Source of the DNA: Mobula birostris
Lineage: Eukaryota
Direction of reading: 5' to 3'
Length of the DNA stretch: 64,000 bases
Assembly (NCBI RefSeq): GCF_030028105.1
Contig: NC_092376.1
Location: 134,476,230-134,540,229, forward strand
Shown: positions 1-64,000 of the stretch, piece by piece
Layout of the letters: each line of letters begins with the position of its first letter
Numbering within the stretch: position 1 is the first letter of the stretch
Notes under the pieces: model-generated
Told to the model about the DNA's origin: nothing
The model's database searches: none
Seen by the model: the letters and a program-made list of their open reading frames with translations, nothing else
Translations under genes and position numbers: made by a program

Positions 1-56
1 ACAAATTCAGGATTGAAGGATGTCCTTTTAGAACTGAGATGCAGAGAATTTACTTT
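1..56 (+). mobile_element. CR1 LINE ORF2 3' fragment (runs off window edge)
   Basis: Encodes FRIEGCPFRTEM-like C-terminal CR1 ORF2 motif, matching LRIEGKPFRTEI in the 17.7-20.9 kb CR1. Confidence 0.6.
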
Positions 57-3000
57 ACAAGATCACAAGACAAAGGAGCAGAAGTAGGCCATTCGGCCCA
101 TCGAGTCTGCTCCGCAGCTCTCCCATGAGCTTAACTATTCACCCATCTAGTTCCAATTTCCGGCTTTTTCCCCATATCCCTTGATATCCTGACTAATTAG
201 GTACCTGTCAATCTCCTCCTTAAAACACCCTCAATGATCGGGCCTCCACAGCTGTATGTGGCAACGAATTCCACAAATCCGTGACCCTCTGGCTAAAAAA
301 ATTTCTCCTCATCTCTGTTTTAACCGGGTACTCTCTAATTCTAAGACTATGGCCCCTTGTCCTGGACTCACCCACCAAGGGAAACAACCTTTCCACATCT
401 ACTCTGTTCAACCCTTTCAACATTCGAAATGTTTCTATGAGATCCCCTCTCATTCTTCTATGCTCTAATGAATACGGTCCAAGACCCAACAAATGCTCCT
501 CATATGTTAGCCCCTGCACTCCAGGAATCATCCTCGTAAATCTTCTCTGAACTCTCTCCAACATCAGTACATCATTTCTAAGATAGGGGGCCCAAAACTG
601 CACACAGTATTCCAAATGAGGTCTCACTAATGCCCCATAGAGCCTCATCAACACCTCCTTACCCTTATACACTATTCCTCTTGAAATGAATGCCAACATA
701 GCATTCGCTTTCCTTACTGCCGATCCAACTTGGTGGTTAACCTTTAGGGTATCCTGCACGAGGACCCCCAAGTCCCTTTGCACTTCCGATTTTTGAATTT
801 TCTCCCCATCTAAATAATAATCTGCCCGATTATTTCTTCTTCCGAAAAATACAACCGTACATTTGTCAACGTTGTACCTCATCTGCCATTTCTTTGCCCA
901 TGCTCCTAAACTGACTAACTCTCTCTGCAACCTTTCCACTTCTTCAACATTTCCTGCTCCTTCACCTACCTTGGTGTCATCTGCAAATTTAGCCACAAAA
1001 CCATTTAATCCATAATCTAAATCATCGCTATACATCGTAAAAAGAAGTGGCCCCAACACCGACCCCTGCGGAACACCACTAGTAACCGGCAACCAATCAG
1101 AATACAATCCCTTTATTCCCACCCTTTGCTTTCTGCCTATCAGCCAATGCTCCACCCATTTCAATATCTTTCCTATAATTCCATGGGCTCTCATCTTATT
1201 AAGCAGCCTCATATGTGGCACCTTATGGAAAGCCTTTTGAAAATCCAAATATACAACATCCACAGCCTCTCCCTTGTCAATCTTATTCCAGATTACCTCA
1301 AAAAATTCCAATAGGTTGGTGAGACAGGATCTTCCCTTCATGAAACCATGCTGGCTTCGGCCTATCTTGTCATGCACCTCAAGGTATTTCATAACCTCGT
1401 CCTTGAGGATTGACTCCAATATCTTTCCAACTACCGATGTCAGACTAATAGGTCTGTAATTTTGTTTTTGCTGCCTCCTTCCTTTCTTAAATAACGGAAC
1501 AACATTTGTGACCTTCCAGTCCTCCGGAACCATGCCAGAGTCTACTGATTCCTGGAAGATCATTTTCAATGCTTCCACAATCTCCAAAGCCACTTCCTTC
1601 AGAACCCTTGGGTGCACCTCACCCGGACCGGAGGCTTATCTATTCTTCGTCCACTTAGCTTCCCAAGCACTTTCTCTCTAGTAATCTTGACTGTACCTAA
1701 TTCTATTCCCTTATACCTCTGGCTATCAGGTATATTGCTCATGTCTTCCACTGTGAAGACTGATGCAAAATACTCATTCAGTTCCTCCGCTATCTCTTTG
1801 TTATCCATTATAATTTCTCCAGCCTCATTTTCAATCGGTCCCGTATCTACCCCTGCCACTCTTTTACTCTTCATATATTTAAAAAAACTCATAGTATCCT
1901 TTTTTATGTTAATCGTCAACTTCCATTCATAATTCATCTTTTCTTTCCTAATGACTTCCTTAGTTTCCTTCTGTAAGTTTTTAAAAGTCTTCCAGTCCTC
2001 ATTTTTCGCACTACTTTTTGCTTCCTTGTACGCCGTTTCTTTTGCTTTTATTTTTGCCTTAACCTCTCTCGTTAGCCACATTTGTGCCACTTTTCGATTC
2101 ATGATTTTCTTTTCTCTGGGAATATAATTTTCCTGCATTTTCCTTATTTCTTGTAGGAATTTCATCCAATCCTGCTCTGCCGTCCCTCCATTTAGCTTAC
2201 TTTTCCAATCGACTTGGGCCAGTTCCTCTCTCATACCACTGTAATTTCCCCTGTTCCACTGAAATATCGATACACCTGATACCAGCTTCTCCTTTTCAAA
2301 TTTGAAACTGAACTCAATGATATTATGATCACTACTTCCAAGGGGTTCCTTTACCTCCAGGCCCCTAATCGCCTCAGGTTCATTACACAGCAGCCAATCC
2401 AAAACAGCCGGTCCTCTGGTGGGCTTCTGGACAAGCTGCTCCAAAAAGCCATCCTGTAGGCATTCTACAAACTCCCTCTCCTGAGATCCATTACCTTCCT
2501 GACTTTCCCAATCCACTTTCATATTAAAATCCCCCATAATTATTTTGACACTTTCCTTCTGACACGCTTTTTCTATTTCCAGCTGCAACTTGTAGTCCAC
2601 ATCCCGGTTGCTGTTTGGAGGCCTGTATATAACTGCTATTAGTGTCTTTTTACCCTTGCCATTTCTTAATTCTACCCATAAGGATCCTATCTCTTCTGAT
2701 CCTATGTCCCTTCTTTCTATTGATTTGATATCGTTACTTACCATCAGGGCCACGCCACCCCCTTTACCTACCTTCCTATCTTTCCTATACACTGTGTATC
2801 CTTGGATATTCAGCTCCCAATCACATCCATCATTTAGCCATGACTCAGTAATGGCCACAATGTCATATCTTTTAACCTGCAGCTGTGCAGCAAGGTCATC
2901 CACTTTATTTCTAATGCTACGTGCATTTAAGTACAGTACATTTAGATCAGTATCTGTTGTTGATTTTGCTATATTTCTATTTTGCAGCAAATTATCCTGT

Positions 3001-3223
3001 ATATTCACCGGCTTGTCCTCCTTGCGATCTTTGCTGCACAGTATTTTTGACTAATTTCTATTTTCCTCTTCCTCGACCCTAACACCTTGGTTTCCTTCCC
3101 CTTGCCAACTTAGTTTAAACCCTCCCTAACAGCTATATTAAACAATCCCACCAGGATATTAGTACCTTTTGAGTTCAGGTGTAATCCATCTTTTTTTTAT
3201 AAGTCATACCTTCCCCAAAATAG
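57..3223 (-). mobile_element. CR1 LINE, 5'-truncated in the end of ORF1, near-intact ORF2
   Basis: ORF1 C-terminus (DGLHLNSKGTNIL...EGLN*, SGNH DxxH motif) at about 3110-3223; APE + RT ORF2; 3' UTR ending in a (TCTTGTGA)-type tail at 57-70. Confidence 0.95.
220..3008 (-). pseudogene. CR1 ORF2 (APE endonuclease + reverse transcriptase), one frameshift near 1620
   Basis: ORF 1599-3008: LNARSIRNK, ITESWL, YRPP, GDFN, SDH. ORF 220-1617: NYRPISLTS, LDFQKAF, GVPQGSVLGP, FADD. Confidence 0.93.
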
Positions 3224-3312
3224 ACTACCATTAACTACACACTAGAGGCAAATTACAGAGGCCAATTAACCTACCATGGAATAAATTTCTAACTCATTTA
3301 GCCTTAAAATGA

Positions 3313-3866
3313 TACGTACTCAGTGGCCACACCTGTACTCCTGCTTGTTAATGCAAGCATCTAATCAGCCAATTATGTGGTAGCAACTCAATGCACAAAA
3401 TATGCAGACCCAGTCAAGAGATTCAGTTGTTCAGACAAAACATCAGCACGGGGAAGAAATGTGATCTAAGTGACTTTAACTGTGGAATGATTGTTGGTGC
3501 TAGACAAAGTAGTTTGATGGCTTGAGTACCTCAGAAACTGCTTATCTCCTGGGATTTTCAGTGCAACAGTCTCTAGGCTCTAGAGTTTGCAGAGGATGGA
3601 GTGAGAACCAAAAAAAAAATCCAGTGAGTGGCAGTTCTGTGGGTGAAAATGCCTTGTTAATGAGAGGGGTCAGCGGAGCATGAACAGACTGGTTCAAAAC
3701 TAACAGGAAGGTGATAGTAACTCAAATAACCACACGTTACAACGGTGGTGTGCAGAAGAACATCTATGAATGCACAGCACATTGAAGAATGAAGTGCATC
3801 GGCTACACCTGCAGAGGAGCATACTGGGTTCCATTCCTGTACCTAATAAAGTGGCCACTGAATGTA
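3313..3866 (+). mobile_element. Tc1/mariner-derived non-autonomous DNA transposon
   Basis: Inverted termini (t)actcagtggccac ... gtggccactgaatgta ending in TA; internal GKKCDLSDFNCGMIVGAR..LSTSETA matches the Tc1 transposase N-terminal HTH. Confidence 0.85.
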
Positions 3867-4121
3867 CGTTACTTATAAACTAGAATTAATTCTTTACAGG
3901 TAAGCTATTGCTTATTAACTGCATCTTTTAAAGTAGTTTTCCAATCTACCGTGGCAATTCGCATCTCTACTTTTGTAGTTGCTTTCAATCAGGCACAGAT
4001 TTCAGATTGAATTAAATCACTTTCAGTTTTTATATAAAACTTGATCACCAGAGAGCTTGCTCTCTTTTTGGTTCCTCAGGAAACTGATATCACCATCTCT
4101 TATACTCACCATAAATTTTTC

Positions 4122-4345
4122 CTGCAGAGCAGAGGGACATGCATTTAGAATAGAGACAAGAAAGAATTTCTTTGGCCAAAGGGTGCTGAATCTTTGGAAC
4201 TCATTGCCACAGATGGCAGTGGTGTTCGAGTCATTGGATGTATTTAAAGAGGAGTTTGATAGTTCCTTGATTACTCAGAGTGTCAAAAGTTATAAGGAAA
4301 AGGCAGGATAATGGATTTGAAAGGGTTAATAAATCAGCCAGGAAT
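4122..4345 (+). mobile_element. CR1 3' fragment
   Basis: FRIETRKNFFGQRVLNLWNSLP plus the CR1 3' UTR motif gggccgaatggcc. Confidence 0.85.
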
Positions 4346-7300
4346 GAATGTTGGACCAGACTCAATGGGCCGAATGGCCCTAACTCAGCTCCTATATCTA
4401 ATGAAACTGTTCTTTATACATGAGCAAGGAGTTGATTGCTCCTACTTCTTATGGTTTATTATTGTTGCTGGTTTTCTCTTTCATTATCTAAACAAATGTC
4501 CCTTATGCTTACTGCATAAACCTTTTTAATCCTTCATCTTGCTGACAGAAGCTTAACCAAACACTTTACTGTTTAAGAACGATATTAGCATGGAAAGTTT
4601 GTAGAGGAATAAACATCTAGAGGGAAACCTAGACTCTTCTCTGTGGATGGGGCAATTGTTGGAGGTAATTTATTTTTCTACATCGATAAGGATCTTGTAG
4701 GTAAGCCATTTTAATCATGGTCTATGCTTTTTGAAGGTAGGCAAAAACAGGTGAATTGACTTTCTCCATATTTGCTCACTTGTATGTTTTGTGGTCTTGA
4801 AAATAAAATATCTTAAAGACTTAGCAATATCTTGGCTAGCTTTAACTTTGTATCCCTTATGGGTCAAGTTGAAGGAGTGCATGAACTTCAGGTCAAGAAA
4901 TTCAGTTCTGATTTCAAGGAAGTTTCACTGATTAAACTTTTGCATAATTTGTCTACATTAGAAGATACAAGTAGCAGAATTCAACTTCTATTTATTCAAT
5001 GCATAGTAGAATTAATCTAACTGGATGACTAACTGACTTTCAAACTAATTTCCCCAATGTCTCTTCAAATGCATTAACATTAGAACTCAAACATCATTCA
5101 AACTATACTTTTTGATTTTCAAGCTATACCTTCTCAACTTTGGCTGTTCACTTCCAACAAAAATTTTAAAAAATGTTGTTGACAATTTATTTCTGTCACT
5201 ACTGTTACCAGGTATTGTTTTTATCCACTTTATTGGTCAATTAATTGGACGAATTTAATCCTTAGTTTCATGTCAGTAAACATATTTTTGTATGTTGGAA
5301 ATATGGAAATATTCTTACCTGATATGCAGAGCACAATAACTTATTCCTCTCAGTTTATTAGGTCCTCTAAATCTAAGTATACTTACAAAATTTTGAGAAG
5401 ACAATGTTCACTGTTATGATGGAATAAATGCAAATGAATTAAAAACAAAGTATTTTTTCTTGAACAGTTGAACTGTTATGTTGCGGAATCTGATTAACAA
5501 GAACTTTCAACCAGCAAAATGTAAATATTTGGGATTTGCATCTCTGGCGTTTAGTTTCCTAGTTTCTTATTTTTAATGTTTTGCTTGGCCTGTGTTATCT
5601 TTAGCCTATATATATGAAAGCTAGAATAAGTGAGAGTACAAATTTTAAGGAGGGGAGCCACCCTAGATTAGATTGAAAGTTTTGGTTGTATGGGGAGCGC
5701 TTTGGAAGTTTTTTGTTTAGTAATGCCTGTGATCATCCTCAGTTGGGGAGGTAGATCTAGGTCTCAGGGGTTAATTGTCTTTTCTTGTTTGTGTTAAGGG
5801 GTGGGGGGAGTGTTTTGGGGGATTACCATGGCATTTTATTCATTTTATTCTTTTGTGTGTTACAGATGGCCCAGACTTTTTTTTTCATTGTGCGTTATTG
5901 TGTGCCCTTGCACTGTTTTGGCTTGTAGGCCCTGTGTGTCTTTTGATATGGTTAACATGAGTGCTGCTGATGGAGGCCACCCTGTGAGGTTTATTTCTTG
6001 GAATGGAAAGGGGCTCAATGGTCCTGTTAAAAGAACTAAAGTTCTCTCTCATCTGCAACAATTAAAAGCAGATATACTATTTCTACAAGAGACACATTTA
6101 AGAGTAGAAGACCATAATAGACTCCGTAAAGCATGGATTAGTCAGGTTTTTCATTCCAGATTTAATAGCAGGTCCGGTGGGTGGCAATACTAATCACCAA
6201 AAGAATGCAGTTTACACCATCTGATGTAATCCATGATCCTAATGGCCGCTTTATTATAGTCCCTGGGTCTCTTTTTCAGATACCTATCATTTTGGTAAAT
6301 GTTTATGCCCCTAATAGGGATGATGTCCAATTTGCAAATAAGGTTTTGTCATTAATACCTAACCTGAATACACACCAGCTAATCTTTTCAGGAGGTTTGA
6401 ACGGTGTTATTGATCCATTGCTTGATAGGTCTAGCTCTAGGGGAACTTCTTCTAGTATGGCAAAGGCCTTCTCGATGTTTATGCAACAAACTGGTTATAT
6501 GGATCCTTGGAGATTTTTGATTCCATCGGTTAGGCAATTCTCTTTCTCTTCTCATATTCATCACTCCTATTCTAGGCTAGACTATTTCTTTATAGATAAC
6601 TCCTTGATACCAACGTTTAGACAAATTGAGTACACTGCTATAGTTATATCTGATCACTCGCCCGTGAAACTGGACCTGTGTTTTCCCTTAAACATTAGAG
6701 TACGGCCTCCGTGGAGACTTAACCCCCTTTTGCTTTCCAATGAGAAATTTTGTAGTTATATATCGGCTAACATTGACACATTCTTCGAGACTAACAAAAG
6801 TGACTTGGTATCATACTCTTTACTTTGGGAAACTTTAAAAGTTTACTTGAGGGGTCAAATAATATCATGCCAATAAAGAACGTAGGAAGGAAATGCAAAC
6901 GTTATTGCAATCTATTTTGGACCTGGATAGGCAATATTCTGAGGCACCCACTGCGGAATTATATAAAAGCCGGGCTGATTTGCAACAGAAGTTTAATCTC
7001 CTATCTACAAACCTATCAGAACAATTAATCCTTAAGACACGTGGCCTCTATTATGAATATGGTGACAAGGCGAACCGGCTTATGGCTCATCAATTGAAGC
7101 GCCAAGCTGCATCACGACTTATTCCCTAGAGAAGAGACAGGCACCAAAACTTGACAAGCAACCCAAAAGAGATTAATAACATCTTTGCAGCTTTTTATTC
7201 CTCTCTGTATACCTCAGATATAACGAATGTGGAACGTTTTTTAGATACAGTAATTTGGAAATACCAACTCTTGAATCAGAGGAGATGGAGAATTTATGTT

Positions 7301-8161
7301 GGGCTCTTGGGCAGGAAGAGATTAATAATGCCATTATGGCTATGCAGAGTGGTAAGTCCCCAGGCCCTGATGGTTATCAGATAGAATTTTATAAGAAATT
7401 TAGGGATAGGCTCATACAGGTCCTACTAGAAGTGTTTCAGGAATCTTTGGAGAACGGTTCCTTACCCCCTACTCTTTCACAGGCATCTATTTTGCTACTT
7501 CTTAAAAAGGACAAGGACCCGACTCAATGTGGATCATATCACCCCTCTCATTTTTGAACGTGGATGTGAGAATTTTGGCTAAAGTGCTTGCATGCCGTTT
7601 AGAACACCCCCTTCCCAAGAAAATCTCAGATAATAAAACAGGTTATATTAAAAATCGCCACTCTTTTTTTAATATCCGTCGACTGGCTGATGTGGTTTAT
7701 TCACCCACTGCCTCTCCGAGTCCGGAGGTTGTTATCTCCTCGGACATGGCGAAGGCGTTTGATAGAGTGGAGTGGGTATACTTGTTTAGTGTTTTGGAGA
7801 AATTTGGATTTGGCAGAATATTTGTAGCCTGGGTTAAGCTATTATATCACTTGCCTTTAGCATGCATACAGACGAATTATTCTCGATCTGACTATTTCCC
7901 ATTAACACATGGCACTCGCCAAGGCTGCCCATTGTCCCCTCTTCTCTTTGCAATTGCAATTGAGCCTCTTTCTATTGCACTTAAGTCAACTATGTTATTT
8001 CAAGGCATTAGGAGAGGGGACATGGAAAACCGTGTATCCCTATATGCTGATGACTCTTACTTTATGTTAGCGATGCTGCAGGTAGCAGTCCTGCTATTGC
8101 ATCATTATTAGGTCAATTTGGAGCCTTCTCTGGCTATAAACTGAACCTTCAAAAAAGAAAA

Positions 8162-8282
8162 CAACAGGAATTCTGCAGATGCTGGAAATTCAAGCAAAAC
8201 ACATCAAAGTTGCTGGTGAACGCAGCAGGCCAGGCAGCATCTGTAGGAAGAGGTGCAGTCGACGTTTCAGGCCGAGACCCTT
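8162..8282 (-). mobile_element. Penelope-like pseudo-LTR 3' fragment (single arm with tail) inserted in L1
   Basis: Matches PLE termini at 28688 and 48597; flanked by the perfect 15-bp TSD cttcaaaaaagaaaa (8147-8161 / 8283-8297). Confidence 0.85.
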
Positions 8283-8437
8283 CTTCAAAAAAGAAAATGC
8301 TTTCCCATTAATAACTTGACCCTACAGATCCGACAGGAATCTTTGCCTTTTCCTTTATCTCAAGATGGTTTTGTATACCTAGGAATACACGTTACTCGTT
8401 CTTCTACATCTCTGTTTGAAGCTATTAACCCTTTAGC

Positions 8438-8592
8438 CATCTGGACACAAGCTGGGGTCTGATCAGCCCCGGCTGGGTCACCTGGAGGAGGTTATATGAT
8501 GTTGAAAGACCCGAAACACCCGATGATTCCAGGAACATCACTGAAGATGTGTCCAGAAGCATCAGTAGATGTATGTACACAGCAGGCCTCAG
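8438..8592 (+). mobile_element. Short insertion in L1, probable 3' UTR of an R2-Hero-like non-LTR element
   Basis: Interrupts the L1 frame between FEAINPL and MKADFERW; tttagc repeated at 8432-8437 / 8593-8598; family assignment is from recall only. Confidence 0.5.
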
Positions 8593-11101
8593 TTTAGCTA
8601 AATGAAGGCTGATTTTGAGAGATGGCACTGTTTACCCCTTACTATAGCTAGGAGAATTCAATCAGTGAAAATGACTATACTTCCTAGATTTCTTTATTTG
8701 TTCCAGTGCTTGCCAGTTTTCTTATCTGAATCAGTCGACCAAGCTAGAACCTCCTTTATTTGGAAAAATAAGGTCACTAGGTTTAATAAGCAAATTCTCC
8801 AAAGAGATCATGACGTAGGTGGAATGGGCCTTCCTAGCTTTATTCATTATTACTGGGCATCGAACATTCAAAAGATATTATTTTGGCTCCACCAGCCAGA
8901 TATAAACTGGTACCTGCTTGAGACACGGTCTTGCCACTCCTCATCTCTCCCAGCTTTAGTGTATTCTTTGTGGCCATTGAAATTCTCTCAATTCACATCT
9001 AACCCAGTTGTGCTCTTCACCCTCAAAATTTTTAGTCAATTTCGCTGCCACTATAAGTTCACATCTGCTTCAGTTTTGGGTCCCATTCATCGAAACCATC
9101 TATTTCCCCCCCCTACACTCAATTCAGTTTTCAGACAATGGGGTTTGAATGGTCTTATGCATATTAAGGATTTGTACATTGATAATATATTTGATAGTTC
9201 TGATGACCTGTGCAGTAAATATGGTCTTCCGCATAATCACTTTTTTAAATACCCACAGACTCGCCACTTTGTCAAGGAAAAATTTCCCTCCTTTCCTGAT
9301 CTACCACCTGCTATGTTGTGGGAAAAACTCACTCTTAGCTTTAATGATAAAGGGCTGATCTCTGTACTATACTCTCAGCTGATGTCTTTGGGAGTTCAAG
9401 ATCTAAACAAAACTAAGACTAGGTGGGAGGATGACCTCGGTATGGATCTGGCTGAGGAATAATCGGCAAAAGTATTGAATAGGGTTCATTCCTCGTCATC
9501 ATGTTCTAGACTGGGGCTCATACAATTTAAAGTTTTACACAGGGTACACTTAAGTAAAGCCAGGCTTGCTGACATATATCCTGGGACAGACACTAGCTGT
9601 GATAGGTGTTCCTTCTCTCCGGCTGGTTTAGTGCACGCATTTTGATCTTGCCCTCTGCTTCATGGTTATTGGGCACTGGTTTTTAAAATCATCAATGAGG
9701 TTTTGGGGGTGACATTGAGATCTTGCCCGCTTATAGCTGTATTTGGTGTGACAGATGATGCTTTGGGTTTAAATGCAAACCAGTCAGATATCATTGCATT
9801 TACATCGCTATTGACCCATAGGACAATCTTGCTGGTCTGGAAATCTACCACCCCCTCATCTGCTGCTACTTGGTTAGAGGACATAATGTCTTTTCTGAAA
9901 TCAGAAAAGATTAAATTTACTCTGAGGAGATCTGTGAAAAAGTTCTATTCAAAATAGGGACCTTTCTTGTCATGTTTTGGGAGTCTTAAGGAATTACGTA
10001 CCAGTTGAGGGCATTTGATTGTACTTGGAGATTTGCCCCCTTTTAACACGCATATGGTTTACCTCACAGGGTGGTTGATGTATTGTAATATGAGTGTATT
10101 CTGGATCATCTGAAGTGTTGTGGATGTGAGTGGGCCTTCGCCTTGAAGGAATGTGGGGTATGACTGTGCAGTGTCCGTACTTGTATTTGTGAAGTGTTGT
10201 ATTGTAAATATATTAGCTGCCATGGTATGTTTGGGAAGGGCGGGTGAGGGGAGTTTTGTTTAGGGGTAAGATATAAAAGCAAAATGGAGGAAAATGTAAT
10301 GCATTACAGATTCTGTATTTTATCATTCCTTCAATAAAAATAAAATTTTAAAAATAAAGAATTTTTTGATAAATCAAGCATAAAATGATGAGATATGTCA
10401 GTGTTTGCATTTTAATATGTGATGTTGAATAGCAGTATTGAAAGTGGAAGAATATTATGACCTTCAGTTCGAATGTTAATGCAATATTATTGAAAGTCAT
10501 AATCATCTATGATTCCAATAGTCTAGGAGTTAGTTCACTTTCAAAATTTATAAAATAGATTAATCATTCCAACTTAAAATGATATTTTAACCTTGTGTAG
10601 CTTATCTATATCTCTCAAGACTGTCAAAGCAAGTAGTCTTCCCAACATGTAGCTGTAGGAAATAAGGTGGCAATCATTGAAACATCAAGGTGACTTTGAA
10701 GGAATAATGAATTGTACAGCTTTCATGCCTACAATCGGGTGTAATTTCATAAAGCACTCATGATGAGGGCAAGGGAAAAGAGCACCATCTTTGGTGTGAT
10801 CTGTTAAAATGAATATGCTCATTATCATTGTTCAGTCAACTCCCATGGGTCATTAGAATTACAGTCTTTGGCATGATAAAATAACAAATATGCAGATATC
10901 AAACATGTCAGTGCATCTGTCCACCTAAAGGTTACATTTCACAATGGCATATAAAATTATGAATAATTTACAGATTTGAGTGGAAGTCAAAGTCATTTTA
11001 ACATTTCAAATGTTGAATGTTGGGCTTCATCAGGATCCGGTTGTCCTTGCATACAAATCACAGCAAGTTAATGTGTAAGTACAGTAACTAACTATTAAAG
11101 C

Positions 11102-11297
11102 CACACACACACAAAAATGCTGGTGAACGCAGCAGGCAAGGCAGCATCTATAGGAAGAGGTACAGTCGACGTTTCAGGCCGGAACCCTTCATCAGGACGG
11201 ATGCTGCCTGGCCTGCTGCTCTCACCAGCATTTTTTGTGTGTGTTGCTTGAATTTCCAGCATCTGCAGATTTCCTTGTGTTTGCATTTTTAAATGAG
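11102..11297. mobile_element. PLE-derived hairpin mini-element
   Basis: Inverted arms acacacaaaaatgctggtga...gcatc / gatgc...caccagcattttttgtgtgt, with a tail on the right arm; TSD ctattaaagc (11092-11101 / 11298-11307). Confidence 0.85.
11165..11198 (-). ncRNA. Minimal type-I hammerhead ribozyme motif (best-preserved copy)
   Basis: Minus strand reads GUC CUGAUGA AGGGUUCCGGCCU GAAACGUC GAC: intact CUGANGA and GAAA cores, palindromic ACGU in place of stem III, GUC cleavage triplet, stem I GUC/GAC. Confidence 0.7.
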
Positions 11298-13164
11298 CTA
11301 TTAAAGCTACCATTTTTTTACAGAGACAGTGAAGTATGTAAGTGAACATGTTTAGTACAGATATGTATATTTAGTATAGAGACTGCACTAGGTGTACCGT
11401 TTGCACGTTTTTTCTTTCTTGCCTAAGGAGAAATATTCTTTCCTTTGAGGTAGAGCAATAAATTTTCAACAGACAGATTTCTGGGATGAAGGATGGAGAA
11501 ATTCACTGTTCATAACACTAAATGCACTTATAGTTCCTTCACCTCTTGGTACTTCCTATAATAGTGTATAGTGCTCATGATTATTAATGAATTTCTAGGC
11601 AATAATATTCATAATGCATTTTGCAGGTAGATCTGTCAGGATGTTCACCTCTGGGTTTAGTTATAGGAAGCGACAATTTCAAAATAAGGAAATGGCGAAA
11701 TTTGTACGAAGTTTTGTGAATCAGAAATTCTGTAAGCACCAAATAGCAATACTTTTGAACAATGGAGCAGGCATGCATGGCTTCTGCCATGTCAGTCGTG
11801 AAATGCTCTGCAATTATTATTTAGTGAAAATTAGCTTCCTAGCTGTTGGACAATATATGAATTGCTTCAGATTATTGTTGGGTTAAGTTTAGTATCTCTG
11901 ACAGCACTCTGAGACGTTTTCTGTAATAGCAGCTTTTTTTAAACAATGATTTAAGTATTAGAATTCATCTGCAGAAGTCATAATTTTGCTGCTATATTGT
12001 CTAATTTCATGATATAAAAGCATAAGGTATGATTAAATCAATTCTGTAGTATCACTTTTGTTTCTGAATGATCAGATTTATTGGTATTAGTTGCTGTTCT
12101 TATTTTTAAAGTAATATAAATGAGTTTTTATTTTGTGGGAAATTAAATACGAAAAAAAATTAACACATTAGAATCAATATTAAATACATTTTCTGCCTAT
12201 TTAGGTTGTTTGAGAATGATTATGAAACTTACCATTTAATTGTCACCTTGTCATTAGTATTTTGTATCTTTGATCCAATGTTTTTTTTATTGGCATCCAC
12301 TTGTAAGTTGTTGGATGACCAGTCCACCATTATGAAAGTCAAACTTCTTGCAAGCCCCTAAAATGATTATGTAACCCTCTCACTGGGGCTCATATGCAGA
12401 CTTGGCTCATTAGCTAACTGCTAACAGCCATGTGAGTCAGCAGTGAGAAAGTCACCTTTCATAAACAATATACTACTAGGGTTGGTGTAATTTGGAATTC
12501 AACCAAACAGGAATGTTGTGATGTTCCAATTAATTGAAACTCAATTTGAGTGAATGCTGTGTAATTACTGCCCAGAGACAGTTATCAGTAGCCCAGGAAT
12601 GCCAGATCATGCACCAGTATAAAATTATGAAGTAAGTATATTTACCAAATTATCAACTTTAAAAAAGAGTAACAGGAAAAAAAGAAAAGAAAAATAAAAG
12701 GGCCAATACAGCTAAACCAGTCCAATGTGAACATAACATTGGAGCTCATACAGGAGAAGACAGGATTTATCTGTTCCCTCATGTGCTGGATGCTTGGTCT
12801 GTGTGAAAGCACCCACTAGATTCTGAACTCCCCTTGAATACCTCCTGAACAAGTTGGCTCCATTCATCTGCATAAAGCACTTCTTACAATGGGAACTCTC
12901 CTTCAAACAACATCCTGCAGTATCTTCCCTGTGTCCTGCTCAGCAGCTCCCATCAGAAGACGCCAAACCAGACTACTGTCCTTCAGAAAAATCTTCCCCT
13001 CACCTCTTGAGAACCTTCTCTCACATCCCACAATCCTTAATAGCTGACACATATTCCTAGGTTGGGCATGTTCCTTATCTTTAGCTGAAGCCAAAAAAGT
13101 TCTTTTCAGCGTGGCACACTACTTTTACAGAAAACTGCAAATACAACCTAATTCACGGCACAGC

Positions 13165-13798
13165 AGTAGAAACCTTCATCAGGACATTACAATTGAATTA
13201 ATCTTCTTTTGCTCTTTAAAATAAGAATTTATATAACATTTCATCCTTCCAGAACACCTTGGGGGAAAAAAATAGGGGTAGAGTAAGCACAGGGTATGTT
13301 AAGACCAATATAATCTAAATGACACAAATGGTGCTTCCTAAGAGAGGATGGTGAAAGCTTGGTTATCATTGCTGATGGAGGTGTAAATAGAGAGAAACAA
13401 ATGAGGAAAGAGAGATTGAAAACAAGCACTGCTGGAATTTTGTGATGCAGAACACAATTGCTGGACATTTGGAATAAACAAACACTAGAAGTTTGTGTTC
13501 CTGCCTACCTCCCTCCAGCAAAGTCTCCTATCTTCACACTCCCACTCTCCCTTCCACCCCACTTTGGACCATCTGTTTTCCTCCAATTTGTCCTCTCTCT
13601 TTCTGTTCCCACATTTACTACTCATCTGCCATTGTCTTCCAGCTCCTCTCCAGATCATCCCTCCTACCTGACACTACCTGTCTGCCATCTAACATCCCTT
13701 CTCAGGCCACCAATCACCTTCTTCCCTTTATACAGGCCATTGCACCTCTCTAATTTCTGTCCTGATGCAATTTTTTGAACTAAAATGTTAACTGTTCC
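13165..13798. mobile_element. Old, diverged PLE pseudo-LTR pair in inverted orientation
   Basis: ccttcatcaggac at about 13174-13186 and gtcctgatg...aaaatgttaactgt at about 13759-13795, flanking purine-rich then pyrimidine-rich arms. Confidence 0.5.
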
Positions 13799-15590
13799 TG
13801 TTTTGTATTTAATATTTCAATAATATTTGTGTAATATTCTTAACATATTGTTTGATTAAACATTTCTTGCTGTTTATATAATGCATTATGGGTTATATGT
13901 AAAAGTATGTAAATGGTATTCTTCATTACACCACCAAGTTATATGCACGCACCTCTCTTAAAGTAAAAACAAAACAAAAACACACTCTCCTGAACTCCTG
14001 TCTTTTTCTTGCAAATAGCTTTATATTTTGGAGTTACAAAACATAATGTTGATGATGCGGAAATTTTAAACAAACCTGAAATGACTATCAACCTTTTGGA
14101 GAGGGCAGAGTTTAGTTAAGGTGGCGTTAAACGGCAACTCCTTTGCTTGCATCTTCAAAAACAGCTCTATTTCCATCTTTAATATCTCTGTTTTTCCCTT
14201 CCAGGGTTCTTTTGAAGCCCTGACCTGGAGTTCCATGCTGCCTTCAGTTCTTTGCGGGAATGGGACCCACTCTCGGGATTTCATGACTGGACCTTATGTG
14301 AAATGCCAAGGATGCGGCCTAAGAGCTTAGCTCGCATTCGGAGGGCTGAGATCTTGCGGCTCTGGAGACAGGCAGATCGAAGGTTGGTGTCCCAGCAGGG
14401 GATCGGTGTATCGTGGGAGTCAGAAGATCTCTGGTTGTGTGCCCAAAGACCTGAGATCTTTGGGCACAAAGCTCGGAAAAAGTGATGCAACGGACTTTTA
14501 ACATCGTAAACCAATGAGTTGCCTGTTATGTCTCCCCTCTTGTTGTGAAATGGAGTCACTCCTTTCTCCCTTATTAGGGAGAGAGGGAGAGCCTGTGGTA
14601 TGTCAAATACTGGGTGAACAAGTAGTCTTTGGGGTACTGCAAATCTGTGTCTTTGCTGTTGCTTTGCTGCATGCTTGAGCGCTTAGTGGTAGGTGCCAAA
14701 GCTTTTTTTGCTGGTGGGGTAGGGGGGATTGTTGCTCTGCTGCTGCTTATGCATGGGAGGGGAGAGCTGGGGGGACTTTGGGGTTCTAACATTTAACGAT
14801 CATTCATTCTTTGGGGGCACTGCTATGTTTTCGTGGATGGCCGTGAAGAAAAAGTGTTTCAGGATACATTTCTCTGACTTTAAGTGTATCTTTGAAATCT
14901 TTGAAGTGCAATGAGATGTTCAAGTTAAAAAAAAGCACAGTGAGAAGCAGCCAAGTTAAAAAAGAACAGCAGTGCAGACCATGCTTCTTTTGAAGGGATG
15001 GACATGCTTTTTTTCAAAAAAGGTAAGAACCGGACAAATTCATAGGTTGATAAATAGTGAGTACCGGATGACAATAATGATAAATTTTTAAAAAAGTAGA
15101 AATGGCTGCCTACATTGGAAAGATTGATGCAGTTTAGAAACTGAGCAGATTGTACAGTATTTTGAAGCAAATGAAATAGCCAATGGGAAGTTTTGATGAA
15201 TACATTGGATTGAAAGGCATACAGTTTGTTTAGAGGTTTAACAGCTCCAACTAAACCAGTTTAAGTAAGTTTTGCTGGTATGGTGAAAGTACTACAGGAA
15301 CACTTAGAACTGAAACCATTGTTTATTGCAGAGCTCTCTAGTTTCCATTAGTGGAATCAAAAGGAAGGGGAGTCTATTTCTATATGGCTGAATTGCCTGA
15401 GCATTATCAGTTTGGCAGTGGGCTTAATGGTGCACTGAGAGATTATTTAGTTTGTGGAATCCTACAACAAAATATTCAAAATGGCTCCTAACTGAAGTAC
15501 AACTTGCATTTAAAAGAGCAGTTGAAATAGCTGTATCTATAGAAACAGCAGACCGAGACCAATTGAGTTGCAGTCAGGAATGAAAGTGAG
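13799..15590 (+). mobile_element. Gypsy LTR + gag remnant (interrupted at 14100-14903)
   Basis: LTR (tgt..tatttaatatttcaataatattt ... ggagttacaaaacata) shared with 23944, 25792 and 37361; decayed gag MAAYIGKID, YFEANEIAN, LTAPTKP, NQKEGESI, LVCGI, FKRAVEIA. Confidence 0.75.
14100..14903 (+). mobile_element. Non-autonomous retroposon with Rex/Babar-like 3' tail, inserted in the Gypsy leader
   Basis: Absent from the homologous Gypsy leader at 37630-37670; ends in a ctttgaaatctttgaa repeat tail; no coding capacity. Confidence 0.55.
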
Positions 15591-17663
15591 ATACTAAAAG
15601 TAGAGCATGAACCAATGGTCAGTTGAATACTCACTTGCCTTCAGCTCTCATCTTTGACAATTTCAATCTTGCCCGATGCTTTATTTAGTGAGAAGTAATG
15701 GACCTGGTCATCAGCTCATGCTCTGCCTTTAGGCCACACACTCCACTCTCAACCTTTCTGAATTTTTCCACAATCAGCAAAAGCACCAGATTGTTTAGTT
15801 GGCCCAAAAACACAATGTCAGAATTTAAATTGCAAACTCCAATTGTACACACAGTTTTGCAGTAGAAGCATACTTAAAATAAGTAGTAGCCTGCAGGACA
15901 TCGTCTTTGGTCTTGTTGGTCACTGGCGTGATCTTGTATGTTGCAATAGCATCAATAAATATCACATTTATTGACTCTATTTTACATATGCTTTCAGTCA
16001 GTATGTGGGATGCAGATGGACAATTATTTTTCCTAGATCCAAGTAGTTAAAGCAGCCACAACGGACCACCTTTGAAATGAGTAGTTGAAATAGGAAATAT
16101 AAGAGCATTATTAATTCATGGACTTTTTTTATCCACATTCAATTAGAACTGGAAAGCAGAGAGCTATTTTACTCATAGTCACTGAATTACTGTTTCATTT
16201 TATGATTCCGAGAATTCCAATAATTCATGGATCACTTCCCAGTCTTTGGGGCAATGTGAACAGCAATCTGTCTCATTATTCGCTGCTGTTTGAATTAGTG
16301 CAAGGTATCCTGGTATGGGTGTTATGAAATTTCCGATTGACCTACTCCAACTGCATGTATATTTAATTGTTTTTAAACAAAAGTCAGAGGTCCCGCATTT
16401 TGCAACTTCCAGCCCATTATGATATAACTGCAAGGGCTGGGGAGGAAGGTGATTTTCTGGAACCACTGGCAGGAAGTTTACTACTGTTCTACTGGGACAA
16501 GCTATTTGATGTTAATTAGGTAAGCTTTGGTACCAGTAATCAGTAATTCTGTGGTCTCAAGCCATACTGATGTCATAAATTTAAGCTTGCTAGATTGACT
16601 TCATGAAAATTAACAGAAGCAAGATTTCCATGCGGATTATCTATATTTCAAATTAGATACATCAAACTTTGACAATCAATTTCAAGCAACTCGTGAGGGT
16701 GCAGTATTTAAATAAGTAAATCATTGTTGTTTTGCTTTTGGTGTTTGGTGATCTTGACTAGAATTAGAATATCAGTACATAATTGTGAATAGTTTGTGGC
16801 ACTCAGATATGAGTAAATTGTCATATGCACCTCTTCAATTAAAAAAGAACAATTGTGTGCCTTTCATTTTTCTTCCATTTAAATTTTGCCCGCCATGTCT
16901 CTTCCCAGTTAACTCCTAAATTCAAGCTAAAACTTGATTTTAATGTTGTTTTAATTAAACCCAGGTGCAGTGTCTCTAGTTGCAGGATTCATTGGAGTTT
17001 CTTGGTGAGGTAAACACAAGCTTCCGTTTGCTGGAAGAGTCTCAGAGACATGTGGTCATGCCCTTAAGATCTGTTGAGTTAACCCTCAGCTGTGTGCCTT
17101 TGTGTTAGATCAGTAAGAAAATAGATACATAGCCATTCTGTGCTTGAAACAGATTATACATACAAGTGGGAGTCCAATATTTCTGTATTGTGTGATGAAA
17201 AAACTGTATGATGCATATTTAAATGGACATGTTATAAGCCTTTTGCTTCCATCCTCGGCATATCATTTTAAATGTTTGACAAATAGGAGTTCCGAAATGT
17301 GTATCTTTGAGAAATATCTTACTTTTTTCCCTCCTTAAGAAGTTATGAAAATAGTGGAAGATTTAGTGTTTTGGAACAACAGAGAAAACATGTTATATTT
17401 GTATTTCCTTCTGGTTATTCATTTCAATAGTTTAGCCTGAACCTTAGCCATGCCTTCTTATGAACTTTTTTAATACGGTAGCACTGGCTATTGCCAACAG
17501 CGTGAAGAGATCTCGTCACCTCTGGAGAAGAATTCTGAATCTTGTTAGCACTGGTATATTGAATCAGTAGCTGCTATCATCCTGTTTTATTATGTTTAGT
17601 GTCATAAAGTTATTTGAGCAAGATAAGAGACTCCCTATATTGTTAGGCGGAGTAGATTCAAGA

Positions 17664-20600
17664 TACAAAAAGGACAGGTTGCACTTGAATCCTAGGGGGA
17701 CCAATATCCTGGCAGGGAGATTAGCGAGGGCTACTGAGGTGACTTTAAACTAGAATGGTTGGGAGGTGGGAATCAAATTAAAGAGGCTAGGCATGAGGAG
17801 GTTAGTTCACTACAGGGGGATGGGAACCAGTGCAGAGAGACAGAGGGGTGTAAAGTGAGGGTAGAAACAAAAAGTACTAAGGAAAAAAGTAAAAGTGGCA
17901 GGCCGACAAATCCAGGGCAAGCATTAAAAAGGGCCACTTTTCAGCATAATTGTATAAAGGTTAAGAGAGTTGTAAAAGAGCGCCTGAAGGCTTTGTGTGT
18001 CAATGCAAGGAGCATTCGTAATAAGGTGGATGAATTGAAAGTGTAGATTGTTATTAATGATTATGATATAGTTGGGATCACAGAGACATGGCTCCAGGGT
18101 GACCAGGGATGGGAGCTCAACGTTCAGGGATATTCAATATTCAGGAGGGATAGAAATGAAGGAAGGGGAGGTGGGGTGGCATTGCTGGTTAAAGAAGAGA
18201 TTAACGCAATAGAAAGGAAGGACATAAGCTGGGAAGATGTGGAATCGATATGGGTAGAGCTGCGTAACACTAAGGGGCAGAAGACGCTGGTGGGAGTTGT
18301 GTACAGGCCACCTAACAGTAGTAGTGAGGTCGGAGATGGTATTAAACAGGAAATTAGAAATGTGTGCAATAAAGGAACAGCAGTTATAATGGGTGACTTC
18401 AATCTACATGTAGATTGGGTGAACCAAATTGGTAAAGGTGCTGAGGAAGAGGATTTCTTGGAATGTATGTGGGATGGTTTTTTGAACCAACATGTCGAGG
18501 AACCAACTAGAGAGCAGGCTATTCTGGACTGGGTTTTGAGCAATGAGGAAGGGTTAATTAGCAATCTTGTCGTGAGAGGCCCCTTGGGTAAGAGTGACCA
18601 TAATATGGTGGAATTCTTCATTAAGATGGAGAGTGACATAGTTAATTCAGAAACAAAGGTTCTGAACTTAAAGAGGGGTAACTTTGAAGGTATGAGACGT
18701 GAATTAGCTAAGATAGACTGGCAAATGACACTTAAAGGATTGACGGTGGATATGCAATTGCAAGCATTTAAAGGTTGCATGGATGAACTACAACAATTGT
18801 TCATCCCAGTTTGGCAAAAGAATAAATCAAGGAAGGTAGTGCACCCGTGGCTGACAAGAGAAATTAGGGATAGTATCAATTCCAAAGAAGAAGCATACAA
18901 ATTAGCCAGAGAAAGTGGCTCACCTGAGGACTGGGAGAAATTCAGAGTTCAGCAGAGGAGGACAAAGGGCTTAATTAGGAAGGGGAAAAAAGATTATGAG
19001 AGAAAACTGGCAGGAAACATAAAAACGGACTGTAAAAGCTTTTATAGATATGTAAAAAGGAAAAGACTGGTAAAGACAAATGTAGGTCCTCTGCAGACAG
19101 AAACAGGTGAATTGATTATGGGGAGCAAGGACATGGCAGACGAATTGAATAATTACTTTGGTTCTGTCTTCACTAAGGAGGACATAAATAATCTTCCAGA
19201 AATAGTAGGGGACAGAGGGTCCAGTGAGATGGAGGAACTGAGCGAAATACATGTTAGTAGGGAAGTGGTGTTAGGTAAATTGAAGGGATTGAAGGCAGAT
19301 AAATCCCCAGGGCCAGATGATCTGCATCCCAGGGTGCTTAAGGAAGTAGCCCAAGAAATAGTGGATGCATTAGTGATAATTTTTCAAAACTCGTTAGATT
19401 CTGGACTAGTTCCTGAGGATTGGAGGGTGGCTAATGTAATTCCACTTTTTAAAAAAGGAGGGAGAGAGAAACCGGGGAATTATTGACCGGTTAGCCTAAC
19501 GTCGGTGGTGGGGAAACTGCTGGAGGATGTGATAACAGCACATTTGGAAATCGGTGAAATGATCGGACAAAGTCAGCATGGATTTGTGAAAGGAAAATCA
19601 TGTCTGACGAATCTCATAGAATTTTTTGAGGATGTAACTAGTAGAGTGGATAGGGGAGAACCAGTGGATGTGGTATATTTGGATTTTCAGAAGGCTTTTG
19701 ACAAGGTCCCACACAGGAGATTAGTGTGCAAACTTAAAGCACACGGTATTGGGGGTAAGGTATTGGTGTGGGTGGAGAGTTGGTTAGCAGACAGGAAGCA
19801 AAGAGTGGGAATAAACGGGACCTTTTCAGAATGGCAGGCGGTGACTAGTGGGGTACTGCAAGGCTCAGTGCTGGGACCCCAGTTGCTTACAATATATATT
19901 AATGACTTGGATGAGGGAATTAAATGCAGCATCTCCAAGTTTGCGGATGACACGAAGCTGGGTGGCAGTTTTAGCTGTGAGGAGGATGCTAAGAGGATGC
20001 AGGGTGACTTGGATAGATTGGATGAGTGGGCAAATTCATGGCAGATGCAATTTAATGTGGATAAATGTGAAGTTATCCACTTTGGTGGCAAAAATAGGAA
20101 AACAGATTATTATCTGAATGGTGGCCGATTAGGAAAAGGGGAGGTGCAACGAGACCTGGGTGTCATTATACACCAGTCATTGAAAGTGGGCATGCAGGTA
20201 CAGCAGGCGGTGAAAAAGGCGAATGGTATGCTGGCATTTATAGCGAGAGGATTCGAGTACAGGAGCAGGGAGGTACTACTGCAGTTGTACAAGGCCTTGG
20301 TGAGACCACACCTGGAGTATTGTGTGCAGTTTTTGTCCCCTAATCTGAGGAAAGACATCCTTGCCATAGGGGGAGTACAAAGGAGGTTCACCAGATTGAT
20401 TCCTGGGATGGCAGGACTTTCATATGAAGAAAGACTGGATGAACTGGGCTTGTACTCGTTGGAATTTAGAAGATTGAGGGGGGATCTGATTGAAACATAT
20501 AAGATCCTAAAGGGATTGGACAGGCTAGATGCAGGAAGATTGTTCCCGATGTTGGGGAAGTCCAGAACGAGGGGCCACAGTTTGAGGATAGAGGGGAAGC

Positions 20601-20877
20601 CTTTTAGGACCGAGATTAGGAAAAACTTCTTCACACAGAGAGTGGTGAATCTGTGGAATTCTCTGCCACAGGAAACAGTTGAGGCCAGTTCATTGGCTAT
20701 ATTTAAGAGGGAGTTAGATATGGCCCTTGTGGCTACGGGGGTCAGGGGGTATGGAGGGAAGGCTGGGGCGGGTTTCTGAGTTGGATGATCAGCCATGATC
20801 ATAATAAATGGCGGTGCAGGCTTGAAGGGCCGAATGGCCTACTCTTGCACCTATTTTCTATGTTTCTATGTTTCTAT
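17664..20877 (+). mobile_element. CR1 LINE, 5'-truncated in the end of ORF1
   Basis: ORF1 end KKDRLHLNPRGTNILAG...TLN* (stop 17751-17753), ORF2, 3' UTR with (TTTCTATG)n tail. Confidence 0.95.
17759..20779 (+). pseudogene. CR1 ORF2 (APE + RT) with in-frame stops at 18044-18046 and 19484-19486
   Basis: Three collinear same-frame ORFs: VNARSIRNK, YRPP, GDFN, SDH, KSPGPD, LDFQKAFD, QGSVLGP, FADD. Confidence 0.93.
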
Positions 20878-21115
20878 AATTTTTAAGGCATTGTCAATGT
20901 AAAATTATTTTTAAAAGCAAAACAGAATAGAAATAATTCTCATCTTTCTATATACATCTTTGAGTATTACCTAGGAGAAAATGGCATGTTAATTGTGAGC
21001 TAATGAAATATATATTTAATATATTTATTTTTTGCTGTAAATCAAAGAAGATATACAAATCACAATGGATACTATCATCAGTGGCATGGAATCAATTAAA
21101 TTTTTAAACGCCTAA

Positions 21116-21130
21116 CTCTCTCTCTGTCTG

Positions 21131-21181
<51 letters not shown>

Positions 21182-21191
21182 CACACACACA
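21116..21191. repeat. Compound (CT)n(CA)n microsatellite
   Basis: Directly visible. Confidence 0.97.
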
Positions 21192-21826
21192 GAGTCCTCC
21201 AACCCCATGGCCTTTAGAAAGTTCACGGCTGTCAAAAGCTTTTGAAGAGTTTTAACAATCTCTAATAGGCAAATAGAGTTAAATAAATAAATATTAAAAA
21301 ATTAAATTACTTAAAATTGAACTTATTTGACAGACATTAATTGAAAACTTTGAGATTAGGTGAAACAATGAGAAAGTAACAGACTACTTACTGACACATG
21401 CTACGTCAGCTATCTTGGCCATTAAACTAAATGCATCTGACTCCTCCATTGAGGACATTGATACTCTGAACCTGGAGCCAGTAGCAGATGTCCAATATGT
21501 TGACATATGACCTCTGCTTATTTTGGACTTTCACATTGTAATGTTCAAGCATGGAATTCAGGGAAAAAATGACCTTGCACTGTAGCTAGCAAGTAGCTCC
21601 TTACAAAGCTGCCATCAGAAGATCAGTACAATCCAGCTTGTTGATATATTGACCAATTCAATATAAGTTTTTAGATTTTAGATAGAGAAGTAATGTCATT
21701 AAATATTTAAAAATAAAACAAGAATCTGGTCAAATTGTCAAAGTGATCTGGATGTATGATACAACAACACCTTGACTTCATTCAATAAGGCCAATGCATA
21801 ATCAAATTCAGCATAATTCTCTAGAG

Positions 21827-21991
21827 CAACACACACAAAATGCTGGTGGAACGCAGCAGGCCAGACAGCATCTATGGGAAGAGGTACAGTCGACGTTTTG
21901 GGCCAGGACCCTTCTGCGTGTTCCTCCAGCATTTTGTGTGTGTTGCTTGAATTTCCAGCATTTGCAGATTTCCTCGTGTTTGCGTTTTTAA
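21827..21991. mobile_element. PLE-derived hairpin mini-element
   Basis: caacacacacaaaatgctgg / ccagcattttgtgtgtgttg inverted arms, tail on the right arm; left arm stops inside the hammerhead core (...acccttc). Confidence 0.85.
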
Positions 21992-22019
21992 ATTCTACAG
22001 AGATAAGCTTGAAAATGGA

Positions 22020-22515
22020 TGGGTTATACTAAATGTTGAACTTTGTAGTCTTGTTTACTATAGAGAAAACATAGAAAGTGCAAAATAAAGCAAGTTCAAA
22101 GAAATTACCAGAAATGTAGAACTATTGCTCTCAGGAAAAAAAACACACATGGTTTACTTTTCCTTAACAAGAGAAGTGACAATACAGATCTTTAAAATTA
22201 TCAAGCTTTTGATAGAATTGTTACAATGGGTAGGTTTTCATTGTTGTTGTAAAACTAACTGCAAAGATTATACAATGTTTATACAACGACCAGAAAGAAA
22301 TCAAACGGGGAATTCTGAAGAAAGATTTACCCAGTGAGTGGTGATAACTGCTGGAGGGAAAAATAGAGATGAATTACACTGAGGCAGTTAAAGGCAGGAG
22401 GTATGGAATAGAGGAGTATATGAATACTATAATGACAGAGAATGCGAGAAGGCTTGGGAAGGAAATTAGCATATGCACTGGGCTGAATGGCATGATTCTG
22501 TGTTTTATATTCTTT
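22020..22515 (+). mobile_element. Old CR1 3' fragment
   Basis: Decayed tttacccagtgagtggtg and gggctgaatggc motifs of the CR1 3' end. Confidence 0.55.
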
Positions 22516-24014
22516 ATGTGTGTTTGGCGTGGCTGGTGAATACAGAGGTTTACATTTTAAGAACAAGAACACCACAGGGAATTCAGCATATCCTCTTTGT
22601 GCTGGCTCTGTGGCAGAGCAATTCAAAACTAATTCTACTGTCACCCAATAGCTATTTATCTTTCTCTGATTCAAATATTATCCAGTTTCTGCTTAGAAGA
22701 TGCAGTTATCACTGACTTAATCATACACTGTGGCAGAGCTTTTGATGCATCAACAATAACCTAACAATGTTTCTGATGTTAAGAAAACATATTTTTCCCA
22801 CAGAAATTTTAAATGGTGGGTTTGTACTGTTCATTCTAGTCTTATTGTAACTCTGATTTAGGTAACACAGGCTACCAGTGCTGATCACACATGAGGTTGT
22901 GTCCTGAATCGATAAACATTATGGTTAATGCTGATTGATTGCCAAAATTATGATAACAATGGGATTTAACTCTATTTGGCTGCTGACATTTCCCATCGTC
23001 AAGTCCACTGGCAGTGTGAGAGCTTACTGGGGGTTCCCAAATGAGCTCTAATGTTGACTTGATGTGCTAAATGTGTCTCTGCAATCCTGCAACAATTCTC
23101 TGATTCTATTATCTAACAGTTCTCAGTAGCATTTGAAGCATCGAAAGTTCTCATTAGCTTCGGTGGGGCTTTTTGTGTGTGAATATTTTCTGAATATTTC
23201 TGCAACAAGAGCTTTCTCTGACCCACTGAAGTCACTAGTTATGGCCATTTTTTGCAGCTCCAGAACTATCTGGGATAGCAGTTGGATCTGGTAAAACTGA
23301 GGGAATGAAGACGTACAGCCAGCAAAGGCTGTTGGGACATGCTTCGGAAAATTCTGTAGCACAGAGTGCACGTACTTCGTTTGCTTTCTGTACTCTATTG
23401 AAAGTTGTAATTTCACATCATGATGTGAATTTAATTTCACATAATTATTCTAGTGCATGCTGTCTATTGTTAACACCTTTAGTAATTCTGCAAATTTTTG
23501 TACTTAGCCCCACCATACTTTAAGTTTGCATTCTATCCTAAATCTCCATGTTTGACTTTGGAATATTTGTTCTAAACGGTTTCCATGAGCTTAATGTCTC
23601 TTATACTCAAGAGCGCACATAATTATATTCCAAAGATTATTGCAACTAATTTATAATTACTTTACACTTGAACGTTCTCTTCATATTCAAAATACAGCCA
23701 GAACATGCAGAATTATGTACATGAACCCTATATTTATCAGGTCCTTTCAGTTTTAATGTAAAGATTCTGTTTCTTCATTTTGCTTTCAAGAAACATTTTT
23801 TCCACATTCATTGCTATTAGTCAAAATGTACATCCCTCAAACATTGACATTTGTGGAAGGTAATTACTTCCCTATGCCTAGTTCCAAATTACGCACATAT
23901 ATTCACAATAGAGGTTGATCTTGAAGTGACCTCCAGAGTGTGCTGTTGGGTATTTAATATTTCAGTAACATTGTAAATACATTTTTTGATTAAGCATTCT
24001 ATGTTGTTTACATA

Positions 24015-24321
24015 GAACATAGAACATAGAATAGTACAGCGCAGTACAGGCCCTTCGGCCCACAATGTTGTGCCGACCCTCAAACCCTGCCTCCCATATA
24101 ACCCCCCCACCTTAAATTCATCCATATACCTGTCTAGTAGTCTCTTAAACTTCACTAGTGTATCTGCCTCCACCACTGACTCAGGCAGTGCATTCCACGC
24201 GCCAACCACTCTCTGAGTAAAAAAACCTTCCTCTAATATCCCCCTTGAACTTCCCACCCTTACCTTAAAGCCATGTCCTCTTGTATTGAGCAGTGGTGTC
24301 CTGGGGAAGAGGCGCTGGCCA
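24015..24321 (-). mobile_element. Young CR1 3' fragment inside the Gypsy 5' LTR
   Basis: Nearly identical to 58840-59150; (CATAGAA)n tail; TSD ttacata (24008-24014 / 24322-24328). Confidence 0.9.
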
Positions 24322-25372
24322 TTACATAACGCCATGTGGGTTATCTGGAAAAGCATGTAAATGGCATACATCCACCACCACACATGATATGCGTGCGCCT
24401 TACTTAAAAGTAAAAATAACTAACTGCTCCCTTGATTTTCTTTCAGTTTAGTTTTCGTTACTGGAGTTACAAAACTCAACAATGGTGAGTAGGTATTGTT
24501 AAAATGAATCCATGATGACCACCGACCTGTTGAAGCACAGCAAGTAAAATGAATGGAAAAAAACATACTACATCTGCATTGTAAACCCCAGCTACAAATA
24601 TCTTGGCAGAATGGTTTGTCCAGAGTCTAAAGAATGCACTGTGAGCAATGTCAGCAGCACACACTACAGTAACGTCTAATCAGAAGCCCACCAATTTTCT
24701 CCTTGCATATGACAAAGTGGCACGCTCCACAACTAACGACTCACCAGCTATGCTGTTCCTGTGTCATCCCTTGCATTCATGCTTGGATCTCCTTAAACCC
24801 ACTCTCAGAAGGAGTATGCCAGATAAACAGCTGAGACAAATTGAAGGCTGCTGAAGCAAGGGGTTTTGATGTTTTACTCCCGTACAAGCAGTCGTAACGA
24901 GCAGTCGTACAGAGGCGATCAAAAGTGAGTACTTGAAAAGATTAAGGATGGAACTGGGCTGCTCCTACACAGTGGAGATTGTGTTTGATATCATCTGGAG
25001 ATGGCTTCAATCAGTTGAGGAGTACAGAGTCAATTGTTAGAGAACAAAGGTGGCCAGAGCTGCCAGATTCACTTCCTGCAGTGTGAGAGTCAATTCCACA
25101 ACCACCACAGAGGAGGGCCCAGAACTTGAGATTGTTTCACAGTCACATGAATCACCTGCCAAGCAGAGAAAGACTTTAGGAAAGACATTATACCACAAGA
25201 GTAAGAAAGCTACCACAGCGATTAAATCTTTAGGGCTGAGTGGGACAATTTAAAATTTACTATGCAGTGGATGTCTGTAAGGTAGTTGTATTATATAGTA
25301 TATTGTGTATATATTTGAAATGCATTGTATATTGAGTTGGAGTTTATCGTTAAGCAGCGAGGAATGTTGTGT

Positions 25373-25791
25373 TGCCACAACCACGGACTCGGCTGCACAG
25401 CAGATTCGGCAATTGCGCTCATGAACATGCACATCTCAGTGAATTATTATTACAACGTATTTAATTCCTTTCTTTTCGTTGTAGCACTCGTTGACACTTG
25501 AGAAAACCATGGCAACATTATGCTGCCTGATTGCATTTGGCCTTGCCTGAGAAAGAGGACTATGGAGTTGACTGACACTGTAGACTAGCAGTATTTGTTC
25601 GATATCTAGATATTCCTTTCAGCTGCGGTGTGGCATCTGGTTTCTATTTGAGAGTCTTAGTTAACAGCCTTGTTTGGACTAGCATTTATTTTTTTATTTT
25701 CCTTTAAAATACTGCTCATCTTAAAGTCTGTGAACTATCGGCCTGTTCAGTGTCTCGCTCCGCACTTGGGCCACATACGAACGTACTGACA
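25373..25791. mobile_element. Solo LTR of a second LTR family inserted at the start of the Gypsy 3' LTR
   Basis: TG...CA ends (tgcca / tgaca), 5-bp TSD tgtgt (25368-25372 / 25792-25796). Confidence 0.75.
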
Positions 25792-26903
25792 TGTGTATTT
25801 AATATTTCAATAATATTTGAGTAATACTATAAATATATTGTTTAATTAAGCATTCTTTGTTGCTTGCATAATACATTGCATATTATCTGTAAAAGTATGG
25901 CAATGGCATACCTCATCACAGCACCATGTAATATATATGCGCCTCACTTAAAATTCCATAACAAACTAATGCACATGAGTTATCCCAGCTTCATTGTTTT
26001 CCTTTCTAGTTTTATGTTTATCATAACATGGACCACATCTACATCTTCACTATTTGAGATGCCACTCAATGATCGTAACCCTAGGTTTCCTGTCCATCAA
26101 ATGTCTTACTAGCTGTCCATTGAATTGCATTCTTTATCTTATACCATATTGATTGAATTTTTGTCATCAACTTCATACACTTTTGACACCTTTGACAAAT
26201 TTGGAGACAGCATGGTGCAGTGTTTCAACTTCGTATTGCATTTTAAAGAAGCTTAACGTAATCCTGAGGAACAGTAACTTATCATCTGACTAGACATATG
26301 AACATAAGATCTCCTCCTAGACTTAATATTCAGTTCCAAGATCTCTGATTTGTGGTCTTCTCGTCCTGCCTTATATATTTCAAACATTCTGTTATTTTAT
26401 TTTGCTTCTTTTTTTTTGCTGATTTAGTCACAATTAAATGTAGATGCATCATGCTGAAAGTTGTGAATTCTGAGTTAATTAAAATACTATACTTATAAAT
26501 CCCATGCTTCTTCTGCAGTAAATATTATGTGTAGACCTCAGATCATTGCAACTTGACTGGGGTTCCTGTAGTCCCCAAACCTTATTTGGGCTGCTCCTCT
26601 AATGAAGGGGCCTTTGCCCCCAAGTTTCCTCTCCTCTGCTTTTTTTTTCCATCAGCCCAATATACGACATTCATTTTTCTGCCATCCCACTCAGTTCTCA
26701 TGTCTGCCTTGCATTCATATCTGTATTCCACACTTGGTACACAAATATTGTGATTGTTATCCAACAAACAGCAGTGTCTGTGAAGCACATCAATCAGATT
26801 CCAGCATCATTTGAAAGGAGTAAACAACAATAATGGTTTCTTAACGCAAGGATATTTACATTTGTCCATTATTCTTGCAACTCCCAAATGGTAATGTCAT
26901 TAT

Positions 26904-27091
26904 ACACAATATGCACCAAATGCTGAGGAAGCTCAGAAGGTCAGGCAGCATCTATGAAGAGAAATAAAAAGTCAACATTTTGGGCTGAGACCTTTCATCA
27001 GCTCTCTTTATTCCTTTCCATAGATGCTGCCTGACTTGCTGAGTTCCTCCAGTATTTTGTATGTGTTAATCCACAGAATCTCTTGTGTTTA
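26904..27091. mobile_element. Older PLE-derived hairpin mini-element
   Basis: caggcagcatctatg / catagatgctgcctg inverted arms; left arm ends at ...tttcatcag (hammerhead core, minus strand). Confidence 0.7.
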
Positions 27092-27149
27092 TGCACCACA
27101 TCCACTAAGCATACAGAGATGCCTAAATTTTAACTTCTCAGCAACAAAA

Positions 27150-27900
27150 TATAGATGCATGAAAGCAGAAGTAGGAGAAGGTTATTCAGCCCATCGTGAC
27201 TGTTCCTCCATACAACATGATTAGAACTGATTATTTAAATTTAGAGGTTCTTTCTGTATTACCATCATGTCTCTTGATCACTTTAGCTATAAGATCTATG
27301 TATAACTTCTTGAACATATTTAATTGTAGATTAGTGATTCTGAAGGAAGGAAGTTGATTAATCATTAATCAACTATGATATATAATACACAGGTTTCCCA
27401 AATTCTAGGTGAAGAAATTTCTGTATGTCTCACTCCTATTTTCCTAGGCTAGGCCTCATGTTTCTGGTCTCCCTCTCAAATCAGGAATATCCTTCTTGCA
27501 TCTAGTCCGTCCAGTCCCAACAGGATTTTATAATTTTCAGTGAGGCCTCTTCTTATTCTTCTAAAACCTTCTAAATATAAGCCTCGTCTCTGTTCATACA
27601 TTGGTTCTGTAATACTAGGAATCAGCCTGCTGAGCTCCTGCTGCATTTTCACCATAGCAAGGTATCTTTCCTCAGTTAAAGGGAGCAAAAATACACATGC
27701 TCAATATCTGATACCACCCAGATCCTGTTTGATTGCATTAAGATATTCCTTTTCATGTACTCAAATCCTTTCACGATAAAGATCAACATTTGCTTTCTTG
27801 ATTGCCATTTTATCAGAATGCTCATTGTACAAGGACACCCAGGCTTCATTATATTATCTACTTTATATTGTATGTACCACAGATATGCTCACCTTCTCAA
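27150..27900 (-). mobile_element. Old CR1 3' fragment
   Basis: ORF 27476-27688 LYLEGFRRIRRGLTENYKILLGLDGLDARR is a decayed CR1 RT C-terminus. Confidence 0.75.
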
Positions 27901-28488
27901 TCTGTCCAAATCACACTGAAAGCTCTTTGCAATGTCCTTACAGGTCATACTCTCACTTGCTTTTTATGTCATTACAAATCAATAGATATTTCATTTAGAT
28001 CAAAAAGAAGAGACCATAAGACCATAAGATATAGGAGCAGAATTAGACCATTCGACCCATTGAATCTGCTCTCCCATTGTATCATGGCTGATCCATTTCC
28101 CTCTCAGCCTCAATCTCTTGTCTTCTCCCCACATCCTTTCATGCCCTGACTAATCAAGAATCTATCAACCTCTGTCTTAAATATACCCAATGACTTGGCC
28201 TCCGCAGCTGTCTGTAGCAATGAATTCCACAGATTCACCACTCTCTGGCTAAAAAAATCCCTCCTCATTTCCATTCTAAATGGATATCCCTCTATTCAGA
28301 ATCTGTGTCCTCTGGTCTTAGGTGCCCTCACTATAGTAGGCATCCCGTCCATATCCACTCTGTCAAGGCCTTTCAATATTTGATAGGTTTCAATGAGATC
28401 CCCCTCATTCTTCTAAATTCCAATGAGTACAGGCCAAAAGCCATGAAATGATTCTTACATAATAAACCTTTCTTTATCTGGATAATTT

Positions 28489-28580
28489 CTGAGTTGGATG
28501 ATCAGCCATGATCATAATAAATGGCGGTGCAGGCTCGAAGGGCCGAATGGCCTACTCCTGCACCTATTTTCTATGTTTCT
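28489..28580 (+). mobile_element. CR1 3' UTR-only insertion
   Basis: Almost identical to 20776-20877; TSD ataattt (28482-28488 / 28581-28587). Confidence 0.85.
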
Positions 28581-28687
28581 ATAATTTTCATGAAACTCCT
28601 TTGAACCCCAGGGGTGCAGTGCTAGCCTGAGCACACCCGGCACATCTTCAAGAAAAAAGCTGAACTAAACAAGCTAATTAATTAGGT

Positions 28688-29805
28688 AAACATGAGGAAA
28701 TCCGCAGATGCTGGAATTTCAATCAACACACATAAAAATTACTGGTGAACGCAGCAGGCAAGGCAGCATCTATAGGAAGAGGTACAGTTGACGCTTGGGG
28801 CTGAGACCCTTCATCAGGGTTAACTGAAAGAAGAGATAGTAAGAGATTTGGAAAGTGGGAGGGGGAGGGGGAGATCTGAAGTGATAGGAGAAGACAGGAG
28901 GGGGAGGGATGGAGCTGAGAGCTGAAAAGTTGACTGGCAAAAGGGATATGAAAGGATCATGCGACGGGAAGCCTAGGGAGAAAGAAAAGAGTGGGGGAGG
29001 GAAGCCCAGATGTTGGGCAAGGAATATAGTGAGAGGGACAGAGGGAGAAAAAGGAGAGAGAAAAAATATATATAATAATAATAAATAAATAACGGATGGA
29101 GTACAAAGGGCAGGTGGGACATTAACGGAAGTTAGAGAAGTCAGTGTTCATGCCATCCGGTTGGAGGCTATCCAGATGGAATATAAGGTGTTGTTCCTCC
29201 AACCTGAGTGTGGCTTCATCTTTACAGTAGAGGAGGCCGTGAATAAACATATCAGAATGGGAATGGGACGTGGAATTAAGATGTGTGGCCACTGGGAGAT
29301 CCCACTTTCTCTGGCAGACAGAGCATAGGTGTTTAGCAAAACGGTCTCCCAGCCTGCGTCGGGTCTCACCAATATATAGAAGGCCACATCAGGAACACCG
29401 CACGCAGTATCTCACACCAGCCGACTCACAGGTGAAGTGTCGCCTCACCTGGAAGGACTGCCTGGGGCCCTGAATGGTGGTGAGAGAGGAAGTGTAAGGG
29501 CATGTGTAGCACTTGTCCTGCTTACAAGGATAAGTGCCAGGAGGGAGATCAGTGGGGAGGGATGGGGGGGAACGAATGGACAAGGGAGTCGCGTAGGGAG
29601 CAATCCCTGTGGTAAGCAGAGGAAGGGGGACGGAAAGATGTGCTTAATGGTGGGATCCCGTTGGAGGTGGCGGAAGTTACTGAGAATTATATGTTGGACC
29701 TGGAGGCTAGTGGGGTGGGAGGGTGAGGACAAGGAGAACCCTATTCCTAGTGGGGTGGCGCGAGGATGGAGTGAGAGCAGATGTGCGTGAATCTATTTAT
29801 TTATT

Positions 29806-29863
<58 letters not shown>

Positions 29864-30185
29864 TTTTCTCCCTCTGTCCCTCTCACTATACTCCTTGCCC
29901 ATCCCCTGGGCTTCCCCCTCTCACTTTCTCTCTCCCTAGGCCTCCTGTCCCATGATCCTCTCATATCCCTTTTGCCAAACAACTTTCGAGCTCTCAGCTC
30001 CATCCCTCCCCCTCCTGTCTTCTCCTATCATTTCAGATCTCCCTCTCCCCCTCCCACTTTCAAATCTCTTACGATCTCTTCTTTCAGTTAGTCCTGACAA
30101 AGGGTCTCGGCCCAAAACATCGACTGTACCTCTTCCTATGGATGCTGCCTGGCCTGCTGCGTTCACCAGCAATTTTTATGTGTGT
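28688..30185 (-). mobile_element. Neptune-type Penelope-like element, 5'-truncated, with inverted pseudo-LTR
   Basis: Minus body 28688-29791 encodes GTYPCKQDKCYTC and the GIY-YIG region; inverted arm 29792-30185; 13-bp TSD taattaattaggt (28675-28687 / 30186-30198). Confidence 0.9.
29810..29861. repeat. (CT)n microsatellite within the PLE pseudo-LTR
   Basis: Directly visible; expanded relative to the opposite arm (about 29055). Confidence 0.95.
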
Positions 30186-30348
30186 TAATTAATTAGGTGC
30201 CGCCCTGGGTGATTTGAGTATCTCAGAAACTGCTGATCTCCTGGGAGTTTTACGCACAACAGACTCCGGAGTTTATAAAGAATAGTGCCAAAAACAAACA
30301 AAAAAAATCCAGCGAGTGGCTGTTCTGTGAGTGAAAACACCTTGCTAT

Positions 30349-30551
30349 ATTAGATTAGATTATGAAGACACTCAGTCCTCGTTTATTGTCATTTAGAAAT
30401 GCATACATTAAAAAATGATACAATGTTCCTCCAGAATGATATCACAAGAAACACAGTACAAATCAAGACTAAAACTGACTAAACCATATAATTATAACAT
30501 ATATTTACAACAGTGCAAAGCAATACCGTAATTTGATAAAGAGCAGACCAC
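30349..30551 (-). mobile_element. Rex/Babar-like or SINE 3' end in the centre of the hAT element
   Basis: Minus strand ends gacaataaac...(AATCT)n. Confidence 0.55.
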
Positions 30552-33500
30552 TGTATTTTTTTTTTGTTTTTGGCACCATTCTTTGTGAATTCCAGAGTCT
30601 GTTGTGCGTAAAAATCCCGGGAGATCAGCAGTTTCTGAGATACTCAAATCACCCGGGGTGGCACCTAATTAATTAACTTGTTTAGTTTGGCTTTTCTCTT
30701 AAAGATGTGCCAGGTGCGCTCCGACTAGCACTGCACCCCTGTTGAACCCTCTCTAATGTCAGCACATCCTTTATTAGGTAAAGGGCCCAAAAACTGCTCA
30801 CATTACTCTCAATGAGGCCTCAGCAGCACCTTATAAACCCTTAATATTACATCCTTGCTTTTATATTCTAATCCTCTCGAGATGAATGCTAACATGGCAT
30901 TTGCCTTCCTCACCACCGACTCAACCTGCAAATGATTAATCATTTTTATATTCAAGATTTCAAATTAAGTCCCATATTTTTGATTTGTATGCTACAAGAC
31001 AATATACTGTACCATTGTCAGATTGCCAATATCATGGGTTACAAATTAAGCAAACCAAACCCTAATATTGTATGTCTACTTTATGTATTGTGTGCTTTAA
31101 AAAAAGACAGTGGAAAATAATATGAAAATTCATATTGCATTGAATATTAATTGCTCTTAGAATTCTGCTGCCTTTTACACCAGCTTTGCTATATTTTTCT
31201 TGGCTCAATTCAATTGTATAACCTAACACACTCAAGTGGAAAATCTTTGTCCATATCTGTAAGTCTTATTATGCATTAAATTGATCTTTATTTGAAAAAC
31301 TATATTAGATTTGCTTAATGAATCTCTTTAGAGGCTAACTTTATTTAAGTGAGCTGCATTTTCTGAATGTTCACTAATAATTCCTTGAATTATTCATTCC
31401 AGGAATGGGCACAACTGGCATTAGACTAACTAATCAGCAATGGTTTATCATTGTTTCCCTGCTTGAACAGAGGTGCAATACACAATTTGCATATGTAAGG
31501 AGGTTTACATTTTATTCATAGAACAACTGCTGTCTTCCATTATAAATAATTTCAAAAATATATTTATATGAATTTGTCTTACCACAGCCTAAAATGAGCA
31601 GCACAAGAAAAGAATAATAAGACAGAAGTCCTTGGGATTATGAAGCATCTTTACATTCAAATGTGTCTCTCTCAATTACATGTAACTGCAGACTATGGCA
31701 CTGCACTTCATTAGAAGACCACAAATGTGGCCTATCTGATGGCTCCTTCTGCCTAACATCCTTGGACCAAGGGGAAACAAAAGTACTTCCATTCCCCTGA
31801 ATCGGAGCTGCTACCATTTCCTTGTTACAATAATGCCCTGCAAATTATGACATGTTGCAGCAGTGTTCCCAGAAAGGACCAACAGAAATACAGTTTTGAT
31901 TCCCACCAGGATTGTAATGGCCATCACTAATACAGTTCTGATTCTGCTCTGTAGTTTTGGCTATAGCATGTGACATGTCTCTGTCAGGATCACTTGAATA
32001 AGGTTGAATCCTAAAACAATGCTTCCTACTGAGATGCACATAGTAGGGAATTGCTTTGTGAACATCTTTGTTGAGTAGAGCCTTTTGCTGAGAGCCCTTT
32101 CCATATAAGAAGGGGTTGGCTCTATATCTGATTTTACCCAGCGTGCTGGACACTGAGGAACATTTTCCCAAACACTCATAGCTCAGCATAACAAGATTGA
32201 ATGGAGGTATGAAGTCACCTTTCTTCACAACTTTTTTTCTGCAGCATTAATCTGTCTAAACTTCAAACACTATCATGTTCTGAAAAAAGACGGTCAGTGG
32301 TTTACTCAAGCCAGCACTCTATTGATCAATCAACAACAAACTACAAGTAATTAATAATCCTTTCAAACAATTGAAGATGAGGGAGAACCTCTGACTTGTG
32401 TTTATAGCAAGGTACGTGCACCTTCACATCCTTCATCAAATGGAATCTGTTCCTGTGCATGTTCCAACAATATACATGTTGGAAAATCATTTTTTATCCC
32501 TTCTCTGTCATCTATATAGTAAATCATCCATATAAGAATAGCCTCCTGTTTATTTGATCTAATGACACTTTTGGCTGTACAATCTTGCTGTTTTACATGA
32601 ATTGGTGTGAATAGGTTTTGTAGTATGAGGAGATTATGTTGTGTTTTATTAAAAGCTTGAATTTGCAGAAACTGATTTCATTCAATACTGTGAATGGAAA
32701 ATGTAATCTTTCACATCCCATCTATTACTCATGGCTGCCTCGGTTACGTGAAAGAATTAACATGCACAAGGTGTAGCCAGTTCTGGATAAATTCTTTTCT
32801 TATTCAAACATGTATAGAAACTTTAAAAAGAGATAACAGGGACACGTGTGGTGAAAATGATTAAACTGCTATGAAGCTATTTGGCATAATGGAAAATTAA
32901 TGACAGACTAGATATAAAGGTTTGTCATTTAACGCAAAGGGTCTTTTTTTAGACAGTGAAATGATAGGACTGTGCCCAACCATACTATTGTTCATTCAAT
33001 TGGAGACATTAAATGATACTGATCTTGTGAAGTAATTCAACATCAAAGAGCAACGGAGTAATTTAAATTTGTTTTATACGTGGATTTGTCCCTGTAATGA
33101 AAATTGTTACAGTAGCTTGTCTGATTGGGCTCCTGCATGGTTCTTAATCATATGTTTTTAGGAAGACATCTGTCAATCAAGCTCAATATTCCACTGGGAT
33201 TATAAATAGAAAATGATGGAAATGGATATGGAGACTTAGGAATTTGTCTGCATAGTGGTGGGAAAAATTAGTGTCCCACAGACAATGGTCATGTCAATAT
33301 GGAATTAAGTAATTGTGTACATGCTTCTAGGAGAATGAATGCCAGGTATTTTTGGTACTAGATTTTGGTGTATCTGTGTTTCATTTTTCTGTTGTCCATT
33401 TCATCCAAAATAAATCTGGGGAAGTGATAACTATCTATCTCCAGCAATATTTCTATTGTATTATCTAAAATAACGATTGGCGATATCTCTCAGAGAGAGT

Positions 33501-33660
33501 AAAAAAAGAACAACTCTTTCTAATGCTGAAGGCACCAAATGAAAAATATTTGAGTGGTTGAACACAACTCTCCTGTAACTATTGTGGTGCATATTTATCT
33601 GTAAAACGAGCCTCATGTTTGCTTTGCAGACCCAATGGGCTGAATGACCTCATTCTAACT

Positions 33661-34905
33661 TATAAGACCATAAGATACAGGAACAGTATTAGGCCTTTTG
33701 GCCTATTGAGTCCTTTTCATCATGGCTGATCCATTTTTCCTCTCAGCCCCAACCCTGCCTTCTCCTCGTACCCCTTCATGCCCTAACCAATCAAGAATCT
33801 ATAAGCCTCTGCCTTAAATATAAATATGTCTCCACTGCTCCCTGTGCAAAGAATTCCACAGATTCACCACTCTCTGACTGAAGAAATTACTCCTTACCTC
33901 CATTCTAAAAGGATACCTCTCTACTCTGAGGCTGTGTGCCCTGGTTTTAGACTTTAGCACCATAAGAAGGATCCTCTCCACATTCACCCTATCAAGGCCT
34001 TTCACCATTTGATAGGTTTTAATGAGGTTATCCATCATTCTTCTGAACTCTAGTAAATACAGGCACAGAGCCATCAAACACTCTTCACATAGTATGTCAT
34101 TCAATCCTGGAATCATTTTTGTGAACCTCCTTTGAATCCTCTCCAAGTTTCAGAACGTCCTTTCTAATATAAGGGGCCCAAAAATGTTTGCAATACTCCA
34201 AATGCGGCCTCACCAGTGCTTTATAAAGTCTCAAAATTACACCTTTGTTTTTATATTCTAATACTCTTGAAATAAAAGCTAGCATCACATTTGCCTTGCT
34301 CACCGCATGCTTAACCTGCAAATTAATCTTTAGGGAATCCTGCACAAGGACTCCCCAAGTCCCTTTGTGCATCAGTATCTTCTCTCCATTTAGAGCATAG
34401 TCAGCCCATTCATTTCTTCTACCAAAGTGCATGACTATACACTTCCTGACACTGTTTCTATCTGCCATTTCTTTGTTCAGTCTCCTAATCTGTCTAAGTC
34501 CTTATGTAGCCTCTCTACTTCCTCAAAGCTACCCAGTCAGTCAGCAACTGTTTTATCCATGCTGGAATTTTTCCTGTAATACCATGGGCTCATACCTTGT
34601 TAAGCAGCCCTATGTGTGGCACCTTGTCAAAGGCCTTCTGAAAATCTATCTACACAACATCAACCAATTCTCCTTTGTCTATCCTGCTTGTTATTTCTTC
34701 AAAGATTTCCAACAGGTTTGTCAGACTTGCCCTTAAAATCTTGCTGACTAAGGCTTATTTTATCATATATCTCCAAGTACCCTGTGACCTCATCCTTAAT
34801 AATCAACTTCAACATCTTCCCAAACACTGAGGTCAGAATAACTAGTCTATAGATTCCTTTCTTCTACCTCTCCCCCTTCTCAAAGAGTGGATTGACATTT
34901 GCGTT
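33661..34905 (-). mobile_element. CR1 RT fragment with internal deletion
   Basis: ORFs 33814-34146 and 34097-34468 (ALVRPHLEYC, FFSQRVVNLWNSL); accataag tail. Confidence 0.9.
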
Positions 34906-35206
34906 ATGTTCAGTTTTCATCAGATGAGAAAGCAGTATGAAGGAGAAGGACATCTGACAAAAGGAATAGGTCTAACATTTAAGTTGGGTGAAAACTACGG
35001 TGATGAGGAAAATGATGAGAGTCATGCTCTCCTTAACACTTCTTCCAGGAACTACGTCCATGTGAAACACCCTTCCACAATGTTGTCTTCACTCACACAA
35101 ATTCACACAGATCAAAGCCAAAATTAAGTTAATCAACTAGCAGCAGGAGCTTACCTGATTTTGAGTCACTTCTTTGCTAACTATTACATCACAGGAATAA
35201 AAAAAT

Positions 35207-35505
35207 GGAAACATAGAAAATCTACAGCACAATACAGGTCCTTCAGCCCACAATGCCGTGCCAAAAATGTACTTACTTTAGAAATTACCTAGGGTTACCC
35301 ATAGCCCTTTATTTTTCTAAGCTGCATGTACCTATCCAAGGGTCTCTTCAAAATGCTATTGTATCCATCTCCACTACCATCGCTGACAGCCCATTCCATG
35401 CCCTCACCACCCTCTGCATAAAAAACTTACCCCTAACATCTCCTCTGTACCTACTTCCAAGCACCTTAAAATTATGCCCTCTCATGTTAGCCCTGGGAAA
35501 AAGCC
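35207..35505 (-). mobile_element. CR1 3' fragment
   Basis: aaacatagaaa tail and tacaggtccttcagccc 3' UTR motif. Confidence 0.8.
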
Positions 35506-35984
35506 TCGTATAATACGATGTTCAAATAATACAGTGGGAAGTTCATAACTTTTACAGAAATATCTGTGGAAATTGCTTGTCATAGATACTCTTGGACAAT
35601 GAGTCTGCTCCTGAGCATATTGTTCCTCAGAAGAATGTGCAGCTTTCCCTGAATTATCTGGAGGACGTTTTACCTTACCTTCTTTCACTATGGTGTTCAC
35701 TTCCTCGATGAATTTAGTCTATTGGTTGGATCATCTGTTACCCTAGGCAACATACCTGCTATATTTGGTTTTCCTAGGTGTTCTTCCAATCAACCAGTGA
35801 TGAACTTAATTTTTGTTTTGCTGGTGCTCATAGGGAATAGAGCATCCACACTGATCTCTCTCACTCCCCATTGAAACATTGAAGGAGTTGACATTCAATC
35901 TTCATTGTAATATGAAGTTTGCATAATGAAAATGAATTTCAGAAGTGGATTATTTTTATGTCTTTTATTACTAGGGATCTGCAA

Positions 35985-36930
35985 GTCTCTGGTAAGGCCA
36001 GAAGTTATTGCCCATCTCTAACCACCCATGAAAAAGTGATGGTGATCCACCTTCTTGAATTCCAGTAGGCCCTTTTGTGAGGTACAGTATCTCAGCAATG
36101 CTGCAGGGTACTGAGTTCCAGGGTTTAGGCACAATGACAATGAAGGACCAGCCATACATTTGCAAATCAGGTGAGCTAACTGAAGGGGAATCTAGAGGTG
36201 GTAGTTTTACTTGCCACAACATAACTAAATGCTGATCTGCCCTTGTAGCTGTATGATTATCATGGCTGCTCTGTGTTTATGATAATGGTGATTCCCAGGA
36301 TATTGACGGTGGGGAGTTGGTGATGGCAATTGCACTGAATATCAAGGATAGATGGTTAGCCTCTCTCCTGTTGCAGATGGTCAATACCTGACACTTCAGT
36401 GGAATGAGAATTAATTGCTATTCATCAATCCATGCATGAATATTGCCTACTCCATACAAATATAAACTGGTTCATTTACTGAGGATTTGTGAATAAAATT
36501 AAGCATTCAGCAATGATGTCCTTGGGCTAGAAAATTGTTCTCCAACAGTTATCAATATCTTCCTTTGTGGAAGCATTGCTCTAATGATGACAGACTTTAC
36601 TCCTTGATGTCCATTAAATGCAGTTTTCCCTGGGATCCTTGACATTGCATTTTGTCTAATGCTTCCAATGCCAGACACTCTCACCACTTATTTACAATTC
36701 AGTTCTTTGATGCAAGGCTGTGATGAGGTCTAAGGTTGAGTGGTCATGATGAAACACCAGCTGTACTATGGTAAGAAGGTACTTGGAGACTATTCGATAC
36801 CACTGATAATGACTCCCTCCATCATGCAACTGATGACGGAGTAGAAGTTTTAGATCATAGTTAGTTGAATTGGATTTGACCAGCTATTCGTGAGCAGGAT
36901 ATCCTTGAGTAATCTACATTGTCGGGTGGA
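35985..36930 (-). mobile_element. Old CR1/L2-group LINE relic (related pieces near 38400-38700, 46545-46680, 52975-53290)
   Basis: Shared ttattgcc...ggtgg/ggtga...ttcttgaa...ccagg 3'-end motif at several loci; heavily decayed. Confidence 0.5.
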
Positions 36931-36984
36931 GACTAGCATATCAGCAGGTCCACAACAGATGCCATTTCATTCTTTCTTCAATCA

Positions 36985-37360
36985 ACCCTAGAACATCTGG
37001 ACAGCAATGATGCATACATCAGGATGCTCCTTATTGACTGCAGTTTGGCATTCAATACTATCACCTCCTCAAAACTAAGCAATAAACTTCAAGACTTTGG
37101 CTTCAATACCTTGTGTAATTAGACCCTCGATTTCCTTACTTGTAGACCCCAGTCAATTTGGATTGGCAGCAACATCTTCTTCACAATCTCCATCAGCACA
37201 GGTGTACCACAAGGTTGTGTACTTAGCTCCCTGCTCCACTCACTTTACACTTTTGACTGTGTGGCTTTGTGGCTAAGCACAGCTCCAATGCCATATTAAA
37301 GTTTGCTGACGACACTTTCACAGGCCAAATCAAAAGTGGTGATGAATCAGCAGATAGGAG
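36985..37360 (+). mobile_element. Rex1/Babar RT fragment
   Basis: [37 protein letters not shown]. Confidence 0.85.
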
Positions 37361-38125
37361 TATTGTGTATTTAATATTTGAGTAATATTGTAAATATATT
37401 GTTTGATTAAGCATTGTCGGCTGTTTAAAAATTTTTTACAGGTTATATGTAAAAGTACATGAATAGTATACATCATGATGCTACCACATGATATATGTGC
37501 ACCTCCCTTAGAGTAAGAAACAGACTAAAACTTATATCTGTTGGGCTCCTGTCTTTTCCTTCATATTAACTTTACATGTTGGAGTTACAAAATATAAGAG
37601 TGGCGACAAGGTATTTTTAAAATGAACCTGAGATGACTTTGTACATGTTGAAGTACAGTAAGATGTTCAAGTTAAAAAAAAAAACTGCAGCATGATTTTT
37701 TTTTTGGAGCAATATGTTTTCATTGCAAAAGGGAAGGCATGATTGAGTAAAATAAGGCAGAAAAGAGAAGAATTCACAGGTTCTTAACCAGTGAGTGCCA
37801 GGTGATAATAATCATTAAAAAAACAGAAATAGCAGGCTACTTCAGAAAGATGGATGCATTTAAGTGCTCACTGGTTAACTGGCTCACCGAGCTAATTGAA
37901 CAGTATTTTGAAGCAAATGAAATAGCCAATGAGAAACAAGTACCAATTTTGCTGAGTGTATTGGTTTTAAAGGCATAGAGATTGCTTCGAAGTTTGACTG
38001 CTCCAACTAAACCAGCCAAAATGATCTTTGCTGATACTGTGAAAGTAATACAGGAATGTTTAGAACAGAAACCATTGTTGCTTTCAGAAAGATTTAGGTT
38101 TAATTAGTGAAATCAAAAGGAAGGG
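37361..38125 (+). mobile_element. Gypsy LTR + PBS + gag remnant
   Basis: Same LTR family as 13799 and 23944; PBS-like tggcgacaagg at 37601; YFEANEIANEKQVPILLS, LRSLTAPTKP. Confidence 0.8.
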
Positions 38126-39357
38126 GGCTGGGCTAACCAAGCTGTCCCAGTATAGTTACAACACTGTATCCACCCCACAATGTGGAATATTTCTTATTAT
38201 CACTCGGAGTGAATTACATTAGATGAAGGCTGACAACCAGAACTTCAGGAAGAAGCTGAGATGGATCATTTGTTTGGCATTTCTGCTCTACCTGAAGATG
38301 AGCCTCATACTCCATTAAATACTTAATTTCCCACCATCACTTACCACTAGGTATGGCTTTGATCTAATCTATTGGAGATTGCATTGCTTAACTTTGTCTC
38401 TGTATATACTGTTAAGCACTCATATTCTTGCACTGAAGATTCACTAGATTGGGATCTGTCAGGCCATGGGGTTAAAAATCATGACTGTGTGCATTTCTGC
38501 TGCTGTTGATTGTCTTCAAAACTTCATGTTTGAGCTGTCAGACTTGTTTTCAGCCTATCCCATTTAGCATGATTTTAAATCGCACAATGCATTAGAAGGT
38601 AACCTCTGTGTTAGAAGGTAACAGACTGTGTGTGGCCACTTCTATCAATGCAGCCATAGGTGCAGATATCTGTAGTGGATGGATTCGGTGAAGTTGAGAT
38701 GATAAGCCAATCATCATTATGATGGTTTGCTCACAATCTGCCAGGGAACCAATCTGGCAGCTATGCTTTTCAAGACTCAGCAAGTGCTGATGCAAGTGTG
38801 TGCAAAAATGGCTGCATTCATTGCTTTTTTAAATCAAGGTTTTAATGGAATTCAAGGATTTCTTAATAATGAAAGGATTTTTTTTATTTGTTTGTATCAC
38901 TTTACTTCTTTGTTATTGATTATTATGTTGGCCAGATTTTATGTTGTTATGAAAAAAGAACTATTGGCTATCTCCTCTTGTTTGGCAGATTGCGTTACCA
39001 TACTCAGAAGTATGTCAAACATAGAAATTGTTAAATAATAGGACGGCAGGTATGTCAGCCAAGGAAATGGGTTCAGAGGTGCTTGATGGCTGGCCAAGTA
39101 TTTATATTCCACAGTTTTTGAATCTACCTTTCAACTATTGCCTTGACATGGCCCAGCCTTTGGCAAAGTTAACAATAAATACAATGAGCTTACAGTCTTT
39201 TGAAAGTCAGATAACTTTTACTCCATTCATTGTCTTTTACAGTTCAAGTATGAATTGTGGCAGCCCTTTATCTGTGAACATGTTACAAACTGGATTTCAC
39301 TCCCTAAATCCTTGGTCTTTCTAACTTCATCTCTAGTTTACCGAATAACAGCTGTAT

Positions 39358-39960
39358 TGCTTTTTTTTAATAGTTTATTTTCAAAATTTCAAAAAAAATA
39401 AAATCAACAAGAACATATAAGCTCAGACGTGTATAAAATAAAATAAACAAAAAATAAGAAAAAAAGGACATAACATTAGAGGGATGCCTGTTATACAGAG
39501 TGCTCAAAAATGCTAAACATCCACCCTTAGTTCACTATGAAGTAAATTGGGCTATGTTTTCCAATGGAGTATTTTTATATAATTGTAGCTTGTTATTGGT
39601 TATAACTGAGGTTATGCCCTACTTTGTGAAACATTCATTTTTGTGATCTGATTTATCTGGTACCATAAAAGGATTAACAAATATGTAGCTGCTTGATGAT
39701 CTCTGAATCTACTTGGACTGTTCCTGAACCAGCAACATCAGTTTTCCTATCAGAAAATCTGAATCCCTCTTCCTTGAGCCGGCCCATGCTCGTGGCTAGC
39801 TATACAATAGTTACGGTATCACAAAACCACCAGATGACTCATTGTTAAATTGTGAGAGCTGTCCCATAAACTAGTCGAACAATGCCCTGATTTAGTTGTC
39901 TCAAAACCATATCATACAGTCAATGTTCCTTCATCTCAGTTTCACCTGGAAGAGAGGAGG
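39358..39960 (-). mobile_element. L1/Tx1-like 3' fragment
   Basis: Poly(T) and tttatt at about 39360-39380; decayed H-x-x-W-x-C-like motif near 39815-39845. Confidence 0.45.
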
Positions 39961-40149
39961 TGCAGTCATATTCCAAATTCAACAAAAAATACGAAAAAAA
40001 CATGAAGTTATCCATTTGGTGCAAAAAAAACTGAGAAAGAAGTGATTCTTTAAGATATGAGATTTAAAATAATTTTAATTTAAAATGCATCTGGGTGTCT
40101 GTGTATGCAAGACATGAAAGTTAACGATTAGTTAGGCCCTTGTGTTTAC

Positions 40150-40428
40150 TTATTTATAGGTACAGAGTGGAATAGGCCCTTCCAGAACTTCAAATTGCAC
40201 CACCCACAACTCCTGACAAACCCAATTTAAACTTAACTTAATCACGGGACAATTTACAATGACCAGTTAACCTACTAGGTATGTCTTTGAACTGTGGGAG
40301 AAAACCAGAGCACCCGGAGGAAACTCATGCATTCCATGGGGAGGACAGAGAACGCTGAGATTAAACTCTGAATTACAATTTCCAGAACTGTAATAATGTT
40401 TGGCTAACCACTATGCCACCATGGCACC
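40150..40428 (-). mobile_element. tRNA-type SINE (HE1-like)
   Basis: caatttacaatgacc..ttaacctac and gggagaaaaccagagcacccggagg motifs shared with 40545-41022 and 63565-63840; CR1-like 3' end. Confidence 0.7.
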
Positions 40429-40544
40429 CAACATTGGACCTATATTAGAAGAGGATTTGTGTACAGATAACTTACTGTGACTATATAGGATATTAGGAGA
40501 CCATGCATGCAGTATTGTGTACAGATTTGGTCTTTTTTATTATT

Positions 40545-41022
40545 TTTTATTTTTATTTTTGAGGACCAGCATGGTAACAGGCCCTCCCACCCCAACAAGC
40601 CCACACTGCCTAATTTCATCGATGTGACCAATTAACCTACTAACTCGTATGCCTTTGGAATGTGAGAGGAAACCAGAGCACCCGGATGAAAGCCATGTGG
40701 TCACAGCGAGAATCTGCAAACTCCTTACAGACAGTGGCAGGGAATAAACCCGGGTCACTAATAACACACACAAAATGATGGTGGAACGTAGCAGGCCAGA
40801 CAGCATCCATAGGAAGAAGCACAGTCGATGTTTCGGGCCGATCGTCCTGGTCTCGGCCCAAAATGTCGACTGTGCTTCTTCCTATGGATGCTGTCTGACC
40901 TGCTGCGTTCCACCAACATTTTGTGTGTGTTGCTTGAATTTCCAGCATCTGCAGATTTCTTTGAGTCTGTGTCACTAATGCTATAACAGTTTTACACTAA
41001 TTGCTACGCTACTGTGCTGTCC
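40545..41022 (-). mobile_element. tRNA-type SINE (HE1-like) split by a PLE hairpin
   Basis: Same SINE core motifs; sequence continues after the TSD at 40971. Confidence 0.7.
40763..40970. mobile_element. PLE-derived hairpin mini-element
   Basis: About 75-bp near-perfect inverted arms meeting in hammerhead stem II; tail on the right; 9-bp TSD gtcactaat (40754-40762 / 40971-40979). Confidence 0.9.
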
Positions 41023-41259
41023 CCAAAATTTCAGAACAACCTTCTTAATTAAAAAATTGAAATACTTGTCATAGAGGTAATGTTGCAATAGAAAAAGGAA
41101 ACTCTTGACCAGTTCCAGGGTTGCCAGGTTTGCCAGGTTTGCTGTTTGATAAGAGTTTGGGCAGACTAGGTCTCTATTTCTTAAAGTTAAGAACATGGCA
41201 AGGAGATTTCATTGGAAATTATAATTTTTTTCAAGTTTGACAAGCTATGTGCAGCAAAG

Positions 41260-41580
41260 ATTATCCCTTGGCTGAGGAATTAAGAGTAAGGAACAACCTA
41301 CGTCAGTATAAGGATAGGCCATATAGGACTGAGATGAGGACAAATTTCATTACACAGTGTGTGGAAAATCTTTTGAATTCTCTGTTGAAGAGTGCAGTGG
41401 AGAATCAGTTATGAGTTCATTCGAAACGGATCTTGGTAAATTTCTGGAAATTCAGGGTATCAATGGACATGGGACTAGTGCAGGAAAACAGTGTTGAAGT
41501 AAAAAATTAAGCAGGATCTTGATGAACTGTGACAAACTCTCAAATGGCCAAATGGCCTATTCCTGCTCTTATTTCATGTT
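41260..41580 (+). mobile_element. CR1 3' fragment
   Basis: aggactgagatgagg..aatttc, gaattctctg, ggccaaatggcctattcctgctc. Confidence 0.75.
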
Positions 41581-42134
41581 AGTATTAAACTGTCTCAGTA
41601 TTAAAACATCTAGTTTCTCGTGTTCCACACTCCCATTATTTTCCTACACTTTATCCCCTGTTTCTCCGTGTTTTGCATAATGTTGCTGCCTTTTTGTCAG
41701 CATCTACCAAGTATAATACAAAGCTTGGAATGATAAAAAAAAACACCAAAAATCCAAAGGTGCTGAGAATCTGAGATAAAAGCAGAAAATACTGGAAACA
41801 CTCAGTGTATCAAGCAAACTGACCTGCTGAGTGTTTCCAGCATGTGATGTTCTTATTTCAAACTATGAAATTCATCAGCTTTGACAAGAAGTGCCTTTGT
41901 CTTCTCAGCATGACATGGCAACCAAATCATGTCGGAAGGAATTTTAAAGATCAAGGCCCACACATGAAAACTTTCTTTTCATTACTTGAAGGAAACATAG
42001 GAGACCATTTGATTCGGAGCAGATGTCAAAATGCTCAGCATCACTCTGGCTGCCATTTAAACAGTTCTAGTCCCTCAAAGGAAACTGAAACAGAAACAGG
42101 TGTTTAATAGGTGGCTATGTTTGTACTGTTGTCT

Positions 42135-43305
42135 TAAACATAGAACACAGTTGTACAGCACAGTACAGGCACTTTGACCCACAATGTTATGCCAACTCTT
42201 TAACGTTCTCTAAGAAAAATCTAACCCCACATAGCTCTCCATTTTTCCATCAATTTGCATATTCAAGGGTCCCTTATACAGGTATGTACTTAATGCCTCT
42301 ACTGCCACCCCTGGTAGGGGATTCCATGCATCTACCTCTCTGTGTAAACAAACTTATCTCTGACATCCCACTATACTTTCCTTAAAACACTTTAAATTAT
42401 GCCCCTTTCCCTGGTAAAATATCTCCAGCTCTCCACTTTATCAATGCCTCCTCATATCATCTTGTACACTTCTATCATGTCATCTTTCATCCTCCTTCTC
42501 TCCAGATAGAAAAGTCCTATCCTCATATGGCATACTCTCTAATCAAAGCAGCATCCTGGTAAATCTCCTCTGCACCCTCTCTAAAGCTTCCACTCCTTTC
42601 CTATACTGTGGACACCAGAACTGAATACTGCAAGTGTGGTCATGTAGAATTTTGTGAATAATACATGCATGAATCATTTTATGTATTTAACAAAAACCAC
42701 AGCCTTTTACTTCCATTACAAACAAAACCAAAAGCAGTCCCCTTACACTGATGTCATTACATCAGACACCATCTCTTAAAGTGAACACAGCAACTCAATG
42801 ACAGTGTTTGTGAATTATGTATGTTGTCCATTATGAAGAATCTGTGTCATCTGCCACCCATTACATTAAGTTACAGTCTAACCAGAGTTTTAAAGAGCTA
42901 CAACATTACTTCATGGCTCTTGAACTTAACTCCCAACTAACTAAAGGCTAACATAACATATGCCTTCTTAGCTGCACAAAAATCTTGTGCTGCAACTTTG
43001 AGAAATTGATGGATAGGTACTACAAAATCCTTCCATTTCTCCACACTGTTAAACCTGTATTCTGCCTTCATTCTTCTGAAGTGAATCACTTTACACTTTT
43101 CCGGATTGAATTCTAAATCCCATTTCTCAGCCCAGCTCTGTATCCTTTCAATGTCCTGTTGTAATCAACAACAACCATCTACAGTATTCAAAACACCACC
43201 AACTTTCATGCCATCTGCAAAGTTACTAACCCATCCTTCCACTCATTTATCAAAATAACAAATAGCAGGGGTCCTAGAACAGATCCCTGTGGAACATCAC
43301 TGGTT
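42135..43305 (-). mobile_element. CR1 RT fragment
   Basis: aaacatagaac tail; colinear with the 58840-59840 CR1. Confidence 0.8.
42643..42875. mobile_element. Probable solo LTR inside CR1
   Basis: TG...CA ends (tgtag / ttaca); splits the CR1 motif aagtgtggtc|taaccagag with gtca / gtct flanks. Confidence 0.5.
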
Positions 43306-43399
43306 AGAATATTCTGAGAGGTCTATGTACTGTATATTGGATAAAAGATCATATTTCTCCTTGTCAGATAACCTAGAACTAAGGATTATTTGATACTCA

Positions 43400-45680
43400 G
43401 TGAATCATGAGTCTTTGACCTTCCAATGTTTATCACTTCATACTTTTCTGGTTTGAGCTCCATCTGTCACTTCTCAGCCTAGATTTGCATCCCATCAGTA
43501 TTCCATTGTAACCATTGACAATTTTTGTCACTGTCCACAACACCACCAACCTTTGTGTCATCTACAAACTTACTAACCCTCCCTTCTACTTTCTCATCCA
43601 AGTCATTTAGAAAAACCACAAAGAGCAGCGGAACACCACTGATCACTGACCTCCGGGCAGAACATTTTCCATCTACTACCACCCTCTGTCTTCTATGGGC
43701 AAGCCAATTCTGAATCCACGCAGCCAAATTACTCTGGATCCCATGCCTCCTGGCTTTCTAAATGAGCCTAGTATGAGCCATGTTGGCTACTCCTAATCAA
43801 CTCCTGATGAAGGGTCTCAGCCTGAAATGTCAACTATACTCTTTTCCATAGATGCTGCCTAGCCTGCTGAGTTCCTCCAGTGTTTTCTGTGTGTTGCTTG
43901 GATTTCCAGCATCTGCAGATTTTCTCTTGCTGATGCTTCTCCAAATGCTCATAAATCCAGTCTCTAAGAATCATCTCCAATATTTTGCCCATTACTGATG
44001 TAGAACTCCTCATCTTTAATTCCCACAATTATCCCAATTACCTTTCTGAATAAAGGAATAACATTTGCCATCCTCCAGTCTTCTGATACTATTCCTGTGG
44101 CCAGTGAGGATGGAAAGATCACCACCAAGGCACAGCTGTCTCTTGCCTCATTTCCTGAAGTTACCTGGGTATCCCTGGTCTGGCCTTGGGGTCTTATCTA
44201 CCTTAATGTGTTTCAAGTTTCTAGCATATCCTCTTTCTTAAATTTGATATGCTCCAGCATATCAGCCTGTTATATGCCGACCTCACATTCCCTCTCACTG
44301 GTGAATACTGAAGCAAAGTATTCATAAAGGACCTCCCCTGCCTTCCCTGACTCAAGGCGTGTTTCTTTTTTTAAATCCCTGATCAGTCCTACCATCACTC
44401 TAGTCATCCTTCTGTTCTTTACGCATATGTAGACCTCTTTTGCGTTTTCTTTAATTCTACTCACCAAGACCTTGTCATGTCCCCTTCTAATTCTCCTAAC
44501 TCTATTTTAAGCTCCTTCCTGGCTACCTTGTAGCTCCCTAGAGGCCTGTCTGCTCTTTGGTTCCTAAACTTTAAATATGCTTCTTTATTTCTCTTGACTA
44601 GATGTTCCACCTTTCTTGCCAACTACAGTTTCTTCATCCTACCATCCTTTCCCTGCCTCCATGTGACAAACCTATAGAGAGTCCCCTGAAAGAGCTGCCT
44701 AAATGACCTTCACATTCCCATTGCATATTTCCCTGAGTACGTCCATTCCCAATTTATGCTCCCAAGTTCCTGCTCAATAGCACCATAATTTCAGCTCGCC
44801 CAATTAAATACTTTCCTGTACTGACTGCTCCTATCCCTGTCCAAAACTATGATAAAGGTCAAGAGGTTGATATCATTATGTCCAATATACCTACCGAAAG
44901 AATTGACACCTGACCAGATTTATTACCTAGTTCCAGATCCAGTACGGCCTCTCCTCTAGTTGGTCTGTCTACATATTGTATCAGGACCCTTCATGGACAC
45001 ACCTAACGAATTTCACCTCACCTGAATGTTTTGCACCAAGGAGGTGCCAATCAATATTAGGGAAGTTGAAGAGTTGAAGTCACCCATGACAACAACCCAG
45101 CTATTTTTTCATCTTTCCAAACTCTGCCTCCCAATATATTCCTCAGTGTTTCTGGTGCTGTTTAGGGGTGAGGTCAATAGAATACTCCCAATAAAGTAAT
45201 TGCTCTCTTCTTGTTTCTGACTTCCACCTACACTGACTCGGTAGGTGAGTCCTCCATGAATTCCTCCCTTTCTGCAGGTGTGACACTATCGCTGATTAGC
45301 AATGTCACACCTACGTCTCTTTTACCTGCCTCCATGTCCCTTTTGAAACATCTAAACACTGGACCATCCAGCAGTTATCCTTGCCCTTGTGACATCCAAG
45401 TCTCTGTAATGGCCACAACGTCGTACTAACATATGTTCAAAGTTCATCGCTCTTGTTCTTGATACTTCTCGCATTAAAATAGACACATTTCAACCCATCC
45501 AGTTAACTGCAATTATGTTATTTCCACTGCCTATCTTTCCTCACAGTCTCATTACATGCTGCATCTACCTTTATACCTTGTACCCCATCTTCTGACCTAT
45601 ATCTCTGATTCCCATCCTTTGTCCAAGTAGTTTATACCCTCCCAACCAACTCCAGCAACACTGGCTGCAAGGATATCAGG
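43400..45680 (-). mobile_element. Decayed CR1 (end of ORF1, EN and RT)
   Basis: WIQNWLAHRRQRVVV..SKFVDDTKV; EYFASVFT; ORF1-end DILAASVAGVGWEGIN at about 45630-45680. Confidence 0.85.
43801..43930 (+). mobile_element. PLE pseudo-LTR single arm beginning at the hammerhead core
   Basis: cctgatgaagggtctcagcctgaaatgtcaac followed by pLTR 3' sequence and tail, inside CR1. Confidence 0.8.
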
Positions 45681-45683
45681 CAA

Positions 45684-46008
45684 TAAGACAAAAAGATAGA
45701 GGAGTAGAATCAGGCCATCCGGTTCATCAAGTCTGCTCCACCATTGCATCTTGACTGACTTATTATTCCTCTCAGCCCTATTCTCCTGCCTTCTCCCTGT
45801 AACCTTTGATGACCTTACTAATGAAGAATCCATGAACCTCCTCCTTAAAAACACCTAATAATCTGGCCTCCTGTGCTGTCTGTGGCAATAAATTCCACAG
45901 ATACACTATCCTCTGGCTAAGGAAATTCATCTTTACCTCTGTTCTATTCTGAGGCTGTGTGCTCTGGTAGACTCCCCCACTATAGGAAGCATCATCTCCA
46001 CATTCTCT
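45684..46008 (-). mobile_element. CR1 3' fragment
   Basis: NFLSQRIVYLWNLLP..ARLLGVFKEE in ORF 45778-46173. Confidence 0.8.
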
Positions 46009-46699
46009 TTGGGTATTAGTTCCCCTCTTTGAATTTAATCCCCTGTTGGCAGTGCTAAACATGTATAATAAGAATGCACCAGGCCATAGTATATAGTAGT
46101 AAAATGGAATGAATTCTAAGAGCAAAGTGAGTGGAATGAATTTTAGAGGCAGAGTAAAATGTGCTGATGCCACAAAATAATTTGTCTAAAATTATTGACC
46201 TATGATTAATTTCTAGGCATGCACATCATCTAAGGTGAGAATTATCTTCAAATTCTTTTTGGTTTGTCTATGTAGTCACTCCATCTTCACTGTACCAATG
46301 TCCCATTGTATGTCTCTGGTGATGCTTAAAAACAATCTTTTTCAGTATAATGAGGGCAGTCTGGTACTTTAGAGGCAATTTCTTCTTTGTGAAAATTACC
46401 CCAGTCAGCATCCACCCGGCAAAAATACACCCACTTGGGCCCTAAAATAACCATTCCTCTTTAAATTAACAACACAAAAACTGCTGAGGATACAAACGAA
46501 CATGCTTTCTCAACGAATTGTTTTTTACTCATTCATGGGATTTTTACATTGTTGCAAAACAACATTTATTGCCAAAAGATGGTGATGAAATACTGAATCA
46601 CTTTCTTGAACTGCTGCAACCCACATAGCAGAATTACTCTTGTAGCGTTACTAGGCAGTCTGTGTTGAAGATCAGTAATAAATCTTCACATGTCACTTG

Positions 46700-48597
46700 T
46701 AAATTGCTGGTGAACGCAGCAGGCCAGACAGCATCCATAGGAAGAAGCACAGTCGATGTTTTGGGCCGAGACCCTTCGTCAGGACTAACTGAAAGAAGAG
46801 ATAGTAAGAGATTTGAAAGTGGGAGGGGGAGGGCGAGATCCGAAATGATAGGAGAAGACAGGAGGGGGAGGGATGGAGCTAAGAGCTGGAAAGTTGATTG
46901 GCAAAAGGGATACAAGGCTGGAGAAAGGAGAGGATCATGGGACGGGAGGCCTAGGGAGAAAGAAAGGTGGAGGGGAACGCCAGAGGAAGATGGAGAGCAG
47001 GCAAGGAGTTGTTCCGTGTTCCAAGCCTATACTGGTATCCATCCCCCACTTTTCCTTCGCTACATCGATGACTGCATTGGTGCTGCTTCCTGCACGCATG
47101 CTAAGCTTGTTGACTTCATTAACTTTGCCTCCAACTTTCACCCTGCCCTCAAAGTTACCTGGACCATTTCACACACCTCCCTCCCCTTTCTTGATTTTTT
47201 TGTCTCTTTCTCGGGAGACTGCTTATTTACTCATGTCTACTATTAGCCTACGGACTCTCACAGCTACCTGGACTATTCCTGTTCCCACCCTGTCTCATGG
47301 AAAAATGCCATCCCCTTCTCGCAACTCCTCCGTCTCCGCCGCATCTGCTCTCAGGATGAGGCTTTTCATTCCAGGACAAAGGAGATGTCTTCCTTTTTTT
47401 AAAGAAAGGGGCTTCCCTTTCTCCACCATCAATTTTGCTCTCAAACACATCTCTCCCATTTCATGCACATCTGCTCTCACCCCATCTTCCCGCCACCCCA
47501 CTAAGGATAGGGTTCCCCTTGTCCTCACCTACCACCCAACCAGTATCCGGGTCCAACATATAATTCTCCGTAACTTCCTCCACCTCCAACGGGATCCCAC
47601 CACTAAACACATCTTTCCCTCCCCCCTTTCTGCTTTCCGGAGGGATCGCTCCCTATGCGACTCCCTTGTCCATTAGTCCCCCCCCATCCCTTCCCACTGA
47701 TCTCCCTCCTGGCACTTATCCTTGTAAGTGGAACAAGTGCTACACATGCCCTTACACTTCCTCCCTTACCACCATTCAGGGCCCCAGACAGTCCTTCCAG
47801 GTGAGGCGCCACTTCACCTGTGAGTCGGCTGATGTGATATACTGTGTCCGGTGCTCCCGGTGCGGCCTTCTATATATTGGCAAGACCCGACGCAGACTGG
47901 GAGATCATTTTGTTGAACACCTATGCTCTGCCTGCCAGAGAAAGTGGGATCACCCAGTGGCCACACATTTTAATTTCATGTCCCATTCCCATTCTGATAT
48001 GTCTATCCATGGCCTCCTCTACTGTAAAGATGAAGCCACACTCAGGTTGGAGGAACAATGCCTTATATTCCATCTGGGTAGCCTCCAACCTGATGGCATG
48101 AGCATTGACTTCTCAAACTTCCGTTAACGCCCCTCCTCCCCTTCTTACCCCATCCCTTATTTATTTACTTATTTGTTTGTTTGTTTATATTTTTTTCCTT
48201 GTTTTTCTCTCTCTTTTTTCCTCTCTGGCCCTCTCACAATAACTCCTTGCCTGCTCTCCATCTTCCTCTGGCGCTCCCCTTCCCCTTTCTTTCTCCCTAG
48301 GCCTCCTGACCCATGATCCACCCCCTTCTCCGGCCTTGTATCCCTTTTGCCAATCAACTTTCCAGCTCTTAGCTCCATCCCTCCCCCTCCTGTCTTCTCC
48401 TATCATTTTGGATCTCTCCCTCCCCCTCCCACTTTCAAATCTCTTACTACATCTTTTGTCAGTTAGTCCTGACAAAGGGTCTCAGCCCGAAACATCAACT
48501 GTGCTTCTTCCTATAGATGCTGTCTGGTTTGCTGCATTCCACCAGCATTTTGTGTGTGTTGCTTGAATTTCCAGTATCTGCAGATTTCCTCGTGTTT
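46700..48597 (+). mobile_element. Neptune-type Penelope-like element, 5'-truncated, with inverted pseudo-LTR
   Basis: Inverted arm 46700-47010; body 47011-48597; 12-bp TSD acatgtcacttg (46688-46699 / 48598-48609). Confidence 0.92.
47011..48127 (+). pseudogene. PLE RT C-terminus + Cys linker + GIY-YIG endonuclease (frameshifted)
   Basis: FLRYIDDCIG; RVPLVLTYHP; GTYPCKWNKCYTC; VIYCVRCSRCGLLYIGKT..R; HPVATHF. Confidence 0.9.
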
Positions 48598-48837
48598 ACA
48601 TGTCACTTGCCTTGCCTGTGACATGTAAACACACTGATGTCCCAGATTACCCAGATTACTTGTTAAGTACGGTTAATGTAGAGTACTTTTTTCATGTTCT
48701 TGATTTTGCTGGGATTTATCTATTTCTGGAATTTTGGCCTGGAATTAGAAGAGGAAACTTTGCTTCGCTTCATACAAGTTTTCTTCATATAAGCATATAA
48801 GTTTTCTTTTCCCCAGCATTTTGTGCCATACAAATCG

Positions 48838-49460
48838 ACAGGGTGTGAAGAAGATGTTTAGCATGCTGGTCTTCAACAGGCAGAGCATTGAATTTAGAAG
48901 TAAGGATATTATTTTCCAGTTTTATAAGTTATTGATGAGATTGCAATTGCAATATTGTTTACAGTTTTGGGCATGTTATTACACAAAAGATATTGTTAAG
49001 CTGGAGAGGGTGCAGAAGAGGTCTACGAGGATGCTATTTGGATTAGAGATTCTAAGTCGTAGGGAGAGGTTGGTCATGCTGGATCTTTATTCCTTGGAGT
49101 ATAGGAGAATTGGGGGGGGGGGGTGACCTCACTGAAGTTTATAAAATCATGAAGGGTGTCAATAAGCAGGACTGTTATAGTCTTTTCCTTTGGGTTAGGG
49201 AGTCCAAAAGGCACAGATACAAGATAAGAGGGGAGAGATCTAAAAGAGACTTGAGAGGCAACTGCTTTACTCAGAACATAGTGAGTATCTGCCTGAGGAA
49301 GTGGTCGAGACATTAAAGATGCATTTGGATCAGTATGTAGAAGGGAGGGGCATGGAGGATAATAGGCCGAATGTTGGCAACTAGTACTAGCAGGGAGAAA
49401 TCTGTGATCAGCATGAAGAAGTTGGGCCGAAGGGCCTGTTTCCAATCTGTATTACTTTAA
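48838..49460 (+). mobile_element. CR1 3' fragment
   Basis: QYCLQFW..DIVKLERVQKRSTRML; gggccgaagggcctgttt 3' UTR. Confidence 0.85.
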
Positions 49461-50089
49461 GGCACTAAAGAGCAGCAGATTACTCCTGGAGCTTCGCAGT
49501 GTCATCTGGGCAATGTCCCTTAAATAGCTGTCAATTTTCATTGATGCTTTCTTTCCTCTGTGCTTACTGAAGTACAGAATGATCAATAGGTGAATTAGAG
49601 TGAGCAGTCTATACATTCATCTGGTTACCAACTTTGTCACCTAATTCTTTAGTACAATGATTTTTACTTTTTCTTTTTCAAGAGTCAATGTATTGTTTGC
49701 TTGTATTTGCCATTGTTTTGTTTTGCTGTCAAGGAAAATTGGTGCTATTGTGGAAATAGAAACATACCAGCATCCATTAACTCAACTCTGCTTCTCTATT
49801 TCATGTGGTTCTTACGGTTTTGAAAAATACTATAGATCTGGGTCGCAAGTTCTTTAGTGCCTGAGCTTTCAATAAGTGAAGTTATAAACCCAATCATTTT
49901 CTGACTGCGGTTACCATTGTCCATGTGATTTCAAATGCCTGTTCAAAATTCACTTTCTTCTCAGTGGACAATCACCTTCGAGTATGCACATCGTGGTTTG
50001 CACAACCTTCAGTCTTATACCATACTTACAGTGTTCGACAATCAAAATTAAATCTGAAACAAAGCTCGTCGGGATGCTAATTTGCTGTG

Positions 50090-50402
50090 CGGGCAGCATG
50101 GCGGTGTTGCAGCTAGTGTAGTGCTTTACAGTGCCAGTGATCCAGGATCAATGACTAGCGCTGTCCATCAGGACTTTTACATTCTCTCCAGGACCATACG
50201 AGTTCATCCAGGTGTCCTGGTTTACCCCCACATTCCAAATACATCCTGTGTGAGTTAGTATGCTATGTGGGGGCACCAGAGGCTAGGTGACACTTGTAGG
50301 CTGCCATCAGCATACTCCCAGACTGTGTTGGTTATTGACGCAAACAATGTGTTTCACTGTATGCTTTGATGTACACATCGCAAATAAAGCTAATCTTGAA
50401 TT
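50090..50402 (+). mobile_element. tRNA-type SINE with LINE-like tail
   Basis: A/B-box-like head, ggtgtcctggtttacccccacattccaaa core, aataaagctaatcttgaa tail. Confidence 0.65.
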
Positions 50403-53299
50403 TCTTCTTGTACCATTGAACTATTGAGCATGGGGTGTGAAACTAATTTGTTCAATTAGTTTTACAATTCTCCAATTGCAGTGTCTCTTTTATTTTGATT
50501 GGAATCAGCAAGGACTATTTTTTCCACCAACTCCTATGCCTCAATACCTACAGCTGAAGGAAAAACAAATGACATGTTTTCCTCAACAAAGTTATTTCTC
50601 TGCAGTAATGGTTTTTATAAATATTCATGGCAAGAATGAACTATTGAATCTAAAGGACCAGCTGTGGTTATCTTAACTTGATTACGCTATGATACACTGA
50701 TAGTATAACAACACAATGGCAATAAACCATTTTCTCCTCAGCTCCAAAAAAGAACCCCAATGTGTCATGAAAAACAAGTAATGATTACACTTGAAATTAT
50801 CATGATTAGTCTTTATCTTCATCTTCACTTATCATAGTAAATTAATATATTCATACAGTGAGTAAAGTCAGCACTCTTTTCAACAGTTAACCTGTGGAGT
50901 TCTTGTGTTGGAAGCCATTTTTAGATGGCATTTAGATGCCACTAGATGGCATTGACAATAAGAGGATCACAAAATGGTGTGCATGTGATTCACGAGGTTC
51001 TGTACGGTTTATTAAATGAATTCAACTTTGATTTAGTTGGCAAGGGCTATGCTATCAATTCTTCACCTCCACAGAACTTCTCAAGATTTAATTGTGAATT
51101 TAATTTACATTGTGTTGATCATTTTCTATTTTACAAACAATTAAAATAGAAACTTCTGCTCCTTCAAGTTCCACAAATATAATTCTGTGCTTATTTCCAG
51201 CAGGCCTCTTTAGTTCTAGCATTTATAGAACTGATTGATCACTTCTGGCCACAAATGCCAATCAGGAATTTAATTACTTTGGAGGATCTCAATTACCACA
51301 CTAAAATGAGCCTGCTATCTGAAACAGACAGCCGATTTAGACACTCAATGGATGACCGGTTGTCGACAGATGTAGCCCCCTACTGAATCCATGTTGTGGC
51401 TATTAATACCATTGTCAATAGTAAGAGAAGATGGTGAAAATTGACCTCTATCTATCGTTGATTGCTGATACTTGCTTTCAACAACCTGTCTAAGAAATGC
51501 TTTGATGTTATTAAAAGAAAAAGATAAAACAGATTTTGAAAGAGACCAAATAAAAAATGTAATATGAAATTATTTATCATTCTGCTTTGAAGTTCAGTAC
51601 TCCTCGTAAACTGCTTTCCTTGTTGGCTCATACCCATCTACGTTGCAAATATTATGTAAAATTGATGTGTTCACTCAAGGACAGGAACTACTGAAGCCTT
51701 CAGAGATAAAATTTACATTATTGAACGAATATGTTGCCTGAACGTGGCATGGCAAGAGAAAGAAGAGTTACGTAACAGCAAAGAATCAATAAACTAGAAT
51801 GGAAAAAATGTGAAAGGGCATACAGGAAGTATTAGAAATTAATAAAAATAAAGTTCACTTTTGTAATGCCAAACAGGATTAGCATATTATCTATGTGCTT
51901 TGTCATCTGCAGAATTTTATATATTTACATTAAATGAAAAATACTACAGACAAGATTCACCTCACTGATGATTTGATTACCTCTACTCTATCAATCGCCT
52001 ATCAGATTGTATTTAATCCTCATACAACATTCTGTTTCTGGTCCTGAAGTTAAAAAATAAAATATCTTTCTCTATAGGTCAAACTATTACTCACAGCACG
52101 AGAAAGTTATGTAGGGCTAGTGTCATTAATTTTGCAACAAAGAAGTGCTCTTCACAGACAGATGGAAGAAATAAAACTTGATCCAACATTACTGACCTAT
52201 TGGTTTCTCCCTTGCTTACAGTTCTTGATCAGAGCGAAGTCACCCTGTAAATCAACATTTGCTTCTTCAATGTAAACAGTATTCCCCTTGGTCATAAGCA
52301 ATACCATCTCATTGATCCTATTATACATATTGACTGTTATGACCTAATATTCTCACCTCTTCCTGTGATTATGGTCATTTGTAACAGTGACCAGAATCAG
52401 AGGAAATTTTATTTGAGAAGTTGATGTAGGATGCTGAATAGATGGTCCCACCAGCCCAGACAGTCCTGAAGCCCAGTATCAAGCTCCTGAGCAGTAATAT
52501 GATTCCAAAATAGTGCAGCATGGGTTTCACAAACAAACCTTGACCACAAGCTTCGCTAGAAGCCTCTGACAATCTCTGTTCCTTGTTCTGTTAATCAATC
52601 CAGAAATATATAAAAATCAATAGAAATAAAATAAATAATTTTAAACATCTATATTACTTAAAACAATTGATAAAAATGCTGTCAAATAACTGAGAATATT
52701 AAACTGAAAGCAAATAACTAAAAGAATACAACATATTTTATTTGTCCTATTTTTCTGCATAGCTTCTTACCCTGTAGAATCCAAATGCACAGTTCGCCAT
52801 GCAGATCTGCTTTGGTCCTGAACCCTGTGGTGAGTCTGCTGAATGGAAAGTGGTTGGCATGATTCATCCAGTAAGTTTGGGACTGTCATTATCAAAGAAG
52901 TCCTAAAACATTCCCACAGATTTGCTGAAAAATTTCCGTCTTTAAAGTCACATGGTGTATAAGTCCTCATTTAAATTCTCTAATTGCCCTTGGGAGGATG
53001 GTAGTGACCTCACCCCCTCTACCCTTCACCGCCTGAACTGCCGAAGTCCTTCTGAAAGAGTTATTGCAGCAAAACGTTTGGATAAAGAGGTCCAGGATTT
53101 AAATCAAACAATCATGAAATCACATCAGTTTATTTCTAAATCAGGGTAATGTGTACTTGGAAGAAAATCTGAAGGTGGGGGTATTTCCAGCTCATAATGA
53201 TCTTATCTTTCTTGGTGGAAAAGGTTCGGGCTTGTAAATATTGTTAGAGTAAACTGGACAAGCAACTGCAATGCATTTTGCAGACAGTACTTACAGCAA

Positions 53300-53863
53300 G
53301 GGGTGTATGGGGTGTCAGGGAGGGGTAGCACCTCTGGTGGGGGAACATATCACATCCTTTTCAAGGCAGTTAGTCCACCTTTGGTCCCCACCTGGCACTC
53401 AGCTCTCACCTGTGGCTCCCCCGTAGCTGTTTGCATGCGACAGCGGCCACACCCTGGGCAACGGCTTCGACAAGCCGGCTAAACCAGGTGAGGGTAGCCG
53501 ACAGGTCTCAAACCCTTGGTGAGATAGGGAGCTGTCTACCCCAGCATGTGAAGACAGACTCCGGTGGATTGAGCGGATGAGACCAATGGAAGGTCCAACG
53601 GTCAAGAAGGCGGTCTCTGCAAGCATCGTGGAACGTGTAGAGCACAACAAGACACAAAAGACGTCCTGGTCATCCACTGCGCCTAGTCCCATCTCCAGCC
53701 ATCTAGACTCTGTCTTGCCACTGGATCCAGATGGGAATTGGGAAGAGAAAGTGAGCCAGACGCTGTGCAACTCTCCCTCACTTAAATCCAAATCACGCGC
53801 GAGTCTTGACACCATCATAATGGTGTCGAGGTCCTCATCGACGTCGACGAAGGACGAACACAC
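53300..53863 (+). mobile_element. Young CpG-rich non-autonomous retroposon (possibly RTE-related)
   Basis: 11-bp TSD acttacagcaa / acttaccgcaa (53289-53299 / 53864-53874); GC and CpG content much higher than the flanks. Confidence 0.7.
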
Positions 53864-55394
53864 ACTTACCGCAACCACTATCTTTCAAAGGAGGAGTTAC
53901 TGAAAGTTTAGAATCGTAGATGGGCTACCAATCAAATTAAAGTTCAAGTTTACTGTCATCTGAGTGTACATACATAATATACAACCAAATGAAACCACGT
54001 TCTTCTGGACCACGGTGCACCCACAGCATATAAAATACACCCAGCACACTAAACAAAATAGTCTCACAGCCTGAGGGAAGAAGCTGCTACAAGATCTGTC
54101 AGCCCTAGTCCTGATGTTCCTGTATTCCTTCCTCACGGTAGTGGATCAAAGGGATTATGGGATGGGTGGTAGGGATCCTAAACAATATTTTGGGCCCTTT
54201 ATGTACAATGATCCCAGTAAATGTCCCAAATGGGTGGGGGATGGGGGTGCGGAGGACCCTAGTGATCCTGTTGGTAGTTTTTACTATCCACTGTAGGCTC
54301 TTGTGGTCTGATGCCTTACAAATTTCATAATCATGCAGCCAGATGGGACACTCTTGAAGGTGCTTCTGTAGAAAGTTGTTAGGATGGGGGCAGGGAGACT
54401 TGCATGTCTCAATCTCCTCAGAAGTTGTGGATGTTGCTGTGCCTTCTTAACTAATGAGAAGGTGTTGTGGATCCAGGTTAGATTGTCTGTTACGTGCACA
54501 CCAACGGACTTCACTCTCTCCACGGCAGAACCATTGATGTGCAATGGAGAGCAGTTGATCTGTGCCTTCCTGAATTTTACAAACATCTCTTTTGACTTGT
54601 CCATGTTGACACTTAGCTTGCTGTTTCTCTTCTCATTTGACAAGTTTCTCTTCCTTCTCTCTGTATGCTGACATTATTGCTGTCGATGAGGCCAGTCACT
54701 GTTGTATCATCAGAGAACTTGATGATGTAGTTTAAGCTGGATCTGGCAGTGCAGTTGTGAGTCATCAGTGTGAACAGCAGCAGGCTGAGCACCCACTCCT
54801 GCGGGACACCAGTGCTCATCATGATGAAACTTGAGATGTTGCTGCCAGCTTGGACCGATTGGGATATTTCTGTCAAGAAGTCCAACATGCAGTTACGGAG
54901 AGCACTGTTGAGACCCAGCAAGGACAGTTTACCCACCAGCCTGTGAGGGATGATCATGTTAATTGCCAAGCTGAAGTTAATGGACAGCAACCTGATGTAC
55001 GAGGCATCGTTTGCCAAGTGGGACAGGATGGAGTCAAGGGCCAAGACTATGGCATCACCAGTTCACCAGTTTGAGTAATAGGTGAACAGGAAAGGGTCCA
55101 ATGTAGCTGGAAGCTGGGATTTTATGCAATCTATTACCAGACACTCAAAGCACAAAGAGATATTAAAGATGTCTGTTAACCTGGCCGCAAAATCCATCAG
55201 CACCCAACCAGGCATCTCGTCCAGCCCTACAACTTTGCATGGGCTTACCCTGGCTAGGATCCTCTTTGTCGTGGTTGTGGCCAGACAGGGTGCCTGTTCT
55301 TCACGAGAAGAGAAGGTTTTCTTCAAATTCATATAATTCATCGCATTAAGTCGTGCATGAATGGCTTTGCACAACTTTATTCACGTCATCCCGC

Positions 55395-55972
55395 AGGTGC
55401 GCAGCAGGGAGCAGCTTGACAAGCTGCATCTATGCTTGGTATGGAAACCACACCACAGAGGATCGGAAAGCTCTACAAAGCATTGTCGAAACTGCCCAAT
55501 GCATCACTGGCACCAGCCTACCCAGTATCAAAGATGTATATACAGAAAGGTGCCGGAAAAGGACCAGTAACGTTGTGAAGGATCTCACTCAAATTGATCA
55601 TGAACGCCTTCTACTCTCATCGGGGGGAGGCTGCGTATTATCCATGCCAGGACCACCAGGCTCAACAGCAGTTAGTTTCCTTAAGCAGTAAGGCAGATCA
55701 ATGCCTCCATCCACTAACTCCACCACTATTTTACTATTTCCTCTCAGTCATCTTATGTGCAGCCTAGAGCCACTTTACGAACATACAATCAATCTAGTTA
55801 TATAAGCCATCGTATTTATTTTTTATCTATTGTGTTTTTTTATTATTATTGTGTTATTTATCTTTTGTGGGTTTTTTAATGCTGCACCAGATCTGGAGTA
55901 ACAATTATTTCATTCTCCTTTACACTTGTGTTCAGGAGATGACATTAAACAATCTTGAATTTTGAATCTTGA
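55395..55972 (+). mobile_element. Rex1/Babar 3' fragment in opposite orientation
   Basis: LTSCIYAWYGN..DRKALQSIVETAQCITG; tail gacattaaacaatcttgaa..aatcttga. Confidence 0.85.
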
Positions 55973-58838
55973 GAAGTCTATCAGGAAGGGAGGCATTGCT
56001 GTTGTTGACACACAGAGTGGATTTGTAATCTATTATGGCATGTATAATTTGTCACATGCACTGCATGTCCCTGGTGTCACAAAGTTGCCCGTGAATATTC
56101 TTTGAGTACTCTCACTTTACTTCCTGATGGCACATGCGAGCGCAGCTCTTGCTGACCTTAGAGACATTCTATGCTGTGTTCTGAAGGCAGCGTCCCAATC
56201 CCTAGGCAGTCCATGGGTCTCTGCAGTCAGCCATAGTTTCTGGTTTGTCCTGGCAGTGTAGTATCTAATCACAGTAATGTCCTCAATGCATGTTCCTATG
56301 TAGCCCGTCACTAATCCTGCATATTCATCAATGTTGATGTGATGTTCGTAGGTAGCTGTCTCCCTGAAAATGCTCCAGTCCGTGCTTTTGAAACAGTACT
56401 ACAGCACTAAGGTGACTCCTTCTGGCCAGGTTCTGATCTCCCTATAAACTGGTTTGAGCTGTTTAACCAGTGGCCTGTGTGCCATGGTGGTGGCATCCGT
56501 TAGTCTCGCGAGACCATGGATCTGCACCTGGAAAGACTTGCTTCAGTCTGTGATGGTAGAGCAGCATCTGTTGTGGCTGTAGATGTCCACACGGGAGTGA
56601 CAGTCTCGGCTGCAACAACTGCATTTGAAGGCACTGTCTTCCAGTGTTGTCTTGGTGCTGTTTTTCCGACGAGTGCACTTTTCTTCAGCAGCCAGCCTCA
56701 GCTTCTCTTCTCCTCTTTTCAGACCTCTGCGTAGTTCCAGCCTCCAGTGAGAGTGATCGCTTGTGATGTCCTCCCACCTCTCGACGTTCATTTTCAGTGA
56801 CTTCATGTCTCTCTTGCAAACGTCTTTGAAACAAAGATGGGGCTGCCCTTGTGCTCTCTTGCTGGAGGCCAGTTCCCCGTAAAGCAAATCTTTCGGGATC
56901 CTCTCGTCTGACATGCGGTGCACGTGGCCCAGCCAGTGGAGACGGCGTTGTTGGAGCAGGGTGAAGAGGCTGGGTATCTGGGCGCGGGCCAGGACCTCAA
57001 TGTTGGTGACTCGGTCAGTCCAGGTGATGTCCAGGATGCGTCTCAGGCGGCGAAGGTGGAAGGCATTGAGACTCCGCTCTTGCCTGTAGCAGAGGCTCCA
57101 GGTCTCGCTGCCATAAAGCAGTGTGCTGAGGATGCAGGCCCTGTAGACTGCAACTTTGGTGTGCGTCGTCAGCTTTCTGTTCTCCCAGACTCTCTTTCTC
57201 AGCCTGGTGAATGTTGAGGCTGCTCGTCCGATCCGTCTATTGATCTCGGGTCTAGGGAGAGGCTGTCAGTGATGGTGGAGCCAAGGTATGTAAACTCATG
57301 AACTACCTCCAGCTCGTAGTTGTTAATGGTAATGACAGGGCGGTGCTCAATGCCTTGGCCCAACATGTTGGTTTTCTTCAGGCTGATGGTCAAGCTGAAA
57401 TCCTGGCAGGCTTTTGAGAAGCTGCCCATGAGACGTTGCAGTTGCTCTTCAGAATGTGTTGCCAGTGCCGCGTCATCTGCAGACAACATGTCCGTGATGT
57501 GTACTTTATGAACATTGGTTTTTGCCCTCAGCCGGGACAGACTGAACAGCCTCCCGTCCGATCTGGTGTGGAGGTAGACACCATCAGTTGATGTTCCAAA
57601 GGCGTGCTTCAGCATGACTGCGAAGAAGATGCCAAACAGGGTGGGGGCAAGCACACAGCCCTGCTTCACACCGCTGCGGATGTTGAAGGCCTCCGAAGAA
57701 GAGCCGTTGAACTGAACGACGCCCTTCATGTCTGTGTGGAATGACTGAACTATCCTGAGCAGCCTCAGGGGACACCAATCCTGGCGAGGATTTTGAACAG
57801 GCCGTCTCTGCTCACAAGGTCAAAGGCCTTCGTAAGGTCAATGAAAGCGACGCAGAGTGGTTGTCTTTGCTCTCTGCATTTCTCTTGTAGCTGTCGAAGG
57901 GAGAAGATCATGTCCATTGTGGAGCATTCTGACCTGAAACCGCACTGAGACTCGGGATATACCCTTTCAGCTATTTTCTGCAGTCTGTTCAGGACCACAC
58001 GGGCGAAGACCTTCCCAACGATGCTCAGCAAGGAGATTCCCCTGTAGCTGTTACAGTCGCTTCTGTCCCCTTTGTTCTTATATATGGTGACAATGTTGCA
58101 GTCTCTCATGTCTTGCGGCACTGCTCCCTCTGTCCAGCACTGGCACAGTAGTTCATGCCGGTGGTTTAGCAGGACGCCCTTTGCGCATTTGATGGCCTCT
58201 GGTGGAATGCCATCCAATCCTGGTGCCTCCCCAGTGGGCAGGCTGTCGATGGCTTTACTCAGTTCTTCGGCAGTTGGCAATGCATCAAGTTCCTCCATGA
58301 CAGGCAGGCATTCCACGCTGTCTAGCCCACTGTCCAAGATGCTGTTTTCTCTGGAGAAGAGTTCAGAGTAATGCTCCACACATCTCTCCATCTGCTTGCC
58401 TTTGTCATTGATAGTCTCACCTGTTATGGTTTTCAACGATGCTGTCTTGCTCTGGGTTGGCCCGATGGCTTTCTTGATCCCCTCGTACACTCCACGGATG
58501 TTGCCTGTGTCAAATGATGACTGAATGCTTTCGCATAGTTGCAGCCAGTAGTCATTTGCACAGTGTCTGTCTGTTTCTTGGGCCTTGCTTCTTGCTGTCC
58601 TTAGTGCTTGCAGTGTTGCTTGGGTTGGGTGGTGTTTGTGCTGTAGTAGTGCAACACGCTTCACCTCGATGACAGGGGTGAGCTTACTTGAGCTCGCTTC
58701 AAACCAGTCCTGTGTCTTGCCCCGTTTCTTCCCAAAGGCTTTGAGTGCAGTGCTGTGGATAGTGTCCCTGAGAGAGTCCCATCTCTGCCGAGCATCTCCT
58801 TCTGGTGGGTCTGCAAGGAGAGCATCCTCCAATGACTT

Positions 58839-60690
58839 AAACATAGAACATAGAACATAGAATAGTACAGCACAGTACAGGCCCTTCGGCCCACAATGTC
58901 GTGCCGTCCCTCAAACCCTGCCTCCCATATAAGCCCCCACCTTAAATTCCTCCATATACCTGTCTAGTAGTCTCTTAAACTTCACTAGTGTATCTGCCTC
59001 CACCACTGACTCAGGCAGTGCATTCCACCCACCAACCACTCTCTGAGTAAAAAACCTTCCTCTAATATCCCCCTTGAACTTCCCACTCCTTACCTTAAAT
59101 CCATGTCCTCTTGTATTGAGCAGTGGTGCCCTGGGGAAGAGGCGTTGGCTATCCACTCTATCTATTCCTCTTATTGTCTTGTACACCTCTATCATGTCTC
59201 CTCTCATCCTCCTTCTCTCCAAAGAGTAAAGCCCTAGCTCCCTTAATCTCTGATCATAATGCATACTCTCTAAACCAGGCAGCATCCTGGTATATCTCCT
59301 CTGTACCCTTTCCAATGCTTCCACATCCTTCCTATAATGAGGCGACCAGAACTGGACACAGTACTCCAAGTGTGGCCTAACCAGAGTTTTATAGAGCTGC
59401 ATCATTACATCGCGACTCTTAAACTCTATCCGTCGTCTTATGAAAGCTAACACCCCATAAGCTTTCTTAACTACCCTATCCACCTGTGGGGCAACTTTCA
59501 GGGATCTGTGGACATGTACCCCCAGATCCCTCTGTTCCTCCACACTACCAAGTATCCTGCCATTTACTTTGTACTCTGCCTTGGAGTTTGTCCTTCTAAA
59601 GTGTACCACCTCACACTTCTCCGGGTTGAACTCCATCTGCCACTTCTCAGCCCACTTCTGCATCCTATCGATGTCTCTCTGCAATCTTTGACAATCCTCT
59701 ACACTATCTACAACACCACCAACCTTTGTGTTGTCTGCAAACTTGCCAACCCACCCTTCTACCCCCATATCCAGGTTGTTAATAAAAATCATGAAAAGTA
59801 GAGGTCCCAGAACAGATCCTTCTGGGACACCACTAGTCACAGTCCTCCAATCTGAAGGTACTCCCTCCACGATCACCCTCTGCCTTCTGCAGGCAAGCCA
59901 ATTCTGAATCCACCTGGCCAAGCTTCCCTGGATTCCACACCTCCTGACTTTCTGAATAAGCCTACCGTATGAAACCTTGTCAAATGCCTTACTAAAATCC
60001 ATATAGATCACATCCAGTGCACTACCCTCATCTATATGCCTGGTCACCTCCTCAAAGAACTCTATCAGGCTTGTTCGACACGATCTGCCCTTCACAAAGC
60101 CATGCTGACTGTCCCTGATCAGACCATGATTCTCTAAATGCCTATAGATTATATCTCTAAGAATCTTTTCCAACAGCTTTCCCACCACAGACGTAAGGCT
60201 CACTGGTCTATAATTATCCGGACTATCCCTACTACCTTTTTTGAACAAGGGGACAACATTCGCCTCCCTCCAATCCTCCAGTACCATTCCCGTGGACAAC
60301 GAGGACATAAAGGTCCTAGCCAGAGGCTCAGCAATCTCTTCCCTCGCCTCGTGGAGCAGCCTGGGGAATATTCTGTCAGGCCCCGGGGACTTAACCGTCC
60401 TAATGTATTTTAACAACTCCAACACCACCTCTCCCTTAATATCAACATGCTCCAGAACATCAACCTCACTCATAATATCCTCACCATCATCAAGTTCCCT
60501 CTCATTGGTGAATACCGAAGAGAGGTATTCATTGAGGACCTCGCTCACTTCCACAGCCTCCAGGCACATCTTCCCACCTTTATCTCTAATCAGTCCTACC
60601 TTCACTCCTGTCATCCTTTCTTTCTTCACATAATTGAAGAATGCCTTGGGGTTTTCCTTTACTCTACTCGCCAAGGCCTTCTCATGTCCC
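58839..60690 (-). mobile_element. Young 5'-truncated CR1 inserted in the RTE ORF
   Basis: (CATAGAA)n tail at 58840-58862; RTE frame AAEFTK|SLEDALL is restored on removal. Confidence 0.93.
58911..60690 (-). pseudogene. CR1 ORF2 RT half, open but with FADD changed to FADN
   Basis: Part of the 641-aa ORF 58911-60836; NYRPVSLTS, MDFSKAFD, GVPEGSVLGP, KFADNTK. Confidence 0.9.
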
Positions 60691-63564
60691 CTTGGTGAAC
60701 TCTGCAGCTTTGTCTGGGTGTTGTGTCTCACTGGCATCGATGCGCTGCTTGCCTGGAGGCTTGGTGCAGTGCATTTTCTTTGGCCGAAGTCTGACCTTGC
60801 AGCAAACCAGAGAGTGATCCCTGTCGCAGTCGGCACTCTGAAAGGAGTGAGTCATGAGCACGTTTCTCAAGTGATGGCGTCTTGTGATTATCAGGCCTAG
60901 CTGGTGCCAGTGTTTGGAGTGGGGATGCAGCCAAGACACTTTGTGCTGTGCTTTGGCCTGGAAGTAGGTGTTGGTGACACACAATTCGTGGAGCATGCAA
61001 AGCTCAAGCAGTCGTTGCCCGTTGTCATTCATGCTGCCAATCCCATACCGCCCCAGGCAGCTTGGCCAGGAGTCGTGGCGACACCCACTTTGGCATTGAA
61101 GTCGCCAAGTAGCAGCAACTGTTCCTGACTTGGGATCTCCTGTATCATCATGGAGAGCTGGTCGTAGAACTTGTCCTTTGCGTCTTGTGTAGAGTAGAGG
61201 GTTGGGGCATAGACGCTGACAAGGTTGACAGGCTCGTCAGATGTGTGGAGTTGAAGTGAGAAAATCCGCTCTGCCCCTTTCTCACTAGGCTCTACCATCT
61301 TCAGCAGCGAGTTCTTCACGGCAAAGCCGACACCATGCTGCCTGGTCTCGTCTGAGCCCTTCTCCTGCCAGAAGAAGGTATAGTCTCTTTCACGTAGGGT
61401 TCCCGATTCTGCGAGACGTGTTTCTTGCAGCGTTGTGATGTCCACTTGGAGTCTCGACAGTTCATTGTTAATCACTGCTGTCTTGCGTGTGTCGCTGATC
61501 TCCCGAAGGTCATCTGATATACCAGTTGTCATGGTCCGTATATTCCAGCATCCTAGTTTGAGTGCTGGCTTCTTTCTTTGTCTTCTAGTTGTGCTTGGTG
61601 CAGTGTTTACAGTCTGCAGTTCGGGCTACTTGTATCCCTGAGCCCCACGCACACAGTGGAGCGGGTGGACTGTGGCGGGACAGCACCTAACTGGCTGGGG
61701 GCTGCCCAGCTTGAGGTGGGCGGTAGCTGTCCAGTGAGACATGATGGTCTCACCCTCCATTGATAGCAACCCCTGGCGCCTTGCTCTACGCCAGTCGAGC
61801 ACAGGCTTATAACTGGTAGGCTGCTGCTTTCCGTATTGTGCCGTCGCGGTGAGACGACGCTGGAGTGTCCTCTCCAGGGCGCAGGCCTGGGCAAGGTTGT
61901 ATGGAAGACCGGTAGTTGCCCATGCTGCAAGTCTCCCCTCTCCACGACACCGATGTTGTCCAAGGGAAGGGCAAGGGCCGATACAGCTTGGCACCACTTT
62001 CGTCGCAGGAGTTGCCAGAACGAGGTTGAAGGCAACGTTCAGACTGCCTTAGGGACTCCAGCTGCGGATTTGTCCTTAGGGTTTACTCCTGAAGCCTTTC
62101 CCATCAGTGGGTATGGCTGCAAGTCAGTGGAGGTTTGAAATCAGAGCTTCCCTATCTTCGATAGACTGCCTTCCCAGGCTGACGAGCTCCATCTACCCGA
62201 AGCACTGGTCTTAAGGCGTCAGGACCCACCTCCACCCCTTCTCCTGTCGGTAGAAACAGTTCCACCAGGCTTGGAGGATAAGCCACATGAGAAGGCCAGG
62301 AGTTCGACTTAGTTGTCAGAGGCTATTTGAGGTGCATGCCGTGAGGAGCATAGTTAGGTAGTGGGAGCTTGTCCCCACTACTACTCCTCGGCTTGACAAC
62401 CTTGGAACAAGGTCTGTGTGCAGGGATTAGTGAAATGGATATGCGGTTTCAGTACCCGAGGTAAGGGCAGAAGATAGCTTTGTAGCATCCAGGAACTTTG
62501 GTATTGACCAGGTCTAACATATTCTCTGGTTGCAAAGTTGACCGTCTGGTGGAACTTCAGCAGGACTATTTTTAAGTTGACGTGATTGAAGTCATCAGCA
62601 TCAATGTAAAAACCATCGGGGTGAATGGCTTCAAGGTTGTAGATGGTGCCTTAGACCTCCTACAGTGCTTCCCCAGCACTAGCACGGGGACCGGGGGTTG
62701 GGGGGGGGGGTTTGGGGGTGGGAGCAGTGGTCAGTGGATGTAAATAACAACGATCGCAATGGTAGTGAATTCCTTGGGTATGTAGAAGGGCCTGTACTTC
62801 ACCATTAAATGCTCTATCTTCAGTGAGTAGTGGGCCGTTACTACCAAGGTGCCGAGGCATCCACAAACCAAATTTCATTGACACAGACCTCCTCCGCGGG
62901 TTTTACCAGAGGTTGCAGCAGTTCTGTCTGCCAGGAAGGAGATGAGGCCTTCCAGCTGGATGGTTGAGTCTAGAGTGGTGACCTGGAGCCACATTTCTCT
63001 CAGGACAAGTGTGTAGTCATTCAACTCCCACTGGAGTTGAATGACTACACACCACTCCCAGGTTCAATTGCAGACACAGGTAATCCAGTATTTTCTAGTG
63101 ATCGGATGTTAGCAAGTAGAATCATCAGGACCACGGGCCTGTAGGGATCCACTTTACGTTTTGCTTGAATATCGGCATGCTGATCGTGCTTCTGCATCCT
63201 CCTGCAATCTGCTTCCCTGAGTGGCTGTAGTAGGCCGTGTTGCAGAGCGAGGTCCTGCATTAGCCTGTAACTGTGCAGCACCTTTGTTATCCTGATTGCT
63301 AGTGAGGTGGTCTTGTAGAATTTATTGGTCTTCATGTTCAGCAGAGTTTCATGATCATAGAAAGGTTGAACAGGAAAAGAATTTTCACCATTGATTGGAG
63401 CTGGAGAGACCACTGTGATATCAATGGGGTGCTTTGTCTTAAATGATGCCAAGCATTTTAAAGTTTTTCAAGGCAAGTGGAAAGTACTCCATCATGTTCT
63501 TGATTTCGACAGTCATTCTGCACAGAAGCTGGTCCTTTGACACTACTCCATATTAGCTATTTAC

Positions 63565-63840
63565 ACTAAACTTAACTATACTCATTTTATTCTCCCCCTC
63601 CCCATTCTCCTTGGCTCCCCCTACAATATTCTAAAACTCAACTACAAACACTACGGGCAATTTGCAACAATCAGGTATTGCACCAATCAGCATATTTCTT
63701 GGGATGCTGGAGGAAACCAGAGCACCTGGAGGAAATTTGAGATGCTGAAGAGAGAGAGTTTTCAGGTCCACACCAAGAGCACTGGATTGAACATGGAACA
63801 TTTGAGTTGTGAGCTGTTATCTTCATTAACAGTGCCACCG
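63565..63840 (-). mobile_element. tRNA-type SINE (HE1-like), old
   Basis: gggcaatttgcaa and ggaggaaaccagagcacctggaggaaa motifs. Confidence 0.6.
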
Positions 63841-64000
63841 GCCTCTCGGCTGTGCTATTGTACCATCAACCAAAGCATTTTATTATTGATAATGTTTAGG
63901 GGTGTTTGAATTTGTTTCAACGGTGCACGATACCTAGTCTCTGACATACGCTTACAGACATTTCGTGTGGCTGGTCCATTGAAGTGTTTGGTCGATGCTA

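Follow-up and report, generated by a model that had tools for sequence, protein, structure and literature searches.

Minimal type-I hammerhead motifs in decayed Penelope-like insertions, likely of the Neptune clade, in a 64-kb window of the Mobula birostris genome

Background

The role of the hammerheads carried by Penelope-like elements (PLEs) is treated as an open question in PMC8557442 and PMC11167929. The minimal hammerheads described in PMC4209133 are inactive as monomers and weak as dimers. In the anole Poseidon element the ribozyme cut only with protein and its catalytic mutants inserted normally in vitro; no RNA ends were found at the ribozyme site, and two reverse-transcription starts bracket the tail (PMC11167929). 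A Penelope pseudo-LTR is described as having an Inr/DPE promoter (PMC2377424), and a CX2-5CxxC linker is given as absent from Penelope/Poseidon and common to Neptune and Nematis (PMC8557442). PLE-derived hammerhead repeats have been reported in the sole chondrichthyan sampled in a recent preprint (bioRxiv 10.64898/2026.07.22.740005). Here we analyse repeated hammerhead-like motifs in a 64-kb stretch of Mobula birostris DNA, referred to below as the window.

Results

The motif and its copies

The motif is confirmed, as far as its sequence goes, to be of a known kind, with a minimal type-I hammerhead shape at the end of a Penelope-like element, and self-cleavage is predicted for it. The six copies named in the initial annotation, together with its partial copies, were found in the same positions and on the same strands, and its consensus and structure assignment stand as well (stem I, core box 1, extra A, 4-bp stem II, GAAA, ACGU and GUC triplet). 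BLAST and alignment gave 11 hammerhead remnants in the window:

8260, 11165, 21890, 26975, 28786 and 46751, minus strand: hammerhead remnants
30090, 43803 and 48465, plus strand: hammerhead remnants
40810-40870, two strands: head-to-head pair of hammerhead remnants

A 25-nt pattern with at most three mismatches matched seven times in the window and not once in 100 dinucleotide shuffles. Rfam contains curated hammerhead families. Rfam models run over the 64-kb window gave no hammerhead family match up to E=5.

Numbered by the hammerhead convention, the family comprises a stem I with up to 5 pairs, then CUGACGA, a single extra A and a 4-bp stem II closed by G10.1-C11.1, followed by GAAA and then C15.2-G16.2-U16.1-C17, with 15.1-16.1 forming the ACGU palindrome and without stem III. 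N7 is mostly C. The family majority has intact core boxes (CUGANGA and GAAA) with an NUH triplet, and it keeps both the extra nucleotide between A9 and 10.1 and the G10.1-C11.1 pair. The ACGU sits between GAA and C17, and a dimer pairing through the palindrome can be drawn. Both core boxes are kept in two of the 11 window copies (11165 and 43803), and the palindrome and triplet are kept as well only in 11165.

This copy had been described as the only intact one:

11165..11198, minus strand: minimal hammerhead remnant, inverted arm of insertion B

It comprises core box 1 (11195-11189), the extra A, stem II (11187-11176), GAAA (11175-11172) and the ACGU palindrome, with the predicted cut between 11168 and 11167. 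The description is right in that no other of the 11 copies has both cores and the palindrome, and only partly right for stem I, of which it has three of the family's five possible pairs because the arm is cut there. The closing G-C pair of its stem II (10.1-11.1) is turned into G.U. In a minus-strand transcript the arms of insertion B are predicted to form a long hairpin (-90 kcal/mol) with the hammerhead in its loop. The copy is a poor candidate for an active ribozyme: its inverted arm is 5'-cut, its stem I is only 3 bp long, and insertion B offers it no same-strand partner.

Eight insertions hold the copies

The 11 remnants distribute over eight separate Penelope-like insertions, six of which join an inverted arm to a sense arm while two consist of a sense arm alone. 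A tail of ~35-45 nt is present only on sense arms. Target-site duplications with 10-15 matches were found in six of the eight insertions, the control maximum being 9 among 56 mismatched flank pairs. The anatomy is as in PLEs, with an inverted 5' copy, a tail at one end and a target-site duplication of variable length. The insertions are as follows:

8163..8282, minus strand: insertion A, a single tailed sense arm, 5'-cut inside the hammerhead, core box 1 absent
8147-8162 / 8283-8298: duplication of insertion A, 15 matches; the host is a LINE remnant
11092..11307, plus strand: insertion B, inverted arm ~11105-11198, tailed sense arm ~11199-11297
11092-11101 / 11298-11307: target-site duplication of insertion B
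21825..21990, plus strand: insertion C, a partial hammerhead (21913-21878, minus strand) on the inverted arm, joined to a short tailed sense arm; no duplication above control in the automated search
26919..27089, plus strand: insertion D, diverged subfamily, inverted arm with decayed hammerhead ~27001-26968 (minus strand), sense arm
26910-26918 / 27090-27098: duplication of insertion D
28688..30184, minus strand: insertion E, sense body 29791-28688 with hammerhead 28786-28821 (minus strand) and broken linker and GIY-YIG remnant
29854-30186: inverted arm of insertion E with hammerhead remnant 30090-30125 (plus strand); 14-match duplication
40763..40968, plus strand: insertion F, two head-to-head arms with partial hammerheads 40841-40810 (minus strand) and 40849-40872 (plus strand); 10-match duplication
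43802..43930, plus strand: insertion G, a lone sense arm beginning at hammerhead 43803-43835 (cores intact, palindrome and stem I mutated), inside a LINE remnant; duplication uncertain
46700..48596, plus strand: insertion H, inverted arm 46701-47013 with hammerhead 46751-46786 (minus strand), sense body 47014-48596
46685-46699 / 48595-48609: duplication of insertion H, 14 matches
48128..48596, plus strand: 3' pseudo-LTR of H, with pyrimidine-rich tract, TCAGTT (48459-48464), hammerhead 48465-48500, 3' arm and tail

A reading of these insertions as non-LTR retrozymes was rejected, as none of the eight holds a same-strand tandem motif pair; no cis dimer is available, because no insertion bears two same-strand motifs.

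Several side observations concern the arms. A second subfamily (26915-27090 and 43802-43930) has the same hammerhead and a different sequence just 3' of it, and contig alignments to the 48465 copy show loose ends at 48502 and 48513 alongside this subfamily. Stem I position 1.4 has a T>A change of 38% in the contigs of sequencing run X6. The inverted arms at 40796-40898 and 11105-11250 fold as long near-perfect hairpins, and such inserts, if transcribed, could feed double-stranded or small RNA. An Rfam match to mir-2131 at 40796-40898 (E=0.0027, far under the gathering score) was dismissed as the inverted-arm hairpin of insertion F.

The host element

Coding remnants are found in two of the eight insertions (E and H), with the reverse transcriptase (RT) YIDD motif and thumb in H only, and both remnants carry stops and frameshifts.

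47019..48127, plus strand: broken Penelope-like ORF end, with RT YIDD, thumb, CX4CxxC zinc linker and GIY-YIG with CCHH

In both E and H the hammerhead lies ~340 nt downstream of the GIY-YIG stop, which is the pseudo-LTR position. The GIY-YIG domain of the window remnant scores E=0.006, below the curated cut-off. The CX4CxxC zinc linker between RT and endonuclease is present in both long copies and in their relatives, and a 17-row alignment shows no variation at the linker and CCHH residues. Among cluster representatives, 3,915 protein relatives were found at E<=0.001. Of the relatives with names, the best are ray proteins from Mobula hypostoma and Hypanus sabinus (9 hits in 126 candidates), at 73-89% over most of the query. 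We scanned 12 long relatives for domains at E<=0.01, and of these nine have RT followed by a C-terminal GIY-YIG, two GIY-YIG only and one RT only.

Set against the clade definitions of PMC8557442, these features rule out Penelope/Poseidon, Naiad and Hydra, and Neptune and Nematis remain. The clade is likely Neptune, an assignment drawn from domain features; Neptune is the likelier of the two because vertebrates yielded only Neptune and Poseidon in the survey of bioRxiv 10.64898/2026.07.22.740005. The earlier placement of a minimal type-I hammerhead in the pseudo-LTR of a Neptune-type Penelope element is upheld as Neptune-like by the coding remnants, the position and the covariation in related motifs.

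Age of the insertions and decay at CpG sites

The family had been called recently active, and the window copies do not support this: their non-CpG divergence is 4-20%, their ORFs are broken and their two long copies (E and H) share 84.6% identity. Measured against the in-window majority, most copies differ by 4-11% at non-CpG sites, and the subfamily copy 26975 by 20%. Younger members may be present elsewhere in the genome. The Penelope family is younger than its host LINEs, because insertions A and G sit inside LINE remnants.

CpG sites account for most of the changes in the motif. It has five CpGs in 35 nt, four of which fall on G8, C11.1-G12, C15.2-G16.2 and C17-G1.1. Among the window copies, 32 of 104 CpG cells in the motif are mutated (30 by transition) vs 8 of 226 other cells. 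At non-CpG sites, a smaller share of cells is changed inside the motif than elsewhere (8/226 vs 77/830, p=0.004), a comparison that mixes subfamily differences with decay and counts related copies as independent. In 57,237 contigs of four sequencing runs, G8 is G in 69-92% and G1.1 in 57-80%, despite a bias to the A of the reference (the 48465 copy); G16.2 is G in 45-74% and the loop CpG in 45-70%. Eight of the nine variable places listed in 48465-48500 are CpG positions. As G8, G12, G16.2 and G1.1 are each part of a CpG, methyl-CpG deamination after insertion is the likely cause of the loss of most copies. Judged by their sequences, the 11 window copies are likely inactive, mutated leftovers. 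Descriptor searches would undercount the motif in vertebrates, because these five CpGs leave the full core in only one of the 11 copies.

Other repeats were also noted in the window. Broken LINE copies with AP endonuclease and RT domains (Pfam) lie at 220-3050 (minus strand), 5798-9462 (plus), 18047-20776 (plus) and 53400-61625 (minus), and a further broken LINE piece at 42400-44500 was seen by DNA similarity only. Two repeat pairs (24010-24322 / 58841-59152 and 20773-20869 / 28486-28582) are 95-98% identical, far younger than the Penelope copies, and end in TAGAACA-type or TTTCTATG-type short tandem tails; they are likely LINE 3' ends or SINE partners. A short perfect-looking inverted repeat with arms of ~20 bp at 62998-63063 is unrelated to the Penelope family.

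Covariation in related motifs

Stem I covaries among related motifs. We used a core-only pattern that left stem I free and obtained 128 matches, in 124 metagenome loci (5 of 64 parts of the collection) and one viral locus, which were clustered to 35, 53 or 68 families. With the core and two stem II pairs set by the pattern itself, covariation was testable only in stem I and inner stem II. The first three stem I pairs stand far above shuffles at all three levels of clustering. Of the 53 families, 45 have a Watson-Crick pair at 2.1-1.1, 39 at 2.2-1.2 and 30 at 2.3-1.3, while the shuffled means are 16.7, 14.0 and 13.7 and none of 5000 shuffles reaches the observed value for any of the three. All four pair types occur at stem I pairs of the metagenome families. 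The fourth pair is weakly above shuffles (22 vs 14.6 in the 53 families; 78/5000), and the fifth and sixth pairs are not above shuffles in these families. An alignment of 20 rows (18 loci hand-picked with a bias for variety and two window copies) has 90% paired cells, and the covariation in this same hand-picked set is 0.83 vs at most 0.14 for slid controls.

The covariation backs the motif class by sequence comparison, and the covarying motifs belong to families other than that of the window. Within the window family no compensatory stem changes were seen in the window copies or the contigs of four runs. A PLE protein match lies in the flank of 18 of the 128 matches, and 13 of the 128 have an endonuclease end upstream on the same strand; among the 61 metagenome matches with at least 400 nt of upstream sequence, only seven have the endonuclease end there. 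Viral contigs gave one pattern match (L001), which lacks stem support, and yielded no protein relative.

Some metagenome loci show layouts of their own. L033, L074 and L084 have head-to-head motif pairs ~25-40 nt apart. At L067:323-1850 the motif lies ~450 nt upstream of the PLE ORF start, the position of a 5' pseudo-LTR. Identical motifs (L036 and L037) lie ~5 kb apart on one strand of one contig, a tandem layout missing from the window.

Breakpoints at the 5' edge of the hammerhead

Each of the six short insertions (8282, 11198, 21913, 27001, 40849 and 43802) has its 5' end where the hammerhead begins, at offsets from C3 that are, in increasing order, -3, -2, 0, +6, +6 and +9. Six of eight ends within 13 nt were reached in 0-23 of 20,000 simulations under four broad nulls and in 233 under a narrow one, in a post hoc test with n=8. 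Just upstream of these ends is TCAGTT, at 48459-48464 in long copy H, which is initiator-like or splice-acceptor-like; we take it to resemble the initiator consensus.

In 61 other families, CATT, TCAT and TTCA lead the 4-mer enrichment over the 14 nt that precede the core, and CAKT occurs near the core in 17.6 of the 61 families vs 1.2-8.0 far upstream; however, bins downstream reach 14.0, which leaves the initiator idea weak. A splice acceptor (YAG just upstream) as a general feature was not supported, with no enrichment (34 near vs 29.4 far of 116). The window element does have a pyrimidine tract and AG upstream of the hammerhead, and the Drosophila Penelope intron offers a precedent for a splice-acceptor YAG. 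In the metagenome families the 5' ends scatter more widely, with 19 of 59 lying up to 20 nt upstream and 13 of 59 beyond 100 nt, which fits ordinary heavy truncation equally.

The ends may reflect transcription that starts shortly ahead of the ribozyme, reverse transcriptase that stops at the fold, or simple truncation. We put forward only tentatively, as a rather doubtful reading, that the transcript starts at TCAGTT eight bases before the catalytic core, with the ribozyme at the head of the RNA, that the palindromic inserts are run-off cDNAs on uncut RNA and that the ribozyme is a protein-triggered decapping switch. If this were true, the palindromic inserts of 120-200 bp in ray genomes would be "strong-stop" products primed at the tail of the 5' pseudo-LTR, and their breakpoints would preserve, as fossils, the position of the start site, readable from ray assemblies.

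Arm ends and folding energies

Eleven of the 14 arms cross the scissile bond and none ends exactly there; three stop 5-40 nt downstream of the cut site, which is compatible with a cleaved template. The template RNAs of the 11 remnants were uncut, because all 11 read through the scissile bond, and uncut templates argue against the ribozyme making the template ends. Synthesis of cDNA begins near the tail, 3' of the ribozyme, and so can reach the ORF only by passing an uncut ribozyme. The read-through arms accord with the findings on the anole Poseidon element (PMC11167929).

Nearest-neighbour folding of the family majority gives -30.6 kcal/mol for two inactive monomers (2 x -15.3) vs -17.9 for the active dimer, in energies that leave out tertiary core contacts. 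These modelled energies, which favour the monomer, are in line with the weak dimer activity reported in PMC4209133. Single copies fold no better than shuffles (z -0.4 to 0.5), the motif being too small for this test to inform.

Discussion

We think it probable that the window holds a minimal type-I hammerhead in a pseudo-LTR likely of the Neptune clade, that its 11 copies are likely inactive leftovers and that cleavage acts late. In an intact tandem element (pLTR-ORF-pLTR), two motifs would pair via their ACGU palindromes to form stem III, and cleavage of the paired motifs after GUC would be slow and would likely depend on the protein that the element encodes. The insertions in the window were copied from uncut RNA, with the reverse transcriptase reading through the ribozyme. 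It likely starts at two sites bracketing the tail, which would yield a tailed sense arm and a tail-less inverted arm. Because the window insertions come from uncut RNA, cleavage likely acts late or in a limiting way, to trim or retire transcripts, and is likely not the source of template ends.

The main competitor, which we judge improbable, is a ribozyme whose cutting is obligatory for processing: it would release RNA of unit length, possibly circular, from tandem transcripts, and this RNA would be the template. It was proposed in PMC4209133, where dimers of the Schistosoma motif cleave weakly; the stem covariation indicates selection on the fold, and the three arms that end 3' of the cut site would suit it. 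However, the other arms span the bond with no end at it, Naiad elements thrive without the motif according to PMC8557442, and the core mutants of anole Poseidon insert normally in vitro, with no RNA ends at the site (PMC11167929). The initial annotation had called the motif an RNA-processing signal, and this claim is weakened by 11 remnants copied through the cut site and by a cleavage that is dispensable in vitro in that element. A circular template, as proposed in 2014, may likewise leave the cut site intact in cDNA, and the arm data would be compatible with it.

Less credible again is the idea that the fold persists because it binds protein or serves translation or pausing where the element RNA begins, catalysis being vestigial in this family. 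The predicted misfolding of the family majority as a monomer and the short insertions that stop at the 5' edge of the fold both point that way, and PMC4209133 leaves room for roles other than cleavage, but in that same majority sequence the catalytic core is complete and both the GUC triplet and the G10.1-C11.1 pair are kept, and with protein help a related PLE motif does cleave (PMC11167929). That a repeated transposon end merely resembles a hammerhead by chance we hold to be very unlikely indeed, since covariation largely refutes it. The lack of an Rfam hammerhead match in the window, single copies folding like shuffles and a repetition within the window that is common descent would all fit chance; yet the motif fits the published traits exactly (extra nucleotide after A9, G10.1-C11.1, palindromic 15.2-16.2; PMC4209133), its pseudo-LTR position is as expected and related motifs covary.

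Comparison with known systems

A close counterpart of this motif is the minimal hammerhead of metazoan PLEs, including the fish Xena, Poseidon and Neptune elements (Cervera & De la Peña 2014, PMC4209133), which is of the same type I and has no helix III. The shared traits described there are the palindromic 15.1-16.1, the extra nucleotide after A9, G10.1-C11.1 and a short helix I, and also the location in pLTRs, mostly as solitary truncated copies, with opposite-strand pairs close by. Stem II has 4 bp in the window family, whereas 7-8 bp are given for Schistosoma in PMC4209133. In the passages of that paper searched here no cartilaginous fish is named; another part may name one.

The anole Poseidon element PAc (Frangieh et al. 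2024, PMC11167929) also has a hammerhead made of stems I and II, followed downstream by a tail of 30-40 nt; its reverse transcription starts at two sites bracketing that tail, and uncut RNA is its insertion substrate. Unlike the window family, PAc belongs to the Penelope/Poseidon clade, has no zinc linker and has an ORF that starts inside the ribozyme, as described in PMC11167929; the ORF start of the window family lies outside the 64-kb window. The endonuclease-bearing (EN+) Neptune PLEs of Craig et al. (2021, PMC8557442) share the C-terminal GIY-YIG with CCHH, the CX2-5CxxC linker, inverted 5'-truncated copies, a tail at one end and a hammerhead close to the 3' terminus. That paper reports for Neptune a bias towards (TA)n targets, which is not obvious in the window, where the targets are AT-rich with no (TA)n arrays. 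The vertebrate non-LTR retrozymes (Li, Clavereau & Pollet 2026, bioRxiv 10.64898/2026.07.22.740005) likewise have type I hammerheads from PLE pLTRs; they are described as head-to-tail tandem arrays, whereas the window copies are dispersed single or inverted insertions.

Our literature search found no description of a hammerhead-bearing Penelope element in a ray or shark; the repeat databases Repbase and Dfam may already list the family. The family is abundant: the 64-kb window alone has eight insertions, and two single sequencing runs gave 18,533-32,276 contigs that match it. This abundance permits a purely computational test of where cDNAs stop relative to the scissile bond. None of these findings changes the element class. 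They extend the known association of hammerheads with Penelope pseudo-LTRs to a very abundant family, likely of rays. The arrangement itself is already described, fish Neptune included (Cervera & De la Peña 2014), and what is new here is the host group.
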